Assembly: GCA_000002435.2 (NCBI GenBank)
Contig: CM018789.1
Source of the DNA: Giardia intestinalis
Taxonomy: Eukaryota
Reading direction: 5' to 3' (one strand)
Length of the DNA: 64,000 nt
Shown here: piece after piece, positions 1-64,000 of the stretch
Layout: each line of letters begins with the position of its first letter
How positions within the stretch are numbered: position 1 is the stretch's first letter
Notes under the pieces: generated by a model
Database searches by the model: none
What the model saw: the letters and a program-made list of their open reading frames with translations, nothing else
What the model was told of the DNA's origin: nothing
Program-made: the position numbers and the translations under genes

Positions 1-812
1 CCTACCCTACCCTACCCTACCCTACCCTACCCTACCCCTACCCTACCCTACCCTACCCCTACCCTACCCTACCCTACCCTACCCCTACCTACCCTACCCT
101 ACCCCTACCCTACCCTACCCTACCCTACCCTACCCTACCCTACCCTACCCTACCCTACCCTACCCTACCCTACCCTACCCTACCCTACCCTACCCTACCC
201 TACCCTACCCTACCCTACCCTACCCTACCCTACCCTACCCTACCCTACCCTACCCTACCCTACCCCTACCCTACCCTACCCTACCCTACCCCCTACCCTA
301 CCCTACCCTACCCTACCCTACCCTACCCTACCCTACCCTACCCTACCCTACCCTACCCTACCCTACCCTACCCTACCCTACCCTACCCTACCCTACCCTA
401 CCCTACCTACCCTACCCTACCCTACCCTACCCTACCCTACCCTACCCTACCCTACCCTACCCTACCCTACCCTACCCTACCTACCCTACCCTACCCTACC
501 TACCCTACCCTACCACCCTACCCTACCCCCTACCCTACCCTACCCTACCCTACCCTACCCTACCCTACCCTACCCCCTACCCTACCCTACCCTACCCTAC
601 CCTACCCTACCCTACCCTACCCTACCCTACCCTACCCCTACCCTACCCTACCCTACCCTACCCTACCCCCTACCCTACCCTACCCTACCCTACCCTACCC
701 TACCCTACCCTACCCTACCCTACCCTACCCTACCCTACCCTACCCTACCCTACCCTACCCCTACCCTACCCTACCCTACCCTACCCCTACCCTACCCTAC
801 CCTACCCTACCA
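1..812 (-). repeat. Telomeric repeat array: (CCCTA)n on the plus strand = (TAGGG)n on the minus strand; physical chromosome terminus at coordinate 1
   Basis: About 160 tandem pentamers with sporadic variant units (CCCCTA, CCTA, CACCCTA, CCCCCTA). There is a sharp junction to unique GC-rich DNA at 812/813 (ccctaccctacc|aagtatcgcc). The G-rich strand runs 5'->3' toward position 1, as expected for a terminus. TAGGG is the established Giardia telomere unit. Confidence 0.95.
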
Positions 813-3435
813 AGTATCGCCCCCTCGTGCTCCAGGGGCGGGCGGCCCACATCCTCCCCGTCGTGGTCGGTGCTGACGGCGTCCTGCACCACCTGTCTGC
901 GGCCGGACTCGCGTTCGCCGGCGTGGACCTTGCGCGCTTCATGCAGGAGGCGGCGCAGGTCATCCTCTGGCACTACAGGCTGTCGGCCCTCCTGTACGCT
1001 GGGCTGCGAGTGGAGAGGCCGGTGCACCGCCCCGCCCCTGCAGTATCCCTGCCGGAACCGGCTCCCAACGAGGCTCGGGCTACTCCTCCTACTCCCCTCA
1101 CCCCTGCCATGTGGAGCCCTGGCACGTCGCCCTCCGTAGAGATCATGGCCGATCTCAGCCAGCATCCTGATGCGGCAGTCCCTCCTCCCTGGGGTCCTGC
1201 TGAGGTCTCCTCCTCGATCACCTGGGGCACCGATCACCCCGCACAGCCGGATGCAAACGAACGCCCAGACCCCTTCATGTGCTCAAGGGCCCCCTCCCCG
1301 CCTCCACTGGATGACGACAGCCCCGACGATGCAGGAGCACCCGAGCCGGTGCACAAGGCCCTGCCGTCCTTCTTCAAGCGCGTCGGTCCTCCCAAGCCGC
1401 ATGCCCCTGATGGCTTCTACCCCTTCAAACGCATCGACACGGGGCGCTAGTGGTCATGCTTGGGCACCCTGCCCGCTGTCGGCTGCCCCACAGCGCGAAC
1501 GGACCCCTGGGCCTGCGTGCCGAGCTGTCTCCCCTGGTACTCCTCGCTCGCACCCGAGGCCTCTTGCCCCTATCATTCGGGTGTGCATCACGTCCAGACA
1601 CGGTGCGATAGATGCCTAGCCGCGATGCCATACACACTCGACCAGGCCGGGCCAGGCCGGACGCCCCCCTGGATGGCCAGACACCCGCCCTGCCTACGTT
1701 TGGGCACTTCCTCGATGGGACTCGTCATCTGCCCACGCCGCAGCCCGGTGTTCGTCTGTCTGTCCTCCCGGGCAGCGGCGGTCCTTGGGTGCTGAGTCTG
1801 GCGAGCTGGTGCTGGGGGAAGAGGCTAGCCCCGTGTGTCATTCGTACCATCGCACCGCGCCGTGCTGATCCCCCCATGGAACTGCCCGCCAGTGGCCGCC
1901 TCCGGTCCGGGGCGGCACAGCCCTGGCTCGGGCCATCCTCTGCTGCAGCGCCCCGGTGCCCCCTGGAGAGGATGGCCGGGTGCTATGTGCTACTGAGCCC
2001 TCGGGTGCATCGCTTCCCCACTGCCCCCCCTCATGTACCCACTCTGGGCGCCCCGGTACAGGGAACCTGGTCACTCTGGCCCTGGCCTCCAGGTGCTTGC
2101 CCTCCAATGGGCCATCCCTCATGCGCCTGTGTTTGCCTGGCCCATTCTCCCCTGCTCCTCTCTACCTCTCCTGCTCGGTCTCCGCTGAGTCGCGGTGACG
2201 GCTGTTGACAGTCCCGGCCGGGCCCCCAGGTTTCGCTCCATACCTGGGCCACATGCCTCCCACCAGCGCTGGCACCACATGGGTTGCTTGTCACAGATGG
2301 GACTGGCACGCACAGAAGAATATGGCTCCACGGCGCTCTGCCGGTCTGTCCTGAGCTGGCGTCATCAGCCTGGACCCGCCCTTAGGGGGCCTCCTCCATC
2401 ACCCGTGCCTCCCCACACCACCTCCTAAGCCGTCAGTCTGCTCTCTCAGGCGTGACCTTCTGTCGGCCTCCTGGGCCGTATGGGACCACCGCCCCGCTGC
2501 CCCCGCCATCTTGGCCAGACGCCTCCGGTGAGCCACCATTCTGGAATAGCACGACACGTGTGGATGGGCTAGCTATGGTGCACGGTCCGCACCCTCCCTT
2601 CTCACGGACTCCCGGGGACAGTCCGGACGCGTCTCCCTTGTCCCCCGAATCGGTGGCCCCGGCCGATCCCCATCGTGCATCCTTATATGGGGCACTGCAC
2701 ACACCTGTCCACGCTGTCCCCTTGGGCCGGCCACAGCTCACCCCGTGTGTCGATGGGCCAGAATTTGGGCTCCCCAAACCCCTCCACCCCCAAGCTGTTT
2801 CCTCGCCGGTTCTCTGGGCTCGCGCTTCCCTTTTTAGTGCAACAGCATTATGGTGCCTCGCGTATGTGCGCGGTGCAGTGGGCCGGTCTGTAGGCCTGCC
2901 TTTGACTGGAATCCTGGATCCCTGGGTTTCTGGCCCGACGCGTCGTCTTCTACCCCCCAAACAGGCCTGCACTCTTCTTGGTCCACGGGCTATTTGTCTC
3001 TTTGTTTCCGCGGCCCAGGGCCTGCTGGTTGCGCCGGGGCGACGCTCATGGTGGATTTTATTTTTTCCAAAATCCAGAATTTGGGCCTGAAGACCGCCCC
3101 CGCAGGGCCTGGAGGATGCGGGGAATCGGTCCACCCACACCATGCGCTCGAGCAAAGGCCAAGCACCCACGCCATCACGTCTCATCCAGGACTCCTGCGC
3201 CGCCACGGAGGAGGATCGGCACCTTCGCCATCGATCCTCCAGGATGCCCCCCTACCACTCCCCCTCACATGGCACGCCTCCCTCGGGCCTGTATGTCTGC
3301 ATGCCGCTATGCCCTAACACCGCAGGCCGCCCTCTCCGCGGATCCACTAACACACAGCCTGCAGCGCCTGGCCCCCCTGGCCGTGACCCGCGCGCCCCCG
3401 CGCACAGGAGCATACCCCTGGAGCTGGGGAGAAGG

Positions 3436-3520
3436 CCCCCCTGGCCGCGCCCCCGCCGCGAGACCACGCGGGCACGGGGGCTGGGCGCCCCGGGCGGGCC
3501 CTTCCCCTCCGTCGTGAGGC
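3436..3520 (+). repeat. Direct repeat unit, copy 1 (about 85 bp, about 90% identical to copy 2)
   Basis: gggagaaggcccccctggccgcgcccccgccgcgagaccacgcgggcacgggggctgggcgccccgggcgggccc... recurs at 3810-3895; both translate to ...RRPxWPRPRRETTRARGLG... Confidence 0.8.
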
Positions 3521-3809
3521 TGCCTCCCCTCCAATGTCCTTACCGCCTTGCGCGCATATTACGTAGTAAACCGCCTCTGGCGTGCCTGGACCCGGCCCCC
3601 AGGGGGCCCCCTGATCTCCCTCCCGCCTGCTCCCTGGGGCAAGGGAAGCTGCCCTTCACACCCCCGCATGGTGCTATGCAGTATATGTTGCTATGTCCCT
3701 GCCACCCCCGCCCAGGGCCTCCCGCCAACTGACCCGCAGCCCCCGTCTCTGGGCCCGCCCGGCCGCCCGAGCTCAGCGCCCTCCGCGCTCGGCAGACCCC
3801 TGACGCCGG

Positions 3810-3895
3810 GGAGAAGGCCCTCCTGGCCGCGCCCCCGCCGCGAGACCACGCGGGCACGGGGGCTCGGGCGCCCCGGGCGGACCCTCACCCCTCTG
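3810..3895 (+). repeat. Direct repeat unit, copy 2
   Basis: Same about 85-bp sequence as 3436-3520, offset by 374 bp. Confidence 0.8.
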
Positions 3896-4283
3896 ATGGG
3901 AGGCTGCACCTCTTGTAGGACCTGGCGCACACGTAGAAGTAAATATCCCTCTGTGTGGGCCTCCCTGGACGTCAACAAGGGGACCAGGGCCCCGGTGGAG
4001 CTGTCGGTGGAAGGCCAGGCACTGCAGGGGAAGGGGTCTACTCCAACCGCCTCCTCAGCCACACACCAGCTTCCGGACAGAGCGGCGACGTACTGTCTGC
4101 AGATGTGCGGCGTGCTGACCGAGGAGGAAGGGGCCCTGAAGGAGAGGGGCGGCTCTATCATGGCGCAGAAAGAGGCACCTGCCCGGGCTGCCACGAGGCA
4201 CGACATGATCGTCGCGTGCCTGTACCTCCGCGTCTCGGGGAAGTTCAACGCAGAGCTGGAAATCAAGACCCACAGCCACCTCA

Positions 4284-4379
4284 GCGACCAGAACCAGAAG
4301 CCCGACATCTGGCTCGTCGACAGATGCAAGGCGGTGGGCGTGGGTGTCATCCAGCAACCGCATGGATACCACAGCGAGA
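4284..4379 (+). repeat. 96-bp dispersed repeat, copy A (inverted partner at 17141-17242)
   Basis: gcgaccagaaccagaagcccgacatctggctcgtcgacagatgcaaggcggtgggcgtgggtgtcatccagcaaccgcatggataccacagcgaga is identical to the reverse complement of 17141-17242, apart from one extra CCAGAA hexamer in copy B. It translates to ...DQNQKPDIWLVDRCKAVGVGVIQQPHGYHSE in both ORF-track entries. Confidence 0.9.
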
Positions 4380-5431
4380 GGACAGGGGCACAGGGACGTT
4401 CTCAACCATCTACGGGATGGACGGCTCCCCACTCCAAAGACGCCAGGAAGGCCCCGCGGGCACTGAGAGCCCTGTCCGGCCCTCGCTGTCCATGTGGCAG
4501 CCTAGTACCCAGGGACTCCTTCTGTCAGCCTATTTCCAACCACCAAGTGGACCCACTGTGGGACCAGAGTGACTACGGCTGAGAAGGAGTGCTGGCCCAG
4601 AACCACGGTCAGACGGACACCGAGGGGCAACAGAGGCGACTATCATCACTCCCAGAGAGCCACAGTGACAGGAGACATATCCGCTCTTAGGGGAAGCAAC
4701 GACCAGAGATAAATAACGACGCTCCCTCATAGCGAGCCACGGCCCCACCCACTTTCTATTGCCAGGATAGACTCTCACCGAACCAGGACCACCAGTGGAG
4801 CCGAAGTCCCAACGGCTACTGCCGTTGAGTCAGGTGGAAGCGATGTAAAACGAACGCAAAGGCCCGCCCTCGCCTGTTGTGAAGGATGGCTAAAGGGGAG
4901 GTCGCCACTAGCGGACCACACGAGGCTGTGAGAAGGTCAGAACTCTGGACAGACTGGCGTGCGAGCATCTCTGGAGGCACGCTCGGCCTGGGCACACGCC
5001 TGTGGAGCGATCGAAGGAGGCACCAGGCTCTGGACGTACTGATAGAGGAAACCTTTCACTATGCTATCCGCGATCACCCTTCCCTCCGGCCGTGACCAGG
5101 AAGCGGGGAGGCCCGCTCGTGAGGTCTCCGAATGCACCTGCAGGCCCCAGCAGCACAGCGCACTTCTCATGAGAACTGGACGGCATCCAATTTTCGCTTT
5201 TGGAGTCCAGAGAGGTGAGTGAGCAGAAGAGCCCCAATAAAAGGCTCCATTCACAAACTGGACCCAGTGCAGAATCTATCGTTGGCAATCATAGTACTAG
5301 CACTAGTTGCTTTTTACGCGTTGCTTCTGGATATGCGGGTCTTCAATGTATGGTACAGGCACTCTGCAACTGACTAGTGTGTCCGGCCACAGGCAAGCAC
5401 CGAAAAACATCAGCAATTAAAAATCTACTAA

Positions 5432-7795
5432 TGCTGGTATTATTGTTCCTCGCCGTGTTCTCTGGCAGCCCAGACAGACGACAGGCCTACTCCAGACAGG
5501 GGTACTCACTACGGTGTCTGTGAGGAGGACCAGCCTGATTGTGTGGAAATAGGTGCGCCATGCTCGCTCACGGGAGGCCTCCATGTACCGAATGCAAAGC
5601 CGGAAAAATCCCTATCGACGGAGAGCGTGTGGAGCCAGCGCACCAGGCATAGCTGTGTGTGAACAAGAAGGTGTTAGTGGCAGTGGAACACGCTGTAAGT
5701 CATGTGCTGGTGGAAATGGAAGTAGGAATACTGGTGACGGCGTAGGTTATTTTCTATTTTATGGGGGCTGCTACAATAATGATGAGTGGCCTGGCACAGA
5801 CATCTGCGAGACCGTTTCAAACGGGGTATGCACAGTTTGTGATACTGAGTATGGGGCTATTTTTACGAATCCAGATACTACCACCGATGAAAGACGTATC
5901 CTATGTCGTGATACGCTATCCGGAATGGAAGGCTGTGCGACCCGTGTGTCCCTTCCTCAGAATCCTGCGCCAGACAATGCAAAAGGCGCCACCAATCTCC
6001 AATGTACTTCCTGCTTAGATGAGACCAAAGCCCCAATCGATGGAGTATGCGCAACCTTTGGCTCTAACAGGTGCAGAAAGGATACTGTACTCATTGTGTA
6101 GTTGGTGCTTGTCTAGGAGCGGATGCTCGGTAGCAGTAAGGAGGGAGCTAAAGTATGTGCTGAGGTCAACCAAACAGAGATGGGTGGCTATTCTGCTTGT
6201 GCAGTGCACCAACACTAGTGAGGCCCACACAATGGAAACTGTAGGCAGGTAAGTATTTTACACAGCTGCCAAAAGGATAGCTCAGCCGGAATGTGCGCAG
6301 CTTGCAACCAGCATTTCTATGGTCGCCCTATCTTCCTGTACAAGGGCGGCTGCTACGTCATCACTGACCCATTGGAGACACCATATGCAAAAAGACGTTC
6401 AACGGTAAATGTACTATTTGCAATGAGGACCAAGGGTACTTCATGAAGGATTCGCCATGTACTAGATGCGATGAGTTTGTCCCCGGTTGCGCTGTGTGCA
6501 CCCCTAGCCCTGATGCCTCCAGTGCTCCTGTGTGTGCCAGTTGCAAGGCCGGGAAATATGCAACTGTAGACGTGCTTCCTGTGTCGACTCATGTCCATCG
6601 GGTAGCTCAGGTAGCTGCGATAAAAATAATGTCTGTAGCTGTAAGTGCAGTACAGGAACCTACTTGGATACTGTCACAAATACACATAGCACATGCAATT
6701 CAGCCTGTACGGGTCCTGGGGCTGATAAGTGCACGTCCTGTGTCTCAGGAAAATATCTCAAGCGTGATGCACCTGGTGCCATTGAATGTGTAGATTCTGT
6801 TGACTGTGGTGAGGGGTATTATGCAGATAGTGCCACTAACACTTGTTCTTCGTGTGGTATTGACAAGTGCCAGACGTGTGTGTCTGATAGTGGTGTGGTA
6901 AAGTGTATGAAGTGCCTTTCTGGGTATCTTTCCATCGATAGCCTTTCATGTCAGTCCCAGTGTGATGGACCAAATCAGCAAGGACATGCCAATGGCAAAT
7001 CCGTTTGCGAATGCATTGCAGGGGCTTATCTGGAGGGCTGTGTCCAGTGCGACTCAGCACGCCTGGAGTGGGTCCAGGGTCTGATCACTGCACAAGTGCT
7101 CCTCGGGAAAGTACACCAAGATGAATGGTTCTGACACGGCCACATGTGTCGACGCGTCTGGCTGTGGCGATGGATACTATGCGGATCCAGAAGAGCTCCA
7201 GTGTGCCACATGTGGAATTGAGAGCTGTCAAGCATGCACTCCTAAGGATAACAACCTCGTGTGCACACGGTGCTCCCCCGGACTTGTCTCCGTCGATGGC
7301 TTCTCGTGCCCACTCACATGCACGGAGCTGGATCAGAGAGAGGAGGATGGAAGGTGCGTCTGTGCAGAGGGCTTCGAGCCCAGCAGTGACGGCGCATGCA
7401 TCGCTAGGAACACCTGCCCGTCAGACGCCACGGGGTGCTCGAGTTGCAACACAAATGGCGAGTGTCTTTCATGTGCAGACAGCAGCCACAATGTCCAGCC
7501 GAGCAAGAGATCCTGCGCCTCAGGCTGTCCAAGCGGATCACAATCAGTCGGCTCTCTCTGCATATGCATAGAGGGGTACACCCTCAGGGGTGACACATGC
7601 GTCTCTCAGACCAGGAAGGCCGGCTCCAGCTCCACGACGATCATCGTGGCAGTCGTTGTCTCTCTTCTCATCATAGTGGCCGTCGCCCTCGCATGCTGGT
7701 TCGTCCTGCGGAGGCGGAGAGAATCGAGGGCAGCTTTGAAGACAAGGGTGATAGCTGAGAATATGAAGCTCGTGGGGACGGTGGACGAGCTCTGA
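5432..7795 (+). pseudogene. VSP/HCMP-like cysteine-rich surface protein gene broken by at least four frameshifts (pseudogene)
   Basis: An AT-rich initiator caattaaaaatctactaATG at 5432 is followed by a signal peptide MLVLLFLAVFSG. The reading frame then hops across three frames (ORF-track pieces 5553-6101, 6532-7134, 7121-7795 plus untracked segments). There are two GGCY motifs (YFLFYGGCY, FLYKGGCY) and many CXXC pairs. The C-terminus has a TM segment IIVAVVVSLLIIVAVALACWF and a long cytoplasmic tail (RRRRESRAALK...) of HCMP type, not CRGKA. Confidence 0.6.
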
Positions 7796-9416
7796 CTCTG
7801 TGGCCATGCGAGCCGCAGCTCATAACGAGTGAATGCTCAGTGATCCACAACGGGCTCAGGCAACCGCCTAGACTAGCAGATGCTTGGCTCCCGTGTGTAT
7901 GCCTTCTGAGCCATCGGCTTGGGGCAGACTCAGTCCCAGAAGCAGAGGGCGCCGGCCAGTGGAGAAGGCCTCACAGGCCTGTGCAGCCCGGACGGTGTGT
8001 GCGAAGCGCCGCCTCAGGCCAGGGAATCGTGTTCACCCCCACGGCGACAAGACTGGGGTGTAGCAGAGCTATGGTGCCATCCTAGCTGCCCCGAGAATAG
8101 TACGCGCCCCTGCTCTCATGCCCTCCTCCCCATTATGCGTGCCATAGGGATGCTTGTCCCGTTAGGTTCCGGGGGCCCAGCACGCCTCATCCCCCATCGT
8201 GACACCTTACCTGGCAACACGCACTGTGCTGTAGACTCTACGGTGGACCGTCGAGCTGCCACCTGCGATTGATTGCGGTGTCTTAGGAGGTCGATAGCCA
8301 GGTTCCCCGCACGGTGGCCTATCTCAGTGAGCGCTCGCAGAAGCCACAGAGCCGCTGGGGACGGCCTAGCTGGCCCAGAGCATCGACTCCCGTCAGAATC
8401 AATAAATAATGCGCAGGACGAGGAGCTCAGCTTTCGGCGTCTCGGCCCCATCGGATGGCCCTGCAGTCTTTGTGGGAGTGGGTTGCCCTGCTGCGTAGCA
8501 ATGCCACGCCTTCGCGTAGAGTCGACCCGGGCTAAAGCTCACGTGCTGGGGCCCACACAGGATGCTTGACCTTGCCTGGCGCCGGGCTGTGTTTCTTCAG
8601 TCAGATAGGAACAGACGAGCCTTGCAGGCAGTGATGGGGTGTGCCAACGACCCTGATCTCGGTGAGCGACGTGCGGTGCATGCAAGTGTGGGCTCAGACC
8701 ATGGGTGGTGCTGTCCTGGCCTTGTTCAGTCGCCCCACACAGGCCCAGAGGTCTCACTCGCACGGAGCAGAGCGAGGATGCGGCCCCCGCTCTGTTGCCG
8801 CGCTGTTGATCGGGAAAGCCGTTATCTATTCCTAAGAGGCTCTCCATCGGTGTCAGTGTCGACGCCTCCCACTCCAGCTGATATGCACACTGGCCAAAGA
8901 TGCGATAAAGGACCTCCGATCCTTGTAGCGCTACGATTGTGCCTCGCAGGTCGGGGGTAGTGGCGCTTGTGGAACTGTTCCTCGGTATCGGGTCCACGTT
9001 GGGTAAGCGTGAGGCACGCAACGAATGCCCCGATAGCACCACGGGATGGATGCCGCCACCATGGACAACACGTCGAAGCACCTGGCTTCTTCACCCATTG
9101 GAACACATTTAGCATGGTGCCCATAGCCAGTAGCTCAAGGGCCACAAGCGACTGGCACGCTATGATAATGACACTGTGCACATGAGCAGGCACGGAGCCA
9201 GTAACAGCCCGTCGCTAACCAGGACCAAACGAGAACGGGGCTTCTGCACTTTTAACTTATGTTATTGAGATGTGACACACCAAGCTTGCTCTCGGTCCAC
9301 AAGGCTGGTATCAGCGCCTCATGACAGTGAAACAGAGCACGCGCTAGTAGTATCCAGCATGCGGACCCAAAGGTCTTTTGGCGTATGTGTTGTTAATAGG
9401 ATAATAATTTCTCTGA

Positions 9417-10928
9417 ATGCTAGTACTACTACTATTTTCTATTGCTTTGGGATGTGCCTTGGGTACACCTTTTACTAACGAACCTGAACATGGAATGGGG
9501 GTCCGCTTCACCCGACGCGGACTGGAGAAGTTCTGCCAGAAGGGCTACTCTATCATTCCTGACGTTATCTCTGCTCTTCCAGCGTTTCCAGAGATACCCA
9601 TAACTGTCGGGTCTTTGAAGCTTACCCTCTCGAATGTGAGGCCTCGTGCAGTGCGTGTTTCAACCATGAAGGTCTACTTGCAAGACAACAACTTTGTCAA
9701 GATGGAGGCCCGGGACGGCATCATGCAGATCTCGATGCGGCTTAAAACTACCATCACTGGGATCACCGGGACCGTCGACTGCATCTTCACCCTCAAGGAC
9801 TTCGGGGCAGACATCTCTCTGAGGCTCGGAGACGACCCCACCTGCCCCTACCACTTCGGGCTCTCCGAGATATCGAACGTCGTGTACTCGTCTGGGCTCG
9901 ACATCGATGCGATCGGACTCGACACAGGCGGGTCTGTCCTTGCAACTGCCATCCAGGGCATGGCGCCCACGTTGGAGGATTTGATGAAGAACACCGTGTT
10001 GCAACTCCTCTTTAACACAATCTTCAATTCAATAAAGCAGTCAATGCTCAACCTGCCCTTAGTTGTCCAGATCGGTGATGACTATCTGACTGACCAGCGC
10101 TACATCAACGGCATCAATGTCGTCGATAACAAGATAGTGGCAGACCAGGGTGGGTTTTCAATGATCGCTACTATCCCAGATTGGTCGGTCAGAGCTCTCT
10201 ATCCAAACAAGATCACCTCTCCCCCTCCGAAGACAGTCTACACCGACAGGGACTATGAGTTCTATGTAGACAGGGAATCAGTTAACTCCTACCTGTATGC
10301 CTGGCACGTGGCGTATGACAAGTTCAAGGCAGACGGTCTCACTGTCCCGTACAGCACCATCAGGGCGCAGAACATACCCGGCCTTGCAGAGGCTCTTGTG
10401 AAGGCCGGACTACTAAGCACTGTTAACGACCTTGGACTCGGGGTCACCCTGACCCTGTCTGTCAGTCCCTCCAAGGATGCCGCACCCCACATACCGTGGA
10501 TCGGGGCGGCTGCACTACCGGTCAACCTCACGGGGGCACTCGTTGTGACAGCTAGCAAGGTATCAGACCAAACCCCTGTAACTCTGGCCAACCTTGAGGG
10601 CGACGTGCTCTTCTCTTCTGCGCTCAAGCTTAAGAAGTTTACCTATGGATTTAACAACGACCAAGTTCGTGCATATGTAGAGCTTCTTGGAGTGCACGAT
10701 ATCGCCACCAAGAAGCACAGCGAAGGGATGGATGATCCTGTTCCTCTGCTGAAGCGTCTTCTTCTAGATAAGTACCTCCCCCTTGTTAACCCGATCCTGG
10801 CCGAGACAGGGGTGGCCCTCATGAACGGGAACTTCATCGACTATGCCACTGTCGACGTCATTTATCTGTGCAGCGAGGACAGGGTGCTCTTCGTTGCCGA
10901 CATTGAGAAAAACCAGTACTTTGCTTGA
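9417..10928 (+). CDS. BPI/LBP/CETP-family lipid-binding protein (bactericidal permeability-increasing-like), secreted
   Basis: 503 aa with a signal peptide MLVLLLFSIALGCALG. The N-terminal segment FTRRGLEKFCQKGYSIIPDVISALPAFPEIPI..LKLTLSNV aligns with the BPI N-terminal domain (..ISQKGLDYASQQG..IKIPDYSDSFKI..). The two-domain length fits. ATG at 9417 is preceded by AT-rich aggataataatttctctgaATG. Confidence 0.6.
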   Translation: MLVLLLFSIALGCALGTPFTNEPEHGMGVRFTRRGLEKFCQKGYSIIPDVISALPAFPEIPITVGSLKLTLSNVRPRAVRVSTMKVYLQDNNFVKMEARDGIMQISMRLKTTITGITGTVDCIFTLKDFGADISLRLGDDPTCPYHFGLSEISNVVYSSGLDIDAIGLDTGGSVLATAIQGMAPTLEDLMKNTVLQLLFNTIFNSIKQSMLNLPLVVQIGDDYLTDQRYINGINVVDNKIVADQGGFSMIATIPDWSVRALYPNKITSPPPKTVYTDRDYEFYVDRESVNSYLYAWHVAYDKFKADGLTVPYSTIRAQNIPGLAEALVKAGLLSTVNDLGLGVTLTLSVSPSKDAAPHIPWIGAAALPVNLTGALVVTASKVSDQTPVTLANLEGDVLFSSALKLKKFTYGFNNDQVRAYVELLGVHDIATKKHSEGMDDPVPLLKRLLLDKYLPLVNPILAETGVALMNGNFIDYATVDVIYLCSEDRVLFVADIEKNQYFA

Positions 10929-13900
10929 ATGCTGTACCGCAGACTATCTACTCGTGCAGACCGGGGCTATACCGTACTAGTAGCCCTACTCGGACGAGGG
11001 GCGTCACTCTCAATCCAATATTCAGATATAAGCACTTGTGTACACTCCTAACCAGTATGCTAGTCATAATAGTAGCTGTCTGATTACCAATATGATGCGC
11101 CAATTGACTGTATAAGCGGGGGTTACACTTGCTGCTCTGATAGCGGTTATAGACAGGATGCTCCGACAGATACACGTCTAGCAGGCTTGATTATCCAGCA
11201 TACTGAGACTCCAGGATACAGAGCAGACCCATACAGAGACACGCCCACTACGTGCTATGTGCTGTGTTGCCGGATCCCCTGCCTGTGGATATGGCCCACG
11301 ACTTCACGAGTAAACCCACGGAACTTTGGCTATGTCTGAAAATAGAGGCATGCCTTTATGAAAAAGTTGGTTGTTATTACATTGTGGGCCTGTTCTCCTG
11401 TCCCCGTCACTGTGGTGGGGCTCCTTATTAACGACTCCCGCCGGCTAGAAGCAGATCGCACCGGGTGACGGGTCCAGTCCATCCCACAGGTCAGCTCGTC
11501 GGTACTCATTTCGTGGTACGTGTACGCGTTGACTGCTCGGCTACCTAGCTTGTAATGACGATACTGAAGGGGAGCTCAACTCTAACAGAAGCTTTCTCTG
11601 TCTCTGGGCCAGATGAGCAGCACAAGGATTGCCAGCCGGCTCAACCTCAAGGCGGCGTAACATCTCCTAAGCACACCCCTTGTAGTTGTAGCAGAATACA
11701 CGAGAAACGAGAAAACCCGGGAGACTATATCCTCACAAGGGGATGCACTAGCCAGTGGCTTGCACAAGGCCCATTCGTTTTGCAAACTAGCAGATCATTA
11801 CTCAGGGGCACACAGGGTTGTGAAGTCACTAATATCCCTTTGACTAACTGCAAAAACTACTGGCGCCTCTCTACGCCACGGTAGGGGTTAGCAGGTCTGT
11901 GGAGGGCGCGAGACTTAGCTATCTGCGTTTAGACGAGATCCGATCCTTGCTTTGTGTCGCCTAAGAAGTCAGGGCTCTACTCGACGGCAGACATAGTTTA
12001 GAGACTAATCGACACACTAGAAACGACAGATGTAAAAAGTTTGCAATATGACAAGTGGTATGGATCGCGACACAGCCTTTCTCTGCCTTGGACAGGCGCG
12101 TCTGGGAGTAGGACAGGCGCGGACATCTTGCCATGGCCTAGCTGGCGGGTGCCTGGGCATGTTCAGTGATATAGACTACTCTCGCAGTGTGTGTAGATGC
12201 GTCGGTACTGCGTAAGAGTGGCGCATAAAGACGGTAATTTGCTATGAAAATCCGCCAATCCATCCACTGTAATAAGCACGGGCTAGTTGAAGATCTGCTG
12301 GACCATCTTTACAGGCACCGCCTTCAGCAAGTGGCCTTTTCTGGACCAAGAGCGTGACAGGCCCTTTGTCCTTGGCCCCTTCTGTCCGCCTGCAGCGCTT
12401 TCGTGACCCGGCTAAGGGGAGCAAGCTGTACACCCTTTACCAGGGAGCGATGAGCTGAGCATCAGACAGTCAACTGTAGATGTTTCTGTAGCCCTTGTTC
12501 TCATTACTCTGTAGAGGGTTACCACACACCTTTTCTACTCTGTGCAGGATGGCGCTCCGGCGCACATGAGGTAGCATGGAGATGCACCAGAACAACTGGC
12601 AGTCTTCGAAGCGTAGTGCTAACCAGTCAACGCTGCTGTCTATTCTGGCCTTCCACAATGGAGAAGGGGCCAGAGCAGAGCCAAGGGAAGCTAACCTTTG
12701 ACCCTTTGCCCTGGCGTCGGCAACCAGAAGGACCAACAAGGGAGCGCCCTACTGAGCTCTTAGGCATATTAATGTGAAGGAATATCTGGACCGCTGATTT
12801 GGGTGGACGGCTAGATGAGCCCTCGGAACCAAGTTGCATCATGCATCAGGGTGTGCGGCGGCAGGCTGATAAGACTCGGGGCAAGCATGCGCAACAAAAA
12901 CCTCGAAGGCTTAAACGGCATAGACCCTGACACACGATAATGCCCTACTTTATCTTTTGGCTTTTCGGGCCTCGGAGAGATAGCGACAGGATAGCAGTCA
13001 GCCACATGCCTTTCATAGATACATACTGCAGTACTTACAAGTGTCTGATCCTAACATTTAGTGGCCTATCACTCGAGCGGACGCCAGCCCCTGTCTCCAT
13101 GGTACCTACACTAATGAGCCCTTCTCCGAGCATAGTAGTAGTGATGATTTCATCGATGCCTTGCTACTGTGTGCACTTCTACAGCTCTTAAGGAGATGAC
13201 AGCCGCTGAATGTACGCATCCATATTACCTCTACACACTGTTCTTCAAGGCTCATCTGCACTCTTTGGGCTCCTACTCATCCCTTGGCCCTTTGGTCTGC
13301 AATTGCTTGTCTCGTGGTTATTCGAATCTTTATTGTCTGCTACGGCGATCTTGGATTGCCGCATACATTGCACGCCTGACAGATTCCTTTAGGATTGACA
13401 ACGCAAGGCTCTGGCTCCTAGATCGTAAGTAGGCACGATCATTGATTACCTGTGTGGATGCTAGCTCGTACCATCGCAGCTGCTTCTGTAATGAATTACC
13501 TCGGGCGGTGGATCGACAGCATTGACGCACAGCTCACTGTGCCACTGTGCACTTTGTAATCTCATGGTGGCTAATATTTAATGTTAGAGGATCTCCAAGT
13601 CAGATACAAGACGATGATTTTGTAGTGCCGTAGTGTCGTTCGGATGCAACAGAGCGCAAAGGCCAGCCCATATCGAGGTCGAGACCGAGAGCAATCAAAT
13701 AGCAGCCAGGAGATTCACTGCGCATTCCTGTCGCCTTTTGCCAAGATGGAGTGCCAAGTGGGCCCACGAACAGGGGCTGTCGGACTGTTCTTTGCTCGCT
13801 GCCCTCTAGTTAGCCCTAGGCTTCAAGGTTCGGGGTATTCTTCTGCCATATGAGATTCAGCATGTAACTTAGAGCACTCTGTTACTGGCCGAGTGTTCAG

Positions 13901-14652
13901 GGTCTTGTTGTACCGCGATATCCAGGATCTCAGGACATACGTCCAGGAGTGAGGACCCGAGTAATAATGGCAGGCTGAGTAAGAACAGACTTCACCCGCA
14001 CATTGGGCGCCGACAGCTTGCCGGTTCCTCAAAGGAAATTTATCAGCTATCCAGTACACAATCGTCCATTCGCACTCTGGGGAACGCAGCATTCTGTTTG
14101 GTTGTTCACCATAGGGTCGGTTGTATGGAGCCCATGATCAGCAGGCGGATGAGCCTCCTCATCATCCTGGCTAGCTAGGGACGATTCTTTGGCGCTAAAG
14201 GTCACAAAGGGACGAACGAGTGCCAGCGAGCAAGAACATCAGAATGTGCTACAGCTGCTTTTATGGGACTCGTACCCTCAAGAAGGTATACTTATCTCTG
14301 CTCTGACCTACCAAGCTAGATCATGGCCACTGTGCCTCTTGGGATACGACACGTTACAGCACTTGCGTACCCAGATGATGCTGCACAAAAAGTTGTATTA
14401 TCGACTGATGCCTCGCGTTGGTCATTCATCAAGCCCGGGGGCCATGGAGAGGGCCACACCACCAGCGAGGTCTAGTCCCATCAAACCTTCTTGTTACATG
14501 ATACAGAGTGCAGCGAACAGGGGAGTAGGAACCTCTCAGGATTGTGGCACTTAGGGTTCTACCGCCCAGCCGTGCCACATGGATGTCAAGGGTCAGCCAC
14601 AATCACTCCGCTTAAGGATTTATTTTTGTACTTCTCATTGACTACAGACACA

Positions 14653-15862
14653 ATGCCATGCAACATAGACCTCAGATACCGTATCTTACTCCTCGTTGCA
14701 GCGATGATGACGGCAGGCGCCCTTGGTATTCTTCAGAAAGGTCTCATACTATATGAAGGGCAAGAATGTCGAAGGCCAGCTGGAGCTGTACGACAAGGTG
14801 TGGATTCCAGCCTTTTTCATGTTCCTTGGTGAGAGTATCGGCCTGGGAGTTTTCTGCATAAAGCGGTGCGTCATTAAAAGGAGCATCTCCAAATCGTCTC
14901 CTGATATGGCTGCCGATAGTGCAACGAACTTCGAGCAAGAGAATAGCACAGCCCTCAAGACATCATGCACACATCTGTCTATGCAGAGGCAGCTCCCTCC
15001 GCAGATCGCTCGAAAGAAAGCAAGGAAGCTTATGGTGGGTCCACTGCCTTGTTGGAAGTTCGTGCTTGCGACGGCCTTCAACACTGCTATGCTATACATC
15101 TCGGTGTCTGCGGCCCAAAGCCTTCGGGGGTTCACCATCGTCTTTTGCCAGATCCTTGCAATCCCCCTGTTAAAAAGGAGACCGGAGAGGTGGGAGATCA
15201 TGGGTGTTTGCTTTGCGTTTCTAGGACTTCTCCTAGTAGACGTCGCCATTGCGATCCAGAAGCGGGAGCACGGAGACACCCTCGAGACTACCATAGGGGT
15301 CCTGCTCGTCGTCGGCGGACAGATCTTCTCTGCCACGCAATACCTTCTAGAAGAGAAGACCTTCAAGAGCCGGGCCATAGACTCTCTGCTAGGTGTTGGC
15401 TGGGAGGGTGTCTGTGGCGTGATCCTGTCGCTGTGCGTTGCGTGCCCGCTGGCACACGTGATGCCTGGCAGCGACCACGGGAGCCTGGAGAACTATGCCA
15501 ACTCGCTGTACATGTCCTTTGTCAACGGAAACATACTAGCCATGAATCTCCTATATGCGCTATCCATTCTACTCTTTAAATGGTCCGGGCTGGTTGTCGG
15601 GAAGATTCTTACTTCAACCCATCTGTCTCTATTTGATAACTTGAGATCACTGCTGATATGGGCCATCATGGTCATAGTATACTACTCGACGAGGCACTAC
15701 AGTCGCCCATATGGAGAGCCCCTCACTCCGTATTCGCTTCTGGAGCTGCTGGGGTTCGGTGTACTAGTCTTGGGCATCGTGGTCCACAACAATGTTCGTG
15801 GACTCGGCGTAAGGGCCACTTGCAGGGGTGAGCGGAGGATAACGCCGGGCTCCCCCAAATAA
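14653..15862 (+). CDS. SLC35F6-like (DMT/EamA superfamily) multi-pass transporter; reading frame interrupted by an apparent +1 frameshift near 14745-14755
   Basis: Matches human SLC35F6 segment by segment: VWIPAFFMFLGESIGLGVF~FQHPFLQAVGMFLGEFSCLAAF; QSLRGFTIVFCQILAIPLLKRRP~QMLRGAVIIFTGLFSVAFLGRRL; EKTFKSRAIDSLLGVGWEGVCGVILSL~EKFVYKHNVHPLRAVGTEGLFGFVILSL; FDNLRSLLIWAI~LDSLRTVVIWAL. TM1 (MPCNIDLRYRILLLVAAMMTAGALGILQKGLILY) is encoded from ATG 14653 in frame 1, and the rest in frame 2. The ORF-track start at 14723 is a TTG; the first in-frame ATG of the long frame is 14753. Confidence 0.55.
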
Positions 15863-17140
15863 CAGCCTGGCTGGAGTGACCGGGCCACTGACTATTGTAA
15901 TCCTGTCTTCGCACAGCGACGTGCCCCGTACTGTGCATATTGTCATAAAGCGGGGAGGGCCATCCTCCTGACCCAGTAAATTATGGGAAGCCCAATTGAA
16001 ACCTGAAGCGTCGAGTGGCCTGATCGAGACAGTGACCATTCCTAGAGCTGTATTTGTGTTTCCTATCTTTTACTAGATTGGTATGCATCAGTCTGGAGCA
16101 TTAACATCTGTAGGGAATATAGTTGTCGTGCCATGGTCATTGAAGGTAGCGGCTACACGGTCCGTCAGGCAATATGCAGTACACCATATGCCCCTATGTG
16201 ACCTGCAGCGATGCGTGAGCCTGCGTATGGTGAGTCACTCTCCCATAGACTGCCTCCAGGCCGTGCTTCATCTTCTATCTGGCTGGACACCTAATTAGTC
16301 ACCCTACATTCGCTGACTGACATGTATGGCCTCTAGTCTGACTGCTGGAGCTACTTGTCTTGGTCTTGAGCTCTGCATTGAACTTCTCTGACAGGTAAGG
16401 CACAGACAGACGACCATGCCATGCCCGTAGCCTTCTCTCATGCAGCCAAGGCTCTGCATCCGATGGCCAGACCTTAACGGCCATCTACCGAGCTCGGGCA
16501 CATCCTAGGTCCAGCACAGCACTAGGCGTTACTGGCAGGAGTACCTTGTATCTCACAACTTTACTGATGTCCGTTATAGATTATACTAATGGGCCCTCAT
16601 ACTCCCAGTTTACAACTAGAGCATATAGAGTCCTGCAGTTACCGTCTCAACTGAGTACTACGTCCCTCGTAGATAGTAGCGGCATTAAGGCTGGACGCCA
16701 GAGCTGGCCCCAGACAGCTGAGTTAGCAAGGACACGTTACCATGGAACGGTGCGTTAGAGGTTGCCTATGTGGTGCCTGTTCAGTCTGAGCGTAGGCGTC
16801 AGGGGATTTCGCATCTGGTCTGTTGAGGTCCAGCCCTCTGCAATCTCGGGTAGACTCTAGGTGGTACCTCCCCTATGACATGTCTGGTGGGCGAGGGATA
16901 AGGGCACTGCTGGCCTTTCCAGGTGTTCCCATCTGTCTCGGTTGCAGCCATTGGTGGCCCTGGTCATACGGGCCCGTCCATGATCAAAAGCACACTGACA
17001 GAAGGCAGTCGCTCTGAGTGGCCTCGTCGGGTGCTCACTCCCTATAGGTGGCGTAAGGCCATGGACAGAGGACTCCTCGAGGTGCTTCTTGGACTTGGGG
17101 TGGAGGGATCCGTCTGTCTCGTCCTTGTACTTCTTGACCT

Positions 17141-17242
17141 TCTCGCTGTGGTATCCATGCGGTTGCTGGATGACACCCACGCCCACCGCCTTGCATCTGT
17201 CGACGAGCCAGATGTCGGGCTTCTGGTTCTGGTTCTGGTCGC
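17141..17242 (-). repeat. 96-bp dispersed repeat, copy B (102 bp including a CCAGAA hexamer expansion)
   Basis: Reverse-complement identity to 4284-4379. An additional weaker match (aagttcaaYgcagagct, encoding KFNAEL) lies contiguous in copy A (about 4240) but about 750 bp away in copy B (about 16380). Confidence 0.9.
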
Positions 17243-17494
17243 CGGGCTGGTCTGATCTCTGGCCCATGTTGCATTCCCCGAGACACAGAGGCAACGATTG
17301 CACGGGGCCCCTAGTTGTCGCTTTGCACCAGTGGAAGGGAGCCCCTGCTTGCCGTCTACGATCATCCCATCCTCAGAGAGCCTGGCCTGGGCGGGCTCTG
17401 AGTGCGCCTCAGGCGGGCCCAGCAGCACAGCCCTAGAGGTGGCCGGGTGGAGTGAATCATCGTGGGATGCACGTAAGGAGCGCACAGGTCCGGG

Positions 17495-20400
17495 GCGCCC
17501 GAACAGGCCCAGCCCTCGCACCGGCTCCCCCGGTCGCCTCAGTCGCGGCGCTAACAGGAAGACGCGTGTCCTGTTCGACGACCCGGCACACGGACCGACG
17601 GCCGGCGGACCGCATGGCAAGGTGGAATAAAAAGTTTGAAACGTCGGCGCTCGCGCGAATCGGAATGCGGCGTTCTCCGGGCTGGGAGGCCGTGCGTGCG
17701 GGCATTACCTCTAGCATGTTCCTCACCACGGTCCCAGGCTGATGGGCGGCCGAGGCCTTGTCAGCGTCACGCACGCCTCTTGCCGGCATTGGGCCGCCCG
17801 GGATCGTACATAGGCAGGGCTGCAGAGGCCTTCCGCGGCTCCTGCGGGCAGTCGCCTGCTGCGGAGAGCACGCCCAGCTTGGGAGCTCCTCAGGATCACC
17901 GTGCAGGTCATCGAGACCGGTTCGACGGGCCCACGTTGAAGGAGGCGCATGGGCCGGTGAGCGTGCCGTCTTTGCAGGCAGGCTCTCGCTGGCCGGGTGG
18001 CGGGGCTCTCCTGTATCTCCGCCGGAGGACGCCCTATCTACTGGCAGCATTTCCACAGTTGCAACGCTACAGGGGCGGGCTGCAGCTCTTCCGCAGGACC
18101 TCGTCGGACGGGCAGTTGGCGTACTCTCACGTGCACTCGCAGGAGCTCCCCGCCCTCGTAGAATAGCACCCCGCGCGCCCCAAAAAGCCAAATCGAAATG
18201 CAGCAGGTGCAGTCGACTCTTCTCGGGTTGTGGCGCTGATCCAATCAGACGCCGCGGCACGCCCCGAGCAGGCCTCGTCCAGCAGCGGGTGCTCTAGCCG
18301 CGCCCCTGAGGCAAGTCTGCTTCTGACCCCGTCCCTGTGCCGACCCCAGCGAGCCCCCGACGGCGCTGGAGAAGGAGCGCCTTGCGGAGCCCCTTACTGG
18401 CCCCTCGGTGCAGGAGGATCCCCGGATTACCGATTTGCGTGCGGCAGCCGGCGGGGCGCCCCGGGCCATCCTTACATCTACATGTCCAGCGAGTGCCGCA
18501 GCGGGCCGAGATGAAGCCGCGGGCGCCGATGCCGGGGCGCTGGCCACGGAGGCTGCAGCGTTAGTAGCCAGGCGAACCCCTTGGTTCGCGTTTTAGTTTT
18601 TGGGGTCCCAAGTTAGCGCCCCCGGAGCAGCACCGGCTGTACACTGTTCACTGCACTCGGTCGGCCGGATGGTGTAGCAGCTACGGCTACTCTAATTACG
18701 GCGCTTGATGTGTTTACTGCTGGGGGGTGCTGCTCTCCGTTCTACGGGGTGGCAGGAGTGCTCCCGCGTGCAGGTAGTACCAGTGGACGCCCCTCAGCTG
18801 CCGGGCCGGAGCGGCTCTTGGATGGGTGGACCTATCCTCCTCCGTGCGGCCGTCCCTCGGGCCTAGTAGACGTGCCTTGCTGTGTCCCGCAGCCCGGATC
18901 CTTGCCTTCAGACGCCAGCACGGAACTCTCTAAATTTGTCCTCCTGTGACATCCTATGCTGCCATGCACACTTCGTTTCTAGCAGGCCCTTAAGGTTGCA
19001 GCCCAGGACTACCGGCCCCCACATCATCAGATATGGTTGCTGACTGCGGCCGCCTACGCAGTCGCAGCTGGTTCCGCACTGGCCCTGTATCGGTAGCCTT
19101 GGCCTGCATCGCCGGTGTGCGGCCCACTTCGCTCTGCGGGTGTACCACGTATAGTTACCAGCCTCGTGATGTGGTGCACCGCTGGGGCAGATCCTAGCGG
19201 CAGTAATCCTGCAGCCCCATGTGGTCGTCTGGCAGTGGATGCGAAGGTTTGCAGGCGGGAGCGGAAGGTCGGGATGCTCTTGCCCACGTCACCGGGCGCC
19301 GTGGTCAAGGGCTCCGAAGACATGCCCAGCCCTCCGCTGGACGAGGATCGATGGGCCGCTCAGAGCCCCGCAAGCTGCGTCCAGGCTGGTATTAGGTGGC
19401 CCAATGACGTGGCGACGGGAGTTGTGAGGCGAGACCGCCACACGCCGAGCGTCGGGCCATTGCTACACCGACTCCCCAAAGGGACACACTCAGCCCGGGG
19501 CCGGATGTCCGCTTGTGTCCCAGAGTGAGCGCCTTGCATGCTTGCCGCGAGCAGCTATCTAGGGCTCGAGGTTAGCGGGCGGGCTCCAGCTATCGCCCCC
19601 TCATTGTCTCGGCCACCGGGACAGAACTCCCTTCTCCGGAGACGTGATCCTCGGGCCTGTGTGGCTCCCCTTCTTTGGAACGGGCTGGCTGTAGCCCTTC
19701 CGTATCATAGCCAGTGCTCTCTGAGGCCCTGATGACGCGCGGCTGTGTCTTGCACGTGTCGCTACAGTGGGACCCGCGCCTGTCCGTCCTTGCGTCGCCT
19801 ACGGTGTAACCAGGGGCGACCCGGGCACGCTCCTATCGGCACATGGCGCCCTCCGCTGTGCTGGCTCCTGACGGCAGCCCACTCTACCGGGTCTGGTACT
19901 GCAAGGACCACCTATAGTGGGGGCAGGCGGGTGCGTCTACGCATCACCTCTGCGCTGTAGACAGTAGACGGCACGCCATCAGTTAGCACAAGATCCGGTC
20001 CGCGTCTTCTCCGGCTCTGTATCCATCGGGCTATGCTAACCATTACTATAGCCGCCCTATGACAGAACTAGGCCTTGCTTCGCAGAAATCCAAAAACAGG
20101 GGTCGTAGATCGGGCGGCGCGGGTCGCCCTCGGGCTAATCCACTGCCGCGGCACGGCCACTGCGGGCCCGTCCAGGTGGCCATGGAGCTGGGGGCGGCCT
20201 CGGTCGAGGATCATCGCTCGACGCGCCTCTCCTGCAGCGGCCAGGGCGTCCCGGCCGGTCTCGGGCGACGAGGACGCTATTGAGGCACGGAGAAGTACGG
20301 TGGCCCACAGGATTCGGCGGGGGGCCGGATCGCGCAGAGCTGGTTGAGGAGACTAGAGCGCCAGCCAGGCCGGGGCGCCGCCGGGGAGGCTGATATGGGT

Positions 20401-20722
20401 TTAGGTTACAGCGGGGGCATCTGGGCCGTCGTCTGCTGGCTCCAGGGCAGAAGAGCGGTAGACATGCCGGGCGGTCCCGCTGCTTATTTTTGGATTTTCT
20501 ACTCTTTCACGCTGCATAGAAGGGGTGAGATCTTAGGAAAAACCGGGCTTTGAGGGTCTACTGGCATCGTGAAAGAGCAGTAGGCTGTACAGTGACGCGT
20601 TTACTACCTAAGTGGATGCCACTTACGCCTTCCCCCGACAGATGAACCACCAGCAGAGGAACCCTATGAGGCCCCCGACGACGACGATGGCTGCGACGGA
20701 GATCCCCGCGATGGCGCCAGTG
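17495..20722. repeat. Left arm of a 3.2-kb-arm inverted repeat (partner 25515-28742); symmetry x <-> 46237-x
   Basis: ORF-track entries are mirrored with a constant coordinate sum of 46237 (e.g. 20344-20553+ vs 25684-25893-; 18230-18514+ vs 27723-28007-). The arms are indel-free from about 17640 to 20620, with only a few amino-acid substitutions visible (E/K; PSR/TFR; A/T, P/H, V/M). The arm is about 68% GC with no recognisable gene. The inner end overlaps the last ~35 codons (~100 nt of conserved tail) of the VSP CDS. Confidence 0.9.
20599..20622 (-). promoter_or_regulatory. Conserved VSP 3' end / extended polyadenylation signal, mirror copy for the minus-strand VSP
   Basis: Exact reverse complement of 25615-25638 (the two positions sum to 46237). 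Confidence 0.75.
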
Positions 20723-22266
20723 CTGAGGCCGCTCTTGTTCATACTGTCTCCTCCAGTGTCTCCGCCGGTGCCATCGTCAGTCTTTTGTTGTGTCAAATAA
20801 CAAGTAACAGCCCCGGAAGAACTGGCTGGCTCCTTGCAGCTCAGACAGTTTGGTACGCCTTTAATGCTTCCATCATCCTTGTCGCATGCTACGCACTTTG
20901 TTCCGGACTTATAGTATCCCGGGAAGCACTCCGAACACTGCTGTGAAGGAGCACTTCCTGTACATTTTGAGCAGCCAGCTGGACATGTCGGACAGACCTT
21001 TCCACTGGGCTGTTGTCCGTTCGCGCAAGTAGTGCACTCTCCATTGTTAGCTGCCGTGCAGACAGCCTTTCCAGGAAGCTTCGCCACACCATAGCATCCA
21101 CCAGAAATGAGGGCGTATGCTCCTGTGCACGCCGTGCACTTCCCGCTTGCAGCTGTGCATACACTCGCGTCTCTCCCAATTTTTACTGCTGTGCACACTC
21201 CGTCGATTGGGGCATATCCCTCCTTGCACTGGGCACAGTACTTCGCGCCCCCCACGTCAGCCGTGCACTGCCCGTCTGCACAGTTGGTAATGAACGCACC
21301 AGTGCATTCCTTGACGCACCTCCCAGTCGCTCCGTTGGCCTCATACAGAAGGGAGTGTCCAGGGTAGCAGGCCGTGCAGGAGGTCTCCTTGTCGTCGGTC
21401 TGGCAGCTGGCACACGACGAGTGGCAGGGGGTGCAGACGTTTTGCTTGTCGTATGTCCCGGCGGGGCAGTTGTCCATGCACTCGTCCTTGAGGGGGCTGA
21501 CCTTCTTACTAGCATGACACTTAGAGCAGGTGACCTTGACTCCTGCTTCAGGAGCAGGTGCTCTAGGTATGCATAGTTCGCAGTCTTCTATGCCACCGCT
21601 TCCAGCTTCACTACAGCCAGCACACTTCTTAACACCGTCGACGATTGTCGGGAAGAAGCCCTCGCCGCATCCTGATTCCGCGACGCACTCCATAACGCCT
21701 CTATCTATTTTCAAGTAGAGGTCTGCGGCACATTTGGTGCATATGGCGGCCTTAGTGCCACCAATTGATAGTTGCCCTGGCTGAGTACAGGTGACGCACT
21801 CGGCCACGCCCGTGTACTTCTTATCGCCAGTAAGCGTCACGCCCGTTGTATCCCCGCACGAAACAACCGAGTCGTGTGCGTTATCAGTGCCCGGCGGCAG
21901 GAAGTATCCTTCCTTAGCCTGTGTGCACACTCCAGCATTTGCTGTTTCACACATCGTGTTGCCAGGTGCCTGGCTATCCTTGTAGCATCCGCCCTTGTAC
22001 ATGAAGGACTTATTAGCGCACTGTGTGCACTTCCCATCTTGCTTCCGGGTACACTCGTTATTGTCTGCTGAGCACACTCCGTCCGTTGGGGCAGATTGAG
22101 ACCCACCGCCGTTGCACTGCGAGCAGTATTTCTTGCCGTTGACGACGGCGCTACAGGCCTTGCAAGTGTTGGGCTCACTGCTAGCTACCTCTTCGCATTC
22201 GTCTCCGGCTTGCGCTGCCCGTACTAGCTCGAGTGCGAGACCGGTCAGCAAAAATGCATAGAACAT
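20623..22266 (-). CDS. vsp: Variant-specific surface protein (VSP), 547 aa
   Basis: Signal peptide MFYAFLLTGLALELVRAAQA, numerous CXXC motifs, GGCY motif (MYKGGCYKD), and C-terminal TM plus the invariant tail GLIGFLCWWFICRGKA*. The ORF track extends to a TTG at 22293; the first ATG is at 22264-22266. Confidence 0.9.
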   Translation of the reverse strand: MFYAFLLTGLALELVRAAQAGDECEEVASSEPNTCKACSAVVNGKKYCSQCNGGGSQSAPTDGVCSADNNECTRKQDGKCTQCANKSFMYKGGCYKDSQAPGNTMCETANAGVCTQAKEGYFLPPGTDNAHDSVVSCGDTTGVTLTGDKKYTGVAECVTCTQPGQLSIGGTKAAICTKCAADLYLKIDRGVMECVAESGCGEGFFPTIVDGVKKCAGCSEAGSGGIEDCELCIPRAPAPEAGVKVTCSKCHASKKVSPLKDECMDNCPAGTYDKQNVCTPCHSSCASCQTDDKETSCTACYPGHSLLYEANGATGRCVKECTGAFITNCADGQCTADVGGAKYCAQCKEGYAPIDGVCTAVKIGRDASVCTAASGKCTACTGAYALISGGCYGVAKLPGKAVCTAANNGECTTCANGQQPSGKVCPTCPAGCSKCTGSAPSQQCSECFPGYYKSGTKCVACDKDDGSIKGVPNCLSCKEPASSSGAVTCYLTQQKTDDGTGGDTGGDSMNKSGLSTGAIAGISVAAIVVVGGLIGFLCWWFICRGKA

Positions 22267-23544
22267 TGCGGCCCGCGCAGCCCTGTCACGCAAGGTTATG
22301 GCAGCTCCACTTACCGCGCTTATACCCTTTCATGACGCTTGCCTATGCTGTATGACACACTGACAGAGATTACCCTTCATGTGGGCCTGCGTTGAGAGGT
22401 GGGGCCGTGCTGATTCCACCTTCGTGTGACTGGCCGGCTGTGAAACGGACCGATCGATGTAAGCTTCCTCCCTTGTGTTGCAAGGCATACCATAGTAACG
22501 GCTACACGGCGGTCATGTTTCGCTCTTCGCTGTGATGTGAGGGTTTCCTGGCGACCAGCTCTCCTGCTGTGCCAGTCACAAGGTCTGCCAAGGGACTCCT
22601 AGATTCTCCTGAATGCCTGACCAGCGACCCGATGGAGCCAGCCGTGCAATGTCCAGCAGCCCCGAGCCACGGGTCACCAGTGCATGCCTCGAACACTGTC
22701 CCCCCGAGATTCCACTGTTGAAGCCCGGCAGGAGCGATGCCCCGTGGAGGATGGCTACGTTCTATCGCGACGCACTGTGACTGTCCCCCTGCTCAGGGAC
22801 GCCGTCTGTCATACGACCCAACCCGCTTGCACCACAGACTATTGGTGAACCCGCCCCCTGTCGACTCCCACGCACTGAAGGGCCCTACTGACCACTTTAG
22901 AGACCGTCCTTCGCCGGTCGCAGGCCCCTCTAAAGGAACTGGTGCCTCACCTGTTCCTATCTGGGATGGTTCCGCTACGGTGGACAGCCTTCGGGCACGC
23001 AATGATGTCCCAGCACCCCTAAAATGGTGGTTCCCCACTTGACCGGCTCTAGCCAGCCGCACCACAGCGTCTCCCAGACACGAGGGGTACCTCCGCGCAC
23101 TAGAGAAGAGGCAACACTGGGGAGGCTTGATGCTATTCGGGCTGCCCGCTCCCTGCTGGCGAGGGGTAGTAGGGCCGTAGACAAACCAAACCGTTGCTAT
23201 GCCTCTGGTCGGGTGCCCGGTTCCTCGAGTCGTGGCCGAGGGTGATCATCCAGCCGATACGCAGGGCGGCCACTGATACTGCCATCAATGAAATGCTCTT
23301 GTGCGCGAAACTCTCCTAGCAAGGCTAGTCCTCAACTAGCTGGCCAGAGGGCGGGCTACGTGCTATCTGAGAGGATAGCTAAATCTATGTTTTGTCGTAA
23401 CGGGAAGGTTGGCACCGGATCAGCTCTTTGGGTCTTTGGCATCTTTGACGCGATATCTAACAAGTGCGTTACTGAATGGCTACTTAGAGAATAGAGTCAC
23501 TGGTGAAATGTCTGCTTACGCTAGCAGTGCCTCGATGGGCCTCA

Positions 23545-25614
23545 ATGTTATTAACAGCCTTTTATATTGTGCTGGGCTCCTTTGCAGCACCTTGCCAGCA
23601 AGACGGAGACCACATAGTGACCTGTCAGGTCAATAAGTGCGAGACGGTCGGGTCAGCCGAGATTTGTACCGAGTGCAAGGTCGGAGGCGTCCCGGTCGAC
23701 GGCTTCTGCCGACCCTTCGGCTCCATCCAGGCCGCGGCGGCCGGGTGCACCAAAGCAGACGGGGCTGCTCTCGACAAGATGACAGCAACCTGCGAGAAGT
23801 GCGGCGACGGGTACTTCCTCTTCATGGGCGGGTGCTACAAGACAACCGACGGGCCCGGCAGCGAGATATGCACAAAGGCTGAGGGAGGACTGTGCACTGA
23901 GTGTAAGACAGCTAACGGCCTGTTCAAGAACCCGGCTACACCTCAGAAACCTGGTAGCGAGTGCATCTTGTGCCATGATGCCACAAATAGAAACGGGGTC
24001 ATGGGAGTGGATAACTGTCTCAAGTGCACGGCACCTGGTGGCAATACAGGAGCGGCCACGTGTACTGAGTGCATGGCTGGAACGTATAAGAAGAGTGATA
24101 CAGAGTGTGCTGCATGCCACAGCGACTGTGCCACATGCAGTGGAGCCAATCAAAATCAGTGCACATCGTGCGAGACAGGGAAGTACCTGAAAGGGACTGA
24201 GTGTGTAGACAAAGGTACGTGTAACAACAATCACTACCCCGATGACACTAGCATGACCTGCGTTGCCTGTACTGTCCTCGATGCCAACTGTGCAACATGC
24301 TCATTTGATAGTGCAACGGCAAAGGGCAAGTGTCTGACTTGTAATTCAAATAAGATTCCCAGGACAACCCTCGACGGAACCTCGACCTGTGTGGAAAATT
24401 CTTATGCTGGGTGTCAAGGAGCTGATAACGAGCTGTTCATGAAGGAGGACCAATCGGCGTGCTTATTATGCGGAGATACTAAAGACGTGGATAATAACAA
24501 TAAAGGCAAAGAAGGGTGTAAGACATGCACTAAGAGTGCAGATGGCTCCCCTCCAACTTGCACAGCTTGCCTCGATGGATACTTCTTTGAACAGTCATCA
24601 AACACTTGTGAGGCTTGTGGGGCCAACTGTGTCACATGTTCAGCTAAAACAGATGAGACTAAATGTAAAACGTGCAAGGAGGGGTTCTTCCTGGCCGGCA
24701 CCGGCGAAGGAAAGTGCATCTCGTGCGAGAATGGTAATGATAGTGGCTACAGCGGGCTTGCAGGATGCCTCTCTTGCACAGCCCCAGCCGCCCCGGGCCC
24801 GGCCAGCTGCAACCGCTGCAAGATCGGCTACAAGTTACAGGGAACAACGTGTGTGAAGACCTGCGAGGATACAACGGCTTGTGGGGGTACTTCTGGCGCC
24901 TGTGATGCTATAGTAATAGATGATAAGGGCAACACAAAGCATTATTGTTCCTACTGTGGGGATAGTGGTAAGTTCCCTATTGATGGTATATGCACTGATA
25001 GCAAAGGAACAAATGCTGGGTGTACTGATCACATTTGCAGCTATTGTGCTCAAGGGTACTTCCTATACATGGGTGGCTGCTATAGTACAGCAAGTCCACC
25101 TGGCAACTATATGTGCAAGACAGCTGAAGGTGGCAAGTGCACTGCTGTTAATGATGGTAATAGGTACTTCATAGTCCCAGAAGCAAAGGCTACTGATCAG
25201 TCTGTGTTGGCTTGTAGTAACCCCCTAGGCACACTAGTAGGCACTGATAGTGCTGCTAAGGCATATGTGGGGGTACTCAACTGTTCACAGTGTAAGGCCC
25301 CAGCAGCTCTGACTGAGGCTGGTATGACTGCTGCTGTCTGTACCTCCTGTGACAGTGGTAAGAAGCCCAACAGGGATGGCAGTGGGTGTGTGACATGCTC
25401 TGTGGGTGATTGCAAGAGCTGTGTGATGGATGATGTGTGTGGGGAGTGCAGTGATGGGTACAGTCTGGAGGGTGGTAAGTGTGTGTCCTCTGGCAGTAAT
25501 AGGAGCGGGCTCTCCACGGGGGCCATCGCGGGGATCTCCGTCGCTGTCATCGTCGTCGTGGGGGGCCTCATAGGGTTCCTCTGCTGGTGGTTCATCTGTC
25601 GGGGGAAGGCGTAA
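23545..25614 (+). CDS. vsp: Variant-specific surface protein (VSP), 689 aa
   Basis: Signal peptide MLLTAFYIVLGSFAAP, CXXC repeats, GGCY motifs (FLFMGGCYKT, FLYMGGCYST), and C-terminus ...GLIGFLCWWFICRGKA*. The ORF track starts at a GTG at 23503; the first ATG is 23545. Head-to-head with the other VSP; the starts are 1.28 kb apart. Confidence 0.9.
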   Translation: MLLTAFYIVLGSFAAPCQQDGDHIVTCQVNKCETVGSAEICTECKVGGVPVDGFCRPFGSIQAAAAGCTKADGAALDKMTATCEKCGDGYFLFMGGCYKTTDGPGSEICTKAEGGLCTECKTANGLFKNPATPQKPGSECILCHDATNRNGVMGVDNCLKCTAPGGNTGAATCTECMAGTYKKSDTECAACHSDCATCSGANQNQCTSCETGKYLKGTECVDKGTCNNNHYPDDTSMTCVACTVLDANCATCSFDSATAKGKCLTCNSNKIPRTTLDGTSTCVENSYAGCQGADNELFMKEDQSACLLCGDTKDVDNNNKGKEGCKTCTKSADGSPPTCTACLDGYFFEQSSNTCEACGANCVTCSAKTDETKCKTCKEGFFLAGTGEGKCISCENGNDSGYSGLAGCLSCTAPAAPGPASCNRCKIGYKLQGTTCVKTCEDTTACGGTSGACDAIVIDDKGNTKHYCSYCGDSGKFPIDGICTDSKGTNAGCTDHICSYCAQGYFLYMGGCYSTASPPGNYMCKTAEGGKCTAVNDGNRYFIVPEAKATDQSVLACSNPLGTLVGTDSAAKAYVGVLNCSQCKAPAALTEAGMTAAVCTSCDSGKKPNRDGSGCVTCSVGDCKSCVMDDVCGECSDGYSLEGGKCVSSGSNRSGLSTGAIAGISVAVIVVVGGLIGFLCWWFICRGKA

Positions 25615-28600
25615 GTGGCATCCACTTAGGTAGTAAACGCGTCACTGTACAGCCTACTGCTCTTTCACGATGCCAGTAGACCCTCAAAGCCCGGTTTTTC
25701 CTAAGATCTCACCCCTTCTATGCAGCGTGAAAGAGTAGAAAATCCAAAAATAAGCAGCGGGACCGCCCGGCATGTCTACCGCTCTTCTGCCCTGGAGCCA
25801 GCAGACGACGGCCCAGATGCCCCCGCTGTAACCTAAACCCATATCAGCCTTCCCGGCGGCGCCCCGGCCTGGCTGGCGCTCTAGTCTCCTCAACCAGCTC
25901 TGCGCGATCCGGCCCCCCGCCGAATCCTGTGGGCCACCGTACTTCTCCGTGCCTCAATAGCGTCCTCGTCGCCCGAGACCGGCCGGGACGCCCTGGCCGC
26001 TGCAGGAGAGGCGCGTCGAGCGATGATCCTCGACCGAGGCCGCCCCCAGCTCCATGGCCATCTGAACGTGCCCGCAGTGGCCGTGCCGCGGCAGTGGATT
26101 AGCCCGAGGGCGACCCGTGCCGCCCGATCTACGACCCCTGTTTTTGGATTTCTGCGAAGCAAGGCCTAGTTCTGTCATAGGGCGGCTATAGTAATGGTTA
26201 GCATAGCCCGATGGATACAGAGCCGGAGAAGACGCGGACCGGATCTTGTGCTAACTGATGGCGTGCCGTCTACTGTCTACAGCGCAGAGGTGATGCGTAG
26301 ACGCACCCGCCTGCCCCCACTATAGGTGGTCCTTGCAGTACCAGACCCGGTAGAGTGGGCTGCCGTCAGGAGCCAGCACAGCGGAGGGCGCCATGTGCCG
26401 ATAGGAGCGTGCCCGGGTCGCCCCTGGTTACACCGTAGGCGACGCAAGGACGGACAGGCGCGGGTCCCACTGTAGCGACACGTGCAAGACACAGCCGCGC
26501 GTCATCAGGGCCTCAGAGAGCACTGGCTATGATACGGAAGGGCTACAGCCAGCCCGTTCCAAAGAAGGGGAGCCACACAGGCCCGAGGATCACGTCTCCG
26601 GAGAAGGGAGTTCTGTCCCGGTGGCCGAGACAATGAGGGGGCGATAGCTGGAGCCCGCCCGCTAACCTCGAGCCCTAGATAGCTGCTCGCGGCAAGCATG
26701 CAAGGCGCTCACTCTGGGACACAAGCGGACATCCGGCCCCGGGCTGAGTGTGTCCCTTTGGGGAGTCGGTGTAGCAATGGCCCGACGCTCGGCGTGTGGC
26801 GGTCTCGCCTCACAACTCCCGTCGCCACGTCATTGGGCCACCTAATACCAGCCTGGACGCAGCTTGCGGGGCTCTGAGCGGCCCATCGATCCTCGTCCAG
26901 CGGAGGGCTGGGCATGTCTTCGGAGCCCTTGACCACGGCGCCCGGTGACGTGGGCAAGAGCATCCCGACCTTCCGCTCCCGCCTGCAAACCTTCGCATCC
27001 ACTGCCAGACGACCACATGGGGCTGCAGGATTACTGCCGCTAGGATCTGCCCCAGCGGTGCACCACATCACGAGGCTGGTAACTATACGTGGTACACCCG
27101 CAGAGCGAAGTGGGCCGCACACCGGCGATGCAGGCCAAGGCTACCGATACAGGGCCAGTGCGGAACCAGCTGCGACTGCGTAGGCGGCCGCAGTCAGCAA
27201 CCATATCTGATGATGTGGGGGCCGGTAGTCCTGGGCTGCAACCTTAAGGGCCTGCTAGAAACGAAGTGTGCATGGCAGCATAGGATGTCACAGGAGGACA
27301 AATTTAGAGAGTTCCGTGCTGGCGTCTGAAGGCAAGGATCCGGGCTGCGGGACACAGCAAGGCACGTCTACTAGGCCCGAGGGACGGCCGCACGGAGGAG
27401 GATAGGTCCACCCATCCAAGAGCCGCTCCGGCCCGGCAGCTGAGGGGCGTCCACTGGTACTACCTGCACGCGGGAGCACTCCTGCCACCCCGTAGAACGG
27501 AGAGCAGCACCCCCCAGCAGTAAACACATCAAGCGCCGTAATTAGAGTAGCCGTAGCTGCTACACCATCCGGCCGACCGAGTGCAGTGAACAGTGTACAG
27601 CCGGTGCTGCTCCGGGGGCGCTAACTTGGGACCCCAAAAACTAAAACGCGAACCAAGGGGTTCGCCTGGCTACTAACGCTGCAGCCTCCGTGGCCAGCGC
27701 CCCGGCATCGGCGCCCGCGGCTTCATCTCGGCCCGCTGCGGCACTCGCTGGACATGTAGATGTAAGGATGGCCCGGGGCGCCCCGCCGGCTGCCGCACGC
27801 AAATCGGTAATCCGGGGATCCTCCTGCACCGAGGGGCCAGTAAGGGGCTCCGCAAGGCGCTCCTTCTCCAGCGCCGTCGGGGGCTCGCTGGGGTCGGCAC
27901 AGGGACGGGGTCAGAAGCAGACTTGCCTCAGGGGCGCGGCTAGAGCACCCGCTGCTGGACGAGGCCTGCTCGGGGCGTGCCGCGGCGTCTGATTGGATCA
28001 GCGCCACAACCCGAGAAGAGTCGACTGCACCTGCTGCATTTCGATTTGGCTTTTTGGGGCGCGCGGGGTGCTATTCTACGAGGGCGGGGAGCTCCTGCGA
28101 GTGCACGTGAGAGTACGCCAACTGCCCGTCCGACGAGGTCCTGCGGAAGAGCTGCAGCCCGCCCCTGTAGCGTTGCAACTGTGGAAATGCTGCCAGTAGA
28201 TAGGGCGTCCTCCGGCGGAGATACAGGAGAGCCCCGCCACCCGGCCAGCGAGAGCCTGCCTGCAAAGACGGCACGCTCACCGGCCCATGCGCCTCCTTCA
28301 ACGTGGGCCCGTCGAACCGGTCTCGATGACCTGCACGGTGATCCTGAGGAGCTCCCAAGCTGGGCGTGCTCTCCGCAGCAGGCGACTGCCCGCAGGAGCC
28401 GCGGAAGGCCTCTGCAGCCCTGCCTATGTACGATCCCGGGCGGCCCAATGCCGGCAAGAGGCGTGCGTGACGCTGACAAGGCCTCGGCCGCCCATCAGCC
28501 TGGGACCGTGGTGAGGAACATGCTAGAGGTAATGCCCGCACGCACGGCCTCCCAGCCCGGAGAACGCCGCATTCCGATTCGCGCGAGCGCCGACGTTTCA

Positions 28601-28742
28601 AACTTTTTATTCCACCTTGCCATGTGCATTCGCCGGCCGTCGGTCCGTGTGCCGGGTCGTCGAACAGGACACGCGTCTTCCTGTTAGCGCCGCGACTGAG
28701 GCGACCGGGGGAGCCGGTGCGAGGGCTGGGCCTGTTTGGGCG
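25515..28742. repeat. Right arm of the inverted repeat (partner 17495-20722)
   Basis: Reverse complement of the left arm; near-identical apart from SNPs and a single indel near the outer boundary (about 28640). Confidence 0.9.
25615..25638 (+). promoter_or_regulatory. Conserved VSP 3' end / extended polyadenylation signal (GTGGCATCCACTTAGGTAGTAAAC)
   Basis: AGTAAAC (Giardia AGTRAAY poly(A) signal) lies 18 nt after the stop codon, within the characteristic CTTAGGTAGTAAAC VSP 3' motif. Confidence 0.75.
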
Positions 28743-30013
28743 CCCCCGCGGCTAGCGCTGGCCACTCCTGCGCCCACTGGAGGGACGTCGCAGGCTCTCG
28801 CTGCCTTCTACCACGAACGGGTCCGCCGCATCCCTCCGAGTGGCAGGGCGACAGTCCGCGGCAGCATGCACGCACTCGAGGTCCATCTTATATGCTGCAG
28901 ACCATACTGGGAGACTACTTCTTGCCCGGAGCTACCAGCCTGGACCAGCAACTTCTAGCACGACTACGCGTCTCCTCGTCGAGTTGTGCAGTTGTTTTGG
29001 AAGCATCCTCCGAGGGTTGGAATGGTACCCAACGCTACCTTCTAGTGCAGCTTGAAGCTATCCTTACCTCGGCTCACCGCTCCACCTGGATAGCCTTAGG
29101 AGTCTACAAGCTACGCCTGATCTACCCATCGAGCCACTGCCCGTTAGTACCATGAACATCTGGTCCTTCCACTGTAGAACGCTACCTATGGGCATGGAGA
29201 CTACTGGCATTGCTAATACCACCGGGTCCTTATTTACTGCCTCTCCTTAGGTTCTCATATCGTCTCGTCCATCCGTCACCTATAGTGTGGGGATGTGCGC
29301 CTCGTTGCTTCATCTGTATACCGAAGTTCTCAATACGATGGGAAGGCACTTTGTCCAGCAAACCATCCTATTGATCTGCTGGTTGTATGCATCGTGATAT
29401 CACAACCTTTGGGAACGTGTATGTAACGGCTAACATGGTACTGCCCTTCCATAGCCGCAAGGGAGCTGAGCTTCATGCGTGGCCATCCCCAGTTCTTGCT
29501 CGGTCCCAGGCGTTTCGAGTTTTGTCAGAAGGATTGCGCTATCCTGCACGCTCGTATATCGGTCCTGCATGCACCATCTCCCTTTTAGACGCCATTCTCA
29601 CCGACTCCATTGTGTTGTCTGCTACCTCGCCTGTATTGTGGCTCTAGGAAGGCCACTGGAGTCCCGTGCATAAGTGAAGTGGATTTGCTTTCTTTCATTG
29701 TGCAGGACGTCAAAAATTTGCACTCTCATACTTTCGCACACTCACCCGCTTTTTTGTCATCCTATCCATACCCCGGCTATCTCAGTGGTTGCTCTGGACA
29801 ACCAGGCGATAGAGAATGTCGATGAAAGCAATCATATAACTGGCAGGATCGTCCCTTTGTCCGGTTAATTCTCCCAATCCCATGACTCCCTAGCTGTAGT
29901 AGGTACTGTATTAGTTCCTTTACTAAGGCGTACATTTTCCTCAGCACATAGCTTATAAGTTTACAGTTTTCTTAATTCCGTTAGCCAACTCAGCAAGTAG
30001 GATATCTTAAGCG

Positions 30014-31228
30014 TTAAGAACCATCAGGGACCTCTACGATGAAGTCCTTGAGTCGCTTATCACCGTTGGTCGCAGAGCAGGTCCGCTTGAGCTCAGATTC
30101 TATCACCTCAACCATACTATTCCAAGCCGCAGAGTCTTGGGTATTGTAGTATTGACAGAGATCGGTCTTATCTATGCTAGCTAGTGATAGGCTAGTGGAT
30201 CGTGGCTCAGATGCAAGGCCCGAGCGTTCCCACAGTCGAAATAGACTGCCCGAAGCTTCAGAAGAGACCTGAATCTGCGCGTCTGTCATTGGAATTAGAG
30301 CCGATTGGTGCGATTCTGTACGCATGTTATCAGCCGTTGTTTCTAGAATAGAATAGTTAGCAATAGTAGAATAGCCAGAGTAATGCGGGACAGTCGGCTT
30401 GTGGCCGAGAGTATCTGGTACGCGCAGGTTGGCTTGAAGAGACATCATGTTAAGTACTTCTGTACTCCGCGAGGCACTCTTGGCGGAAGCATACCCAGAA
30501 GTAATGTACGGAAAGAACTTAACAGGAAGTAGTAGTATCAGGATGAAGACAAACACATTGTAAGTAGAGTGGGAATCCGATGCAGTGGGAGAGCTCCCGA
30601 AGCCTGTATAGGTATCTGTACCTGTTAGTGACCCAGAGTCATATGCCCCCTGCGGATAAACTGAGTCACTTGGTGGCGGCAGTGGTAGTACGTCGCCATT
30701 CAATGGCAGTTGGAGGGGTCCACTGAGGCAATTATCATAAGCATAGTTATCTCCATAGTAGCTCTCGCCTGGACGCACGGGGCATTCATGGCCCTGCGTG
30801 GTAGCTATAAGTGTGTCCTGGTTCAGAGTATTATAGCCCACATTTCGTGAATGAGAGATTGTCCTAATGAACATCAAGATTCCGTCTATGCTACGAAGTA
30901 TCTTTTCTGTGTGAACGTTGAGAATCTTCTGGAGGGCGGCGTTTTCTTCCCTCAGTCGCAGGTTATCTTCCCGCAGCTTTTGCAGATCCTCCTTGAGGAG
31001 TATCTGATCCTCCTTGACCCGCTCCCGGTACCGCTTGGCGGCCAGGCGGCCATTCTCCTTCCGCTTGTCAGTGTCCAGATCCGGTTTACACTTGTACGGC
31101 TCCGGTCCCCACGTCCCCGAGCCAGGATCAGAGGCCAGGTGCCCATAGTAAGGTTGTTGTGGGGACCCGACCCTGCCCAGCTCGGAGGAAACCCCCAAAG
31201 AGGGATCAAATGTAAAGGGTAGTGTCAT
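30014..31228 (-). CDS. bZIP-like (basic region + 4-heptad leucine zipper) protein with a downstream hydrophobic segment; candidate membrane-tethered transcription factor
   Basis: 404 aa. Basic region KRKENGRLAAKRYRERVK is followed by a zipper ILLKEDL-QKLREDN-LRLREEN-AALQKIL with Leu every seventh residue. A hydrophobic stretch NVFVFILILLLPVKFFPYI lies about 150 aa downstream. ATG at 31226-31228 is preceded by AAAAATAAATG. Confidence 0.5.
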   Translation of the reverse strand: MTLPFTFDPSLGVSSELGRVGSPQQPYYGHLASDPGSGTWGPEPYKCKPDLDTDKRKENGRLAAKRYRERVKEDQILLKEDLQKLREDNLRLREENAALQKILNVHTEKILRSIDGILMFIRTISHSRNVGYNTLNQDTLIATTQGHECPVRPGESYYGDNYAYDNCLSGPLQLPLNGDVLPLPPPSDSVYPQGAYDSGSLTGTDTYTGFGSSPTASDSHSTYNVFVFILILLLPVKFFPYITSGYASAKSASRSTEVLNMMSLQANLRVPDTLGHKPTVPHYSGYSTIANYSILETTADNMRTESHQSALIPMTDAQIQVSSEASGSLFRLWERSGLASEPRSTSLSLASIDKTDLCQYYNTQDSAAWNSMVEVIESELKRTCSATNGDKRLKDFIVEVPDGS

Positions 31229-31302
31229 TTATTTTTGCTCCTGTTTCTGCTGTGACCTAATCTGACGTCAAATGTATCAGGGAGTACGGGCGCCTTTAAT
31301 TC

Positions 31303-31653
31303 CTATGTGACCTTTGCGGCCTCTGGCTGCTTGAGCGTGTCTATGACCTCTTGTCGCGCTTCCACTATGTGCTTCTGCAAAGACTTTAGCAGCTCCAGCT
31401 TACCGCCGGCGGCTTTTATTGTCTCTTTGTCAATTTTGAGGTATCCCAGATCGTGCGCCTCCACCGCGCCCTTGGGATAGCGCTTGTCCCGATCGGCCAG
31501 GACCTGGGCCGACGGATAGACCTTTCGTACCGCTGCCTCTATTTCCGCCAACGACGGCCGTGGCACGCTGTGCTCCAATCCCAGGCGCCGTCCGTCTTTC
31601 AAGGACGCTTCTGAATCCATGTAGCGCGGGTATATGATGCATGCCTTGCCCAT
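31303..31653 (-). CDS. SRP19: Signal recognition particle 19 kDa protein (SRP19)
   Basis: MGKACIIYPRYMDSEASLKDGRRLGLEHSVPRPSLAEIEAAVRKV aligns with human SRP19 FICIYPAYLNNKKTIAEGRRIPISKAVENPTATEIQDVCSAVG. The ORF track begins at a TTG at 31677; the first ATG is at 31651-31653, preceded by ACAAAAAAATG. Confidence 0.75.
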   Translation of the reverse strand: MGKACIIYPRYMDSEASLKDGRRLGLEHSVPRPSLAEIEAAVRKVYPSAQVLADRDKRYPKGAVEAHDLGYLKIDKETIKAAGGKLELLKSLQKHIVEARQEVIDTLKQPEAAKVT

Positions 31654-31688
31654 TTTTTTGTATGCCACAATAATCAAAACATAGGTCG
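31654..31688. promoter_or_regulatory. 35-bp divergent intergenic region shared by SRP19 (minus) and the RluA-family gene (plus)
   Basis: ttgtatgccacaataatcaaaacataggtcg. AT-rich tracts abut both ATGs, so it must hold both initiators. Confidence 0.5.
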
Positions 31689-32441
31689 ATGGTCTCCGTT
31701 GTTTTTGAAAACGACGACTACACAGTTATCAACAAGCCCCCAAATCTTCATATAGATGGGGACTACCCCCAGACTGTCCGCTCGTGGTATCTGGCGACCA
31801 GAGGGAGAGCGCCTCGCTTTGTCAACCAACTCGACTATCCTACCTCGGGGCTTATGGTTATAGCGTCGAGTAGAAAGGCTGCTGGATTTGCCGGCCGCGA
31901 GTTTCAAGCACGAGCCGTCGCAAAGACGTACGTCGCCTTAGTAGTTGGTGATGTCGCCAGCCAAACAATCTCGGCCCCAATAGCAGATGATGCGGCTGAT
32001 CCTCGGCAGTTTTGCATGTGCATTAGTGAAACGGGAAAACATTCAGAGACACACGTGGAGCGGATTGCGGCTATCCCCGAAGACTTGCGTGAGCTCAGCC
32101 CTTCACTGCCACAAGGCCTTTATACGCTCGTTGTTCTTCGCCCTGTCACAGGCAGGAGACACCAGCTTCGGCTTCATTTGGCGCATATTGGTCACCCCAT
32201 CGTCGGGGATCAGCTCTATGGAGGCGGACTGACGGATACCAATCAATGTGGTGAAGAAGAACGCCTCTGCCTTCATGCCCTTATGCTCTCCATTCCAAAT
32301 CTATCGGGACTACCTCTTTTAGAGGCACCTCTGGAGTTTCCAAGTGATTTACTTGCGATAGTGTTCAATAAATATAAGCATACAATTGAGAGCATGCCTG
32401 TACGTGTCAGTACCCCTTGTACTGACCTTCCCTCAAGCTAG
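31689..32441 (+). CDS. RluA-family pseudouridine synthase
   Basis: LDYPTSGLMVIA (the catalytic-Asp motif LDxxTSGLL) and TGRRHQLRLHLAHIGHPIVGDQLYG (TGRTHQIRVHLAxxGxPIxGD). Confidence 0.75.
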   Translation: MVSVVFENDDYTVINKPPNLHIDGDYPQTVRSWYLATRGRAPRFVNQLDYPTSGLMVIASSRKAAGFAGREFQARAVAKTYVALVVGDVASQTISAPIADDAADPRQFCMCISETGKHSETHVERIAAIPEDLRELSPSLPQGLYTLVVLRPVTGRRHQLRLHLAHIGHPIVGDQLYGGGLTDTNQCGEEERLCLHALMLSIPNLSGLPLLEAPLEFPSDLLAIVFNKYKHTIESMPVRVSTPCTDLPSS

Positions 32442-32465
32442 GGTTGCTTGTCTAAGGCCTTTAGC

Positions 32466-35387
32466 TTAGTGAGGGCCTTGCTTATTCATATTTTTAGTCA
32501 AAGCGTTATACAGCTGTGTTTGTAGCTCCTCGTTGACAGGCAGAGATGTCTCCACCTGGGCTCCTAACGTGCGCTGAATCACAGAGGACAAAAGATCCGA
32601 CCTTTCCCGGCTCAAGGAAAGCTCCTGACTTCTCACCAAAGCGTCGCCCTCGGCAGTATTGTCGTGAATTGCCAAGAGTTGACCGGGCATAGCATATGCG
32701 TGCGCTTTCTTTGGCTCCTGCAGCATGGATGAATCCACTATCGGCGCCTGTGGGCTATGAGCCGCGGTGTGTAGGTATATCTTGGTGATGTTTCTATTGG
32801 ATGCCTCTGTCATCCTTCTCGACGGAGAGCTGGGCAATGCAGTCGGCCCAGAATCGTTTAAGTCAGCAGCGAGCAAAGGGAGCTTATCAAATGCGTCTAT
32901 AGAGAGATCCTTTGATAAGCGGCCCGTTCCAGCCGGTGATAAAGGGAAGACGTCCTTTGGATCGACTATCGAGGCGGGCAGCTTTCTGGTCTTCCGTTTC
33001 TTGTTTGTCACCAGCTCTTGCAAATCGGCGGCAAGGTCATTGAGAATTCGGCCATGCGGTTCGCTCTTCTCTCCGCCGCTGGTTCGAATGTGAGGAGTTG
33101 TCTCCAAGTTGTGTGGAAAGAGGATTGGAGACAGAGTTGTGGGAAGCTCCACCTGTTGTTGAGGACGGGAACTGCTATCGTCAATCATCGGTTGCTGGTA
33201 TGGTTGGACGTGGGAAGTGTACTCCCTTATCTCAGGGCTTTTCTCGGAGATGGTTATAGACGGCGTTTGCTGCGTAGATTCTCTTGTTGGCGAGATAGGT
33301 AGAGTGCTTTTAGAGACGGGCTGGCTCTCTTCTGTATCTGATACGTGCCTCTGCTGTGCCACGGGCCCCAGCGTGGTAACTGTCGACCCGAAGCTTTTAT
33401 GAATATCAACCTCGGGTGCAGAGGTCCCTAATGCCGTAGCAGATTGTCTACTGGTAGCACTTACACGAATATCTAGTGTATCGTTATTGGGCTTACCTCC
33501 GTCCTGCTCTACTCTGTTCTTAAGCTGATATTGCCTTGAGCCGGCCCTCTTTGCATTGTCCTTTTTGGCGGAAGTTGGGCGCTTTTCTTTAGTGATGCTT
33601 GAAGATGGTAGCTTGACGGATTTTTCTACACCTACTGCAGGCTTTGGCCTGGCACTTTGCGGTCGCCTTCCACGTGTAGCATTAGATGATTCTCTGTTGC
33701 TCCTGTTATCAGCATTTTCTCTTTGCGTGGATATATGTGAGTGTGCCTCCTCTGCGCCCTGGCATGCCTCTTTGTTGCTGATAGACGTATGCGCTTTGTT
33801 GCCTGATCGAGACCTTGAATCAGTAGTTGCTGATGGTCTATGATCGGGCTTCCATGGCCTCTGAGGGGCCTCCGGTATTGTGTGTGTTGCAGCCTCTGAG
33901 AAAGCAGCACCGCTCCCAGAAGCATGGCCGATAACCGTTGGGGCTTTATCATCGCTGGGAATACGATAACGTTCCAATTGTTCAGAGAGGGTTTCTGGTT
34001 TAGTGAGAGAATTAGACTGTCTTCTTTGCTGAGGAAAGCGTGCGCACGGTCTTTGCACTGTGTTTAGTACACCTTCTTGGCAAGCGGCCTCATCTAGCTC
34101 CTGTTTATAACTTGCCATGCTGTTATATTGCCTATTCCATTGTATTGTTTGGATACTGTATCTCTTAATGAAGGACCCATCCTCCCTGCTCCTCCCTGCA
34201 CCATCTGAAGGGTCTGCTTCTTCGCTATAGTCATACAACTGCTGCGTATCGTTCTTACCATATTTCTTCAAGAGATCTACGGATGCTGCCTGTGTCTCCG
34301 GGGCAGTCCCACAATTATCTGCAAGACCTTTATCTCTGGGTTGATTGGCATCCGAGACCAATGCTTTCACTGGTTCGTTGATGATTATATTCTTCTTTGT
34401 ATACGTTTCTGCATCGCCCTCGTTGCTCTCTAGTTTCATGTTATGTCGCCACGGCTTTGCATAGTCCCTTTGATCTTCCCAAATGTCATGCCTGTTTCTA
34501 AATACCTTGTGGTCTCTGCAATTGTCTTCAACGTAAGCCATTGCAAGGTCTGTTGCCAGCATATCCATAACGACATGGTTGTTAGTCTGCTTGAGCGTCC
34601 TTTCATGTGTGTCGTTTTCATGATCCAAAAGGAGGTTTTGCTTATACTCAAGAGAATTGTAATTGGATCGTGTGGAAGACGGGCGTTTAACATTGGCTCC
34701 GTGAGCACTTGTGACGTTCTGCATGATTGCTTTTTTATACGCCAAGTAACTATTGGTACTAGGAAGAGACACGGATGTGGCCATGCTTCCCGAAATGTGT
34801 GGTTTAGGCGACCCTTGTCGCGACGGTTGCTTGGACGCAGGAGGTGTCAGGCCTTCCTGCCGCTGGGGGGACTGAGGGACAGACGCTTGGCTCGCCATTT
34901 CGCCCTTTGACTCACGTGGTGATGAGGTTGGTGACACACTTCTTTCCTGCTTCTGGGACGCGTCGGGCTCTTTAGATTTAGAGGAAGATCGACTAGCGGT
35001 TTTCTGTTGACTCTTCCCAAGTGACCTCCGAGGACTTTTAGAGGTTGGTGTGCTGGCTTTAGAGTTGCTCTTCACATTAGATGACTTGCTGTTAATGGTT
35101 GAGCACGACGCAGTCCTATGGCTTTGGTGCATACTTCCGACTCTACTCGTTGACCGTGAGTCTAGATATGAAAGGCGATATTGCATTAAGCGCTTGTCAA
35201 ACGTTTCAGACTTATCAAAGCTCAGTCTATCAAGATATCGTTCCGGAAAGCTGAGTCGGAACTGATCCTTCAGCTTGTCCTCCGGGAGCCTTACACGCCG
35301 TATGTCTCCGTTATCCGTATACTCCTTGGCCAACTGCAGCGACCCTGCCATGCTCCTACTGGACTTTGTCCGCGCATCCTTGGGCAT
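32466..35387 (-). CDS. Hypothetical protein, 973 aa, Ser/Thr/basic-rich, predicted intrinsically disordered
   Basis: Single uninterrupted ORF with ATG at 35385-35387. Low-complexity composition (S, T, K, R, P, Q) and no recognisable domain. Tightly flanked by identified genes. Confidence 0.55.
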   Translation of the reverse strand: MPKDARTKSSRSMAGSLQLAKEYTDNGDIRRVRLPEDKLKDQFRLSFPERYLDRLSFDKSETFDKRLMQYRLSYLDSRSTSRVGSMHQSHRTASCSTINSKSSNVKSNSKASTPTSKSPRRSLGKSQQKTASRSSSKSKEPDASQKQERSVSPTSSPRESKGEMASQASVPQSPQRQEGLTPPASKQPSRQGSPKPHISGSMATSVSLPSTNSYLAYKKAIMQNVTSAHGANVKRPSSTRSNYNSLEYKQNLLLDHENDTHERTLKQTNNHVVMDMLATDLAMAYVEDNCRDHKVFRNRHDIWEDQRDYAKPWRHNMKLESNEGDAETYTKKNIIINEPVKALVSDANQPRDKGLADNCGTAPETQAASVDLLKKYGKNDTQQLYDYSEEADPSDGAGRSREDGSFIKRYSIQTIQWNRQYNSMASYKQELDEAACQEGVLNTVQRPCARFPQQRRQSNSLTKPETLSEQLERYRIPSDDKAPTVIGHASGSGAAFSEAATHTIPEAPQRPWKPDHRPSATTDSRSRSGNKAHTSISNKEACQGAEEAHSHISTQRENADNRSNRESSNATRGRRPQSARPKPAVGVEKSVKLPSSSITKEKRPTSAKKDNAKRAGSRQYQLKNRVEQDGGKPNNDTLDIRVSATSRQSATALGTSAPEVDIHKSFGSTVTTLGPVAQQRHVSDTEESQPVSKSTLPISPTRESTQQTPSITISEKSPEIREYTSHVQPYQQPMIDDSSSRPQQQVELPTTLSPILFPHNLETTPHIRTSGGEKSEPHGRILNDLAADLQELVTNKKRKTRKLPASIVDPKDVFPLSPAGTGRLSKDLSIDAFDKLPLLAADLNDSGPTALPSSPSRRMTEASNRNITKIYLHTAAHSPQAPIVDSSMLQEPKKAHAYAMPGQLLAIHDNTAEGDALVRSQELSLSRERSDLLSSVIQRTLGAQVETSLPVNEELQTQLYNALTKNMNKQGPH

Positions 35388-35603
35388 TAATTCTGGGATT
35401 GAAGTCTTTTTCCAGAATTTGTTCCTTTCAGTGTTTAGTGTCTTTGTCTTTTATCTTAGCTTTTCTATTAATTGAAAGTCGAAAATAAAGTGATGATTCG
35501 AATTACCGCCCGAGGGCCCTCGGGCTCCGCTGAGGACATGCTGGTCTGACTCCTTTGCTCAACCTTTCCCTCTCCCTGTGACCGCGCGTGGCTCCTGCAG
35601 TGA

Positions 35604-36917
35604 ATGCCTCTGTCTGTTTTCCATTTTTTACTCTGCGCTCGTCCGATGAGGTGCTGCAAAAAGGTGGACACCCAGGAAGACAACCATATTGCTCCGCTTG
35701 CTCCCAAGATGGCAGAACGTCTTGCAAATAGCATCTATCCTCCCTGTCTCAGGGCTCCCTGCACTTCCCCCGGCGATTCAGATGCGCCCAAGTCGACCTC
35801 TATCAAGCCAGCATTGGAGGACATGGTCATTGACGGAGTTCGTGGTAATTTGGTATGGAGAGGGCCTGGCTCCCTCTCTGGCACAGAACTTCGTATATCC
35901 AATTGCCACGACTCCACAATAGTCCTCCTTGATAACGTCAGCACAGTCACCGTCGACGACTGTGTGGGTTGTGACATTGTCCTTGTTGCAAGCAGCCAGA
36001 GCACATTCCTCCGCTCCTCCACAAGGTGCCGCTTCGCTGTCTCCTCTGGCCAACTACGCACCCGAGACCTAACTGCTTGCTCCATTTTCCTCCACTGCAA
36101 CACAGATCCCATTATTGAGTCCTCCGAGGATCTCACCTTCATGCCGTTTTGCATTGGCATAAATCTGCCCGATGCCTTCTCCGACAACTCCAAGGTAGAG
36201 CAAGTAGTTTACTACATTAACTACGCAATCCAGAGCGCCCAGGCGCGTGCTTCACTGATAGGACTGAAGAATCGTTTTGAGAGAGTGTACAACTTCACCC
36301 CTGAGAAGAACACCTATAAGGTGGTTCTTCAGCCATCTGCAAATTGCACAGATATCGAGAAGCCACCAACTGTTCGATTCCCGTCTAATACATCGGATCT
36401 GTGGAATGATGCCAACGTACTGACTACTTATAATGCCCCAAAGACTGGAGATCTGGGGAAGGCTATAGTGACCACGTCCGGCGGAATGGTCCATGGAATG
36501 ATGAGGCCTACGTCGCTAGCTCAAACAAATCTTTTCGGCGATGAGCACTGCTACTTCTGGGTAGACGGTATTGATACCACGCTTCCCTCACGTGAGTATA
36601 GTATACGATACAGCCAGGCATCGTTGTGGTGGTCTTCACAGCTGTATGGCCTGCTGGCAATGCACAAGTTGTATATTCGCCAGGTTGCAGCTGTACTCCC
36701 AAGTCCAACCGTGGAGCGTGGCGGCATCCCGGTTAGTCACGGATTCATCGTTGACGTTTCGGCTCCTAATAACACACTTCAAGCACTGGTAGAGGCGACC
36801 CAGAAGTTCAAACAGTGCAGTCTAGAGCTTCCACCAGTGAAGATCCTGAGTGGTGCGGATATATTCAGAGCACATGAATTGATTGCGTTCTGGAATAGTG
36901 AAATGAGCCTTGCCTAG
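35604..36917 (+). CDS. TBCC (tubulin cofactor C / CARP beta-helix) domain protein with about 230-aa C-terminal extension; TBCC/RP2-like
   Basis: ELRISNCHDSTIVLLDNVSTVTVDDCVGCDIVLVASSQSTFLRSSTRCRFAVSSGQLRTRDLTACSIFLHCNTDPIIESSEDLTFMPF matches the TBCC C-terminal domain pattern (...QQLRTRNCTDCEILLFSVTQPPVIESCTGIRFGPY). The extra C-terminal domain is reminiscent of the RP2 architecture. An alternative start is at 35707 (MAERLAN...). Confidence 0.5.
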   Translation: MPLSVFHFLLCARPMRCCKKVDTQEDNHIAPLAPKMAERLANSIYPPCLRAPCTSPGDSDAPKSTSIKPALEDMVIDGVRGNLVWRGPGSLSGTELRISNCHDSTIVLLDNVSTVTVDDCVGCDIVLVASSQSTFLRSSTRCRFAVSSGQLRTRDLTACSIFLHCNTDPIIESSEDLTFMPFCIGINLPDAFSDNSKVEQVVYYINYAIQSAQARASLIGLKNRFERVYNFTPEKNTYKVVLQPSANCTDIEKPPTVRFPSNTSDLWNDANVLTTYNAPKTGDLGKAIVTTSGGMVHGMMRPTSLAQTNLFGDEHCYFWVDGIDTTLPSREYSIRYSQASLWWSSQLYGLLAMHKLYIRQVAAVLPSPTVERGGIPVSHGFIVDVSAPNNTLQALVEATQKFKQCSLELPPVKILSGADIFRAHELIAFWNSEMSLA

Positions 36918-37037
36918 AAATCTACTGGGTAATGGGGCTTAGAAGTAAGAGATCGCGTAAATACGGTTCTTTAAGTAACTGATTTAGTTTAGAGACAGAT
37001 TGCACGCTACAAGGGTCAGTATGTCTCCGTGCTGAGA

Positions 37038-40019
37038 CTACTTCTGAGAGTAGCCTACGACCTTATAGCGTTTTTCTCCGGCAGAAATCATCACATTTCC
37101 GTGTATATGCTCATAGTTCTTTGAGTATACCCCCTTCAGCTGCCTTAGATCAACAGGAGACCGTAGTGCTCTCTGCTCACAGTCAGCTCCGTTGAAGGCC
37201 TCTTCCTTGCTGCCTATCTGGCCTGAACTGGCCGGCTCAGACATCCCAATTAGCTTCTGCTTGATAAGATTTCTCAGATCATTGTGCAATCTATCATTCT
37301 GCGTTGCAATGGATCCCCTTAGCTGGTTATCGTGAGACTGTAGCTCGAATCGCGGAGATGCCGCAATATTCCGGGGAACGAGGGAGTCTATTGTTATCGG
37401 AGTTCTCTGCTGCGGGGAGTCTAGAGGATAGTCTGGCTCATTCTGAGTGTGGGCACTCGATGGGCGGCTTGCAATGAAGCTAGAGTTCCTACTTGCTGAG
37501 CGCGAGGAAGCACGGCTGTTGATCCGACCCTTCGGCTTAGACTTGCTAGCGGAAAGAGGTCGTTGACGCTGCCTAGAGCTTCCTTGCGTACAAGTTTCCC
37601 CATTGTCTGAGTGAGCTGCATCTTTGGCTCTGGTTTGTTGCATCTGGTTTAACGATCTAGGCGGAAACATGGGTTCAGTGCCCATCACTGTACCCACAGC
37701 GCTTTGCGCGTACACCTTCTGCTGTGGAATCATTGGCCAGCTGTCGTTATTCTTTGGAACATAGTTGTAACTCATTCCCTCTGGATTAGTGACATGCGGC
37801 GAGGCCTTCGGGAACTTAATCACAGTCTGAGGGCTTTTCGGCTGCCCCACGTCATACTTGGTGTACTGGTGATGCGTAGTTGAGGAAGCGCTGTATACAG
37901 GGCTGGCTTCTACATCTGTCATTGAAGTATTTGCACTCTCTGACATCATACTTGTCTGCTTGCTAGCATACCCTGTCGTCGTACTTGTCGACCGTGCAAC
38001 CCGCTTGGACGTAGATGGCTTTCTTAAAGGAGATTTAGACTTTCCCATTGACGCTCTGTGACTTCCTGCTCGTTTTTTGCTCGAAGATTTGCCCCCAGTT
38101 GTGCTCTTTTTCAATGACTTTCCGCTCTTAGAAGCATTTAGTTTTGTGAACGATGAACTAACTGACAAATGAGTACTGGTGTGTCGATGCGAATTACTAT
38201 CTCCTCTCCGTGACGAAGCATGTGATTTTCGAAGTCCATTGGTAGAACCAGCACTGCCTATTCCAGAAATAATTGAAGAGGCTAGAGTGTGGGTGGCGCC
38301 TCCCCGTACACCACTCTGAGAAACTTGATGAAGTCGTGAACGAGAGGAGGCACGTGAGCAAACGGGAGAGCTAAACTTTCTAGATTGCTTGCTAGCAGAT
38401 CTGCCTCTTTTCGGCTTGTGGATAGTGGGAGCTGTTTCATCCTCTATTAAATCCGTCATCTTATAAACATCCGGGGCTGTTGCCATTGCTGACACTGCTG
38501 ATGTTCGCGGAGAAAATGGATTTGCTGTGGGCTTGTTCTGTGGGCTTTGCGAGTAAACTGGATGAGAATAGTAGTCATAGGACTGAGGGAAGACGAAGTT
38601 ATTGATGCCTTGGCTAAGAGTCGAAGGCAGCTCTGGAAGAGGTTGGTACCCAGTAAAAGACGTAGAGCCTAGATCTCCAGTGGACTGAGTGCGGTTGACA
38701 GAGTGGCCAGGATAGTGAGTCATACTAGCAGACGATGGTCGATTGTGCGGGCGCAGCAGGGGAGTGCCCATGGAATGCGGGCTACTACCTTCCTCTGTAA
38801 TGTCCCCCAGACTCTCGTGCAGCATTCCATAAGAGGATCCGGGATTCTTTCCCTCAAGGAACTGTGTCACCTGGCCTATCTGAGATTGTGTAGGATGTAT
38901 CTCGACACCGTGATCAAGAATACTGGCCAGACCACTGCCGATCATTTCATGTTGCTCGTTGCGGTCTGGCAGTGGAGCAGTTTGCGTATCTTCTATGAGG
39001 CAATAATTCCTATTTCTCTCCGAGGTATCTGCTATTTTCTCGTAGAGTGGAGCAGATAAGTGGTCTGAGAGCGCAGAAAATTTGGGATATGGTTTAAAGG
39101 AACGTCCAAGATCATTCGTTGTCCCATAGAGTTCCATTTCGAGAATGAGATCGGCGTTTCCAGTGACCTTTTCACTTGGCACTATCTCATCGACTTCATT
39201 GGTCGCGTTGGGCCGTTTTGTTTGCAGGCCAGTGCCATGAATTTGGTGTGGAGCAGCTAAAGGCCCACGCAGGTCAGGGACGTGATCCTGCCCCAGATAG
39301 GACCCAGGTGTATTGGCAGACGACCTTCCTGATGGAGGAAGGTTGAGTGTGTTTGCTGTAGGCTTGGGCCTTGTATCCTTGGTCAGCGTGTCTATGGTGA
39401 CGGCAGCAAGGCCAGGTCCAGTGCTTATCACGTTATCCATGCATCTAGAGTCAGATTTGTGCAGAGACAATGAAACCTCTGGAGATATGTCACTCTTTCC
39501 GCCGTACAAACTACCCCCTGTTGCCCCAGAATCTGCCTCAAGGAGATCTGTCAGATAGTTTGTTTTTATGAGGCTATCCCTAACTGCATGGTGCGCAGCA
39601 TGGGCCCCAGCAGCGTTGCCTGAATGCTCATCCATCTGAACCCCATCAGAGTCCTCCCCGTAATGCCTTGGAGGTGTATCCATGCCAGTAAGAGATGATG
39701 CCGGGAGTTGGGATAAGTCGAGAATGCGATGCGTTTTAGTTCGAGAATAGCTGGGGTGGGAAATTACTACTGACCCAGAAGTGGGCTCTGAACCGTACTT
39801 GGACTCAACGGATTCCTCTAGCATATGCGAAATCGAGTCCAGACGCATTGTGTTCTCCGGAGACGCCTCTAGAAGGTCAGCATATGTCGACCGTTTTCTA
39901 CTTAAAAGCCTTGACCTGGCCTGCTTTCCATCACTCGTAGTACTAAAGATACCATCCTGCTGAGACAAGCCCGTAGAATTTTCGCTAGCTTCGAGAGCGT
40001 ATCGAGCTTCAAAGGACAT
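37038..40019 (-). CDS. Hypothetical protein, 993 aa, Ser-rich, low-complexity, predicted disordered
   Basis: Single long ORF with ATG at 40017-40019 and no recognisable domain. Composition resembles the 973-aa protein at 32466-35387. Confidence 0.55.
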   Translation of the reverse strand: MSFEARYALEASENSTGLSQQDGIFSTTSDGKQARSRLLSRKRSTYADLLEASPENTMRLDSISHMLEESVESKYGSEPTSGSVVISHPSYSRTKTHRILDLSQLPASSLTGMDTPPRHYGEDSDGVQMDEHSGNAAGAHAAHHAVRDSLIKTNYLTDLLEADSGATGGSLYGGKSDISPEVSLSLHKSDSRCMDNVISTGPGLAAVTIDTLTKDTRPKPTANTLNLPPSGRSSANTPGSYLGQDHVPDLRGPLAAPHQIHGTGLQTKRPNATNEVDEIVPSEKVTGNADLILEMELYGTTNDLGRSFKPYPKFSALSDHLSAPLYEKIADTSERNRNYCLIEDTQTAPLPDRNEQHEMIGSGLASILDHGVEIHPTQSQIGQVTQFLEGKNPGSSYGMLHESLGDITEEGSSPHSMGTPLLRPHNRPSSASMTHYPGHSVNRTQSTGDLGSTSFTGYQPLPELPSTLSQGINNFVFPQSYDYYSHPVYSQSPQNKPTANPFSPRTSAVSAMATAPDVYKMTDLIEDETAPTIHKPKRGRSASKQSRKFSSPVCSRASSRSRLHQVSQSGVRGGATHTLASSIISGIGSAGSTNGLRKSHASSRRGDSNSHRHTSTHLSVSSSFTKLNASKSGKSLKKSTTGGKSSSKKRAGSHRASMGKSKSPLRKPSTSKRVARSTSTTTGYASKQTSMMSESANTSMTDVEASPVYSASSTTHHQYTKYDVGQPKSPQTVIKFPKASPHVTNPEGMSYNYVPKNNDSWPMIPQQKVYAQSAVGTVMGTEPMFPPRSLNQMQQTRAKDAAHSDNGETCTQGSSRQRQRPLSASKSKPKGRINSRASSRSASRNSSFIASRPSSAHTQNEPDYPLDSPQQRTPITIDSLVPRNIAASPRFELQSHDNQLRGSIATQNDRLHNDLRNLIKQKLIGMSEPASSGQIGSKEEAFNGADCEQRALRSPVDLRQLKGVYSKNYEHIHGNVMISAGEKRYKVVGYSQK

Positions 40020-40093
40020 TAATCGTCAAACGAAGTATTGGAATTTTAAAAACGCTTTAGAGAGAAGACTTTAGAGAGAAGAGAAAGAAGCGG

Positions 40094-41998
40094 ATGACTA
40101 TGCTACGATCTCTTCCATCCGGGTACCGGATTACAGAGAAAATCAGTGACGGCCCTTACGATACCCTTTATCTAGGGACCAACGCTAAGTACAAAGACTT
40201 GGTGGTATTTAGGCATATCGTTCTTCCAGAGGCCCGCCGCACACGGACTGAGCTAGTGCACTCGCAGACAACCCTCGTCCCTGCTCTGAGGCATCCTCAC
40301 ATTATACCACAACTACAGACAGAGCAGGCACCCAATAATGATATTATTACAACCACTCCCTATTATGAAAACGGATCTCTTCAGTTACTGATCAACGTTC
40401 TTAAAAAAGACAGAAAAAGGGTAAGCAAAAGCTGTTTCTTTTCTTATACCTATCAGCTGCTAACAGCCCTTTCTTATTTGCATTGCCCAAGGAAGGACGA
40501 GACATATCAAGGACCAACTGGCACCACCATCTCCATCAAGAGGGTGGTACACGGGGCCATTAGACCAGCCTCTGTGTTGATTGATAATAATGGGAAGAAG
40601 GTCATCCTCGGGAACATGACACACTGCCAGGAAATCACTAACTCTACTCTTACCGTTAAGCTGGCAGCAACAGGAGTTAACGTATACTATTCGTCTCCAG
40701 AGCAAGTCAAGGGGATGCCTCTCTCAGAGACAACAGACATCTGGAGCCTCGGCGCGACCCTCTATGAGTTCTTTACTCTAACACCTCTGACTTACCTATC
40801 CCAATTAGAGTCAGCCGGGAAGCTAATCATGGACTCACCAGACAGGAAGTATCCCCCGAATCCTGACTTGTCAGTGATCACAGATAAGGATGTGCGGTTC
40901 CTACTTTCCGTCATGCTCTGCATGGATCCTGCAGAGCGCATCTCTGCCGCGGAACTCTTAACCCTAGACGCCTTCACTCCATACTTTGAAGCCCCTGACA
41001 AACAAGACTTAGTAGAGGACGGGGAGCACGTCATCTCTCAGTCCGACTTTTTCATGGCATATAGTAAGCCACTTGTCACTAACGATATGTTGTCCGGGGA
41101 CACCGTGATAGCGCAAGATGAAATCTCAAACTCCTGTATCTCCGTGAGTACATCTGTCAGCACTGATTGTGCAAGCACACAACTGAGCCACCAGAGCTAC
41201 ATGTCTGGATCCACCACCTCTCAGTCCAAACCAAAGAAGCCGGACGGGTCTCCATCCAACCTGATTCCATCGTCTAGTACATCTAGTTGTTACCTGTACA
41301 GGCCTCCAAAGATTGTTTATAAGGATATTTGCAAATGTATAGCGAATAAAGATCTGGAATCCCTTACGGCCATGAAGGATGAGGCAAACACGCTGCCGGC
41401 TAAGTACCCCACTATCCTCTACCTAGCTGCGGAGGCAGGGTGGGTAGACGGCTGCAGAGAATTTATATACCAGGCTGGGCGCCATGTGCGTCACACAGGA
41501 CGTGGATACCTTAATCCGACTGCGCTAATGCGTGCTGCACGTAAGGGGGTTGTCGGCACGACACAGCTCCTCGCTGGGATAGAAAAAGGGCTGCGGGACG
41601 AGTACATGGGGAGAACAGCGTTAATGCTTGCAGCAGAAAAAAATCAGACACGTACTGTGGAGATTTTAATCAACTATGAAGCAAGGTTGACAGACAAACA
41701 CGGCAATACCGCCCTTATTCTCGCCACAATGAACAATAGTATTGAATCTATCAAGATCCTCTGTAAGAAAGAAAGCAACATAGAGAACAGAGCTCGTCAA
41801 GTATCACTTCTCATTGCGGCCCACAAAGGCAACCTGGAAGCTATACGTCTATTGGCACCCTACGAAGCAAAGAACTATGCAAGCGCCGCCCTTGATAAAG
41901 TCTCCCGTGCAATTTTTCTTTCAACAGAGACCAAGAGTGAGATAATGAACTTTCTTTCTCAGTATATTGGCTATTACAGACTTCAAAGTAAACAATAG
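40094..41998 (+). CDS. NEK-family kinase-like protein with C-terminal ankyrin repeats; predicted pseudokinase
   Basis: Kinase-fold landmarks are present but degenerate: the Gly loop is ISDGPYDTLY, HRDLKPxN is replaced by HGAIRPAS (no catalytic Asp), and DFG is replaced by GNM. Ankyrin repeats are recognisable near the C-terminus (TALMLAAEKNQTRTVEILINYEARLTDKHGNTALILATMNN...). The Giardia NEK expansion is known to be rich in pseudokinases. Confidence 0.7.
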   Translation: MTMLRSLPSGYRITEKISDGPYDTLYLGTNAKYKDLVVFRHIVLPEARRTRTELVHSQTTLVPALRHPHIIPQLQTEQAPNNDIITTTPYYENGSLQLLINVLKKDRKRVSKSCFFSYTYQLLTALSYLHCPRKDETYQGPTGTTISIKRVVHGAIRPASVLIDNNGKKVILGNMTHCQEITNSTLTVKLAATGVNVYYSSPEQVKGMPLSETTDIWSLGATLYEFFTLTPLTYLSQLESAGKLIMDSPDRKYPPNPDLSVITDKDVRFLLSVMLCMDPAERISAAELLTLDAFTPYFEAPDKQDLVEDGEHVISQSDFFMAYSKPLVTNDMLSGDTVIAQDEISNSCISVSTSVSTDCASTQLSHQSYMSGSTTSQSKPKKPDGSPSNLIPSSSTSSCYLYRPPKIVYKDICKCIANKDLESLTAMKDEANTLPAKYPTILYLAAEAGWVDGCREFIYQAGRHVRHTGRGYLNPTALMRAARKGVVGTTQLLAGIEKGLRDEYMGRTALMLAAEKNQTRTVEILINYEARLTDKHGNTALILATMNNSIESIKILCKKESNIENRARQVSLLIAAHKGNLEAIRLLAPYEAKNYASAALDKVSRAIFLSTETKSEIMNFLSQYIGYYRLQSKQ

Positions 41999-42073
41999 GC
42001 GCGTGTTTCCGAGTGCTCTGGTGGTTGAGCTATCCGTACTTGGCTAAGAGAGGGATAAGGCCTTAAGAATAAA

Positions 42074-43225
42074 ATGGGCTCGGGAGACTTCTCCATTAAC
42101 GATCTAGACGTACTCAAACAGATCAAAAGCGCAAAGGAGGATAAGTTCCAGGTTGTTCTGCTAATAATCCGATACGTCATAGAGCTGGTGAAGAAGTTAG
42201 AGTTTTCTTCCGCAGAGGACATTGTGCTAAAGATGGACAGCAGAATAGCTCGTCTCCAATCCTTCCTGCCTCTTAACCTTCTCATTACCAACGTCGGCAA
42301 ACGGTGTATCGCCTGTGTAGTGGAGGTACTGCACGAGAGCGGTATTATCCAGTCCACGGTTCCACTGTTTGAGCAGCGCAAGTCTCCTGACGATTTTACT
42401 ATGTCTCCTAGGCTGCAGAGCCGCATGATAGACAGGCTCCATAGCTACGAGGAACACATTTGCAGTATACGCCTAAAGCCATGCGACCTAAATCCACGGG
42501 CATACAACACGGGGGCTTCCATGGGATACTGCTCACCAAGCGAGCTTATGGGATCCCTGACAACGCGAGCAAGCGTTAAACCGACAATGCGTGGTGCCAT
42601 GAATAGCTCAGATGACGAGTACAGAGGTATCCGCAACAAGTTCTCCCAGGGAATAATACACGGTGACATCGTGCTGGTCGTCAGTCCGGGCATCCAACTA
42701 TGTAATTACTTAACTGACCTATATGCAAGCGGGGTGGGCTTTGAGCTGGTAGTGTTGGAGAACGAGCCGCTCCGAGATGGCCTCCACGCAGCCCTCTACT
42801 TTTCAAGCCTTGGAATACCTACTTCTCTGATTGCCGATTCTGCCTTGATGATTTTCCTTCCCAAGATTGCAGTACTCTTTCTTGAGCCAGAGTTTGTCTT
42901 CAACAACGGGGCTGCAGTTGCCTCATCTGGCTCCGTTCTAGCAGCCATGGCAGCTAAAATATATAACATACCCGTTAACTGCCTCTGCGAAACCTTCCAG
43001 TTCTGCACTGCATATCCCTCTTCTCTGTCTACGTTGATATTGTCCGCCAATCCATCTGAGATACTGCCCGATGCAGATAGTTATGACACATTTAAAAAGG
43101 TAACAATAAAAGCCCCCCTTGCGGGCTATATCGAGCCAGATTGCATTGATTACTATATCACATCTGAAGGGATATTCAAGCCCAAGGCAATCTTCCAATT
43201 GCTGCAGGCCATAATGAATATTTGA
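42074..43225 (+). CDS. Translation initiation factor eIF-2B subunit family protein (IF-2B domain; beta/delta-like)
   Basis: GDIVLVVSPGIQLCNYLTDLYASGVGFELVVLENEPLRDGLHAALYFSSLGIPTSLIADSALMIFLPKIAVLFLEPEFVFNNGAAVASSGSVLAAMAAKIYNIPVNCLCETFQF is the eIF2B/MTNA-family core. AATAAAATG initiator at 42074. Confidence 0.65.
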   Translation: MGSGDFSINDLDVLKQIKSAKEDKFQVVLLIIRYVIELVKKLEFSSAEDIVLKMDSRIARLQSFLPLNLLITNVGKRCIACVVEVLHESGIIQSTVPLFEQRKSPDDFTMSPRLQSRMIDRLHSYEEHICSIRLKPCDLNPRAYNTGASMGYCSPSELMGSLTTRASVKPTMRGAMNSSDDEYRGIRNKFSQGIIHGDIVLVVSPGIQLCNYLTDLYASGVGFELVVLENEPLRDGLHAALYFSSLGIPTSLIADSALMIFLPKIAVLFLEPEFVFNNGAAVASSGSVLAAMAAKIYNIPVNCLCETFQFCTAYPSSLSTLILSANPSEILPDADSYDTFKKVTIKAPLAGYIEPDCIDYYITSEGIFKPKAIFQLLQAIMNI

Positions 43226-45593
43226 ATGCGTCAGATCTGCTTTTCATTGCATCTACCGTGCCCTTCAGGTCACGTGGGTCTAGAACGGCGTCCACTGTCT
43301 GTACGAAGTAGATCTGTTTGCTGTGATATGCGTTTACGCTTGTGCACCTGAGTATCTGCTCAATGGCCGATTCAAGGCCTAGGGCAGAGCCTGCAGGTAT
43401 ATAAAAGACTGCTACTGCAAGCGAAAAGATAGGGCAAGCCATCTGGATCCACGGGTCAGTTTTGAAGATGCAGCGCCTTGAACAGAGGAGATCCTTGAGC
43501 TTTTCCAGGGCGCTGCTTAGAAAGCTCTGCTCCTTTTTAGTGTGGTAGAGTCCTGTGCTAATAAACACCTGGGCGTAGAGGAGAGGCTCCATGTAATGAA
43601 GCTTGCTGCTTCCTATAGCATTCGTGAGTAGAGTGTTGGCATGAAAGCGGAGGTAGTGGGACTTCTGGTAACACTTATAATCTAGTACAACTATCTGCAG
43701 ATTGTAAAACGATATTGAGCTGTTCTCAGCTTCTTTGGAAATGGCCTCTTTCAAGGCATCAACTAAAGTGCTTGGGTGCGTCAGCTGGCTGCTCAATGCT
43801 ATTGATCCTTCGCCTGAATTAACAATGTCACAGCGCATTGTTCCATCAACGATACTATAGAAGTCATTTGCGTACAACGTTGCGATTTGATCATACACGG
43901 AAGTTTGAGGATTCAATGTGGCAAGTAGCTCATTGCGCTTTTGTGGCCCAGTCACGTAGCCCCAGACTTTGGGTGGTGGAGATTCACGTAGTATTACAGA
44001 AATAGTAAAGCTAAGTATACCACGGAGTTCATCAAGATACACTTTTAGTTGAGTGGGGTTTTGTGATGTATGTGAAACGCGCTTACTTAGTACTGGAAGC
44101 AGTGGGAGAGTCTGGATAGTGGACTCCTCTTGTTTCAGAAGCTTTTGGGCCAAGAAATTCTGCGCCACCAAGTAGAGAATTGACAGGAAGAGGTTTAACG
44201 TGTACTCTCCTCTTGTTCTTACTTCTAAGACGTTGGCTTGGTGTGTAGGTTGGAGGCTAAGTCCAGAAAAATATATAGATAATTGCAGAGCATCTGGAAC
44301 CAGAGGGGCTGGAACCTGGCTGTGTGTCACGTATGGATAGAAGGTAGACTTCTGCTTAAGGGACTTGATCCAATCAACCGTATCACCTCTGTGCTGCGGT
44401 GAAATCAGAATCATGAATATAGTATCGGCAGGGATAATAGAGAGTCTTTTTAAGGATCCATCAGACTCTTCTATCAGCGGCCCGAGGGCACCTACTCCTA
44501 GGAGCTCGCTCCATTGGCTCTCACTGCCTACTAGTGCTGACGGTGCATAGAAGATATAAGCAGACCAAGGTGCACATAACTTGTATGGACAGCAACATAA
44601 AAAAAGGTGCCGAAGATTTTCTGAAGTAACAGTGATTGGTAGTTTGGCAGACATGTATTTAGGAATGCACGCTATTAGATCTCTTGGAGTAAATTCGGTA
44701 CCATTTAAGAGAGAGCTGACAATGCGCTCAAATGTTGCAGGCGAGTCTAGTCTATCATTAGGTGATCTCTGAACGCTTGCCAGACAATATGCCTTCAAAC
44801 AATTGTAGTAGCACAAAAGAGTCTGATGGCCCATGGAGTCTTTGAGCCAAGGATAGTCTCTGCAAAGGGCGTCCTCAAGAGCCTCTATTTGAAGACGAAG
44901 ATGTAGTGCAACATACTGTATTAAACAGCACTGGTTAGCCCCCTTCTTACGTATTCGAGTGACTTCTGCATAACAGAATTTGTCTATATTACTAAATGCC
45001 AAAATGCATGTGGGTGATGACCAAGTATGAACGCTGTCATGCACTGTCGTTAATCTATCTTCAAGTGCACTTAAGTACATATTATGGTCAGGTTGAAGCC
45101 CAGCGCAGAGATTGACCAATAGAATGACAGTTCTTAGGCGAGAGCAAATGGAAATGCTCTCTGGTAGCTGCTGTGGATGTCCTGGGGTGTCTAGGAAAAA
45201 GACAATATACGTTGGTGATGCATTATTTCGAGACACCTTGCAATAGCTCCGCCAGGCCTCGACAAACACAGTCCGTTTAAGCCCTTGGTTGACCGTCTTG
45301 CTCATAGAAGCGTTGACAGAAGAGGCGATCCTCTGTGAAAGGTAACTAGCTAGTGTTGTCTTTCCACTTTGGTTGGGGCCCAAAATCCCAATTGTTGCCG
45401 TGCGGCCTGCTGCATAGAGTTGTAGGTTAAATTCTGAGTCTGCTCCGATAGTCCATTCCTCTCTAGCGCTGTGTAGCTCGTACCTAGAAACCTGAAGGTC
45501 GGCTGCAGGCAGATCTAGAGCCACATCCTCCTCATTAATTTGAACAAAAGAGTCGCTGGTGCTTTCTAATGTGCTGTAAGATGAGTCAGTCAT
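43176..45593 (-). CDS. Large (805 aa) divergent translation-factor-type GTPase-like protein (IF2/eIF5B-like G domain with degenerate G4)
   Basis: G1 is ILGPNQSGKTT and G3 is FFLDTPGH. The following LLVNLCAGLQPDH aligns with eIF5B LVVDIMHGLEPQT, and AFSNIDKF sits where NKxD (ALNKIDR) is expected. No clear ortholog assignment. The 3' end overlaps the eIF2B gene by 50 bp (convergent). Confidence 0.4.
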   Translation of the reverse strand: MTDSSYSTLESTSDSFVQINEEDVALDLPAADLQVSRYELHSAREEWTIGADSEFNLQLYAAGRTATIGILGPNQSGKTTLASYLSQRIASSVNASMSKTVNQGLKRTVFVEAWRSYCKVSRNNASPTYIVFFLDTPGHPQQLPESISICSRLRTVILLVNLCAGLQPDHNMYLSALEDRLTTVHDSVHTWSSPTCILAFSNIDKFCYAEVTRIRKKGANQCCLIQYVALHLRLQIEALEDALCRDYPWLKDSMGHQTLLCYYNCLKAYCLASVQRSPNDRLDSPATFERIVSSLLNGTEFTPRDLIACIPKYMSAKLPITVTSENLRHLFLCCCPYKLCAPWSAYIFYAPSALVGSESQWSELLGVGALGPLIEESDGSLKRLSIIPADTIFMILISPQHRGDTVDWIKSLKQKSTFYPYVTHSQVPAPLVPDALQLSIYFSGLSLQPTHQANVLEVRTRGEYTLNLFLSILYLVAQNFLAQKLLKQEESTIQTLPLLPVLSKRVSHTSQNPTQLKVYLDELRGILSFTISVILRESPPPKVWGYVTGPQKRNELLATLNPQTSVYDQIATLYANDFYSIVDGTMRCDIVNSGEGSIALSSQLTHPSTLVDALKEAISKEAENSSISFYNLQIVVLDYKCYQKSHYLRFHANTLLTNAIGSSKLHYMEPLLYAQVFISTGLYHTKKEQSFLSSALEKLKDLLCSRRCIFKTDPWIQMACPIFSLAVAVFYIPAGSALGLESAIEQILRCTSVNAYHSKQIYFVQTVDAVLDPRDLKGTVDAMKSRSDAFKYSLWPAAIGRLPWA

Positions 45594-45713
45594 ATTGTCC
45601 GTTATATGTTGCCTCCTTATAATTCTTCAGCTAGTAGGTTTTATTTCTTACAGACTAGTCGGCCTGGCAGACGCAGAGAAGATTAACAAGAGGAAAACCG
45701 GGGACATTTACTC

Positions 45714-48146
45714 TTAGGAGCGCTCGGGTTGAGACATGAATGCCTCAAAGATGACGCTGGCCTTTGTGCAGTCCCAAGGCCTTTTATCTGGTCGTGCCCT
45801 TAAGAGCCTAGGAAGTCTCAGGGATATCCCTTGGCCAGTTTCTGGATTAAAGCACAGGGTATGCTTCATACTCAAGCTGAGATTGGCACACTTCACCTCC
45901 CAGACCTGCGACGTCTCGGGATCGAACCACATATCTGGCTCCTTATCCAGCCGCGCCTCAATAGACGCGGGCTTCTCTTTCATGCCACATTTGACAAAGC
46001 TGTCATGAAATACGGCTAAGTCAGCATCACTAAAACCTGTCCCAAGCTGACACACGGTTTCCCACTGGTCGCACTCCTCGTTGAATGACGCTAATAGATA
46101 TGCTCCAAGAACCCCGGTACGCTTCCCAGTTCCCATCCACGCGGCAACAGGCACCAGATCAAAGCTATCGCCAACGTCTTCCAGGTAATCCTTCTTTAGC
46201 TTTAGCCAAGCATGAGATCTCTCGTCTGGCCGATACCACGAGTCTCTAGACCTGAGTATCTTCACTATGAGGCCTTCTGTTTTGTTCTGGACAGCCTCTT
46301 CCAATAGATCTTTGAGGTTGGTGTCCTGTGTGCAAGTAACTGCCCTTGCAAACTCAAATCTGCGTGGCAAGACTGCAAACGCATAGTAAAGAGCCTCTTT
46401 CCTATCTGCAAGATCAACTGATAAGTAGTCCCTGGAGTTGAGAAAAAGTATGTCGAATGCGTACATCACAATTTCTGTTCGAGTCTTCACCTCCTTCACC
46501 TGCTTTGCATCCTTCTGTGCCTTGAGGATGTCTTTTTCGCGCCGGGACAGATACTGAAATGGAAGAACAAGGCCTGTGTCGGCATTTATGGGGCAGATCT
46601 CTCCGTCTATGACAAAGTTTGCGTTCTCTCTTTCTTCAACTGTCATCCCAGCAAACAGCTTGCTCTCTTGGAACGAATTCATAACAGACTCAGAAACATC
46701 GGGAAACCGCTTGGACATGTTCTCAAGAGACCGTGAAAAGATCTGAATTTTGTTGGTAGAAGCTCGTGCATCGTAGTGCACTTGCGCCCTGAATCCATCG
46801 TATTTATATTCGGCACTGAAGGACTGCTCACAACTGATACGTTGGATGATTTCGCCGTAGCTTGTGGTCGGCCGAGCAAGCATGGATAGCACGGGGACTC
46901 CTGGCTTGATGGTCATTGAGTAGAGTGCTGCAAGCACGCCTTCTATGTTTGTCTGATTCTTGTTCCTCTCTGAGCCTTCGCCACAGTGAGCGATGATTTG
47001 GTTGAGGATAACCTCGAAGCTTGGGCACGAGCTATACGCCTTGGAGATGACTATGTGACAGTGAGTGCGTAGCTCCTTGCTATTAATGGACAGGAGGTCG
47101 CCGTGGAGACTCTCAAACTGGTCACCAATAGCCCCAATAGATACAGAATCGCTAGAGTATTCGTAGACATCACTATCATCGCTACGAGAGACATTGTCTA
47201 TATCGAGATCATCATCTTTTCTACCACTCTTGTTGCTGTGGTTATCGTCACCGGTTTTGCCCTTCTTCCCAGTCAGCTCAACAGCAGTGTCAGCTGCCTT
47301 GATGATAGGAACCCTTCCGTAACCCAGTAATGTGTCGTAAACCTCGCTGATGCGATCTTTCGTTGCAAATCCTTTAATTTTGCATAGAATTATGCAGCAC
47401 AGTAGGTCAGCAAGAGTGGACACAATGGACTTTTTCTGAATTCCAAGCCGGAACTTCCCAGCGATAAGTCGTGAGATGTATCTAGTATCTAGCGTGGTCC
47501 CGTTGTATAGTAAGTTTGAGATAATCGTCGACTTGTCATCCATCGAAGAGGCTCCGGACGTGTCTGCTATTTGTAGAAGCTTTTGGTAAACGTCGGAAAC
47601 GTTAAGGGGCCTCCGAGGAGCAAATGTAGCGCTCTGTGACTTTTTGACCTTTTCCGCCACGGCTCCTATGTCGCCATGCTTCTCTATGAGCTTCTGTATA
47701 GTTGTGGGATCAGATCCAAAGGTCTTTGAAATGACCTTACGCAAACTGATTTCGGCAAAGTTCAACACAGATGGAAGGTCGGACCATGGTTCTCTGAGTT
47801 GATTTGTAGAAAGTAAAACAGCTGGTACAATATCTTTGGTAGATTCTAAGTAGATTTGCAAGAGCATCTGAACCATTTCGCGGCTCTTCTCAAGACGCTT
47901 GGTGGTATCCTCTATCCGCTTCCAGGCCGCAGACAGAGATGCAAAAGGAAAAGAAATATCCTTTTCTACCTCCTGGCCGTTGCTTGCAACTATATTACTA
48001 GTACTCATCTGTGAGGAAGTGCCAAGATCTGCCTTAGTTGCTGTGGGAGTTGTAGAGGATGAAGAAGCAACGTTCTTCGCTTTCCGGGGTGGCTCGCCAT
48101 TGCTACGGCTATGTGATTGCAGAAATGCATCAATAGAAAGCTGCAT
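45714..48146 (-). CDS. LIG1: ATP-dependent DNA ligase I
   Basis: Motif I is AEYKYDGFRAQVHYD (ligase I-type EYKYDGQRAQIH), motif IV is TEGLIVK, and an OB-fold region (DLVPVAAWMGTGKRTGVLGAYLLA) is present. ATG at 48144-48146. Confidence 0.85.
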   Translation of the reverse strand: MQLSIDAFLQSHSRSNGEPPRKAKNVASSSSTTPTATKADLGTSSQMSTSNIVASNGQEVEKDISFPFASLSAAWKRIEDTTKRLEKSREMVQMLLQIYLESTKDIVPAVLLSTNQLREPWSDLPSVLNFAEISLRKVISKTFGSDPTTIQKLIEKHGDIGAVAEKVKKSQSATFAPRRPLNVSDVYQKLLQIADTSGASSMDDKSTIISNLLYNGTTLDTRYISRLIAGKFRLGIQKKSIVSTLADLLCCIILCKIKGFATKDRISEVYDTLLGYGRVPIIKAADTAVELTGKKGKTGDDNHSNKSGRKDDDLDIDNVSRSDDSDVYEYSSDSVSIGAIGDQFESLHGDLLSINSKELRTHCHIVISKAYSSCPSFEVILNQIIAHCGEGSERNKNQTNIEGVLAALYSMTIKPGVPVLSMLARPTTSYGEIIQRISCEQSFSAEYKYDGFRAQVHYDARASTNKIQIFSRSLENMSKRFPDVSESVMNSFQESKLFAGMTVEERENANFVIDGEICPINADTGLVLPFQYLSRREKDILKAQKDAKQVKEVKTRTEIVMYAFDILFLNSRDYLSVDLADRKEALYYAFAVLPRRFEFARAVTCTQDTNLKDLLEEAVQNKTEGLIVKILRSRDSWYRPDERSHAWLKLKKDYLEDVGDSFDLVPVAAWMGTGKRTGVLGAYLLASFNEECDQWETVCQLGTGFSDADLAVFHDSFVKCGMKEKPASIEARLDKEPDMWFDPETSQVWEVKCANLSLSMKHTLCFNPETGQGISLRLPRLLRARPDKRPWDCTKASVIFEAFMSQPERS

Positions 48147-48151
48147 TGGGG

Positions 48152-51100
48152 CTACGCACGTATAGACAGAAGCTTGATTACGCCGATAACTTTTTTAGTT
48201 GCTTCATCAAGGTCGCTTATATCGACGTCGCTCGGAGTCACCAGTACCACCTGCACAGAGGTTTGAAGGATGGCGTCCAGCATTAGTTTGAAGGCCCTCT
48301 TTCGGCGGGTCGCATCCATAAATACGTCCCACTCATCAATCTGGGCGTATCGCGTTTTTATTACAAGCCAGCATGAGACCATAAAGCATAGGGATATGAA
48401 CGTGCTTTCACCTCCGCTGAGGCTTGTCGCTCCACGCGTAGTCGATCGGATATCAATAGATCCTTTGGATGAAGCGATTGTCGTAATCGGTTGTTGATTG
48501 GCATCGTCGGAGGTCTCATCTACATTGACGTGTGATCTGCTTGGTGGTTCTACACTCCACGAGGCATGTAGTTGAGCACCACATATGTCGTAGTATCTAT
48601 CTGTGACTTGCTTGTCAATGAGCTCGAGCAGTTTAGGGGAGACAACGGGGAGCGCAGGGAACTGGAAGTACAATCGCTGGTTAATACCAGTGATCTCAGA
48701 CGTCTGCATAAAATGAAAGCTTATGTCATGCTCTGCGTATGAGCGAATAGATGTCAATTTGATTAATTGCCGCACAGCAATCTCCCCAAGTGAGGATATC
48801 TCCTGCAATATAGCAGTGTACTCTTTGGTCTGCGCTCGGATTTCATCCTCTATCCTCAATAGATGCTGCTTTTCTGCCTCTATGTCGCCATTGAATTCCT
48901 GTGCCAATTCATGCTTCTTCTCCTCTATTCGCTGGATCTCTTCAGACACAGCAGATAGTAAGTTATTTATGTTAATGAGAAGTTGCTCATTGTCTTCATA
49001 AGAGCTATCAGGAATGCTCTTTATATCTTTGGCATCTTGTCCTTCGGCAAAGATGGAGTAATCTGCAAGGAAATCTACCAAGAGAAACGCTAAGCGGGTG
49101 ACAGGATTGTAATAAGAGGAATCGATGTTCTCGTTTGCACACAATATCGCATATAGCTCCCGGAACGGTGAATGGTTTTGGTCCACCACATGCTCTGCAG
49201 AGCTCAAACCGTTGTCAATTGGAGGATTACATGGCTGTGCTCCTCTCAGTGACAGTGACTCAGAAAAAACAGTAGCCTGCCTTTCTCTGTACTCAGGTAC
49301 CAAATTGGACAAATTCTCAAATACTTCTAGAAATGTTTGCAAGTCGTTCAAAGTAGCGCTCTGAGCTGAGGTCAAGAAAGCCCTCAGTGTCTTGACTTTC
49401 GCTTTGCATGTAGTAATAGCATTTTCGGTTTGACTTATCTGCTTGTCCAAGTCTTCGGCCTGTATACTCTCCCTGTGAGCAATCTTCTCTGAGAGCCTGT
49501 CTTCTAGCACAACTACGTCAGCCTCGCACTTATCATATGTCTTTTGTTGTTGTTCAACTATGTCCTGCTTATTTTTAAGAGAGGCATTTGATCTTTCTAG
49601 ATCACTTGTCATCTCGGCTAGCTTGCTTTCCAGGGTTGCGAGTTTCAACCCAGACGATTCTACGATTGCACGAGAGCGCTCCAATTGTCTTCTCGCACTT
49701 TGCATCTCTCGTTGCTGTGCGTTATAGCATTCAACACTTTGTGCATACTGCTGCTTGAGGTGAATTAATCTACTATTATTGGCCTCCATTGTCTGCAGGA
49801 CTCGGGCCGCTTCTGCGGAAATGGATTCCAACTCTGCTTGAAGCTCGCTCTTCTTCAGAGTTTCCTGGGCCTCTATTACGCTCAGTTTGGCCACTGAATA
49901 ATTGGACTCAAACTCGGCCTTTGCCATCTCATAAGCGCGCTGCTGGCGTTGAATCTCTGATTGTAGGTTTGATTGGTTGGTGGTAGCTGAATAAAGACTC
50001 TGGGCCTTGATTGACCCTTGATTACTATATGCTGGTTTCATAATAACGCTATTTTTGGCGCCGATAAACATGATGCATTCTCTGTCCTTAGGAAGGCATT
50101 GAAAAGACACATGCAGCTTCTTTCCTACCTCCAAGACAGTGCGTGCGACCTCGAGGGTCTCGCAGATGACTAATCTGGATAGTTGGACCTTTAGCTGGAG
50201 GACTTCTAGAGCGAAGGGAGAAGAATTACCAAGGCACTGCATCACAGACAGGACCTTATCTCTATAGACTGGACCCAGCTCATGAACAAGCATGTTGTAC
50301 TCATCCATGGTAGGAATGGTCGACCTCAAGAGATTCATAAGCTGTATGCTTCGGCCTAAAATATTTCTGAGCCTATGCTCGTCATTCTTATCCCTATATG
50401 CTATTGTATTTAAAAGGCTTGGGCCTATAACACGTCTGATTATTGGTGCAAAAGCTGATGACGACTCCTTTACCCATATATATGCCGCAAGCGGGGCTAC
50501 CACACCACCCGAAAAGGACTCTGCTTTGACTTTAGTATAAATTTGATAGTTTGCTGGGTACAACGAGCTGATGCATTTCTCTGGCGCGGTAGTGCCAGAG
50601 GCCTCCAACTCTAGCTGTCGTTGCAAATAGTTCAATTGGTTTTTTGCGTTCTCGCACTTTTGGCGAGCTTCTGCCTCCCTGTCTTGTCTCCACTCTCTCT
50701 GCTTGAATACGCTCAATAGTGCAGACTCCAGTTTGCTCTTTTGCGTCTGCAGTTGCATCAGCTTCAGTTGCAAAGAGTGCTCCTCTGCTTCTAACCTCTT
50801 GTGTTCTTCGCTCTTCTCCGGAGGGGCAAGACACTCCTGCGCATCTGCTACCTTGCTGAGAAACTCAGTGTGCTGGGCAATTTCCTTCTTTAGCAATGCC
50901 GCGTCTTCATGTCCAGTCTTCATCATGCTCTCCAGGGTATTAATGTGTCTTGCAGTTGCTTCTAACTCACTCTTCTGTGCAGTTAATTCATCAACGAGAT
51001 CCATCAACTGCTTCTTGCCTTCGTCTAAATGCACAGTTAGCTCATCTATTTCTATATTGCAACGCTTTAGATATGGCTCTAGATTTGCTTTTGCATCCTG

Positions 51101-52069
51101 CTGGCGTTCATATTCGGCAAAGAGCTGCGCAAGCTCCCTCTTCTCTGCTTGTTCAACATCGAGTCGGTGATTTTGGACATGCACCCGGTGTTTCTGAATG
51201 GATAAAGCGACCTTCTTCAGGCCCACCTTATTGAGATTTACGTCTGCCTCATGGTATTCCTTCATTGCCTTGATTCTTCTTCCAACGCGCTTTCTATCCT
51301 GCATAAGATGCTTGAGGCCTCCTGCTATGCGCCTGCTACCTGCGATGGAGTTTTCCAAAGAGAGCTGAGAGTTTGCTAGATTCGCTTCTATCTCATCAAA
51401 AGACATGGCCGTGCTGAAGATCTTGTATCGATCAACTGGCTTCATGCGCACAAGGACCTTCATTCTCGATTGAGAGACCATCGTGATCTCATTGTCTGGA
51501 AAGTGGCCCATGTCAACCAGGATAGAGTGGGCCCGCTCGAAGGATATTCGCTCAAATTGGGGAGTGGATTTGGTGCTGGGGGGAAAGCTTGTACACAAAA
51601 AAAAATTGGTGACTTCGTTTGTGACCGTCCGCTTCAATCCAATAATCGGCCCAGAAAATTCAGAGCCCCCTTCATAATAGAAGTAGGCAATCACAGAACA
51701 TTGTGTAGTTTGTACATTTGTACTTGTGTCTTTTAGGCAAACTACTGTTTTTAAATTCGAAAATCTCTCGCAGTTATCACGGATATTTTTTGCCTTTCCA
51801 CCTAGGACAAAGTGGATGGCCTGGAGGATGGACGACTTCCCCGCACCGTTTGGGCCATGAATAAGAGATACCGGGCATTCAAAGTCCACCACCTTGTCTC
51901 TATGTGTAAGGAAGTTCGTTATGTGCAGCCGAAGAATGTATCCTGTTCTAGTATACATCACTGGGTGCCTCGGAACATTGAATATGTCAGCGACTGTTTT
52001 ATTTGGATGACGCGCCAGGGCTGCAATTTCGTCTGGAAGAGTAGCATTAAGATTGTCCTGGTGGTTCAT
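48152..52069 (-). CDS. SMC6: SMC5/6-complex SMC protein, SMC6-like
   Basis: N-terminal Walker A is LIHGPNGAGKSSILQAIHFVLGG. About 900 aa of coiled coil with a central hinge follow. The C-terminal signature plus Walker B, LSGGESTFISLCFMVSCWLV...IDEWDVFMDATRRK, matches SMC6 (LSGGERSFSTVCFILSLW...LDEFDVYMD) better than SMC5 or RAD50. The stop codon lies only 5 nt from the LIG1 ATG. Confidence 0.7.
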   Translation of the reverse strand: MNHQDNLNATLPDEIAALARHPNKTVADIFNVPRHPVMYTRTGYILRLHITNFLTHRDKVVDFECPVSLIHGPNGAGKSSILQAIHFVLGGKAKNIRDNCERFSNLKTVVCLKDTSTNVQTTQCSVIAYFYYEGGSEFSGPIIGLKRTVTNEVTNFFLCTSFPPSTKSTPQFERISFERAHSILVDMGHFPDNEITMVSQSRMKVLVRMKPVDRYKIFSTAMSFDEIEANLANSQLSLENSIAGSRRIAGGLKHLMQDRKRVGRRIKAMKEYHEADVNLNKVGLKKVALSIQKHRVHVQNHRLDVEQAEKRELAQLFAEYERQQDAKANLEPYLKRCNIEIDELTVHLDEGKKQLMDLVDELTAQKSELEATARHINTLESMMKTGHEDAALLKKEIAQHTEFLSKVADAQECLAPPEKSEEHKRLEAEEHSLQLKLMQLQTQKSKLESALLSVFKQREWRQDREAEARQKCENAKNQLNYLQRQLELEASGTTAPEKCISSLYPANYQIYTKVKAESFSGGVVAPLAAYIWVKESSSAFAPIIRRVIGPSLLNTIAYRDKNDEHRLRNILGRSIQLMNLLRSTIPTMDEYNMLVHELGPVYRDKVLSVMQCLGNSSPFALEVLQLKVQLSRLVICETLEVARTVLEVGKKLHVSFQCLPKDRECIMFIGAKNSVIMKPAYSNQGSIKAQSLYSATTNQSNLQSEIQRQQRAYEMAKAEFESNYSVAKLSVIEAQETLKKSELQAELESISAEAARVLQTMEANNSRLIHLKQQYAQSVECYNAQQREMQSARRQLERSRAIVESSGLKLATLESKLAEMTSDLERSNASLKNKQDIVEQQQKTYDKCEADVVVLEDRLSEKIAHRESIQAEDLDKQISQTENAITTCKAKVKTLRAFLTSAQSATLNDLQTFLEVFENLSNLVPEYRERQATVFSESLSLRGAQPCNPPIDNGLSSAEHVVDQNHSPFRELYAILCANENIDSSYYNPVTRLAFLLVDFLADYSIFAEGQDAKDIKSIPDSSYEDNEQLLININNLLSAVSEEIQRIEEKKHELAQEFNGDIEAEKQHLLRIEDEIRAQTKEYTAILQEISSLGEIAVRQLIKLTSIRSYAEHDISFHFMQTSEITGINQRLYFQFPALPVVSPKLLELIDKQVTDRYYDICGAQLHASWSVEPPSRSHVNVDETSDDANQQPITTIASSKGSIDIRSTTRGATSLSGGESTFISLCFMVSCWLVIKTRYAQIDEWDVFMDATRRKRAFKLMLDAILQTSVQVVLVTPSDVDISDLDEATKKVIGVIKLLSIRA

Positions 52070-52107
52070 TTTGTTTAATGCAGAAGATTGGAAATCTCAC
52101 AGCATCA

Positions 52108-54468
52108 CTAAACAACCCTGTTAAACGATTGGAGGATCTCTCTAGCAGAATATCCTGTGAGAGCATAGCAGCACCATTCATTATCTCCTAGTAGAGTGGG
52201 GGAGAGCGCCTGAAGAGCTTGGCAAAGTTCTGGTGGCTGTTGACCAATTCGGTCCATAAGAATGCTCACCAGTAATTCAACATAGCTCTTAGCAAGTGTG
52301 TAGCAGGACTCTGTGTCGACTTCCTTCAAAAAGCTCTCAAGGCTGTTCTTGTCTGGAAACAAATCCCATCTTCTGATTATGTCTAATATTTCCTTATAGT
52401 TTTGATCGCTTTGTGCCAAGAGCACCAATATATGGGGAGCAAGAACCAATGCATCATTGCTTATTCCAAACATGTGGTCACTCAGAAGTTCCGCAAGCTT
52501 CTTTGAATGCACCTCCTGACCAGAGACTCTATAAAAGATATCGCGGCTTAGATACTGCGAACTGAGCAAATTGTAATAGCAGGATAGCATCTTAGCGACC
52601 AGTAATTTCCCAATATCAACACATATAAGAGCTAGCTCCTTGCTTTGGAGGAATCCCAAGAGCATGTTGGTCCCTTCGCTACTGAACATGGTGGTGGCGC
52701 CACACAGTATGGGCCTTGTATCCCTATTGAGAGCTGGAAGTGTGCCTGGATTGTACGCAGCAGGAAGACTATCTATAAGTCTTTGAATGCCTATACTTGC
52801 CAAAGCACGACGAGACCTCTTGCTATACTCACCAAATTCTTTGTCAAAGAAAGCCATGTAATTCAGCGGTTCAGCATTCTGTGCCTGGATATCCTGAACC
52901 TGTTGAATAATTACCACATCGTCTGTTATAGCAGTATCAGATATGTCTGTAGTCTGATTTTCTTTACTTTCCCTATCACAGTCTACTTGTTTCCCCTCTC
53001 CTTCTTGATCATGGGAATCAATGTGATGAGAGAGCTGAAGTGGAGGACTGCATGGAGCCGATGTTTGGGTGTTTGGTGGCTCTCTCTCACGTGGGGTTCT
53101 CTGCACGTTTTCAAATCGAAGAATTGAGACCATTGAAGGATCATGCCTTTGCTTGTACAGGGGGCTGCTTGTGCCTTTGAACGACGAGTCCAGAGTATTA
53201 ATCAGCCGATTGCTTTTCTGAACTGAGTTATCAGTAGGTGCCAATCGGGGCCGAAGCTTTGTTTTAGGTTGAGATAATAACTGTTCCGCTGTTTTCACAT
53301 GATGCTCCTTCATGTGCTGTGTTAGCATATCAATAACTGCTGTGTATATCACTTCTTCCTCGAGGAGTAGTACCCTCTCTTTGGAAGGGTGAACATTGGG
53401 GTCACAGCCACCAGGATCAACTGCAATCCATAGTATCCCTGCCTGAATGGTGCTAAAAGCAGATAGATATATATCAACTACACTCTGAACGGCATTCTTT
53501 AGACGTGGGTACTGTACCCTTCGACCATTAATAAATATCAGAAGATTAATAAGGCGTTTGTCTTGTCGTGAATGATCTACTGGATCAACGAAGTAGAAAG
53601 ATAGCTCTCTGCATGTATCACAAGGATAGTGCTTGACGAGAGACTGAACCTGCAGCGGCTCGGTCCCACAACCTTTAGTTTGACTTAATAATGCAGTCAA
53701 TACTTGGAGGAACCGCTGGTACCTTGTCGTCGTAGAGCTGAAGTGGAGGGTTGCAGTTCCAAACTCAATAGTGTATGAAATAAGCGATAGCATGCCGGAT
53801 ATGTGTTGTGTGTCGTTGAGCCAAGATTGAATCTCTCTTTGAATGGCCTGGGGATTATCTATAAACGAAATAGAATATTCTCTCGTAGGGTTAGCAGCAG
53901 AAATAGATATTAAGAGCTCTTGCAAATCTAAACTAGTTTTCGAACTGCGGATTTGATTACGCCTAATTGGTTCTGCATAGAAGAGATCGGTAACACAAAT
54001 TATGGTGAAAGAATCCGCCTTTAAGGTGCTGATGAAGAAGTCAGTGTGCTCAGATGTAAGTGTCTTTGGGTCGAAGTGAAGCTTTCCGTCTATGTACACG
54101 GCCACGTATGCAGGTTGATTCTTTGTTTTGGAAACAACTATCATACGGCTTACATAACTAATAGATGAAAGAGCCTCTCCTCTGAAACCAAAGGACTGGA
54201 TACTGTAAATGTCACTAAAGGTTTCAATCTTGCTCGTTGCAAACCGGTGGCAGAGGAGGGAGTAGTCTGTCCGTTCTATGCCGTGGCCTGTGTCGCAAAC
54301 CATTAGCAGATCATAGCAATTGCTGCTAACGAACAACCTGATTGTTGGTGCATCTGCATCAGTCGCGTTTTCTACCAGCTCCTTGGCAACGTTAAATGGT
54401 CGCTGGATCACCTCTCCTGCAGCCATTTTGGCTACTGTTTCGGGGTCCAAAATGCGGATCGGGGGCAT
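52108..54468 (-). CDS. MLH1: DNA mismatch repair protein MutL homolog, MLH1-type
   Basis: N-terminal GHKL ATPase: [35 protein letters not shown]...DTGHGI...CHRFATSKI...[14 protein letters not shown] aligns with MLH1 ([35 protein letters not shown]...CERFTTSKL...GFRGEALASISHVA). Confidence 0.8.
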   Translation of the reverse strand: [786 protein letters not shown]

Positions 54469-54534
54469 TTTCGAGGATCTTGAGGGTCAAGAAGGCCTAA
54501 AAAGGCTCAAAAGTAGCAATAATTAAAAAAGATC
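54469..54534. promoter_or_regulatory. 66-bp bidirectional promoter region between MLH1 (minus) and the 793-aa gene (plus)
   Basis: tttcgaggatcttgagggtcaagaaggcctaaaaaggctcaaaagtagcaataattaaaaaagatc. AT-rich initiator-like tracts abut both ATGs (CTCGAAAATG on the minus strand; ATAATTAAAAAAGATCATG on the plus strand). Confidence 0.5.
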
Positions 54535-56916
54535 ATGACAGATGTCTATCACCACGACCAGGAGGAATCGGAGTCTCTTATTTCGAAGTATCTCGGATCG
54601 GACAGCGAGGAGTCGTCTGAGGATACCAGTCGCGCCACTCCCGAAGAGCAAGCCCATCAAGTCATCAATAAAAGTGTAGAGGCCATCGCAGAATCCATCG
54701 AAACGGGAAGATGGGATATCATATATTCCTCCTTTTCAACCCTCAGCGACTCCTTTGGAAAGTACCATCGCATGCTGCGCGGCGAGATGCCCAGAAATTG
54801 GCTTCTAGCCATGCATCGTGTTTTGGAAACCTTTGCTGAATGCTCATCAAGCGGAGCATCCACCATAGCGAGATCTAACCGGAAGTATTTCAACGCGCTT
54901 AAGACGTTTCTTGAAGACGAGAAGAACCGGCCTGTGGTCTCTTATGTGCGTGCTGAGTATGATGCATATCTAAAGAAGCAGCTAGAAGATGCCTCAGAGG
55001 CTCAGGCAGTAGGGGCGATGGTCCCCATGGTGGAGATAAAAAGGGATGACGGACTGAACGTAGCAAGGATACTGAGCTTCTTCCGAATATCTTTTGAGTC
55101 TGAGGATGAGCATCTGGCCATTGTTCAAGATGAAGTGGCTGCACCAAATGCACAGGAAGCCACTACTTTGACCATTTCAGGCCATGAGATTTTCAAAGTG
55201 GCGACTCTGCACATAAACAAGCATAATTTCTCCCAGTTGCATGCACACCTTCTTCGTTCTGATTCTCCCCGGCATATCTTACATGCATACGTCCTATTTC
55301 TCGAGAGATTGGCTGCAAGCGGGTGTGTGGACTACCCCTCCGATGTGCAGGCATGCCTAAGGTGCATCCTTGCGCTTTTGCAGCAGAATGACAACAAGAG
55401 CTTGCTGGGACAGACGTATGATAGCACTGCTCAGGAGCCGAGCTTGTCCACACCATTTATTACTAGACTCCTGACGGGACTGTCCAGCCTGAGTAATCTA
55501 TATGAGCTGAAGGACGTAATATACTACATTTACTTGTCTGTTTTCATATCTTATTATTCCACCAATGGGAAACTAGAGTCCGCCATATTTCGCACTGTGG
55601 CCAACTACGCTAAGAATCTGTTGCGCGATGGATGCTCTGCCACTGTGCGCTATGGGGATGTTCTCAGTACCTGTTCCAATGCTTCTAAGTCCGCATCTGT
55701 TGACCCTCTGACCCTGGTGCCCACATGCAGCGACGATGTTGCGCCTGTCCCCCAAAGTAGTGAGCTGTTGAGGGCAGAGTTTACCAGAACCTTCCCAGAG
55801 GCTTCTAAGATCTTCACTACTTATCTGGCTGGGCACGTGTTCTTTAGGTCCAAGTATCTATATTTGCTTTACGTAGCAGGAACCCAACGTCCAGGCTCTC
55901 TTGCTGGCAATGCAGCTATTCCCTTGCCGGAGATCACCGAGGAGGTTACCCGTAAAGCCCCACGAGAGGGAGTTTCGTTTCCGTTCACTAAAGAGGCTAT
56001 TAGTGAAGATCGAGGCATTTCAGAGAGCGGAGACAAGTACGACGAGGTTATGGAGAGGAGGCATTGGCAGCTATCGTATGTTAGGCTGGCCATCGCTTGC
56101 TCCCTCGATAACGAGCTGTCACCGTACACATATGACCTCTTCATGTCTGAGCAAGAGCGTACCGTGGAGGACGCGAGGAAAGTGCGCGATTCTCGTCACA
56201 CCGACGAAGTCAGTCTCCTGGCACTCAATCATACTGACATAGACTACATCTTTCTGCGCTTGCACTACTGCATTGGAATCAAGGCATTCGCCAATGGCCG
56301 GATGCATCAGGCCTCAACGCATCTCCTTTTGATCAGCAGTCTTTTCAAGGGCGAGCGCCAGACGATATCCCCTTTTCTACCCTCTGTGCACGCCTTCGAA
56401 GCGGAGAGCATCGTATCGTGGCTAGACAGCGACCTGATAGAGGCCGCCTGCCTTCTATCTACGCTCTGTAGTAAGTTCGCTCTACTTCATAACCGGGCAC
56501 ACACAGTGGCTAACCAGCACCTGACCCCTCTTCAGAGGCTAGTTTTACAGAAGATTCTGCAGCTCGTTGACGTCGGTCGCCAAGTTAACGCCACTCCATA
56601 TGAGTACGCTATTGCTCTTGCGTTCAAGTGCTTATCGCACAACAACCATGACGGGGCCATAAGCGCAATCATCACATGCCCCACGTGGCGCTGTTTAAGG
56701 TACTACAATACACATTATGAAAGGTGCTTAGAGGAAGCCATAAAGGTCTTGTCACTAAAGTTTTGGATAATGAACTATCATGCAGTGGTATCTTCAATCT
56801 ATCTAATTGACCTTGCAAAGACCTACGGGCTCTCAGAGGATAAGATCAAGACCTGTCTCAGGGGCGTGTCCAATATTCATATCAAGGAGGACATTGTAGA
56901 GTTCCGCATTCAGTAA
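54535..56916 (+). CDS. Hypothetical protein, 793 aa, acidic Ser/Glu-rich N-terminus, no recognisable domain
   Basis: Single long ORF with ATG at 54535, divergent from MLH1. The composition is ordinary beyond the N-terminal acidic stretch. Confidence 0.5.
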   Translation: MTDVYHHDQEESESLISKYLGSDSEESSEDTSRATPEEQAHQVINKSVEAIAESIETGRWDIIYSSFSTLSDSFGKYHRMLRGEMPRNWLLAMHRVLETFAECSSSGASTIARSNRKYFNALKTFLEDEKNRPVVSYVRAEYDAYLKKQLEDASEAQAVGAMVPMVEIKRDDGLNVARILSFFRISFESEDEHLAIVQDEVAAPNAQEATTLTISGHEIFKVATLHINKHNFSQLHAHLLRSDSPRHILHAYVLFLERLAASGCVDYPSDVQACLRCILALLQQNDNKSLLGQTYDSTAQEPSLSTPFITRLLTGLSSLSNLYELKDVIYYIYLSVFISYYSTNGKLESAIFRTVANYAKNLLRDGCSATVRYGDVLSTCSNASKSASVDPLTLVPTCSDDVAPVPQSSELLRAEFTRTFPEASKIFTTYLAGHVFFRSKYLYLLYVAGTQRPGSLAGNAAIPLPEITEEVTRKAPREGVSFPFTKEAISEDRGISESGDKYDEVMERRHWQLSYVRLAIACSLDNELSPYTYDLFMSEQERTVEDARKVRDSRHTDEVSLLALNHTDIDYIFLRLHYCIGIKAFANGRMHQASTHLLLISSLFKGERQTISPFLPSVHAFEAESIVSWLDSDLIEAACLLSTLCSKFALLHNRAHTVANQHLTPLQRLVLQKILQLVDVGRQVNATPYEYAIALAFKCLSHNNHDGAISAIITCPTWRCLRYYNTHYERCLEEAIKVLSLKFWIMNYHAVVSSIYLIDLAKTYGLSEDKIKTCLRGVSNIHIKEDIVEFRIQ

Positions 56917-57285
56917 ACTACCCGTAGTAGCATGCACGGGCACAATCAAGTGCATGCCCTGCAACGTGCGTCTGGGTTTGAGTGCGCTGCTCATGCGTCT
57001 ATGCAAGGCATATGAAAAACCTCCAGGCTACTCACTTAGCGCTTTAGGAGCACACGTCTAGTACGTTATAGAAATTTAAATAAACGCATTGAACAGGGGG
57101 CAATATCTTTAGACAAGATTATCCTATTATACTATACACTACAATTTGGTTACACAGAGGGCGACGGCATCATACAGAGCTTGTACTACGAGTGTCACAT
57201 CTTACGATTCTGTTAACGGATACTATATACCCTCCCGCCTGTAGCTTTTCCGAAAACCAAGTGTTGCTGAGATTCGTCGTGAGCA

Positions 57286-60200
57286 ATGCTTGGGCTTTTA
57301 TCACTACAAATTGGTTGTCTAGGAGCCGGATGCATAAACCTGTGTGCTTCTGGATCAGATATATGTGCTCCAGATGGAATTTGTCGTATTACATGTAATA
57401 AACAAGACGAGTGCTCTGAAAAACTGGGTCTTCCGTCTCGGTTAGTAGGATGCATAAGTCAAGCATGCTATCAAGCATGCTCTTACCAGGGCACGTGCAT
57501 TTACCCTGCAGGCCAGAAGTGCACCAATGGGCACTGCTCCATGGGATGTACTAATAACCAGGGATGCGGAAAGGATCAGCGCTGCATCACCTCTGGTTCT
57601 GCTGAAGGAGTGTGCGGCTGGAGCTGCAAAGGGTCTTGTGCAGGCCGGACCTCTTGCGGAATAGACGGCATCTGTCGCCAGACATGTGCTAGTGACACCG
57701 ACTGTCCCACTGGCTCCGTCTGTAGAGACGAGTCTTGCTTCAGGACATGCACGGAATCCAAGGAGTGCTTATCAGAGGGGAGGCTTCACTGCTGGAATGG
57801 CGTCTGCAGGCAGAAGTGCGCCCAGGCCACCGACTGCCCCAGTGGCTACATGTGCTCGCTCGCAGGAGACTGCGAAAAGGTCTGCCACTTCAACGCGGAC
57901 TGCAGCGTTATCACTGGAGAGGCGTGTATTAATGGGCACTGCAAAGACGGGTGCAAGGATGATGCTGACTGTTCTTCCTCACAAACCTGCAACATCTCCA
58001 CCTCATCAAGTACGGGCACCTGTGTCTGGAAGTGTAGCACCGATTGCTCTGCAGATCAGGTTTGCGGGGCTGACGGTATCTGCCGCAACCAATGCAGCAA
58101 GTGCCAGGACAAGGAAGAATGCCTCTACGGCTCTTGCTTTAAGAAGTGTAACAGTGATATTGACTGCACAGGAACCCCAAATCTGTCCTGCATAGGCTTC
58201 CACTGCATGGCTGTCTGCGTCAGCAACGTGGATTGCACAGGCGGCCGGCTGTGCTCCTTCGAGGGAACCTGCAACTACCAATGCAAGGGCGTTGCCTGCC
58301 CACACCCTTCCCTGTGTGCACTGGATGGGGTGTGTCGCTTCAAGACCGAGACGTGCCAAGATGGTTACACCAAGGGCCTGGATGACGGATTCTGCTATCT
58401 GACATGTGACTCCAAAAACAGCGACAGTCCCTGCGATCCAATGAGGACAGGCACAAACAATAAGCCCTTGGACCCCAGTGTTTTCGAGAGCAACGCCAAT
58501 TACAATCCTCAGCAGCTGGCTGCCCAAGCCACATCTCCCCTGAACCAGATCTCTATGACCTGTGCCGGCGGTAACCTGTGCAAGGCTGGCTGCATCATCG
58601 ACAGCGACTGCCCGCTGCTGAGCGTGTGCGACCAGGAGACCCACAGATGCGTGCGGCGAGCGGACGCCCCCGTTTTGGCAGAGATAAAGGGCTGTTGGCA
58701 CGAGGACATCAGCCTGCAAGCAAGCTATGGAAACCTATCATTCACTTTAAACGTGCGTCCCAGAAACACCGCCGAGTGCAGGGCAGCGTTTTCCACGATG
58801 GCCATTGTCCGACTCAACCTATCAGACTACGAAGACACCATAGTGCAGACTCTATCCGATTTTAGCTTCTCAAATACAAACATGATAAGGCTCGCGTGTA
58901 ATCCCAGCTCCTTGCAGAGCTGCAAGCTGGCGATGATAACAAGCACGTCCGCCTCTGTTTCCATAGAGTCAGCGACGCATATCATGTCGACTATTATAAG
59001 TGACACAGTTCTCGATAAGTACGACTATAACACTTGCTTTGTACCCATGCAATCTGCGATCAATCTGATTAAGTTGCTCGACGGTAGTCCAACACAACTA
59101 TGTGTATTTATCGCATGGAATAGGTCGTGTCCGTATCTCTATAGTAACAAGCTTATAGCGTCGACCCTTGTCGTCCACTCTGATAATGGTTCGGTCTCTC
59201 AAGATGACAAGTATCACCTTCCTCCAGAGATCATGTTACCTTCAAAGGAAGTATATTGCACGGTAATAGATGAGAGTGATGAGAACATAGCCAACAAGGT
59301 TACGACTTACTTTAATGAAATATGGCTATCTGGTATCCTGTTCTTGGATTTACTGATCGATGAAGTGCAAACAGAGATACAAATTGAGCTATCCGGACTC
59401 ACCACAACTTTTATGAAGGCTTGCATGCAAAGTGTCGGTGTCATTATTTCGCCTGTCAGTATTTTCAGTATAGTGAAGGGACATGAATCTGCCAATGGGG
59501 AATCCTGTGTTATCCCAGAAGCTATTCAACGAATTGTGCTAACAACAGTTGTTAAGGATTATGATATAAACGAATTTATAGTCTCAGAAAGAATCTTATC
59601 TTCTTTCTCTTATGCCTCGACAACATCATTGGTATCTATCTGTGGCACAGGATATCGCAGGACGACACCTTCTAAGGACTGTTATAACTTTTTCAGCAGT
59701 ATCTCCAGTACAAATCTAAGTACCTTAGATGGGTATATGCGCATAGCACTATATGATACCATAGATAGCATGTCCACTAATCCAGTAATTAGATCTATCT
59801 TCTATTACACAACATACAACCTTGGGTGCTATAACGGAACCGTAGTCATAGTGGAACCCACAGTCCTCAGCCTGCGCCTCCAAGAGTCTGGGGCCAAGGA
59901 TTGCAGCATCCCTACCCTGGAGCAGGCCGCCATCTGGCAGGGAGTCGACCTTGTCAACGTGTCAAGTACCCGTCTGAATGAGGCCGGCGCCCTCGTCTAC
60001 ACGATCACTGCCGAGATATACACCAACTCCTCCATGCTCCTTTCAATGGGGAAGCTTGCAAAGCAAGGCACCTTCAGCAGAGATACAGACGTGCTCAGGT
60101 TCTCGTGCGAAACAGACTGGGTACCGGGTTTTGGCACGGAGTACGCTGGAATGAGTTGCCAGAGAGTCCTTGCCGAATTGTGGAACAAAAAGGAGACAGC

Positions 60201-60477
60201 CCTCGTGGGCCTCACCATAGACGGCGTCACTAACACTAGTATACACTCGGGGTTCATCCCCAGCATCACAATCCAATCCCAGGACTACAACACCACGTAC
60301 ATCATCACCTTCTCCGTTGCCGCGGCCTTTGCTGTGGCGCTGAACGCTATGGCAATCGTTTTGTGGGTCCGGCTAAATAAAGATGTCAAGGCCCTAAACC
60401 TTAAGATAAAAAACCGACATTATCAAAGAAATCAACACAACCAGGGGGTTAACAGTATTGTATTAGGTTCTAATTAG
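57286..60477 (+). CDS. Cysteine-repeat type I membrane protein (HCMP/EGF/tenascin-like class), non-VSP
   Basis: Signal peptide MLGLLSLQIGCLGAG, then about a dozen repeats of about 40 aa of the form C-x(3-5)-DC-x(3-6)-C-x(5-9)-C (e.g. CASDTDCPTGSVCRDESCFRTC; CAQATDCPSGYMCSLAGDCEKVC). A ~500-aa Cys-poor ectodomain follows, then a C-terminal TM segment FSVAAAFAVALNAMAIVLWV and a basic tail. It has no GGCY motif and no CRGKA tail, so it is not a VSP. Confidence 0.55.
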   Translation: MLGLLSLQIGCLGAGCINLCASGSDICAPDGICRITCNKQDECSEKLGLPSRLVGCISQACYQACSYQGTCIYPAGQKCTNGHCSMGCTNNQGCGKDQRCITSGSAEGVCGWSCKGSCAGRTSCGIDGICRQTCASDTDCPTGSVCRDESCFRTCTESKECLSEGRLHCWNGVCRQKCAQATDCPSGYMCSLAGDCEKVCHFNADCSVITGEACINGHCKDGCKDDADCSSSQTCNISTSSSTGTCVWKCSTDCSADQVCGADGICRNQCSKCQDKEECLYGSCFKKCNSDIDCTGTPNLSCIGFHCMAVCVSNVDCTGGRLCSFEGTCNYQCKGVACPHPSLCALDGVCRFKTETCQDGYTKGLDDGFCYLTCDSKNSDSPCDPMRTGTNNKPLDPSVFESNANYNPQQLAAQATSPLNQISMTCAGGNLCKAGCIIDSDCPLLSVCDQETHRCVRRADAPVLAEIKGCWHEDISLQASYGNLSFTLNVRPRNTAECRAAFSTMAIVRLNLSDYEDTIVQTLSDFSFSNTNMIRLACNPSSLQSCKLAMITSTSASVSIESATHIMSTIISDTVLDKYDYNTCFVPMQSAINLIKLLDGSPTQLCVFIAWNRSCPYLYSNKLIASTLVVHSDNGSVSQDDKYHLPPEIMLPSKEVYCTVIDESDENIANKVTTYFNEIWLSGILFLDLLIDEVQTEIQIELSGLTTTFMKACMQSVGVIISPVSIFSIVKGHESANGESCVIPEAIQRIVLTTVVKDYDINEFIVSERILSSFSYASTTSLVSICGTGYRRTTPSKDCYNFFSSISSTNLSTLDGYMRIALYDTIDSMSTNPVIRSIFYYTTYNLGCYNGTVVIVEPTVLSLRLQESGAKDCSIPTLEQAAIWQGVDLVNVSSTRLNEAGALVYTITAEIYTNSSMLLSMGKLAKQGTFSRDTDVLRFSCETDWVPGFGTEYAGMSCQRVLAELWNKKETALVGLTIDGVTNTSIHSGFIPSITIQSQDYNTTYIITFSVAAAFAVALNAMAIVLWVRLNKDVKALNLKIKNRHYQRNQHNQGVNSIVLGSN

Positions 60478-60808
60478 TGTATGCTTTTCGGTATAACTGT
60501 AAATGAAGTTTATCTAGCTTTAGATGGCTTTGTATATATCTAGTACTACAACTGGTACATTAATGTAAGCCTAAAGTAAAAAGCATAATATACAATACCA
60601 CCAGCATTCAGAGATAGGCCCTTGTAACAAGAGTGGTATTGGTAGACATATGGACACTACTACAAGCAGTTTCAAAAGATTCATATTGTATTATAATACA
60701 ATTTAAACATGAATAAGAACAGTTATGTCCAAAACCCCAGTGACTACAATCTCGTGAGCAGTCACTGTCGCAAGATTCATGCACATAAATTAGTTGACAG
60801 TGTTCAGT

Positions 60809-62731
60809 ATGTTTGGTTATCCTTTAAAAAGTATTATGGTAGATTCAATTGTGCCTACTCCAAGCGTACTTCTACCAAGATACTGCCTCAAGAAAGTGCT
60901 TGGGGCAGGGTCATATGGTAAAGTTTACTTGGCGATGGACCTAGAAAATGATACGGAGGTTGCAATTAAACTAATTAACTATAGCGAGCTTCCACAGAGC
61001 CTAAAGGTTATACAGGATGAGGAGATAACATTGCTCAAAACCATACGGCACCCACACATTGTCAGGATGATTGACTCCTATCATGACAGGCAGCAAAACC
61101 TGATCTGCACAGTGCTTCCTCTGTTTCCCCGCGGAGACCTTGCTAGATTTATCAGACACAATAGAGAAACACCGATTCCTGAGCCACAAATATGGTGGCT
61201 GCTGGCTCAGATGGGCAGCGCCCTGAGATTTTTGCACAGTGGAGGCAACGGAGCTTGCAGAGGGATCATTCACAGAGACGTTAAGCCAGCTAACATCCTC
61301 ATCGACAACAATCTGTCGGTATATCTAACAGATTTTGGGATCTTTCGCTACATAGACGGTAACACTAAAGCTCTGACGTTCGCGGGTACCAGATGCTATA
61401 TGGCCCCAGAGCAACTGTACAGACAAGCATATGACTGCAAGGTAGACATCTGGGCGCTAGGAGTAACGCTCTATGAAATAATGTGTAGGAAGGCTCTGTT
61501 CAAGCTCTCGGATGACGAATTCATCAAGAAAAGCATCAAGGCGATCAGGCCGCTTCTTGACTCTATCTCCATCTACAGTACAGAACTGAAGGAGGTACTA
61601 AAGAAGCTATTGACGATTAATCCAACGCAGAGGATTTCTACTGAAGAGTTATGTGAGCACCCCATTCTAGCAGGACTTGTGAAGCTAGCGGAGAGTGGAC
61701 AAGTGCCACCACAGGACTTATATGCAGCCCTTCCTGTTATAGAAACAGCTACTCAGCACCACCCTAACTCGAGCTCACTTACCTTACTTAAGATACCTAC
61801 CATTGATGTTGACGATCCCGAGATTGATGCTCTTGACAGGACGCCTATTATGCGGGCGGTCATCTTGGGTGGTCCTGTGACCATTGATCCCAGGTACACT
61901 AGATTTTCAACTTCACACGGGGTCACGGCATTAATGTTCGCAGCCGCCTATGGGAACACGCGTGCTGTGGAGCTGCTTGTGCAACACGAAGCAAAAATGG
62001 TGGACTCTGACGGGTTGTCTGCCATATTCTATGCTGTATATGCGAATGCCTTGGATGCCGTAAAGTTGCTCTTGGATGCAGAGCATGACATGCGTGACAA
62101 CCGTGGATGTACTCCACTGGTAACAGCGGCACGGCAAGGTCGCAAAGAAATCGTTGCCTTTCTTGCACCGCGCATGGCTGGACTGCAGGGGAGAAGTGGC
62201 TGGACTGCACTGATGGCCGCAGCAACTAGCGACTCGGTTGATTGTATAAACGAGCTAGTCACATATGAGAAAGGGCTTATTGATAGCCACGGAGAAACTG
62301 CACTTATGAAGGCGGCAAGGTGCGACAGCGTAAATGCTATTAGTCTCTTACTCCCATATGAAGGCGACATTATCCGAAAAGATGGCAAGACAGCCCTGAT
62401 GTCTGCAGCAGAACTGAGCAAAAACAATGCTTTACACCTTCTTCTTTGGCAAGCAGGGCTAGCCAAGCATGATGGAATGACTGCCTTAATGTTTGCCGCA
62501 AGAAAGGGTAACATAGAGGGAGTCGAGGTTTTACTACCTCTCGAAAAGACTCTGCAAAACTCTCGAGGCAACACGGCTCTGATTGAGGCGATCCTCACCA
62601 AGCAAGTGGTCGCTGCATACTGTCTTGTGCCCCATGAAGGGCATATTGCAGATCATTCCGGGACTACCCCGCTTATGCATGCGCAGATGCAGGGCCTTTT
62701 GGATCTCTGCCAGCTCCTTCAACAGAATTAA
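60809..62731 (+). CDS. NEK-family serine/threonine kinase (catalytically competent motifs) with C-terminal ankyrin repeats
   Basis: LGAGSYGKV, VAIK, IIHRDVKPANILID, LTDFGIF and CYMAPE are all present. Ankyrin repeats run from about 61850 (TPIMRAVILGG...TALMFAAAYGNTRAVELLVQHEA...). The ORF track starts at a TTG at 60794. The first ATG is 60809, and an alternative ATG at 60839 has a typical initiator CTTTAAAAAGTATTATG. Confidence 0.8.
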   Translation: MFGYPLKSIMVDSIVPTPSVLLPRYCLKKVLGAGSYGKVYLAMDLENDTEVAIKLINYSELPQSLKVIQDEEITLLKTIRHPHIVRMIDSYHDRQQNLICTVLPLFPRGDLARFIRHNRETPIPEPQIWWLLAQMGSALRFLHSGGNGACRGIIHRDVKPANILIDNNLSVYLTDFGIFRYIDGNTKALTFAGTRCYMAPEQLYRQAYDCKVDIWALGVTLYEIMCRKALFKLSDDEFIKKSIKAIRPLLDSISIYSTELKEVLKKLLTINPTQRISTEELCEHPILAGLVKLAESGQVPPQDLYAALPVIETATQHHPNSSSLTLLKIPTIDVDDPEIDALDRTPIMRAVILGGPVTIDPRYTRFSTSHGVTALMFAAAYGNTRAVELLVQHEAKMVDSDGLSAIFYAVYANALDAVKLLLDAEHDMRDNRGCTPLVTAARQGRKEIVAFLAPRMAGLQGRSGWTALMAAATSDSVDCINELVTYEKGLIDSHGETALMKAARCDSVNAISLLLPYEGDIIRKDGKTALMSAAELSKNNALHLLLWQAGLAKHDGMTALMFAARKGNIEGVEVLLPLEKTLQNSRGNTALIEAILTKQVVAAYCLVPHEGHIADHSGTTPLMHAQMQGLLDLCQLLQQN

Positions 62732-62733
62732 AA

Positions 62734-63591
62734 ATGCGCCTTTGTCTAAAGAGTGGTTCCTGGTACCCTTTACCAAAGGAGGCAAAGGCTCAGGTTGCAG
62801 CTTTTCTCAGGAAAGCTGGAGAGGCAGTGCATCCAGATGCAAACGTTAGGTTCATTATCGCCCCACATGCCGGTCTGGTGTACAGTGGCTTGACTGCGGC
62901 GCACTCTTATTCATCCATCGACCCTACACGTTATACCTCAGTTGTTATGTTAGGTGTTTGCCACGCTTTTCATCAACGAGGCCTGTCTACGAGCCCATTT
63001 GCGTCCTGGGCCAATCCGTTGATGGAAAAGGGGTCGCCATCCCTCTCTATGGAGACAATTCCGGGTCTTCCTAGTTGCCAAAAAGATGATTGTGAGGAAG
63101 AACATAGTCTAGAGTTGCAAATACCTTTCCTCGCACACGTGTTTGCTAACCAAATTGAGGCTGGTACCGTCAAGTTTTCCGCGGTGTACTGCAGCTATGG
63201 TGCTACAAGGACAGAGATTGACTCCCTGATGGACTATGTCACCGAACACAACTCGCTTATCGTCGTGTCCAGTGACTTTTGTCACTATGGTCCACGGTTC
63301 CAATTTACACCGATGATACAAGGTAAAACAGCGAATGAAACAGTCACAATGCTGGATAATAAGTGCATAAATGGAGTTATGCTGGGCGCAAACTCGTTTG
63401 AAGAGGCTTTGAAAGAAACCCAAAACACCGTTTGCGGACAATACACCATATTGACGTGTCTGCGTGTTTTAGAGGGACTCAAATTGGACGTTAAGAAGGA
63501 GTTATTGTTCTACACCAAATCTGATGAGCCAAGGACGGCCCGTGACCACTCTGTTTCTTATGTCTCCATGCGAGGTATACAGGCATGCTGA
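62734..63591 (+). CDS. MEMO1: MEMO1-family protein (Memo/AmmeMemoRadiSam system protein B fold)
   Basis: GSWYPLP...[78 protein letters not shown]. These align with human MEMO1 (GSWYTAS...[78 protein letters not shown]). The ATG lies 2 nt after the NEK stop codon. Confidence 0.8.
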   Translation: [285 protein letters not shown]

Positions 63592-63699
63592 AGTAGTTAT
63601 GCCCGTAGTAAATGCTTGATAAAGGATGCTCTAGATACTATTAGTTGGCTAGATGTAGAAGGTAGAGTGTGTGCCCATAACTAGATGTGAAATGCGTGT

Positions 63700-64000
63700 T
63701 CACGAGACTGGCTCTAGTGGCTGAGCAATCCGACCTGCCTTATGTTCCATGACATAGGTCTCCTGCACCAGGCCATCGAACCACCAGTACGAAGCTGGCT
63801 TCAGCTGGGAAAAGTCGATGACGAGACGTCCGGACTCGTCACACGCCGTTTCTAGTTCTAGCATAAGTGCGCTTATGCACCCAGCCATGGCCTTGGGAGG
63901 AAGTTGCTCTAGACGCTGTACCAGTTCTTGCACTTCATCATAATAGGGCGACCGGAGACTTTTCTTTCGATTGAGACACTTGGGGAGCTTTCCTGGGGTG
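63700..64000 (-). CDS. 3' part of a minus-strand gene continuing beyond the window edge (hypothetical protein)
   Basis: The reading frame is open from the window end down to the stop at 63700. The ORF-track start at 63933 is a GTG, so the true start is probably upstream (right) of the window. No recognisable domain in the 100 aa visible. Confidence 0.3.
   Translation of the reverse strand, partial: TPGKLPKCLNRKKSLRSPYYDEVQELVQRLEQLPPKAMAGCISALMLELETACDESGRLVIDFSQLKPASYWWFDGLVQETYVMEHKAGRIAQPLEPVS

Follow-up and report, generated by a model that had tools for sequence, protein, structure and literature searches.

The window analysed here, a stretch of 64,000 nucleotides from Giardia intestinalis WB C6, lies at an assembled chromosome end without rDNA. 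We consider it highly probable that about 160 telomerase-made TAGGG units sit at this end directly on a 5′-truncated copy of the telomere-associated non-LTR retrotransposon GilM. The arrangement is already known, namely as the capped, 5′-truncated GilM/GilT end of Arkhipova and Morrison (2001). Our result is mainly a correction of a sequence-only reading, which had described a clean junction between the telomere and unique DNA; the apparent join is better seen as a textbook Giardia end, with a telomerase tract on a dead GilM copy. In annotation, repeat or pseudogene is the appropriate label here, and unique subtelomere is not. This end contributes a breakpoint mapped exactly, to codon 857 of 1,068 and with 2 nt of overlap, and it carries no rDNA. 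The positions of the features are collected in Table 1.

Table 1. Features located in the window.
Feature	Position	Strand	Remarks
Telomere array	1..811	− (G-rich strand)	about 160 units; 141 canonical, remainder C-run length variants and one CCACCCTA
Shared CC dinucleotide	810..811	+	present both in the incomplete final telomere unit (CCCTA-CC) and in the element (..GCC/AAG..)
Retrotransposon ORF remnant	812..1450	+	codons 857–1068 of 1,068 and stop codon
Element 3′UTR, complete, 2,129 nt	1451..3579	+	ends ..GTAGTAAACCGCCTCTG
198-aa ORF inside the 3′UTR	1612..2208	+	gene-called in 51 blocks of public assemblies
Structured motif of about 100 nt near the element 3′ end	3430..3530	+	long hairpin and small hairpin (predicted)
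3′-terminal stub of another, related element lineage, 374 bp	3580..3953	+	ends ..GTAAATATCCCTC, no A tail
ORF	35604–36917		residue-identical to G. intestinalis WB C6 XP_001704409.1
eIF2B-beta	42074–43225		residue-identical to G. intestinalis WB C6 XP_001704403.1

The Telomere Array

Tandem Repeats Finder reported a single array in 1–811, with a period of 5, 160.2 copies, 94% matches and 5% indels. A TAGGG array of about 0.8 kb at the window start had been claimed before and is borne out; the claimed span of 1–812 holds at its start, while at its other side the array stops one base earlier, at 811. The three-unit 15-mer CCCTACCCTACCCTA, searched with at most one mismatch, gave 123 matches, all on the + strand and all within 1–809; it had none in the other 63 kb of the 64-kb window, and the number expected from shuffled sequence was 0. 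The + strand reads (CCCTA)n, and its reverse complement ends ...TAGGGTAGG-3′ at coordinate 1. Because CCCTA lies on the + strand, the G-rich (TAGGG)n strand is the − strand with its 3′ end at coordinate 1, which is the end-like orientation proposed by the earlier reader. At the left edge of the window the G-rich strand thus runs 5′ to 3′ towards the chromosome end, and 141 of the 160 tandem units are canonical TAGGG pentamers.

The window starts inside the array, whose length is therefore at least 811 bp. This falls within the 0.5–2.5 kb measured for terminal restriction fragments of Giardia, according to PMC10999387 (citing Uzlikova 2017). In the G. intestinalis WB reference, assembled from PacBio RS II data, (TAGGG)n was reached at 4 of the 10 chromosome ends (PMC7000408). 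The earlier statement that the array joins no rDNA unit agreed with our search for rRNA beside it: Rfam gave 0 matches at the gathering score (whole window) and likewise 0 at E ≤ 1 (1–12000). The array is very probably a real Giardia TAGGG telomere tract, oriented like a physical end. Its terminal position is likely, the visible sequence beginning at coordinate 1.

The array could instead be an interstitial telomere-like tract left by an end-fusion or by an assembly join, with the chromosome continuing past coordinate 1. Since the window begins inside the array, there may be more sequence beyond. However, the array is oriented like an end, its length is within the range measured for telomeres, and Giardia reportedly has no long interstitial tracts (PMC10999387, citing Uzlikova 2017). 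The flank is canonically terminal as well: a truncated GilM with its 3′ end inward is followed by variant-specific surface protein (VSP) genes at 20623–22293 and 23503–25614. In addition, no further telomeric repeat occurs in the window, and the four ends of the reference assembly just mentioned reach (TAGGG)n. Orientation, context and length, together with the reported lack of long tracts of this kind in Giardia, make an interstitial origin very improbable in our view, and we continue with the telomere at a chromosome end.

Variant Telomere Units

The unit census consisted of 141 CCCTA, 8 CCCCTA, 4 CCCCCTA, 5 CCTA and 1 CCACCCTA. One of the 5 CCTA is a partial unit cut by the window edge, which leaves 17 internal variants. 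They occur between positions 35 and 784; the distal half of the array holds 8 of them and the proximal half 9. The variants are thus scattered through the array, just as the sequence-only reading had noticed. All 17 internal variants are length changes, and 16 of them are pure changes of the C run. There are no substitutions within the 811-base array. As examples of k-mers, GGGTAGGGTAGGG is canonical, and GGGTAGGGGTAGGG and GGGTAGGTAGGG contain variants.

These units (TAGGGG, TAGGGGG, TAGG and TAGGGTGG on the G-rich strand) may be the genuine output of an imprecise Giardia telomerase, spread evenly by turnover of the whole tract. Giardia telomerase is said to produce variant repeats, including TAAGG and TAAGGG (PMC10999387), and the even distribution along the array would agree with this. 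Furthermore, the neighbouring 2,770 nt agree perfectly with contigs of independent sequencing runs, which indicates that the local consensus is good. However, neither TAAGG nor TAAGGG was present in the unit census, and only length changes were found. The authors of the WB assembly reported homopolymer indel errors in the PacBio data and corrected them with mapped short reads, for which uniquely mapped reads were required (PMC7000408). A pure repeat yields no uniquely mapped reads; hence this correction cannot work inside the array. Because the variants include no substitutions, long-read consensus error is inseparable from real variation here, and genuine telomerase output is a possibility that we would sooner doubt than accept.

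Full-Length Copies in Public Contigs

We compared ten contigs from independent sequencing runs (L010–L019) with the DNA next to the array. Window 810–3579 is 100% identical, over 2,770 nt and gap-free, to L013:750–3519 and L019:778–3547, and its identity to the eight further contigs of this set is 99.3–100%. The DNA that had been called unique is therefore a perfect match to a multi-copy tandem element. Upstream of the point equivalent to the junction, the contigs read ...GAAGGCCGCC/AAGTATCGCC and then continue into an ORF of 1,068 aa. In L011:254–3460 this ORF contains a C2H2 finger, Pfam RVT_1 (E = 3.6e-21), the motif CCHCKQPFLPRHHLVC, and QPDLVIGGGFGDLVVTVPWRLERSYALKAAKYRPLV. Against R2 proteins in the PDB it scored E = 5e-9, and the zinc-finger, reverse transcriptase (RT) and CCHC/endonuclease stretches were collinear. 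An RT together with a C-terminal CCHC/restriction-like endonuclease is thus found through contigs that are 100% identical to the window.

The contigs also contain tandem copies. The element ends in ..GTAAACCGCCTCTG(T), an A tail of 6–16 nucleotides follows, and then the next unit begins with CCATGCG..; in L012, L013 and L017 the order is one unit, A13–16 and the next unit, head-to-tail. The tandem period is 5,467–5,478 bp and varies with the length of the A tail. For GilM, a copy length of 5,474 bp and a copy number of at least nine in the WB genome have been published (PMC7000408). The 100% identity to contigs of a tandem element with an R2-like ORF indicates, as far as sequence comparison goes, that the terminal element is a 5′-truncated member of the GilM/GilT family. 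It is most probably GilM rather than GilT, a label that rests on unit length only.

A second family was found in L010, downstream of a GilM-like 3′UTR, with 62% amino-acid identity; judged from its sequence it may be GilT. In L010:4400–5300 the GilM-like 3′UTR gives way to a different 3′ terminus, after which the second family begins with its 5′ end. Either L010 is a mixed GilM/GilT array, or the assembly path switched within a shared 3′ motif.

The Terminal Copy, Probably of GilM

The frame is open from base 812 to the stop codon at 1448–1450 and encodes 212 residues. It begins at the K of a KYRPLV motif, just past the CCHC / QPD..D..V / R.E endonuclease core, and the remnant therefore encodes neither a reverse transcriptase nor a complete endonuclease. 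No Pfam domain was found in the 212 residues of 812–1447. It had been stated that no recognisable retrotransposon ORF lies at the junction; in fact 812–1450 is the C-terminal part of a reverse-transcriptase/endonuclease ORF. It was overlooked because four fifths of the ORF are gone and the remaining tail has no Pfam domain.

About 2,693 nt are missing from the start of the terminal copy, namely the 5′UTR, the zinc finger, the reverse transcriptase and most of the endonuclease. Its unusually long 3′UTR is complete: after the stop codon, which ends at 1450, another 2,129 nt follow up to the 3′ terminus at 3579. The 3′ end faces the centromere and the broken 5′ end faces the chromosome tip, with the TAGGG repeats directly on the 5′ end. 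Head-to-tail tandem units occur in other contigs only; the window itself carries one 5′-truncated copy. The coding strand of the element is C-rich (GC skew −0.17). This agrees with the strand bias reported for GilM/GilT, in which G-rich motifs are concentrated on the G-overhang strand (PMC10088271).

The GC-rich 3′UTR contains long ORFs at 1612–2208 (+) and 2433–3206 (−), the latter an antisense ORF of about 250 aa, and both are gene-called in dozens of public assemblies. The exact look-up of the 198-aa ORF on the + strand retrieved the full-length element copies. This ORF is probably not a real gene. Both 3′UTR ORFs are likely to be spurious and to inflate gene counts.

Homologous Proteins

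A word-indexed protein search with the 212-aa query found only two distant matches, and the first 72 aa found none; the word index was too sparse here, and proteins with 69% identity were missed. An exhaustive search with a profile of the junction ORF and two distant relatives found six proteins, among them the first long RT-bearing homologues. P0031 has 1,134 aa and matched the profile at residues 896–1118. P0033 has 883 aa, matched at 692–785 and is annotated as a reverse transcriptase of Giardia assemblage B. Both carry Pfam RVT_1 with E about 2e-25. P0031 shows zinc-finger, RT and CCHC/endonuclease stretches collinear with R2 retrotransposon proteins in the PDB. The exact-product look-up returned nothing for the junction ORF (two start codons), the 503-aa ORF at 9417 and the antisense ORF at 3691–4350.

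We then aligned seven homologous proteins to the window by TBLASTN. Each gave one match, and all matches started exactly at base 812. Upstream of the residue equivalent to this base, 5 of the 7 homologues extend further, by 95 to 895 residues. The common start at base 812 shows that the telomere cuts through a retrotransposon ORF.

A similar subtelomeric layout was seen in an assemblage B contig end, AHHH01000009.1 (L005:1–10300), where two co-oriented RT genes about 6.2 kb apart are followed by a VSP gene. This contig has no telomere repeats.

The Junction

The junction ccctaccctacc/aagtatcgccccc is located between 811 and 812, exactly as quoted by the earlier reader. The breakpoint corresponds to codon 857 of the 1,068-aa ORF. 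The identity of the window to the full-length copies begins at 810, where the full copies read GAAGGCCGCCAAGTATCGCC. Owing to this 2-nt overlap, the breakpoint is ambiguous between 809/810 and 811/812. A longer overlap of up to 4 nt (TACC) was suggested by the assemblage B relative, but the identical assemblage A copies read GCC, which leaves only 2 nt. The 30-mer across the junction was not found in the JGI metagenome contigs.

Proposed Formation of the Chromosome End

The reviews PMC5537684 and PMC10999387, both citing Arkhipova and Morrison (2001), place GilM and GilT between the subtelomere and the telomere repeats, in head-to-tail arrays of one direction. The same reviews describe 5′-truncated distal copies, unusually long 3′UTRs and reverse transcription directed to the chromosome end. 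The orientation of the element in the window is that of reverse transcription running towards the chromosome end.

Following the reading of a telomerase tract on a truncated GilM, a GilM copy or a longer array would formerly have stood at this chromosome end. Erosion or breakage may then have shortened the end, or reverse transcription may have stopped early while the element was being added. The exposed 3′ end of the G strand would then have primed telomerase, and the CC/GG dinucleotide at 810–811 may have aided this priming; a 2-nt overlap is fairly often expected by chance, and it argues only weakly for microhomology. Telomerase would have restored a TAGGG tract of normal length, and the dead GilM copy would now act as a subtelomeric buffer only, between the telomere and the VSP-rich subtelomere.

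A different history would be site-specific insertion of the element into an older telomere array, like SART/TRAS in the silkworm, with 1–811 as the old target. The R2-like endonuclease encoded by the full element is of a sequence-specific type, and reviews place GilM/GilT among elements “inserted into telomeric repeats” (PMC10088271). However, insertion into an array leaves repeats on both flanks, and no telomere repeat was found proximal to 811 within the window, neither in the proximal flank (3580 onward) nor in the rest. On its proximal side the element borders on the stub of another one, and the tandem copies in other contigs are joined via A tails and not via TAGGG repeats. Because the element has no telomere repeat on its proximal side, such an insertion seems to us very unlikely, and the addition of telomere repeats by telomerase to a truncated GilM is the reading that we retain.

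Proximal Junctions and the 3′ Motif

The GilM 3′ end at 3579/3580 has no A tail and adjoins other DNA, the stub listed in Table 1. Stub 3580–3953 can be aligned with roughly the final 380 bp of GilM, weakly in its upstream part and with about 85% identity in a core of about 100 nt. Two successive element 3′ ends (3579/3580 and 3953/3954) thus lack an A tail, whereas array units elsewhere are always separated by A6–16. Because the A tail is missing at 3579/3580, the proximal junction was not formed as the junctions within arrays are, which is a point against the proposed explanation of this end.

The core belongs to the motif near the GilM 3′ end, of which the stub carries a second copy at 3812–3913. 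The motif is 79–89% identical to segments of four other contigs (L006, L007, L008 and L009), likewise near an element 3′ end, with copies at L006:1180–1283, L008:2550–2655 and L009:3138–3240. The proteins of the elements that share it are only 35–41% identical. RNAalifold predicted a long hairpin and a small one, with 31 pairs. Among five sequences, 95.5% of the cells pair, and 5 of the 31 pairs are changed on both sides. In the controls, 0 of 500 shuffles reached the observed values, and slid partners paired at 38–60%. No Rfam family was matched by the motif (whole window at the gathering score; 1–12000 at E ≤ 1). These values, from five sequences only, are suggestive of a conserved RNA structure. 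The motif may have been described already in the primary papers.

It could be supposed that the two junctions without A tails record successive additions of cDNA onto a bare, eroded end, with the motif as the recognition signal of the reverse transcriptase. We think this unlikely. If it were true, Giardia would repair chromosome ends by retrotransposon alongside telomerase, and the motif would be an undescribed cis-element common to elements with such divergent proteins. The structured 3′ motif is also of possible use to students of how R2-like elements recognise their own RNA.

Comparison with Known Systems

GilM/GilT (Arkhipova and Morrison 2001, PNAS 98:14497) is the closest system and comes from the same organism. 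The published unit of 5,474 bp compares with the 5,467–5,478 bp of the tandem contigs (PMC7000408). Judged by PMC5537684, PMC10999387, PMC10088271 and PMC7000408, the likeness extends to a single ORF with RT and C-terminal CCHC/endonuclease, a 3′UTR exceeding 2 kb, arrays of A-tailed units in head-to-tail order (seen in other contigs), a 3′ end facing the centromere, and a terminal copy that is 5′-truncated and TAGGG-capped. The differences are that this end has one truncated copy and a 374-bp stub of a related lineage instead of a long array, and that its two proximal junctions have no A tails; nothing else of substance differs.

HeT-A, TART and TAHRE of Drosophila are likewise non-LTR elements with the 3′ end inward, 5′-truncated distal copies, long 3′UTRs and a strand composition bias. 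However, Drosophila has no telomerase and these elements themselves form the telomere, whereas the Giardia element is capped by telomerase repeats. Their endonuclease is of APE type or absent, and that of the Giardia element is R2-like.

At the rDNA-telomere junctions of Giardia (Adam 1991; Le Blancq 1991, as cited in PMC10999387), TAGGG also stands abruptly on a truncated repeated unit. The present end differs in that no rRNA was detectable in the window with Rfam. Compared with R2 (PDB 9nl2, 9nl3, 9dou), the full-length relative has the same N-terminal zinc finger, RT, and C-terminal CCHC with a PD-(D/E)xK-type endonuclease. However, the target of R2 is 28S rDNA, the two are only remotely similar (E about 1e-8, due to RT), and the copy in the window has lost all R2 domains.

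Other Features of the Window

A perfect inverted copy of 93 nt occurs at 4287–4379 and 17141–17233, 12.8 kb apart. Its coding-looking sequence had no Pfam match and no significant match to the GilM ORF. Both copies may derive from a degenerate element, for example GilD. Region 4040–4381 was considered as a second endonuclease fragment by eye (C..C, RHD, KPD..D), but BLASTP against the GilM ORF gave E = 0.14 with a non-collinear alignment, and Pfam gave none; this candidate was rejected.

A perfect inverted repeat of 3,127 nt (17613–20739 and 25498–28624), with a further 116-nt arm pair at 99%, flanks a divergent VSP pair at 20623–22293 (−) and 23503–25614 (+). Each arm includes the final 117 nt of a VSP gene and 3 kb downstream. 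Outward-facing VSP pairs of this kind have been listed for the WB genome (PMC7000408). Region 5400–7800, which separates the retrotransposon remnants from the first ordinary genes, contains cysteine-rich, VSP-like ORF fragments, which are probably VSP pseudogenes; the fragment at 7121–7795 bears a C-terminal membrane anchor.

What the first reader, a model, noticed from the sequence alone, without database searches (positions are those of the whole stretch)
813..5000. 4.2-kb GC-rich, ORF-less telomere-adjacent block: possible non-coding remnant of a telomere-associated element
GC content is about 70%, against roughly 46-50% in the gene core. Only Pro/Arg/Gly-rich pseudo-ORFs occur, in every frame, and there are internal direct repeats (3436/3810). 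The block contains copy A of the 96-bp dispersed repeat, whose copy B sits 260 bp from the outer edge of the VSP inverted repeat, linking the GC-rich blocks. Giardia telomeres are reported to carry tandem non-LTR retrotransposons (GilM/GilT). A 5'-truncated element or other non-coding repeat family is a hypothesis I cannot confirm from sequence alone. No RT (YxDD) or endonuclease motif is present.
Basis: inference. Interest (0 to 1): 0.5.

Follow-up and report, generated by a model that had tools for sequence, protein, structure and literature searches.

The report
Truncated GilM retrotransposon capping Giardia telomere
The GC-rich block next to the telomere is a stack of three broken, same-direction copies of Giardia's known retrotransposons (a GilM-type element, a short related 3' end, and a dead GilD-like piece), which is the arrangement already described for Giardia chromosome ends.

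Summary
The window is the end of a 1.49-Mb chromosome record of Giardia intestinalis WB-C6. After 811 bp of (CCCTA)n, bases 810-3580 are 99.7% identical, without gaps, to the 3' half of a 5,474-bp tandem unit. That unit encodes a 1,109-aa zinc-finger/reverse-transcriptase/restriction-like-endonuclease protein. Its length equals the one Xu et al. 2020 give for GilM.

- The block is not ORF-less. Bases 812-1450 are the intact last 212 codons of that ORF, 100% identical to the annotated WB protein.
- Bases 1451-3580 are its 2.1-kb non-coding 3'UTR, ending in an AGTAAAC poly(A) signal.
- Bases 3581-3952 are a second, diverged 3'-terminal fragment of a related element. This explains the 3436/3810 direct repeat.
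- Bases 3953-4709 (weakly to about 5160) are a frameshifted, deleted GilD-like endonuclease pseudogene.
- The "96-bp dispersed repeat" is a 93-nt perfect match to a second GilD-like remnant at 16987-17407 on the minus strand.

All three pieces point their 3' ends toward the centromere, and each is 5'-truncated at its junction. The telomere joins at a CC/GG microhomology.

The finding is already known biology (Arkhipova & Morrison 2001), so interest is low.

The parts
1..811 (-). Telomere tract: (CCCTA)n on the + strand, which is (TAGGG)n on the strand running 5'->3' toward the chromosome end, with occasional variant units
   Evidence: Read directly. GC skew is -1.0. TAGGG is the Giardia telomere repeat (PMC7000408).
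810..811 (.). Telomere/element junction. The CC (GG on the G-strand) is shared by the telomere repeat and the element, a 2-bp microhomology.
   Evidence: Window ...CCCTACC|AAGTATCGCC vs unit L002 ...AAGGCCGCC|AAGTATCGCC. The BLAST match starts at 810.
812..1450 (+). Last 212 codons plus TAG stop of the GilM-type ORF. It starts at the K-Y that follows the restriction-like endonuclease core and has no start codon of its own.
   Evidence: 100% identical to P0108 residues 898-1108. Profile hits go to 883-1134-aa RVT_1 proteins with the match at their C-termini. The homologous tail in P0001 is 39-49% identical.
1451..3580 (+). 2.1-kb GC-rich (66.5%), C-skewed non-coding 3'UTR of the GilM-type element
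   Evidence: Window 810-3464 = L002 2820-5474 (99.7%, 8 mismatches, no gaps). Window 3458-3578 = L002 1-121. No frame or DNA conservation with the second Gil family except in the last ~150-250 nt. No Pfam hit for its long ORFs.
3405..3530 (+). Conserved 3'-terminal segment of the UTR, predicted to form a long G+C hairpin. It is a candidate recognition site for the element's reverse transcriptase.
   Evidence: It is the only UTR part conserved across families and in L001. RNAalifold predicts 38 pairs, but only 3 have compensatory changes and most are invariant, so support is weak.
3565..3571 (+). AGTAAAC, the Giardia-type polyadenylation signal of the GilM-type element. The A-run that follows it in tandem units is missing here.
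   Evidence: Window ...ACGTAGTAAACCGCCTCTGG vs L002 ...ACGTAGTAAACCCTCTCTCAAAAAACCATG. That AGTRAAY is the Giardia poly(A) signal comes from my own knowledge.
3581..3952 (+). Second, diverged 3'-terminal fragment (~370 bp) of a related Gil element, 5'-truncated, ending AGTAAATATCCCTCT (signal at 3938-3944). Its 5' boundary is uncertain by about 8 bp.
   Evidence: 86-88% identical to the last ~135 bp of the GilM unit and 75-77% to the last ~200 bp of a second family (L003-L005). It aligns over ~300 bp to element 3' ends.
3392..3523 (+). Copy 1 of the internal direct repeat, which is the 3' end of the GilM-type element. Copy 2 is 3776-3907, the 3' end of the second fragment.
   Evidence: 86.7% over 135 columns. 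Family D1.
3953..4709 (+). GilD-like dead remnant: the linker/endonuclease part of a degenerate RT/endonuclease ORF, 5'-truncated exactly at 3953. A 56-bp deletion removes the CCHC motif, there is a frameshift after PD..D, and a catalytic-region D is changed to G.
   Evidence: 44 Giardia hits named 'Reverse transcriptase/endonuclease, putative', 45-89% identity. 88-93% DNA identity over 3953-4429 to DHA2 copies L008/L009, which carry RVT_1 ORFs just upstream. tblastn extent 3953-4709. Sequence comparison.
4710..5160 (+). Probable 3' continuation of the GilD-like remnant (weak evidence). GC falls to 55% here.
   Evidence: Co-linear 62-68% similarity to the region downstream of the GilD-like copy in L009. 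Otherwise unassigned.
4287..4379 (+). Copy A of the 93-nt perfect inverted repeat, inside the GilD-like remnant at its PD..D region
   Evidence: 100% complementary to 17141-17233. The flanks diverge sharply.
16987..17407 (-). Second GilD-like remnant in opposite orientation. It holds copy B (17141-17233) of the 93-nt repeat.
   Evidence: tblastn hits of 39 GilD-type protein fragments. 87-96% DNA identity to L008/L009.

Best explanation
The block is the terminal retrotransposon cap of a Giardia chromosome.

Shown:
- It consists of three remnants in the same orientation, with their 3' ends toward the centromere.
- From the outside in: (a) the 3' 2.77 kb of a GilM-type (Genie-1-primer-matching) non-LTR element, meaning the last 212 codons of its ZnF-RT-endonuclease ORF plus its 2.1-kb 3'UTR; (b) a ~370-bp 3' end of a related, diverged element; (c) a GilD-like dead endonuclease fragment.
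- Each inner piece is 5'-truncated exactly where the 3' end of the next outer piece begins.
- The outermost piece is 5'-truncated where (TAGGG)n begins, at a GG microhomology.

Inferred mechanism:
- Elements were joined by their 3' ends to a receding chromosome end, or sat in a head-to-tail terminal array.
- The exposed 5' side was lost by erosion or breakage.
- Telomerase then healed the end inside the GilM ORF.

The fragment cannot make protein, because it has no start, no RT and no endonuclease core. It most likely acts only as expendable buffer DNA between the telomere and the first VSP genes, and possibly as a template for the retroposon-derived small RNAs reported in Giardia. The high GC, the C-skew and the Pro/Arg/Gly 'pseudo-ORFs' are simply the composition of the Gil 3'UTR.
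For: - Organism and location. Three window proteins are exact matches to G. intestinalis WB-C6 proteins on a 1,485,438-bp record. The telomere tract is at 1-811.
- Identity to the unit. Window 810-3464 = L002 2820-5474 at 99.7% with no gaps, and window 3458-3578 = L002 1-121. L002 is a 5,474-bp circularly permuted unit whose ORF has RVT_1. Xu et al. 2020 state that one GilM copy is 5,474 bp.
- Protein identity. The tail is 100% identical to P0108 (KAE8301202 etc., 'putative Reverse transcriptase/endonuclease', 1,109 aa). P0108 has a C2H2 finger and RVT_1. Its best solved relative is the R2 protein, with co-linear ZnF, RT and CCHC/RHD/PD..D segments.
- Naming cross-check. The Genie-1 primers of PMC1950533 match L002 exactly.
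- The other two pieces. Second 3' end. GilD-like remnant.
- Literature. Gil elements form head-to-tail, same-direction arrays between subtelomere and telomere. They show 5' truncations attributed to terminal erosion and have unusually long 3'UTRs (PMC5537684; PMC10999387).
Against: - No A-run follows either 3' end in the window, although tandem units have A6-A12 there. The joints are therefore not textbook poly(A) junctions.
- Whether the pieces arrived by end-addition or were left by deletion or breakage within an older array cannot be told from one locus.
- The label GilM versus GilT rests on Xu et al.'s unit length and on primers named Genie-1. The original GilM/GilT/GilD sequences and paper (PMC64710) could not be read.
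- The 3'-hairpin idea has only 3 compensatory pairs.
- No expression data were available.
Confidence: 0.9

Rival explanations
1. The block is the leftover of an ordinary internal head-to-tail Gil array that was inserted site-specifically by the element's own endonuclease, as Burke et al. proposed for Genie 1. A chromosome break inside the array was later healed by telomerase, with no end-targeted transposition at all.
For: - The element family encodes a restriction-like endonuclease.
- The telomere joins at a GG microhomology typical of de novo telomere addition.
- WB holds tandem arrays of the same unit elsewhere.
Against: The joints 3580/3581 and 3952/3953 are not the array joint (…CTCTCTCAAAAAACC-ATG) seen in tandem units. 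Instead they abut 5'-truncated copies of different families, which simple breakage of one homogeneous array does not predict.
Confidence: 0.3
2. The GC-rich region 1451-3580 encodes one or more real proteins, for example the 198-aa (+) and 257-aa (-) ORFs that automatic gene callers also call in the full unit. On this view the element would have a second ORF rather than a long 3'UTR.
For: There are long ORFs at 1612-2208 (+) and 2433-3206 (-). The corresponding genes are called on L002 at 3622-4218 (+) and 4443-5195 (-).
Against: - Neither ORF has a Pfam hit.
- The second Gil family aligns at 71-77% through the ORF, but not at all through this region at DNA or six-frame level, apart from the last ~150-250 nt.
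- Long ORFs in every frame are expected at 66% GC.
Confidence: 0.04
3. The block is a non-retroelement subtelomeric repeat, such as an rDNA spacer or a GC-rich satellite shared with the other GC-rich blocks of the window.
For: Giardia chromosome ends often carry rDNA. Other GC-rich blocks exist at 17.5-20.7 and 25.5-28.7 kb.
Against: - No Rfam family reaches its threshold anywhere in the window.
- The block is unique in the window except for the 93-nt patch and its own internal repeat.
- It matches the Gil unit at 99.7%.
- The other GC-rich blocks match neither Gil units nor Gil proteins.
Confidence: 0.01

Closest known systems
GilM / GilT telomeric non-LTR retrotransposons of Giardia (Arkhipova & Morrison 2001); Genie 1 of Burke et al. 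2002
   Same: - 99.7% identical to the 3' half of the 5,474-bp unit that Xu et al. call GilM.
- The ORF tail is 100% identical to the annotated WB RT/endonuclease.
- It has a long 3'UTR and sits between the telomere repeats and the subtelomere.
- Its 3' end points toward the centromere.
- The terminal copy is 5'-truncated and capped by TAGGG repeats.
   Different: - This copy lacks codons 1-896 (zinc finger, RT, endonuclease core), so it is non-autonomous and non-coding in effect.
- No A-run follows its poly(A) signal.
- Its neighbour is not another full unit but a 370-bp diverged 3' end.
- Which of the two original names (GilM or GilT) applies could not be checked against the deposited sequences.
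GilD, the 'dead' Giardia retrotransposon family (Genie 2)
   Same: Bases 3953-4709 match many short, frameshifted Giardia 'Reverse transcriptase/endonuclease' fragments that sit on large chromosomal contigs. The remnant carries deletions and a frameshift of its own. It is only 26% identical to the GilM-type protein over the same domains.
   Different: The assignment to GilD is by description (degenerate, dispersed, distinct family). No sequence labelled GilD was available. [quoted passage not shown]
HeT-A / TART / TAHRE of Drosophila telomeres
   Same: - Head-to-tail arrays with the 3' end toward the centromere.
- Variable 5' truncation of the terminal copy.
- Unusually long 3'UTRs and strand-biased composition.
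- In the tandem Gil unit, the ORF start lies 2 nt after the previous unit's 3' end, so upstream-copy sequences would have to supply the promoter, as in HeT-A (inference).
   Different: Giardia has telomerase repeats outside the elements. Gil elements encode a restriction-like rather than an AP-type endonuclease and belong to the R2/CRE-like early-branching group.
R2 and CRE/NeSL-type site-specific non-LTR elements with restriction-like endonuclease
   Same: The parent protein has an N-terminal C2H2 finger, a central RT and a C-terminal CCHC + RHD...PD..D...K endonuclease. Its best solved-structure match is the R2 protein (E = 6e-9).
   Different: There is no rDNA or spliced-leader target here. 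The window copy retains only the segment after the endonuclease core.

Membership tests
GilM/GilT (Genie 1) telomeric non-LTR retrotransposon | Nucleotide identity to the family's repeat unit | tested here: met
   Window 810-3464 and 3458-3578 match L002 2820-5474 and 1-121 at 99.7% and 98-100%. The L002 length of 5,474 bp equals the GilM unit length in Xu et al.. The Genie-1 primers match L002 exactly.
GilM/GilT (Genie 1) telomeric non-LTR retrotransposon | Single ORF with zinc finger, reverse transcriptase and C-terminal restriction-like endonuclease | tested here: not met
   The parent unit and protein have them (RVT_1, zf-C2H2, CCHC/RHD/PD..D). The window copy keeps only the last 212 codons, downstream of the endonuclease core. 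It is therefore a truncated member, not an autonomous one.
GilM/GilT (Genie 1) telomeric non-LTR retrotransposon | Unusually long 3'UTR ending in a poly(A) signal and short A tail | tested here: inconclusive
   The 2.1-kb UTR and the AGTAAAC signal are present. The A-run seen in tandem units (A6-A12) is absent at both 3' ends in the window.
GilM/GilT (Genie 1) telomeric non-LTR retrotransposon | Located between telomere repeats and subtelomere, uniform orientation, terminal copy 5'-truncated and capped by TAGGG repeats | tested here: met
   The telomere at 1-811 abuts the element at 810-812. All three remnants are on the + strand with 3' ends inward. This matches the description in PMC5537684.
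GilM/GilT (Genie 1) telomeric non-LTR retrotransposon | Match to the originally deposited GilM or GilT sequence, to decide which name applies | not testable with these tools
   The original paper (PMC64710) is not held, and no sequence labelled GilM or GilT was reachable. AAL47180.1, a 2001 deposit, is in the same 90% cluster as P0108, but its record name does not say which element it is.
GilD ('dead' family) | A distinct RT/endonuclease family present only as degenerate copies with deletions, substitutions and frameshifts | tested here: met
   There are 44 fragmentary Giardia homologues of 123-331 aa. The remnant is 26% identical to the GilM-type protein. The window copy has a 56-bp deletion, a frameshift and active-site changes.
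GilD ('dead' family) | Match to a sequence labelled GilD/Genie 2 | not testable with these tools
   No labelled reference was available. The sources name the homologues only 'Reverse transcriptase/endonuclease, putative' or 'hypothetical'.
Subtelomeric rDNA unit | rRNA genes detectable by covariance models | tested here: not met
   No Rfam match at gathering threshold in the whole window.

The most novel reading that the evidence does not exclude
The three nested joints would be a fossil record of successive retrotransposon additions to a receding chromosome end. The order is a GilD-like piece, then a diverged Gil 3' end, then the GilM-type element, then telomerase repeats. Each outer 3' end is attached, without an A tail or target duplication, to a 5'-eroded inner copy. 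This would imply that the now-dead GilD lineage was once telomeric too, and that Gil elements can prime directly on free DNA ends, independently of their endonuclease, as HeT-A and TART do.
Probability: 0.25. Interest if true: 0.4.

Novelty: already known. Interest (0 to 1): 0.12.

Why it matters
It gives this chromosome end a base-level annotation: telomere, junction, ORF tail, 3'UTR, second 3' end and GilD-like pseudogene. It shows that the long GC-rich ORFs, which gene callers tend to call here, are not genes. It also gives one clean example of a telomerase-healed, 5'-eroded Gil element with a 2-bp microhomology. It does not change what is known about Giardia telomeres.

Tried and rejected
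- Pfam scans of the block's long ORFs gave nothing.
- An Rfam scan of the whole window gave nothing, so rDNA is excluded.
- Self-BLAST and tblastx of the block against the window found no other Gil copy, only the 93-nt patch and the internal repeat.
- The first word-indexed protein search with the ORF tail returned only one metagenomic hit and missed the 100% identical WB protein. That protein was found later via the exhaustive profile search and a search seeded with P0089.
- Exact-protein look-ups of P0108 and P0119 found no contig. P0123 did.
- I looked for the source family of the second 3' fragment in the loci of a second Gil family (L003-L006) and in a DHA2 contig (L007). Identity was only 75-77% or absent. 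One exact-pattern scan of JGI metagenomes found nothing.
- A strict G4-motif count showed no enrichment (1 + 1 motifs in the GilM part). The published high PQS density was therefore not reproduced with a G3+ / loop 1-7 pattern. Only the C-skew (-0.17) is confirmed.
- Pfam scans of ORFs in the other GC-rich blocks gave nothing.
- The papers PMC64710, PMC64657 and PMC1151983 are not held.
Full report
**What the window is.** Bases 1-811 are (CCCTA)n with a few variant units, the complement of the Giardia telomere repeat TAGGG (PMC7000408). Three ORFs further in (9417-10925, 30017-31228, 31689-32438) are exact matches to Giardia intestinalis WB-C6 proteins: GL50803_0061453, a bZIP protein and a pseudouridine synthase. 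All three lie on a 1,485,438-bp record. Two ORFs at 20.6-25.6 kb hit the Pfam VSP family. The window is therefore one assembled end of a WB-C6 chromosome. That it is chromosome 1 is my inference from the record length.

**Checking the observation.** GC is 66.1% over 813-5000, with 500-bp windows at 59-71%, against 47.9% over 30-64 kb. The + strand is C-skewed at -0.17 in 812-3580. Thirty-three ORFs of at least 60 aa occur in all six frames. The internal direct repeat (3392-3523 / 3776-3907, 86.7%) and the dispersed repeat (4287-4379 / 17141-17233, 93 nt, 100%, inverted) are real. No rRNA or other Rfam family is present. The compositional observation stands, but 'ORF-less' and 'no endonuclease motif' do not.

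**The outer piece, 810-3580.**
- *ORF tail.* The frame entering from the telomere reads KYRPLVLQGRAAHILPVVVGADGVL... and stops at 1448-1450. A profile of this tail and its one first-pass homologue was searched against 1.84 billion representatives. It found six proteins. Two of them are 883- and 1,134-aa proteins with RVT_1, with the match at their C-termini.
- *Annotated WB protein.* A search seeded with the 883-aa Giardia assemblage-B protein found 26 Giardia-type RT proteins. One is P0108, a 1,109-aa WB-C6 'putative Reverse transcriptase/endonuclease' (KAE8301202-4, KAE8302557). Its residues 898-1108 are 100% identical to the window tail. P0108 has a C2H2 finger and RVT_1. Its best solved relative is the R2 retrotransposon protein, with co-linear finger, RT and CCHC/RHD/PD..D segments.
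- *Full unit.* A cluster member (P0123) lies on a 5,474-bp contig, L002. Window 810-3464 equals L002 2820-5474 at 99.7% with no gaps, and window 3458-3578 continues into L002 1-121. L002 is thus a circularly permuted tandem unit, and the window holds its 3' 2.77 kb.
- *Naming.* Xu et al. 2020 give exactly 5,474 bp for one GilM copy in WB. The primers that Chen et al. 2007 call Genie-1 match L002 perfectly. I therefore call it GilM-type. I could not check the original GilM/GilT deposits, because that paper is not held.

**The 3'UTR, 1451-3580.** In the unit, the ORF stop is followed by about 2.1 kb ending ...ACGTAGTAAACCCTCTCTCAAAAAACC-ATG. This reads as a Giardia-type AGTAAAC signal, an A6 run, and then the next unit's start codon two bases later. 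A second Gil family (L003-L006) aligns with the unit at 71-77% through the ORF. Through the UTR it aligns only in the last 150-250 nt, and no reading frame is conserved there. Neither of the two longest ORFs has a Pfam hit. The region is therefore non-coding, and its GC richness explains the Pro/Arg/Gly pseudo-ORFs. The conserved terminal segment is predicted to form a long G+C hairpin, but only 3 of 38 pairs show compensatory change. A role as the RT's recognition site is inference.

**The middle piece, 3581-3952.** Where the unit has its A-run, the window continues with ~370 bp. This stretch aligns to the 3' ends of Gil elements over about 300 bp. It is 86-88% identical to the last ~135 bp of the GilM-type unit and 75-77% to the second family. 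It ends AGTAAATATCCCTCT at 3952. I could not find its parent family.

**The inner piece, 3953 to 4709 and perhaps about 5160.**
- From 3953 the + strand reads VWASLDVNKGTR...CLQMCGVLTEEE...RHDMIVACLYLRVSG...KPDIWLVD.
- It hits 44 Giardia fragments of 123-331 aa, mostly named 'Reverse transcriptase/endonuclease, putative', at 45-89% identity. Several sit on contigs above 100 kb.
- At DNA level, 3953-4429 is 88-93% identical to two assemblage-A2 copies, which carry RVT_1 ORFs immediately upstream.
- The window copy starts abruptly inside the element and lacks 56 bp covering the CCHC motif. It is frameshifted after PD..D and has G where the relatives have D.
- Protein similarity runs to 4709. Weak co-linear DNA similarity suggests it reaches about 5160.
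- It shares only 26% identity with the GilM-type protein over the same domains.
- This fits the published description of the dead family GilD, but no labelled reference was available.
- A second such remnant lies at 16987-17407 on the minus strand. The 93-nt perfect repeat is a patch shared by these two remnants, whose flanks diverge sharply.

**Junctions and mechanism.** At the telomere the window reads ...CCCTACC|AAGTATCGCC where the unit reads ...GCCGCC|AAGTATCGCC. On the G-strand the eroded end therefore finished in ...CTTGG, and TAGGG repeats follow. This 2-bp microhomology is consistent with telomerase healing. All three pieces have the same orientation with their 3' ends inward, and each inner piece is truncated at its 5' side exactly at the next joint. 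Neither joint carries an A-run or the array joint seen in tandem units.

This matches what reviews report from Arkhipova & Morrison 2001. They describe head-to-tail, uniformly oriented arrays between subtelomere and telomere, 5' truncations attributed to terminal erosion, and unusually long 3'UTRs.

What is shown is the identity, order, orientation and truncation of the pieces. What is inferred is how they arose. I favour attachment of elements by their 3' ends to a receding end, followed by erosion and telomerase healing. The alternative, a break in an endonuclease-built array, is less consistent with the heterogeneous joints but is not excluded.

**What the other GC-rich blocks are not.** Bases 17492-20734 and 25503-28746 are arms of a 99.4% inverted duplication. 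They have no similarity to Gil units or proteins and no Pfam hits.

**Verdict.** It is a textbook instance of a known system in the reference strain in which that system was described. Novelty is 'already known', and interest is low.

Noticed in passing
window 4287-4379 (+) and 17141-17233 (-): The 93-nt perfect match lies inside two GilD-like remnants that share variants absent from other copies. The two remnants diverge abruptly on both sides of the patch. It looks like a short gene-conversion patch between inverted copies 12.7 kb apart.
   Followed up: partly
window 17492-20734 and 25503-28746: A 3.2-kb inverted duplication at 99.4% identity flanks the two divergently placed VSP genes. The arms are 64% GC, have no Pfam hit in their ORFs and no similarity to Gil elements, and their content is unexplained.
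   Followed up: partly
L002 108-133: In the tandem GilM-type unit, the 1,109-codon ORF starts 2 nt after the A6 run that follows the previous unit's AGTAAAC signal. The element therefore has no 5'UTR of its own, and any promoter must lie in the upstream copy's 3' end, as in HeT-A (inference).
   Followed up: no
window 1133-1447 (ORF tail); P0001, P0086, P0087, P0088: The otherwise fast-evolving, Pro-rich C-terminal tails of Gil ORFs (35-48% identity between families) keep four short motifs: SPSVEI, SRAPSPPP, KALPSFFKR and FYPFKR. Their function is unknown.
   Followed up: no
window 3572-3580 and 3945-3952: Both element 3' ends in the window stop at ...CCTCT with no A-run. Tandem units of three families have A6-A12 at that point.
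   Followed up: partly
L002 3622-4218 (+) and 4443-5195 (-); window 1612-2208 (+) and 2433-3206 (-): Automatic gene calling places 198-aa and 250-aa 'genes' inside the GC-rich 3'UTR of the element. They have no family hits and no cross-family conservation, and are probably spurious.
   Followed up: yes
L007 (GCA_000498735.1, AHHH01000176.1): A Giardia DHA2 contig with a Gil-like RT ORF also carries bacterial-type genes (SLT transglycosylase, guanylate kinase, exonuclease VII small subunit). This suggests contamination or a chimeric contig.
   Followed up: no
The word-indexed protein search with the 211-aa tail returned only one metagenomic protein. It missed P0108, which is 100% identical over the whole query, so a negative from that tool was misleading here.
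   Followed up: yes
window 5553-7795: VSP-like ORFs lie directly inside the retroelement stack: 5553-6101, 6532-7134, and 7121-7795 with a C-terminal transmembrane-type match. They are split over three frames, so this is probably a VSP pseudogene or a sequence with frameshifts.
   Followed up: no

Follow-up and report, generated by a model that had tools for sequence, protein, structure and literature searches.

A perfectly matching inverted block in a Giardia intestinalis subtelomere, most probably the footprint of recent recombination between two decayed retrotransposon remnants

Close to one chromosome end of Giardia intestinalis a sequence of 96 bp is present twice in inverted orientation, and the question raised by this locus is why so short a segment should be perfectly preserved between surroundings that have diverged. 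The question was addressed in a window of 64,000 nucleotides (contig CM018789.1 of assembly GCA_000002435.2), the whole stretch of DNA analysed here. An initial annotation, made from the letters of the window, had placed both copies in non-genic DNA and had proposed a functional small RNA, a protein-binding module, or a recent transposition or gene-conversion fragment. The reading preferred in this work, to which we assign a probability of roughly 0.8, is that the two copies are decayed remnants of the restriction-like endonuclease (RLE) tail of a retrotransposon, most likely GilD, lying in a subtelomere, that their identity is the footprint of recent ectopic recombination, and that the block has no function of its own.

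The duplicate itself is real. Self-comparison of the window found 4287-4379 (+) and 17141-17233 to be 100% complementary over 93 nt, and within positions 1-25000 this pair is the sole inverted repeat of its kind. Extended over the hexamer region, 4284-4379 and the reverse complement of 17141-17242 differ solely in the number of CCAGAA units, two for copy A and three for copy B, a difference that had already been described and that is borne out by the sequence of both copies. The copies are 12.8 kb apart, and the reading frame of the block is open in each of them (..DQNQ(NQ)KPDIWLVDRCKAVGVGVIQQPHGYHSE..):

4284-4379, plus strand: copy A of the block, encoding ..DQNQKPDIWLVDRCKAVGVGVIQQPHGYHSE with KPD and the second catalytic acidic position (G, not D); (CCAGAA)x2 at the 5' edge
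17141-17242, minus strand: copy B of the block, assigned by its sequence and its identity to copy A; (CCAGAA)x3

The identity was at first thought to end abruptly on both sides. A sensitive BLAST self-comparison shows instead that homology between A and B runs on at a lower level beyond the perfect block (86% over 157 nt), the block being part of remnants of about 1.2 kb and about 0.6 kb. The two are 51% identical upstream of the block, 97% identical within its 96 nt (100% in the 93-nt core) and 42% identical downstream. Coincidence can be excluded as the source of the block identity, because a perfect run of 93 nt has p <= 2e-5 at any flank identity up to 0.86, the most generous value.

The window represents a Giardia chromosome end, as is indicated by a (CCCTA)n telomere together with genes for variant surface proteins (VSPs), and the suspected subtelomeric setting of the repeat was therefore correct. 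The telomere repeat of Giardia is TAGGG (PMC10999387; PMC7000408). The main features of the region around the two copies are as follows:

1-811, plus strand: telomere repeat (CCCTA)n, complementary to the Giardia TAGGG and called as CCTAC x160 by Tandem Repeats Finder
812-3952, plus strand: 5'-truncated end of a different non-LTR retrotransposon, made up of an ORF remainder (827-1450) and about 2.5 kb of GC-rich presumed 3'UTR
17492-28746, no strand assigned: VSP pair with 3.24-kb inverted arms (17492-20734 and 25503-28746), the context of copy B

The two VSP ORFs, 20623-22293 (-) and 23503-25614 (+), lie head-to-head, match the VSP family of Pfam with E = 8e-84 and 2e-53, and both terminate in CRGKA followed by AGTAAAC. 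Their inverted arms (17492-20734 versus 28746-25503) are 99.4% identical overall, with zero differences across 2.5 kb, and this large inverted repeat begins 250 bp from copy B. The perfect 2.5 kb shows very recent homogenisation at the copy B locus. Exact look-ups of the 503-aa protein of the window and of the relative P0026 returned no record.

At the other side of the region, the ORF remainder at 827-1450 is an intact run of 207 codons that reads inward from the edge of the telomere repeats. A database search returned no named relative for it, its sole relative there being a metagenomic fragment at 39% identity, and its start aligns to the endonuclease-domain end of the family to which the 96-mer belongs (37% over 30 residues, E = 1e-4). 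The GC-rich stretch of about 2.5 kb ends with AGTAAAT at 3939-3945, which we take to resemble the Giardia polyadenylation signal AGTRAAY, and the homology of remnant A starts at 3953, immediately behind this element. Ribosomal DNA was considered for the GC-rich DNA beside the telomere and was rejected, as Rfam gave no rRNA matches. Probing for the telomeric element with the published Genie-1 primers (PMC1950533) gave no match in the window. Telomeric retrotransposons of Giardia are known to be capped by telomere repeats (PMC10999387; PMC5537684), and the element at 812-3952 looks like a 5'-truncated, telomerase-capped retrotransposon of the GilM/GilT kind.

To describe the surroundings of the two copies as non-genic was a reasonable guess, but the DNA is in fact decayed retrotransposon coding sequence. 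A protein search was run with a query in which the upstream part of copy A was joined to the downstream part of copy B, so that its identity and coverage values refer to that chimera. It gave 30 database relatives, all from Giardia, all of 232 aa or less, all fragments and mutually frame-shifted, several of them carrying the name 'Reverse transcriptase/endonuclease, putative'. The block thus lies in a Giardia gene family annotated 'Reverse transcriptase/endonuclease', and membership of a known annotated family was an outcome that the initial annotation had set against its own functional proposal. A tblastn check of each real copy placed the family in the window only at about 3953-4709 (+) and 17407-16860 (-).

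The best-preserved relatives, P0001 and P0004, contain CPGCH..H...C, RHD, KPD, a D 12 residues further on, and EK.KKY, in that order. The order of motifs in the R2 endonuclease, which has been defined experimentally, is CCHC, RH, (K/R)PD-D/E and K..KY (PMC4838377). In that enzyme CCHC separates the reverse transcriptase from the endonuclease, RH belongs to alpha-helix 1, the acidic D/E comes about 12-14 residues after (K/R)PD, K..KY with its catalytic lysine belongs to alpha-helix 2, and an RG.W motif follows beta-strand 4. The CCHC knuckle of the family (CPGCHTAR.LDHDMNC in P0001, P0003, P0004, P0010 and P0017) is missing from both window copies, in A through a deletion (..AQKEAPARAATRHD..). 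R85, H86 and D87 of the RH motif are nearly invariant in the family alignment (A1); copy A reads ..ATRHDMIV.., with RHD kept near 4196-4204, and copy B is degenerate (..EDGMIV..). In the family consensus KPD is followed 12 residues later by D (KPDIWLVDKCKAIDVGV), and since both window copies keep KPD and have G at this second acidic position (AVGVGV), they are inactivated derivatives. The K..KY motif, EK(V/L)KKY in the family, is kept by copy B as EKVKKYKD straight after the block and is destroyed in A by small deletions. Downstream of K..KY no RG.W motif could be recognised in alignment A1, the region reading RDGTLPIIYGTDGSLHP. Both window copies are frame-broken by frameshifts and deletions, and many private deletions are seen in the alignments.

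Further support for the identity of the family comes from better-preserved loci elsewhere. L003 carries a Pfam RVT_1 domain some 700 bp upstream of its tail, and L001 and L003 have 1.9 kb of element body upstream in common. The motif order, the upstream RVT_1 and the common element body together place the tail in the endonuclease-bearing group of non-LTR retrotransposons, an ancient group that includes the GENIE clade of Giardia (PMC2790886). Within the window no reverse transcriptase (RT) body of the family was detectable; the arms of the large inverted repeat were tried as this body and rejected, as the bodies of L001 and L003 gave no tblastx matches there and Pfam gave nothing. Pfam also returned no match for two short translations, the family lying outside Pfam, and a profile search of the PDB gave no relevant match. 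An AlphaFold2 model of P0004, built from 14 sequences, has a mean pLDDT of 36, and its predicted order of elements (H82-101, E104-108, E121-125, E132-134, H139-148) is compatible with an RLE, albeit unreliable. Going by its motifs, the block is the putative coding segment of the RLE catalytic core, KPD...(D->G).

Sub-types of the tail were read from seven further copies that served as reference, and figures are given below as match/mismatch/gap. L001, L005 and P0001 are of a canonical type. L010 (= DHA2_151188 = P0026) and L003 are of a variant type, which is recognised by lesions immediately before the block, by altered sequence and the loss of 6 nt in its second half, and by characteristic deletions downstream. 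The remnants in the window are as follows:

3953-5140 (at least), plus strand: remnant A, a 5'-truncated, frame-broken tail of about 1.2 kb
17120-17440, minus strand: variant-type 5' part of remnant B, 142/16/9 against L010/P0026 upstream of the block; remnant B as a whole covers about 0.6 kb (~17440-16860)
16860-17119, minus strand: an older 3' remnant of canonical-like type, joined to remnant B (ETDGSLHPKSKKHLEE...), 49/11 against L005 and 30/19 against L010
16322-16431, minus strand: third, much older remnant of the same tail, with the RHD..KFNAEL..KPD region, 67% identical to copy A

Remnants A and B are both mosaics of the two sub-types. Remnant A is canonical through 4325 (49/2/0 and 40/2/0 against L001) and variant from 4326, at first with 54/0/0 against L010 and then at about 86% out to 5140; its far-upstream part has a 19-nt deletion in common with L003. 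In copy B, the first ~45-48 nt of the block (17242-17195) are of canonical type and equal to copy A though the flanks are of variant type: this half scores 20/5/23 against L010, yet it equals A down to the motif CAGATGC, which is absent from all other copies fetched. The last 54 nt (17194-17141) are of variant type and equal the DHA2 locus L010 as well (54/0/0). Straight after the block copy B reads KVKKYKD, matching L005 at 21/21 by a by-eye count on the alignment, and then reaches a deletion junction of 16-21 nt. The remnant at 16860-17119 is orthologous at 95-98% to a contig of the isolate DHA2, L004, which matches the window at 96.6% over 13765-17108, keeps a decayed TLSVIC segment that is missing from the window, and has unrelated DNA upstream.

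A second shared piece had been reported as contiguous in copy A and about 750 bp away in copy B. It exists as an exact 17-mer, AAGTTCAAYGCAGAGCT, at 4241-4257 (+) and 16369-16385 (-), with a chance expectation of 0; the downstream occurrence belongs not to copy B but to the third, older remnant (16431-16322). An intron/exon arrangement or a processed copy, which this spacing might have suggested, is accordingly rejected, the distant piece being part of a separate remnant.

The contrast between block and flanks is peculiar to this pair. In 27 of 27 other pairs of family copies the block is conserved no better than its flanks, so it is not a generally constrained module, and because A-B alone shows the contrast, the block is best taken as a recent recombination tract between these two copies. 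Of the last proposal of the initial annotation, the part that stands is therefore gene conversion, a recombination or conversion tract being the best explanation; the transposition part fails on the lack of an RT body, the broken frames and the different sub-types of the flanks. The exchange is probably younger than the split from DHA2, given that the block has 0 differences against 3.4-7.2% in orthologous DNA. Metagenome scans with each half of the block gave no match.

A comparable patch was found in DHA2, where L003 and L010 are near-perfectly alike for some 190 nt with the same core at the centre (41/0/0, 76/3/2, 63/0/0), with flanks that are unrelated upstream and 82-89% identical downstream. 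Exchange patches are recurrent in the family of the 96-mer, judging from these alignments, and the perfect 2.5 kb of the inverted repeat beside copy B is a further sign that this locus was homogenised very recently.

The sequence of events that we favour is a non-crossover repair, in which a break in one remnant, preferably B, would have been repaired with the other, A, as template. Repair would probably have been primed from the 54-nt variant-type core that both already had in common, the adjoining ~45 nt would have been copied, and the tract would have stopped in the CCAGAA repeats, where misalignment may have given copy B its one extra hexamer. The patch of foreign type inside B points slightly towards a transfer from A to B. 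The variant references L010 and L003 were, however, both taken from a single isolate and bear traces of exchange of their own. The ancestral variant may therefore have had a first half free of deletions; if so, that half would not be foreign in B and would no longer point to a direction of transfer.

Non-crossover repair accounts for the block, but plain conversion does not predict that the flanks should be complementary, with A canonical 5' and variant 3' and B variant 5' and canonical-like 3', an arrangement that a crossover is expected to give. The possibility was therefore weighed, as a tentative alternative, that a pure canonical tail beside the telomeric element and an inverted pure variant tail beside the VSP cassette recombined by crossover, so that 4380-17140 (12.8 kb) was inverted and the flanks were exchanged. 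A simple reciprocal crossover in mid-block is excluded because copy B carries the same halves as A and not complementary ones; the version considered here is one in which a double-strand-break gap was filled from the variant parent, so that both products carry the same block. The flanks are indeed reciprocal chimeras: A is canonical upstream (49/2/0 to L001) and variant downstream (~86% to L010, to 5140), and B is variant upstream (142/16/9 to L010) and canonical-like downstream (21/21 to L005 by eye; 49/11 to L005 against 30/19 to L010). A contiguous pure variant element (P0026/L010) matches the B flank in its 5' half and the A flank in its 3' half, pure canonical copies exist (L001, L005, P0001), and one event would be enough to explain the two junctions, the identity of the block and the difference in hexamers at a junction. 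With the segment turned back, the telomeric element, canonical tail and third remnant would also all point the same way, head-to-tail, as has been described for Giardia chromosome ends (PMC5537684).

Several observations make this crossover rather unlikely all the same. DHA2 loci L003, L009 and L004 tile the inner segment only (84.6%, 92.8% and 96.6%), with no outer flank in common with the window. The variant parent would have needed an undeleted first half, unlike L010 and L003, and the 19-nt deletion common to far-upstream A and L003, the probable DHA2 counterpart of A, suggests that A and its ortholog may run collinear to either side of the block. Within the family, mosaicism is common, as are short non-crossover patches. 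Mitotic crossovers on about 100 bp of homology are rarer than simple conversions. Non-crossover repair is accordingly retained as the preferred mechanism. In the same doubtful category we place the wider proposal that a recent subtelomeric inversion of 12.8 kb (4380-17140), brought about through ~100 bp of homology, has its breakpoints at the block, and that remnants of the endonuclease core may be recurrent hot spots which reshuffle the surroundings of VSP genes, a role suggested by the second patch in DHA2 (L003/L010). The capacity of Giardia for homologous exchange is itself still debated.

An artefact of assembly or polishing, in which short reads of one remnant 'corrected' the other into a false identity, is improbable. 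The window is a single assembled sequence and the adjoining 2.5-kb perfect inverted repeat marks the region as repeat-rich and hard to assemble, but the edges of the block are biologically sensible (a hexamer repeat on one side and the end of alignable homology on the other), reads copied across would not create an extra hexamer in B, and an analogous patch is present in the independent assembly of another isolate, DHA2.

Still less can be said for a functional non-coding module, whether a structured RNA, a source of small RNAs or a protein-binding site, kept by selection. Such a module would agree with 93 nt of perfect identity amid diverged surroundings, and the telomeric retrotransposons of Giardia are reported, in passages of PMC10999387 and in a reference within PMC1950533, to be a source of small sense and antisense RNAs. 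However, the structure prediction that the initial annotation had put forward as a check gave folding z-scores of -0.3 to -0.6 on both strands of both copies, and an Rfam search of the block was empty at the gathering threshold and at E<=1. Conservation of the block no better than that of the flanks in all other family pairs, deletions of 12-15 nt inside it in pure variant copies, and an identity of only 67% across it in the third remnant all argue against selection on this segment. Nor do the 54 nt identical in A, B and L010 represent a selected module, since these alignments contain other exact runs, of 55-61 nt. The small-RNA and protein-binding proposals thus find no support.

Recent transposition, whether as two young insertions or as one retrotransposed fragment from one active master, has next to nothing in its favour beyond the origin of the sequence in a retrotransposon family, and it is rejected because the window holds no RT body of the family, both copies are frame-broken with D->G at a catalytic residue, and the identity is confined to 93 nt between flanks of different sub-types that are 42-51% identical, to which are added that 30 of 30 database relatives are fragments and that part of remnant B, being present at the orthologous DHA2 site, predates the split of the isolates.

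With the footprint of recent ectopic recombination retained as the explanation, a candidate 'conserved non-coding element' is removed and replaced by transposon debris bearing the trace of an exchange. Dead retrotransposon remnants and ectopic recombination are both of a known kind, so that the finding is ordinary in kind and matters little in itself; it does provide a clean, datable case in which very short and diverged repeats of a Giardia subtelomere, close neighbours of VSP genes, underwent ectopic homologous exchange. Should the crossover prove true, it would follow that remnants of dead retrotransposons drive structural change near the genes of antigenic variation.

The comparison with known systems begins with GilD, reportedly a 'dead' non-LTR retrotransposon family of Giardia described by Arkhipova and Morrison in 2001, for which a second group is said to use the name 'Genie 2'. 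Passages of PMC10999387 list three non-LTR families in Giardia, the telomeric GilM and GilT and the dead GilD, and GilD is cited as a 'dead' family in passages of PMC2861651 and PMC5537684 as well as of PMC10999387. It is disrupted by microhomology-mediated deletions and occurs in gene-poor regions adjoining VSPs (PMC2861651). The family of the 96-mer has the same host and the same properties. GilD has only degenerate copies with deletions, substitutions and frameshifts, and likewise 30 of 30 relatives of the 96-mer are fragments. In the window (copy B), as in L001, L002, L005, L006, L007 and L010, the tail has a VSP gene or fragment no more than a few kb away, in gene-poor surroundings; short repeats border the deletions, as with the 15 nt between two CGAC in L010; and a better-preserved copy has an RT domain upstream. 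GilD is described as non-telomeric, whereas remnant A sits immediately beside an element capped by the telomere. GilD is the most likely assignment of the family, a label that rests on these described properties and not on sequence comparison.

The element at 812-3952 resembles GilM/GilT (Genie 1) in being 5'-truncated and telomere-capped, with its ORF directed away from the chromosome end and a long 3'UTR, and its ORF is different in sequence from the family of the 96-mer and only distantly related to it. GilM and GilT have an intact ORF and form tandem head-to-tail arrays at telomeres; in contrast, no intact copy was found among the relatives of the 96-mer.

The tail also resembles the R2-type RLE of the R2, R4, NeSL, CRE and GENIE clades (PMC4838377, PMC2790886). 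The family consensus has the same order of motifs (CCHC, RH in a predicted helix, (K)PD, an acidic residue 12 on, K..KY), and the tail is C-terminal and downstream of the RT in L003, which has its element body in common with L001, though no RT body was detectable in the window itself. Unlike the R2-type enzymes, the family has no recognisable RG.W, and the window copies have lost CCHC (A), RH (B) and K..KY (A) and carry G at the second acidic position.

In terms of process, the locus is most similar to subtelomeres in which ectopic conversion or crossover occurs between dispersed repeats, for example those of the var/VSG type (bioRxiv 10.1101/2023.02.27.530335, PMC1635262). There, as here, a short perfect tract is found in diverged paralogues, and the patch in Giardia likewise lies where genes for variant surface proteins are abundant, next to an inverted repeat that has been freshly homogenised. 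The difference is one of substrate, which here is a dead transposon remnant rather than the antigen genes themselves, with no effect shown on the VSP repertoire.

Between positions 3953 and 17125 the window is tiled by three contigs of isolate DHA2, with identity dropping towards the telomere from 96.6% (L004) to 92.8% (L009) and 84.6% (L003), and the ends of the retrotransposon remnant are the positions at which the DHA2 contigs break. The two isolates diverge completely at window positions ~17108-17125, beyond which the window carries a cassette of variant-surface-protein (VSP) genes whereas DHA2 has a flavohaemoprotein-like gene. The features of this syntenic region are as follows.

9417-10928, + strand: ORF of 503 aa, member of a multi-copy Giardia family described by the sources as BPI-like or lipid-binding serum glycoprotein
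14723-15862, + strand: ORF with weak matches to EamA/SLC35 transporter families, adjoining remnant B (the decayed endonuclease tail on the - strand)
16322-16431, - strand: third remnant of this endonuclease tail, of much greater age, 67% identical to copy A (the 4284-4379 endonuclease core)

The closest matches of the 503-aa ORF were a short metagenomic contig (95%) and DHA2 (89%), with only 81% identity to the WB reference protein, and therefore the window's own genome is absent from the protein collection searched. The transporter-like ORF, conserved in DHA2 at the orthologous locus L004, provides a useful synteny anchor. The third remnant, which also has a counterpart at the orthologous DHA2 locus, shares the strand of remnant B and lies 430 nt past its end, placing the two head-to-tail.

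Comparison of two distinct DHA2 loci, L003 (~5103-5283) and L010 (~10246-10425), identified a common near-perfect tract of ~190 nt (match/mismatch/gap 41/0/0, 76/3/2 and 63/0/0), the centre of which is the same endonuclease core as that of copy A and its inverted counterpart, copy B. Downstream of this tract the loci are 82-89% identical, while upstream they are unrelated. The presence of a near-perfect tract within such flanks suggests that the endonuclease core of the remnants is a recurrent site of patch exchange.

The VSP genes are themselves enclosed by a repeat.

17492-20734 and 25503-28746: inverted repeat with 3.24-kb arms, on both sides of two head-to-head VSP genes

Each arm starts inside the final ~110 nt of one of the two VSP coding sequences, and no protein-family or retrotransposon-body content was detectable in the arms. 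Differences between them are clustered at the arm ends, with none over 17613-20118 (2.5 kb); such near-perfect arms represent either a very recent duplication or homogenisation, or an assembly collapse.

At the chromosome end, a second retrotransposon family was identified.

812-3952, + strand: 5'-truncated retrotransposon of a family other than that of copies A and B, telomere repeats directly abutting its 5' end
3392-3523 and 3776-3907: direct repeat of 135 nt, 86% identity, 384 bp apart

The element retains an intact 207-codon ORF remainder (827-1450, +), the start of which aligns with the end of the endonuclease domain of the family of copies A and B, and whose sole database relative is a metagenomic fragment (P0031, 39% identity). 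This is followed by a GC-rich stretch of ~2.5 kb, presumed to be the 3'UTR, which contains the direct repeat and has AGTAAAT at its end (3939-3945). Genie-1 primers gave no match to the element. It is probably similar to GilM/GilT, the telomeric retrotransposon families of Giardia.

What the first reader, a model, noticed from the sequence alone, without database searches (positions are those of the whole stretch)
17495..28742. 11.2-kb palindromic structure: two different VSP genes head-to-head inside near-identical 3.2-kb inverted arms
The arms 17495-20722 and 25515-28742 are reverse complements with an exact, indel-free register over 17640-20620 (constant coordinate sum 46237) and only a handful of SNPs; one indel sits near the outer edge. 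Each arm runs from inside the last ~35 codons (~100 nt of conserved TM+CRGKA tail) of a VSP, through the conserved VSP 3' motif, into about 3 kb of GC-rich non-coding DNA. The two VSP bodies differ entirely (547 vs 689 aa). This suggests a recent palindromic duplication or ongoing gene conversion of the flanks with independent cassette replacement. The structure could extrude a cruciform, act as a recombination substrate for VSP repertoire change, and read-through from either gene would yield RNA complementary to the other gene's 3' end. That is relevant to the proposed RNAi-based control of VSP expression.
Basis: seen in the sequence. Interest (0 to 1): 0.75.

Follow-up and report, generated by a model that had tools for sequence, protein, structure and literature searches.

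The report
Mirror-image flanks around Giardia VSP pair

Summary
Arms 17492-20739 and 25498-28746 are reverse complements: 3249 aligned columns, 99.4% identity, one 1-nt indel, and a 2.5-kb stretch with no difference at all.

The window is the telomeric end of Giardia intestinalis WB-C6 chromosome 1. The two genes are vsp180 (VSP AS12, GL50803_137614, 547 aa) and vsp181 (689 aa). Adam et al. 2010 already listed them as a non-identical head-to-head pair.

Each arm starts inside the conserved TM/CRGKA tail, crosses the stop codon and the AGTAAA signal, and continues for 3.13 kb of 65% GC DNA. I found no ORF, Pfam, Rfam, tRNA, VSP or homologue signal in that DNA.

A second lineage carries the same gene pair with its own identical inverted tails and flanks, only 58% like WB's. 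Two other lineages have a 66-75% homologue of the arm at the bZIP side, once as a direct repeat.

Best reading: homologous recombination or gene conversion seeded in the conserved VSP 3' end, recent in WB.

The genes diverge, so read-through RNAs would be identical in sense. A cruciform is implausible across a 4.76-kb spacer.

Verdict: a new variant of a known kind, of moderate interest.

The parts
17492..20739 (.). Left arm of the inverted repeat. The outer end at 17492 is abrupt. The inner end lies inside the VSP-A tail codons.
25498..28746 (.). Right arm of the inverted repeat. It is the reverse complement of the left arm at 99.4% identity.
17613..20118 (.). A 2506-nt stretch of the left arm with no difference from its partner at 26119-28624.
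17608..17612 (.). Small substitution and 1-nt indel patch (partner 28625-28630). It is the only register shift between the arms.
20119..20176 (.). Cluster of 4 substitutions in 58 nt (partner 26061-26118). The left arm keeps the state seen in the L008 outgroup, so the right arm is derived here.
20623..22266 (-). VSP-A, 547 aa. Same protein as vsp180, VSP AS12, GL50803_137614 and KAE8301207. CRGKA tail; Pfam VSP.
23545..25614 (+). VSP-B, 689 aa. Same protein as KAE8301208 / XP_037901531 and, by inference from position, vsp181. CRGKA tail; Pfam VSP.
22267..23544 (.). Asymmetric 1278-nt intergenic region between the two start codons. It has no inverted symmetry. It is 86-90% conserved in loci L005 and L008.
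22262..22274 (-). Initiator motif GGGCCGCAATGTT spanning the VSP-A start codon.
   Evidence: INR CAATGTT is listed for vsp180
23537..23549 (+). Initiator motif GGGCCTCAATGTT spanning the VSP-B start codon.
25612..25640 (+). Stop codon plus the conserved VSP 3' motif (…CTTAGGTAGTAAAC), with AGTAAA at 25632-25637. Generic VSP similarity ends here, at the start of the arm's non-coding part.
20597..20625 (-). The same stop codon and 3' motif for VSP-A (AGTAAA at 20600-20605 on the minus strand).
14753..15862 (+). Flanking SLC35/EamA-type transporter gene (KAE8301206). It is transcribed toward the left arm.
30014..31228 (-). Flanking bZIP gene (KAE8301209). It is transcribed toward the right arm. 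Synteny with other lineages holds up to about 29805.

Best explanation
This is a genuine inverted segmental duplication (a palindrome with a 4.76-kb asymmetric spacer). It lies at the boundary between the subtelomeric domain and the unique core of Giardia intestinalis WB chromosome 1, and it surrounds the already catalogued head-to-head pair vsp180/vsp181.

The duplicated unit is not a gene. It is the 3' end of a VSP (last ~38 codons, stop codon, AGTAAA signal) plus 3.13 kb of gene-free, 65% GC downstream DNA.

Proposed mechanism (inferred). When two VSP genes lie head-to-head, their family-conserved tails already form a short inverted repeat. Homologous recombination started in that tail (gene conversion, or break-induced or synthesis-dependent copying) and ran outward. 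It copied one gene's downstream flank to the other side in mirror orientation and stopped abruptly at 17492/28746. The same kind of exchange has since kept or re-made the identity of the two sides.

In WB the event is recent. The arms differ by 0.3% in the non-coding part, and the WB arm type differs from the type shared by two other lineages.

Direct consequence (shown). The two otherwise unrelated VSPs have an identical 3' end: the last 17 codons, the stop codon and the poly(A) signal. By inference they also share the stop-codon-straddling miR2 target site that was tested experimentally for VSP AS12. Each also has an identical long gene-free flank. No dedicated function of the palindrome itself is shown.
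For: Structure:
- Real and far beyond chance.
- The inner boundary lies inside the conserved tail and fades gradually. The outer boundary is abrupt.
- A control VSP from an unrelated locus (L010) resembles these tails only up to 26 nt after the stop codon, so family conservation cannot explain the arms.

Arms look non-coding:
- 19-33 stop codons in each of the six frames.
- No Pfam hit at E<=1, no Rfam hit at E<=1, no tRNA.
- No VSP remnant by tblastn.
- No homologue of the longest ORF in 5.8 billion proteins, and no arm ORF in public protein sets.
- Protein accessions KAE8301206-209 run consecutively across the region.

Recombination signature across lineages:
- Contigs L005 and L006 carry the same pair (94% / 90% / 80-88% identity to VSP-A, the intergenic region and VSP-B).
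- Both contigs end in exact inverted repeats of exactly one assembler k-mer (141 and 55 nt). These cover the last 60 nt of CDS plus 81 nt of flank.
- That tail and flank are 100% identical between the two genes of that lineage but only 58% identical to WB's.

Unit behaviour in other lineages:
- In L008 the homologous arm plus VSP tail is a perfect 3824-nt direct repeat. The arm aligns colinearly with 89% of the WB arm at 66-75% identity.
- L007 and L008 are 96% alike across genes, flank and arm, but only 45-70% like WB outward of about 29805. The arm is therefore not intrinsically hypervariable, and WB carries a replaced, paralogous-type segment.

Literature:
- Gene-conversion tracts in sub-assemblage AI have a median of 3.3 kb, are GC-rich and are enriched for VSPs (PMC12669663).
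- Inverted VSP duplications are common in WB (PMC2996952, PMC7000408).
Against: - I could not read the rest of the WB genome or any long-read assembly of another isolate. The copy number of the arm, and the full length of the arms in the L005 lineage, are unknown; only >=141 nt is shown there.
- The direction of copying (right to left) rests only on the positional conservation of an arm next to bZIP in L007 and L008.
- A single recent duplication, without any continuing conversion, fits the WB data alone equally well.
- The non-random placement of the differences could reflect a third-party conversion patch or a mutation cluster rather than arm-to-arm conversion.
- L005, L006 and L008 are metagenome contigs of unknown assemblage. 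L008 may contain a mis-join.
Confidence: 0.6

Rival explanations
1. One-off, recent inverted duplication, for example a replication template switch or a subtelomeric repair event. There is no continuing arm-to-arm exchange and no biological role. The arms are alike only because they are young.
For: - Only 0.3% non-coding divergence between the arms.
- WB differs from L007 and L008 over the whole region outward of about 29805. This suggests a recent lineage-specific replacement of the chromosome end.
- Where an outgroup is available, most differences are derived on one arm, as expected for simple mutation after duplication.
Against: - A second lineage has the same gene pair with its own, different, internally identical inverted tail and flank. 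This requires at least two such events at the same pair, or homogenisation.
- The differences are strongly clustered (P about 1e-4).
Confidence: 0.22
2. The locus began as one of Giardia's identical head-to-head VSP pairs, with gene and flanks duplicated in mirror image. One or both gene bodies, with their promoters, were later swapped for unrelated VSPs.
For: - Seven identical head-to-head pairs exist in WB (PMC7000408).
- VSP mosaicism is documented (PMC2996952).
- The L005 VSP-A orthologue has a different C-terminal ~270 nt from WB VSP-A, which shows that exchanges occur inside these genes.
Against: - No residual inverted symmetry anywhere in the 4.76-kb centre except the 13-nt initiator.
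- The genes share 28% identity and belong to different clades.
- The same two bodies are paired in another lineage with different arms. So it is the arms, not the bodies, that changed.
- In known identical pairs the flank identity reaches only 139-729 nt.
Confidence: 0.08
3. The palindrome is a selected regulatory device. The arms act as gene-free GC-rich insulators or chromatin boundaries. Alternatively, inward transcription from the convergent neighbours (SLC35, bZIP), or one transcript spanning the whole structure, gives hairpin or antisense RNA that feeds the RNAi/miRNA control of VSPs, here including the encystation-dominant vsp180.
For: - Both neighbours point toward the palindrome.
- vsp180 dominates in cysts (PMC4807828).
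- Its 3' end is a tested miR2 target (PMC2583053).
- The palindromic architecture recurs in a second lineage although the arm sequence differs.
Against: - Read-through of the VSPs themselves gives same-sense RNA.
- Each gene has a canonical AGTAAA signal 18 nt after the stop codon.
- No structured-RNA family was detected.
- In L008 the same unit is a direct repeat, not an inverted one.
- No expression data could be examined.
Confidence: 0.07
4. Assembly artefact: a collapsed, mis-joined or artificially mirrored repeat in the PacBio assembly.
For: Inverted VSP duplications broke the earlier assembly and were once suspected to be artefacts. Short-read contigs stop before the arms on both sides.
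Against: - The centre is asymmetric and holds two distinct genes that the 2007 Sanger assembly already placed head-to-head.
- The arms differ at 10 non-coding sites, including an indel.
- Independent assemblies of another lineage show k-mer-length terminal inverted repeats. This is the signature of a true inverted repeat in an assembly graph.
Confidence: 0.03

Closest known systems
Giardia WB 'other head-to-head' non-identical vsp pairs (Adam et al. 2010, PMC2996952), of which vsp180/vsp181 is a listed example
   Same: It is the same pair. vsp180 (AS9/AS11/AS12, GL50803_137614, 547 aa, clade II, chromosome 1, HH) is followed in the list by vsp181 (clade I, chromosome 1, HH). The paper notes that such pairs usually combine different clades.
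   Different: The paper describes about 3 kb between the members and says nothing about long shared 3' flanks. Here the start codons are 1278 nt apart, and the notable feature is the 3.2-kb inverted identity outside the genes.
Giardia inverted pairs of identical vsp genes (vsp1267; 14 pairs in Adam 2010; 19-20 pairs in Xu 2020 and Rodriguez-Walker 2022)
   Same: - Mirror-image duplication around VSP genes, with near-perfect identity and an abrupt end of identity.
- Gene-poor, GC-rich surroundings.
- Presumed origin by duplication and recombination.
- Breaks short-read and Sanger assemblies.
   Different: In those pairs the duplicated unit is the whole ORF plus only 139-729 nt of flank, and the unique part is the 2.2-3.8-kb spacer. 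Here the ORFs are unrelated (28% identity). The duplicated unit is the tail plus 3.1 kb of downstream DNA, and the arms point outward from the genes.
Large palindromes homogenised by arm-to-arm gene conversion, for example the human Y-chromosome palindromes P1-P8 (my own knowledge: Rozen et al. 2003)
   Same: - Kilobase-scale inverted arms of more than 99% identity around a unique spacer.
- Greater identity within a genome than between lineages (partial evidence here).
- GC-rich arms, compatible with GC-biased conversion.
   Different: The genes sit in the spacer, not in the arms. The arms are non-coding and about 3 kb rather than 9 kb to 1.4 Mb. Conversion is inferred from 141 nt in one other lineage, not demonstrated along the arm.
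Conserved 3' ends as downstream homology blocks for antigen-gene conversion: the Trypanosoma brucei VSG C-terminus/3' UTR (my own knowledge) and the Borrelia hermsii downstream homology sequence (PMC6011951, seen)
   Same: A family-conserved 3' segment marks the recombination boundary. The variable body on one side and the flank on the other can be exchanged independently.
   Different: Those systems move a silent gene into an expression site to switch antigen. In Giardia, switching occurs without DNA rearrangement (Adam 2010). Here the exchange shapes the repertoire and flanks rather than expression.
Inverted-repeat (hairpin RNA) loci that feed RNAi
   Same: Long inverted repeat close to genes that are said to be under RNAi/miRNA control.
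   Different: The arms lie downstream of divergent genes, past their poly(A) signals. No promoter reads through both arms, and same-sense RNAs are expected. Membership is not supported.

Membership tests
Giardia variant-specific surface protein genes (Pfam PF03302) | Cys-rich CXXC ectodomain, a single C-terminal TM helix and an invariant CRGKA end | tested here: met
   Both translations end in ...FLCWWFICRGKA. PF03302 E-values are 8.4e-84 for VSP-A and 5.4e-54 for VSP-B. Both are exact matches to the annotated WB proteins KAE8301207 and KAE8301208.
Giardia variant-specific surface protein genes (Pfam PF03302) | Initiator PyAATGTT at the start codon, and the conserved 3' motif with AGTAAA just after the stop codon | tested here: met
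   CAATGTT is present at both start codons and is listed as the INR for vsp180/181. CTTAGGTAGTAAAC lies 12-25 nt after both stop codons.
Giardia inverted pairs of identical vsp genes (Adam 2010; Xu 2020) | Two VSP ORFs in inverted orientation on one chromosome | tested here: met
   VSP-A is on the minus strand and VSP-B on the plus strand. Their 5' ends face each other.
Giardia inverted pairs of identical vsp genes (Adam 2010; Xu 2020) | The two ORFs are identical in nucleotide and protein sequence | tested here: not met
   28% amino-acid identity. Only the last 52 nt are identical. The pair is not in Table 2 of Xu 2020.
Giardia inverted pairs of identical vsp genes (Adam 2010; Xu 2020) | Flank identity ends abruptly 139-729 nt from the ORF, with 2.2-3.8 kb between the ORFs | tested here: not met
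   Identity runs 3131 nt past the stop codons and does end abruptly. The ORF starts are 1278 nt apart. There is no 5' flank identity.
Palindromes maintained by arm-to-arm gene conversion (Y-chromosome type) | Arms more alike within a genome than the same arm is between lineages | tested here: inconclusive
   Met over the 141 nt that could be seen in the L005 lineage: 100% within that lineage, 99.3% within WB, 58% between them. The rest of the L005 arms and the left arm of other lineages could not be retrieved.
Palindromes maintained by arm-to-arm gene conversion (Y-chromosome type) | Kilobase-scale arms of more than 99% identity around a unique spacer | tested here: met
   Arms of 3.25 kb at 99.4% overall and 99.7% in the non-coding part. 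The spacer is 4758 nt with no internal symmetry.
Transposon with terminal inverted repeats, or composite transposon | Target-site duplication flanking the outer ends, and a transposase or RT coding remnant | tested here: not met
   The sequences just outside 17492 and 28746 are unrelated as direct repeats. No Pfam domain was found in any frame of the arm. Sensitivity to badly decayed remnants is limited.
Cruciform-forming palindrome | Inverted arms separated by no spacer or a very short one | tested here: not met
   4758 nt lie between the arms. The requirement for a short spacer comes from established DNA biophysics and was not computed here.
Hairpin or antisense RNA locus feeding RNAi | Transcription that produces complementary RNAs from the two arms | not testable with these tools
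   Geometry excludes it for read-through of the two VSPs: 99.7% same-sense identity against 29% as complement. Inward or spanning transcription needs RNA data.

The most novel reading that the evidence does not exclude
The palindromic architecture itself may be under selection at the vsp180 locus. Two lineages keep the same unrelated gene pair between mirror-image tails and flanks, although the flank sequence has been exchanged. That could mean Giardia needs both genes to carry the same 3' regulatory end (miR2-type site, poly(A) signal) and symmetric gene-free GC-rich boundaries. Possible purposes are the encystation-specific activation of vsp180, or production of inward antisense or hairpin RNA from the convergent neighbouring genes. 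Recombination between the arms could also flip the 4.76-kb centre and exchange which gene faces the telomere.
Probability: 0.1. Interest if true: 0.7.

Novelty: new variant of a known kind. Interest (0 to 1): 0.4.

Why it matters
Giardia changes its surface coat among roughly 130-300 VSP genes. How the repertoire evolves, and how one gene is chosen, are both open questions.

This locus shows three things in one place:
- The family-conserved VSP 3' end acts as a recombination boundary.
- Kilobases of downstream DNA can be copied in mirror image from one VSP to an unrelated neighbour.
- Flanks and gene bodies evolve as separable modules. The same bodies occur with different arms in another lineage, and a homologue of the arm (66-75% identical) occurs as a direct repeat in a third.

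The locus holds vsp180, the VSP reported to dominate in cysts, whose 3' end was the tested miR2 target. It is therefore a convenient natural test case. Two unrelated VSPs share an identical 3' end and identical flanks, so differences in their expression must come from the 5' side or the gene body.

The result also matters practically. Reads and small RNAs from the arms and tails multi-map, and vsp181 was missing from the older annotation. Both can distort expression studies of this pair.

Tried and rejected
Searches on the arm that found nothing:
- Coding or RNA content: six-frame Pfam scan, Rfam at gathering threshold and at E<=1, tRNA scan, internal repeats, tblastn with both VSPs for pseudogene remnants.
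- Homologues: search of the longest arm ORF against 5.8 billion proteins, and exact look-up of 12 arm and flank ORFs.
- Retrotransposon remnant, as found between some head-to-head pairs: no RT domain detected. Rejected with limited sensitivity.
- Transposon: no target-site duplication.
- Residual symmetry of the centre: none.

Retrieval attempts that failed or led nowhere:
- WB chromosome DNA through the exact-protein index. The NCBI Giardia genome is not indexed there.
- JGI metagenome scan for VSP-A relatives: no Giardia found.
- Loci L002-L004, reached through a 30-aa cluster member, have no similarity to the window and were dropped.
- L009, the left-side neighbour in another sample, stops at window 16937 and does not reach the arm.

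Ideas considered and set aside:
- 'Flip-flop' inversion suggested by the old accession order (AS12 numbered near bZIP). Rejected as evidence, because vsp181 existed in the old assembly but was simply not annotated.
- The G/C-versus-A/T asymmetry of arm differences (8 of 8). It reduces to about 4 independent events and is not significant.
Full report
**Where the window comes from.** Exact protein look-ups place the window on the 1,485,438-bp chromosome 1 of Giardia intestinalis WB clone C6 (2020 reference assembly). The relevant proteins are KAE8301205 to KAE8301216. Bases 1-811 are the telomere repeat (CCCTA)n. Next comes 4 kb of 66% GC DNA with no recognisable content, and then Cys-rich pseudogene fragments. 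A block with paralogues on other chromosomes follows (61453-like and SLC35-like genes). From about 30 kb onward the sequence is densely packed, 48% GC core genes. The finding therefore sits at the boundary between the subtelomere and the core, 17-29 kb from the chromosome end.

**Observation check.**
- The inverted repeat is real.
- A global alignment of 17492-20739 with the reverse complement of 25498-28746 has 3249 columns, 20 differences and one 1-nt indel, giving 99.38% identity.
- In the 3131-nt non-coding part there are ten differences (99.7% identity).
- Positions 17613-20118 are identical. The remaining differences form a patch at 17608-17612, a cluster at 20119-20176 and singles at 17501 and 20386. 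A difference-free run that long has P about 1e-4 under random placement.
- The outer end is abrupt.
- The inner end lies inside the coding tails. The last 52 nt are identical, and mismatches increase up to 114 nt from the stop codon.
- The genes are 547 aa (20623-22266, minus strand) and 689 aa (23545-25614, plus strand). Both are Pfam VSPs ending in CRGKA, both have a CAATGTT initiator, and they are 28% identical.

**What the arms contain.**
- After the stop codon comes the conserved VSP motif CTTAGGTAGTAAAC, with AGTAAA 18 nt downstream.
- A control VSP from an unrelated, chromosome-internal locus (L010) resembles these genes only up to 26 nt past the stop codon, and its next gene starts 272 nt downstream. 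The 3.1 kb of identity is therefore not family conservation.
- The rest of each arm is 65% GC, with 19-33 stop codons in every frame.
- It has no Pfam domain, no Rfam match even at E<=1, no tRNA, no internal repeats and no VSP remnant.
- The longest ORF has no homologue among 5.8 billion proteins, and none of 12 ORFs is in public protein sets.
- The reference annotation has no protein between SLC35, the two VSPs and bZIP, because the accessions are consecutive. Pseudogene features cannot be excluded this way.

**What is already known.**
- Adam et al. 2010 list vsp180 (AS9/AS11/AS12, GL50803_137614, 547 aa, clade II, chromosome 1) and the next entry vsp181 (clade I, chromosome 1, 680 aa). Both are flagged HH. 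They belong to the class of non-identical inverted pairs, which the authors called 'interesting, but cryptic'.
- Identical inverted pairs number 14 to 20, and their flank identity ends 139-729 nt from the ORFs. The present pair is not in the Xu 2020 table of duplicated pairs.
- VSP neighbourhoods are known to be gene-poor and GC-rich. The 2020 paper reports that 6.9% of the genome is duplicated.
- I found no description of the 3.2-kb mirrored 3' flanks of this pair in the library.
- vsp180 is reported as the VSP that dominates in cysts (PMC4807828).
- The stop-codon-straddling site of VSP AS12 was the miR2 target used in reporter assays (PMC2583053). The arms are identical from 52 nt before the stop codon onward, so vsp181 must carry the same site. 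This is an inference; the site sequence itself was not available to me.

**Comparison with other lineages.**

*L005 and L006.* These are two independent metagenome assemblies.
- They carry the same head-to-head pair, at 94% (VSP-A), 90% (intergenic) and 80-88% (VSP-B) identity.
- Each contig ends on both sides in an exact inverted repeat of exactly the assembler's k-mer, 141 and 55 nt. An assembly graph produces this when a unique centre is bounded by a true inverted repeat at least k long.
- The repeat covers the last 60 nt of CDS and 81 nt of flank.
- It is 100% identical between the two genes of that lineage and 58% identical to WB. The WB tails are 99.3% alike over the same span.

*L007 and L008.*
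- L007 (core 98.5% identical to WB) and L008 (core 95.6%) continue from bZIP into a homologous GC-rich arm.
- They are 96% identical to each other across genes, flank and arm.
- Both are only 45-70% identical to WB outward of about 29805.
- With sensitive settings the L008 arm aligns colinearly with 89% of the WB arm at 66-75% identity. Its outer limit falls within 14 nt of the WB boundary.
- The arm is therefore not intrinsically hypervariable. WB carries a different, paralogous-type version. By parsimony on the core distances, this is a replacement in the WB lineage.

*Direct repeat in L008.* The arm plus about 270 nt of VSP 3' coding sequence occurs twice as a perfect 3824-nt direct repeat, each copy attached to a VSP-A-like gene.

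*Conclusion.* 'VSP tail plus about 3 kb of downstream DNA' behaves as a unit. It has been duplicated in either orientation and exchanged independently of the gene bodies.

**Mechanism.**

Shown:
- The identity begins inside the family-conserved tail.
- The same bodies occur with different arms in another lineage.
- A homologue of the arm unit occurs as a direct repeat in a third lineage.

Inferred:
- Head-to-head VSPs already carry a short inverted repeat, namely their conserved tails.
- A recombination event started there and proceeded outward, as gene conversion or break-induced/synthesis-dependent copying. It would copy one downstream flank to the other side in mirror image and end abruptly, as seen at 17492/28746.
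- The tract length fits the 3.3-kb median reported for GC-rich, VSP-enriched conversion events in sub-assemblage AI (PMC12669663).
- An arm next to bZIP is positionally conserved in three lineages. This makes the right arm the more likely template.
- The 0.3% divergence between the arms and the WB-specific arm type indicate a recent event.
- I cannot decide whether identity is being actively maintained or whether the structure is simply young.

- *Antisense by read-through.* The genes diverge, so read-through transcripts leave the centre through their own arms. In gene sense the two downstream sequences are 99.7% identical and 29% as complements. They would be the same sense, not complementary. 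Both genes also have a canonical poly(A) signal 18 nt after the stop codon.
- *Remaining routes to complementarity.* Complementarity could arise only from inward transcription, and the neighbours SLC35 and bZIP do both point inward. It could also arise from a transcript spanning all 11.2 kb. Neither can be tested here.
- *Cruciform.* Extrusion across a 4758-nt spacer is implausible on established biophysics.
- *Recombination substrate.* Recombination between the arms, including inversion of the centre, remains possible. I found no evidence for or against it.

**Artefact?** This is unlikely, for four reasons:
- The centre is asymmetric.
- The pair was already head-to-head in the Sanger assembly.
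- The arms differ at ten non-coding sites.
- Another lineage shows the inverted-repeat signature independently.
Spanning long reads would settle it.

**Verdict.** This is a real, well-delimited structure. It is a variant of Giardia's known inverted VSP duplications in which the mirrored unit is the 3' tail plus a long non-coding flank rather than the gene, and it surrounds a catalogued non-identical pair. It is moderately interesting as a clean example of modular recombination at the conserved VSP 3' end, and because it involves vsp180. It is not a new kind of system.

Noticed in passing
window 1-811 and 812-5000: The window starts with 160 copies of the Giardia telomere repeat (CCCTA on this strand). 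Next come about 4 kb of 66% GC DNA with no Pfam or Rfam hit. There is no rRNA anywhere in the window, although rDNA is reported at most WB chromosome ends.
   Followed up: partly
window 5548-7795 (+): Fragments of a Cys-rich VSP/HCMP-like gene, including a TM-like end, lie 5-8 kb from the telomere (tblastn E down to 2.5e-11). The vsp180/181 pair is 20-25 kb from the telomere. Adam 2010 called subtelomeric vsp genes rare.
   Followed up: partly
window 4287-4379 and 17141-17233: A 93-nt perfect inverted repeat, extending to 157 nt at 86%, links the telomere-proximal GC-rich region with DNA 260 nt outside the left arm. The left flank is therefore built from subtelomeric repeat material.
   Followed up: no
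window 16937 and 29598: Short-read contigs from other samples stop 555 nt before the left arm (L009) and 852 nt beyond the right arm (L001, 100% identical to WB). This suggests that repeated or heterozygous sequence extends beyond the palindrome on both sides.
   Followed up: no
window ~29805 (209 nt downstream of the bZIP stop codon): Synteny breakpoint. L007 is 98.5% and L008 95.6% identical to WB up to here. Both then drop to 45-70% identity with WB while staying 96% identical to each other. The WB chromosome end distal to bZIP appears to have been replaced by a paralogous segment.
   Followed up: partly
L008 1-1270 / 1258-3664, and 4639-8462 / 9028-12851: This metagenome scaffold joins window-equivalent 32217 (inside a truncated pseudouridine synthase gene) to 22550 (the vsp180/181 intergenic region plus the vsp181-like start). 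That is a tandem-duplication-type junction or a chimera. The scaffold also holds a perfect 3824-nt direct repeat of arm plus VSP tail with period 4389.
   Followed up: partly
window 17501-20386 versus 25851-28737: At all 8 single-base strong/weak differences in the non-coding arms, the left arm has G or C and the right arm A or T. With L008 as outgroup the right arm is derived at 4 clustered sites and the left arm at 1. This amounts to only about 4 independent events, so it is not significant.
   Followed up: yes
L005 3424-5096: The VSP-A orthologue in this lineage is frameshifted: the called ORF stops at 377 aa, although another frame continues to CRGKA. Its last ~270 nt are unrelated to WB VSP-A. 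The VSP-B orthologue is split into 456-aa and 234-aa ORFs. Both may be pseudogenes, or the contigs may contain errors.
   Followed up: no
window 9417-15862: The 61453-like hypothetical gene and the SLC35/EamA-type gene have near-identical paralogues. These are adjacent on chromosome 2 (KAE8302564/565) and also present elsewhere on chromosomes 1 and 5. This indicates a multi-copy subtelomeric block.
   Followed up: no

Follow-up and report, generated by a model that had tools for sequence, protein, structure and literature searches.

Few transcription factors can be recognised in Giardia, and one gene in the stretch of G. intestinalis DNA analysed here (64 kb, contig CM018789.1; hereafter the window) raised the question of whether it encodes a genuine bZIP factor and whether this factor is tethered to a membrane. 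The open reading frame list and its translation gave a product of 404 amino acids followed by a TAA stop. This product was identical to the G. intestinalis WB protein XP_001704415.1 / A8BWY2, annotated as "bZIP family protein", and the corresponding gene ID was GL50803_94525 (PMC10187934, Table S4). One bZIP is known in the Giardia genome with no second one reported, and this "solitary" protein has been under discussion since 2004-2006 (PMC2492810, PMC4736632). Moreover, it was published in 2016 that Gly stands in place of the Asn of the basic region, which is almost unique among eukaryotic bZIPs (PMC4736632). Thus, neither the bZIP identity of GL50803_94525 nor its Gly at the Asn position is new. 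Two other features appear to be unreported, namely a strongly conserved segment resembling a membrane anchor and a perfect bZIP site in the gene's own promoter that was kept throughout the genus. The searchable literature yielded no published localisation, processing or DNA binding of GL50803_94525, and nothing relevant on Giardia together with either TGACGTCA or a membrane-bound transcription factor. Its transcript has been described as abundant and dynamically regulated, rising 2.5-fold in fit relative to non-fit trophozoites 1 h into contact with host cells (PMC10187934). The mRNA was approximately constant during encystation and therefore had no evident link to the encystation programme.

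The position of the gene at the subtelomere boundary, as proposed in an earlier note made from the sequence alone, agreed with its surroundings: telomere repeats occupied positions 1-811 of the window, VSP genes were located at 20.6-25.6 kb, and the conserved synteny of bZIP / SRP19 / pseudouridine synthase began at the bZIP gene. Since this synteny was shared, the orthology of the Giardia bZIP genes was secure. Rfam gave zero matches in the whole window, so neither rDNA nor a known RNA lies close to the gene. Single-sequence and profile searches found no relatives outside the genus Giardia, including no orthologue in Spironucleus or other metamonads; the full-length profile, compared with 1.84 billion representatives, matched only Giardia proteins and one PAR bZIP. 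The features discussed below are collected in the table.

Table. Features of the GL50803_94525 locus (positions in the window).
Feature	Position	Strand	Basis
Complete CDS GL50803_94525, the single bZIP protein of Giardia	30014..31228	-	ORF; exact match to XP_001704415.1 / A8BWY2; gene ID from PMC10187934
N-terminal motif M..F.F(DPSL), residues 1-11	31196..31228	-	Alignment
Basic region KRKENGRLAAKRYRERVK, residues 55-72	31013..31066	-	Pfam bZIP_2; alignments; ungapped match to ATF4 AATRYRQ; Gly in PMC4736632
Leucine zipper, residues 75-103	30920..31006	-	Heptad table; AF2 helix 53-128
Poorly conserved linker, predicted disordered, residues 129-216	30581..30844	-	pN; AF2; alignment gaps
Conserved hydrophobic block SDSHSTYN-VFVFILILLLPVKFFPYI-TSGY, residues 217-246	30491..30580	-	Hydropathy; gap-free alignment; dN/dS; AF2
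C-terminal domain, residues 247-404	30017..30490	-	Alignments; hhalign; pN
Perfect CRE palindrome TGACGTCA, candidate autoregulatory site, first base 42 bp upstream of ATG	31263..31270		Motif scan; promoter alignment
AT-rich stretch AAAAATAAA directly before ATG, read as Giardia-type initiator	31229..31237	-	Sequence

The protein almost certainly carries a genuine bZIP domain. Residues 48-101 aligned to positions 1-53 of the 54 in the Pfam profile bZIP_2 (PF07716) and scored 41.7 bits (gathering threshold 22.3; E = 1.2e-10, more than expected by chance), and the G. muris-clade orthologue also scored above this cut-off (28.5 bits). The bZIP_1 profile (PF00170) gave 22.0 bits, under its cut-off of 27.6. 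In addition, AF2, with an input alignment of 7 sequences, predicted one continuous basic-zipper helix from residue 53 to residue 128, with a block-mean pLDDT of 83-86 between residues 61 and 90; this helix was the only confident part of a full-length model whose mean pLDDT was 38.7. The bZIP call made earlier was therefore borne out, and the outcome that the earlier note had named as refuting it, a lack of any significant bZIP profile match together with a generic coiled coil, did not occur. The four leucine heptads claimed straight after the basic region were likewise found in the canonical register, with L78, L85, L92 and L99 at the d positions and L82, N89, N96 and L103 at the a positions. 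L78, for which the G. muris clade has Asn or Ser, was located 10 residues past the invariant Arg68, the same spacing as from R243 to L253 in GCN4; L85, L92 and L99 were invariant. Three attractive g-e' pairs were present (D74-K79, D81-R86 and D88-R93), and the zipper sequence appeared compatible with homodimers.

The basic region had a low pN, and the orthologue alignment showed R61, L62, A63, Y67, R68 and E69 to be invariant across the genus. Of the signature N-x2-A-A-x2-[C/S]-R, however, the protein retained A63, A64 (replaced by Ser in the G. muris clade) and R68 alone. Aligned without gaps, it has Gly60 (Glu in the G. muris clade) where the canonical Asn is expected and Tyr67 at the Cys/Ser position; ATF4 (AATRYRQ) provides a precedent for the Tyr. 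The earlier note had described an extra residue between N and AA together with Tyr at the Cys/Ser position. This description was correct for the present sequence, but Asn59 could not be accepted as a shifted canonical Asn, being Ser in two orthologues of the G. duodenalis group and found at another offset in the G. muris clade. These departures from the signature make a canonical specificity less certain but do not weaken the assignment to the bZIP fold. Recognition of the CRE is not guaranteed, because the canonical base-contacting Asn is replaced by Gly or Glu. By sequence, the bZIPs closest to the Giardia domain are PAR/NFIL3/ATF4-like. The PDB matches were NFIL3 and ATF4; matches to solved bZIPs were weak (E 0.005-0.16), and Geminin-type coiled coils scored similarly.

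The promoter offered a candidate binding site. The palindrome TGACGTCA was found once in the window and once in each of five orthologous loci, and in 6/6 lineages it preceded the bZIP ATG by 42-52 bp. Thus, all six copies in the 110.7 kb of Giardia DNA examined belonged to bZIP promoters, and the chance of such a placement was about 1e-3 per independent clade. AP-1, C/EBP, PAR, G-box, A-box, UPRE and MARE sites were absent from all six bZIP promoters. In the promoter alignment, which had a mean column identity of 65%, the palindrome formed an invariant island. In the G. muris clade it fell inside the codons of SRP19, and there the codon beside the motif had changed from Gly to Thr with the motif base retained. 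Moreover, the spacing to the bZIP ATG was maintained, whereas that to the SRP19 stop ranged from -36 to +57. One-mismatch variants of the CRE were not enriched in the window (17 found versus 20.8 expected), and the window therefore suggested no additional targets. Downstream of the palindrome, AAAATAAATG was invariant in four G. duodenalis lineages; in line with Giardia promoters in general, we read the AT-rich stretch before the ATG as a putative initiator. Since the literature reports no other Giardia bZIP, the protein would have to act as a homodimer, and this homodimer may recognise the CRE palindrome. That every Giardia lineage examined has the palindrome about 40 bp upstream of the bZIP start codon suggests that the gene is autoregulated. 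Judging from these sequence data, we consider it probable that the bZIP protein binds the CRE and regulates its own gene.

The remaining parts of the protein were conserved to different degrees. Phe5 and Phe7 of the N-terminal motif were invariant across the genus, and this motif is possibly an activation motif. The linker that follows the bZIP helix had a pN of 0.26-0.36, was predicted by AF2 as coil with a pLDDT below 35, and in the G. muris clade was shorter by approximately 60 residues. The C-terminal domain had no Pfam match, and the hhalign alignment to the G. muris-clade orthologue spanned it. Within this domain, residues 351-386 had a pN of only 0.05-0.09 and included the conserved motif KTDLCQYYN...VEVIESELKRTCS (residues 354-386, window 30071-30169), in which Cys358 and Cys384 were invariant across the genus.

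Between these two regions was the most constrained part of the protein, the hydrophobic block, with a dN/dS of 0.02-0.06 (non-A/E pairs, pS 0.57-0.70) versus 0.14-0.17 for the whole protein. The 19-residue hydrophobic stretch noticed earlier about 150 amino acids downstream corresponded to VFVFILILLLPVKFFPYIT at residues 225-243, 153 residues past the end of the basic region, with a Kyte-Doolittle mean of 2.28. The predicted TM core (residues 225-242, window 30503-30556) was located between the invariant Tyr223 and Tyr241, with exactly 17 residues between them and zero indels genus-wide. The block was kept in 8/8 orthologues from the whole genus, even in the G. muris clade, where identity was down to 24-25%. 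Pro235 and Phe239-Pro240-Tyr241 were invariant in the gap-free alignment; the residues of the block were nearly identical throughout G. duodenalis and were swapped for other hydrophobic ones between the clades. The motif K-F-F-P-Y was also considered as a PY-NLS. This reading was rejected, the G. muris clade having no basic residue there (P-S-[ST]-L-F-P-Y) and the motif being placed within a ten-residue apolar run.

The hydropathy of the block was compared with that of known anchors on three published scales. In all orthologues, the block had a Kyte-Doolittle mean of 2.1-2.6 and a Wimley-White octanol free energy of -14 to -17 kcal/mol, whereas on the octanol scale the best 19-mers from 14 neighbouring genes reached -0.4 to -9.7 and two VSP anchors from the same window -10.9 and -11.8. 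The Hessa translocon scale gave a borderline result, with a naive sum over 19 residues of +0.8 to +2.2 kcal/mol for the block versus -1.9 and -2.3 for the VSP anchors; the sum for the block was positive because of two Pro and one Lys inside it. Thus, the block was at least as hydrophobic as genuine Giardia VSP anchors on two of the three scales. The idea of a membrane tether was strengthened by this hydropathy, by the genus-wide conservation and by the low dN/dS, and the block is likely to be a membrane anchor. The indications of its orientation were mixed. In 7/7 orthologues scored, the 15 residues on the N-side contained no Lys or Arg (net charge -1), whereas the C-side had two (net charge 0 to +1), and the N-in topology was disfavoured because the positive flanking charges were on the C-side. 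Against this pattern, the long N-terminal domain without a signal peptide argues for N-in.

The same observations can be read in favour of a soluble nuclear bZIP with ordinary regulation, in which the block would stay out of membranes and form a buried protein-protein interface, make up the core of a small C-terminal fold, or act as a degron or a regulatory element prone to aggregation. The flanking charges, contrary to the positive-inside rule for N-in, and the positive Hessa sum would fit such a protein, and the near-absolute identity of the block within G. duodenalis is tighter than most plain anchors require. AF2 provided no confident model either way: it predicted a helix over residues 221-246, with very low confidence both for this hydrophobic helix and for the entire C-terminal half. 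However, a soluble protein would hardly account for ten consecutive Ile/Leu/Val/Phe residues amid disordered, low-complexity flanks, or for an octanol free energy more favourable than that of genuine VSP anchors. Moreover, hydrophobic-for-hydrophobic swaps between clades at a fixed length with flanking Tyr are the typical pattern of a TM helix. We therefore regard the soluble protein as an unlikely reading.

According to the membrane-anchored reading, which we prefer, the hydropathy and conservation of the block suggest that the protein would be made as a single-pass precursor in the ER or nuclear-envelope membrane. Its first 220 residues, with the possible activation motif, the bZIP and the flexible linker, would be on the cytosolic or nucleoplasmic side, and the 160-residue C-terminal domain with its two invariant cysteines on the opposite side. 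More speculatively, the C-terminal domain or the unusually constrained Pro-containing membrane segment might sense a signal that triggers proteolytic release of the bZIP half, which could then enter the nuclei and boost its own promoter among other targets. The predicted TM segment contained two helix-destabilising residues, Pro235 and Pro240, both invariant genus-wide, and by analogy they may have a role in intramembrane cleavage. Sites of the S1P type (RxxL / Rx[LVI][LKFT]) were absent within about 90 residues past the block, and none was conserved in position across the genus. Conceivable release routes would be proteasomal processing or the A22 presenilin/signal-peptide-peptidase enzymes, which have been reported in Giardia (PMC1913524). 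Unconventional splicing of the XBP1/HAC1/bZIP60 type as a way to remove the anchor was rejected because Giardia lacks IRE1, as it also lacks the PEK kinase (PMC3218828). Regulated release of the bZIP half is a tentative proposal, to which we give somewhat less than an even chance. The entire chain, from a homodimeric, CRE-binding and autoregulated bZIP to a membrane-anchored precursor and its release, is possible but likewise falls a little short of an even call.

A protein that is anchored permanently would require no proteolytic activation. It could reside in the inner membrane of the nuclear envelope, itself continuous with the ER, and bind DNA while tethered through the linker of 60-120 residues. 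To our knowledge, there is no precedent among bZIPs for such a permanently membrane-anchored DNA-binding form. It would also leave unexplained the constraint on the helix-breaking Pro235 and the FPY motif, as well as that on the 160-residue C-terminal domain with its invariant Cys. On the other side, the linker between zipper and anchor is long and flexible, no S1P-type site was recognisable, and ATF6-type processing takes place in the stacked Golgi. Giardia trophozoites do not have a stacked Golgi (PMC13483034). On balance, permanent anchoring seems quite improbable. Finally, a degenerate bZIP without specific DNA binding, serving as a coiled-coil scaffold while the palindrome served another factor or the 3' end of SRP19, would accord with the Gly or Glu at the Asn position, the weak matches to solved bZIPs and the similar scores of Geminin-type coiled coils, but it is very hard to reconcile with the genus-invariant basic-region residues and their low pN, the Pfam score, a CRE footprint that follows the bZIP ATG rather than the SRP19 stop, and the lack of reports of any other bZIP that could use the CRE (PMC2492810, PMC4736632).

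With the membrane-anchored protein as the preferred reading, a single bZIP that has its own site in its promoter would be a concrete candidate for a membrane-to-nucleus switch in a parasite without the usual ER-stress sensors, and TGACGTCA gives a defined, directly testable cis-element. Giardia reportedly mounts an ER-directed transcriptional stress response, and IRE1, PERK and ATF6 are absent. It would be going much further to propose that the sole Giardia bZIP is an ER- or nuclear-envelope-tethered, self-amplifying CRE-binder that acts as the missing transducer of this response or as a membrane-lipid sensor, and we consider this doubtful. If true, membrane-tethered bZIP signalling would either date back to the ancestor of eukaryotes or have arisen anew in a lineage whose set of transcription factors is minimal. 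If the anchor does not span the membrane, the gene is the already annotated bZIP with an interesting candidate autoregulatory site. GL50803_94525 also bears on the evolution of bZIPs.

Among known bZIPs, GCN4 shares with the Giardia protein the gap-free spacing between the invariant Arg and the first zipper Leu, the Ala-Ala and Arg residues, and Asn at an a position. It differs by Asn235, replaced by Gly (Glu in the G. muris clade), and by Ser242, replaced by Tyr. The latter residue is found in ATF4 (PDB 1ci6), which has the same core AA-x-RYR without gaps, in a weak alignment (E 0.8). ATF4 binds CRE-type sites; it has the canonical Asn, which the Giardia protein lacks, and it is soluble and mostly a heterodimer.

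The plant factors bZIP17, bZIP28 and bZIP60 are membrane-tethered bZIPs and transducers of ER stress. Among them, bZIP60 activates its own promoter, a parallel to the CRE upstream of the Giardia gene. However, bZIP60 is released by splicing mediated by IRE1, which Giardia lacks (PMC3218828), and the sequence relationship of all three plant proteins to the Giardia protein ends at the bZIP.

The order of an N-terminal activation region, a bZIP, one hydrophobic segment and a C-terminal domain with conserved cysteines is the same in ATF6 and in the CREB3 family (Luman, OASIS), and these proteins also have helix-destabilising residues within the hydrophobic segment. The CREB3 family targets a CRE-type site, similar to the candidate site of the Giardia bZIP. 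On this architecture the earlier note had filed the protein as ATF6/CREB3/OASIS-type, and the sequence comparison did not support such family membership. Outside the bZIP the sequences shared no similarity, our searches gave no homologues beyond Giardia, and the closest bZIPs belonged elsewhere. The linker from zipper to anchor was 60-120 residues versus approximately 10-25. Furthermore, the type II topology of these factors is normally marked by positive charges on the N-side, whereas the putative Giardia anchor has no basic cluster there and flanking charges that speak against N-in. An RxxL site was neither present within about 90 residues past the block nor conserved in position across the genus, and Giardia has no stacked Golgi.

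A functional analogy is offered by yeast Spt23 and Mga2, and by SREBP, which are dimeric and TM-anchored, sense the lipid state of the membrane with the TM helix itself and are freed by proteolysis. They have no homology to the Giardia protein, having an IPT/NF-kB-like or bHLH-Zip fold and an anchor at the extreme C-terminus or in a two-helix hairpin. Nevertheless, they provide a model for the Giardia bZIP, in which the putative TM segment is the most constrained part.

The product of GL50803_94525 was a bZIP protein, as the earlier note had proposed. It matched Pfam bZIP_2 nearly end to end over residues 48-101 (score 41.7 bits, gathering threshold 22.3, E 1.2e-10), and bZIP_1 scored under its cut-off. 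In the AF2 model, residues 53-128 formed one unbroken helix (block-mean pLDDT 83-86 over residues 61-90), and confidence was low throughout the rest of the model. All the sequence features listed in the note were found in the ORF and its translation, which was identical to XP_001704415.1 / KAE8301209.1 / UniProt A8BWY2 of G. intestinalis WB, named "bZIP family protein" in the source databases. The gene is GL50803_94525 in GiardiaDB, on chr1 (gene table, PMC10187934). The gene and its bZIP identity were already known.

The invariant Arg68 corresponded to R243 of GCN4, and the first zipper leucine was located at +10, the same as in GCN4. The zipper had L78, L85, L92, and L99 at the d positions and L82, N89, N96, and L103 at the a positions. 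There were three attractive g-e' pairs (D74-K79, D81-R86, and D88-R93) and no repulsive pairs in any orthologue. Since this is the only bZIP reported for the Giardia genome (PMC2492810, PMC4736632), a homodimer would be the sole option, and the zipper was consistent with it. The basic region was non-canonical. In the ungapped register, the position of the base-contacting Asn was occupied by Gly60, as already published (Jindrich & Degnan 2016, PMC4736632), and by Glu in the G. muris clade. The Asn that the earlier note had placed one position early was present (Asn59), but it was replaced by Ser in two orthologues and was therefore incidental. The Cys/Ser position was Tyr67; ATF4 likewise has Tyr there (AATRYRQ versus AAKRYRE in Giardia, ungapped alignment). 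Solved bZIPs matched weakly (NFIL3 E 0.005 with the family profile, ATF4 E 0.8).

Full-length relatives were Giardia proteins only, and profile searches outside the genus found nothing but generic bZIPs. The G. duodenalis group comprised five clusters that were 58-98% identical, assemblages E and B among them. The G. muris clade comprised the "bZIP transcription factor domain protein" of G. muris and a second, 79%-identical protein. Both shared just 24-25% identity with the window protein, yet hhalign aligned them with it from the basic region to the C-terminus (probability 97.7%, E 2.5e-12). Moreover, the order PseudoU synthase / SRP19 / bZIP was the same in the window and in 5/5 fetched orthologous loci, so the G. 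muris-clade proteins were positional orthologues.

Features of the bZIP locus and its surroundings (window positions unless a locus is named)
Feature	Position	Strand	Remarks
Telomere array	1-811		(CCCTA)n, ~160 copies of the 5-bp unit, complement of TAGGG
Transporter-like ORF	14723-15862	+	379 aa
VSP gene	20623-22293	-	Pfam VSP, E 8e-84
VSP gene	23503-25614	+	Pfam VSP, E 2e-53
bZIP CDS	30014-31228	-	single ORF, 404 codons + TAA stop
Antisense ORF	30851-31222	+	123 aa
CRE, perfect palindrome TGACGTCA	31263-31270		first base 42 bp upstream of bZIP ATG
SRP19	31303-31677	-	
PseudoU_synth_2 protein	31689-32441	+	
Ser/Thr/Gln/Pro-rich ORF	32466-35387	-	973 aa
TBCC-domain protein	35604-36917	+	
SRP19, G. 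muris-clade locus L005	3539-3991		150 aa
SRP19, G. muris-clade locus L001	7533-7985		150 aa

The telomere array placed the chromosome end at the window start. With the VSP genes between this array and the close-packed, conserved genes that began with the bZIP gene, its position next to the subtelomere boundary was confirmed. The bZIP locus of G. muris was chromosome-internal, which made the subtelomeric position specific to the G. duodenalis lineage. The contigs at L002 (assemblage B) and L003 (the locus of the orthologue P0005) ended ~500-650 bp past the bZIP stop, and these breaks fitted the transition from core to repetitive subtelomere that WB has here; the bZIP gene of G. muris was instead followed by a gene of 3018 aa. 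GC content was 0.65-0.67 in 1-4000, 18000-20000, and 26000-28700, versus 0.44-0.50 in the core at 34 kb and beyond, where genes were dense. These GC-rich blocks were filled with long ORFs overlapping on both strands and are possibly degenerate subtelomeric repeats or retroelement remnants. Rfam had no match in the window, and Pfam had none for ORF 9417-10928, the one tested from these blocks. The subtelomeric 379-aa ORF weakly matched nucleotide-sugar / SLC35F-type transporters (SLC35F scored 23.9 bits with a cut-off of 21, and EamA stayed under its cut-off). The Ser/Thr/Gln/Pro-rich ORF had no Pfam match, and G. duodenalis loci kept a 961-980 aa counterpart beside the pseudouridine synthase gene. 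The 123-aa antisense ORF opposite the bZIP coding sequence gave no sign of being a gene and was most likely a shadow of the coding strand.

The hydrophobic block was under stronger constraint than any other part of the protein. As same-genome positive controls for TM segments, we used the anchors of the two divergently oriented VSP genes, both of the canonical ...GFLCWWFICRGKA type.

Hydropathy of the block and of comparison segments (scale values after the published tables)
Segment	Kyte-Doolittle 19-mer mean	Wimley-White octanol, kcal/mol	Naive Hessa sum, kcal/mol
Residues 225-243, window protein	2.28	-14.0	+2.16
Same block, seven orthologues scored	2.1 to 2.6	-14 to -17	+0.8 to +2.2
Two window VSP C-terminal anchors	2.5 and 2.7	-10.9 and -11.8	-1.9 and -2.3
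Best 19-mer per gene, 14 neighbouring genes	0.75 to 2.16	-0.4 to -9.7	

Substitution by region (Nei-Gojobori counts, G. duodenalis group; pS/pN ranges exclude the close A/E pair; no dN/dS for saturated pairs)
Region	pS	pN	dN/dS
Hydrophobic block, residues 215-246	0.57-0.70	0.04-0.07	0.02-0.06
bZIP, residues 53-112	0.79 or more (saturated)	0.08-0.13	not computable
Linker, residues 131-214	0.62-0.83	0.26-0.36	0.20-0.29
Whole gene	0.64-0.80	0.18-0.23	0.14-0.17

The Hessa sums of the block were positive because of two Pro and one Lys inside the segment, and conservation was a stronger argument for an anchor than hydropathy. Namely, the genus alignment was free of indels from S217 to G245, and S217, H220, Y223, P235, F239, P240, Y241, G245, and R254 were invariant, with exactly 17 residues between Y223 and Y241. 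Between N224 and P235, the alignment had ten residues, always Ile, Leu, Val, or Phe but different in the two clades (VFVFILILLL versus ILLLFLLFVI). Constant length, interchangeable hydrophobics, and aromatics at each end look like a membrane-spanning helix, and the block may insert into a membrane. By these substitution values, the block was invariant because of selection on the protein and not because of a low mutation rate or a DNA element.

The protein sequence had neither an N-terminal signal peptide nor a second hydrophobic segment. In every orthologue, there were 0 Lys/Arg in the 15 residues before the block and two in the 15 after it, so the positive-inside rule would assign the C-terminal side to the cytosol, which spoke against a plain ATF6-like topology. 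Despite this conflict, we considered the N-in orientation more plausible, since translocation was unlikely for an N-terminal domain of 220 residues that contains a highly basic coiled coil. The C-terminal domain had a conserved motif (residues 354-386) with genus-invariant C358 and C384, which is compatible with an oxidising luminal location, although it is no proof of it. No RxxL-type site after the block was conserved among the orthologues. Yeast Spt23 and Mga2 are released by proteasomal processing. If the Giardia bZIP were released from the membrane, it would need a route other than those of animal and plant membrane-bound bZIPs, perhaps through such processing or through A22 presenilin/SPP-type peptidases, which were reported for Giardia (PMC1913524).

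The second feature was the CRE within the 74-bp SRP19-bZIP spacer of the window. It was the only copy in 64 kb, against a chance expectation of 0.79, and one-mismatch variants were not enriched in the window. Each of the 5/5 orthologous loci had exactly one copy, with its first base 42-52 bp before the bZIP ATG, so that this promoter position accounted for 6/6 copies across the 110.7 kb of Giardia sequence covered; the chance of a copy in the 100 bp upstream was ~1e-3 per independent clade. The called start of P0005 was probably two codons short (L003 3995-4003): an in-frame ATG at 3995 gave MTMSFSF..., like other orthologues, and again a distance of 42 bp. Seven further classic bZIP sites (AP-1, C/EBP, PAR, G-box, A-box, UPRE, and MARE) were absent from 6/6 promoters. 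The CRE was invariant among G. duodenalis lineages, although mean column identity across the spacer was 65%. The spacer of the G. muris clade was just 9-15 bp, and the CRE therefore fell inside the last SRP19 codons (ggT GAC GTC Aaa versus acT GAC GTC Aga), where the first codon shown had gone from Gly to Thr and yet retained the T of the motif. Since the distance to the bZIP ATG was kept and the position relative to the SRP19 stop varied from -36 to +57, the CRE belonged to the bZIP gene. The G. muris-clade SRP19 ended in an odd ...DV[KR]SHRHRHRH tail that overlapped the bZIP promoter and contained the CRE; G. duodenalis SRP19 was shorter (101-124 aa as called) and stopped before it. The most economical reading is that the bZIP protein would bind the CRE in its own promoter and regulate itself, because the literature gives no other bZIP in the genome. 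Such binding suggests that an ACGT-core palindrome may be recognised despite the missing canonical Asn.

The bZIP transcript was abundant (logCPM 8.1; Table S4, PMC10187934). Between fit and non-fit trophozoites, its logFC was -0.41 in the inoculum, +1.30 (FDR 6e-17) after 1 h of epithelial-cell contact, and +0.99 after 3 h, a change on which the authors did not comment (PMC10187934). During encystation, it was roughly constant (normalised values 73-110, PMC4807828).

Two features, the anchor-like conserved block and the conserved CRE that the gene carries in its promoter, seem new as far as the searchable literature shows, in which no paper linked Giardia to the CRE motif. On the basis of both, a testable hypothesis of a membrane compartment coupled to transcription in Giardia can be built around this long-annotated "odd bZIP". 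This hypothesis touches the ER-stress response, which, as Spycher is said to have described in 2013, works without conserved sensors. To our knowledge, Giardia has no stacked Golgi. It also lacks IRE1 and PEK (PMC3218828). The earlier note had compared the protein with ATF6/CREB3/OASIS-type factors, and the layout was indeed similar to that of ATF6 and CREB3/OASIS in animals and bZIP17/28/60 in plants. However, it is not a member of these families: its similarity to animal and plant membrane-bound bZIPs was restricted to the bZIP, which was closer to the PAR/NFIL3/ATF4 types, and unlike ATF6/CREB3-type proteins it had neither a juxtamembrane basic cluster nor an S1P motif. The extreme constraint on its putative membrane segment recalls anchors that double as sensors.
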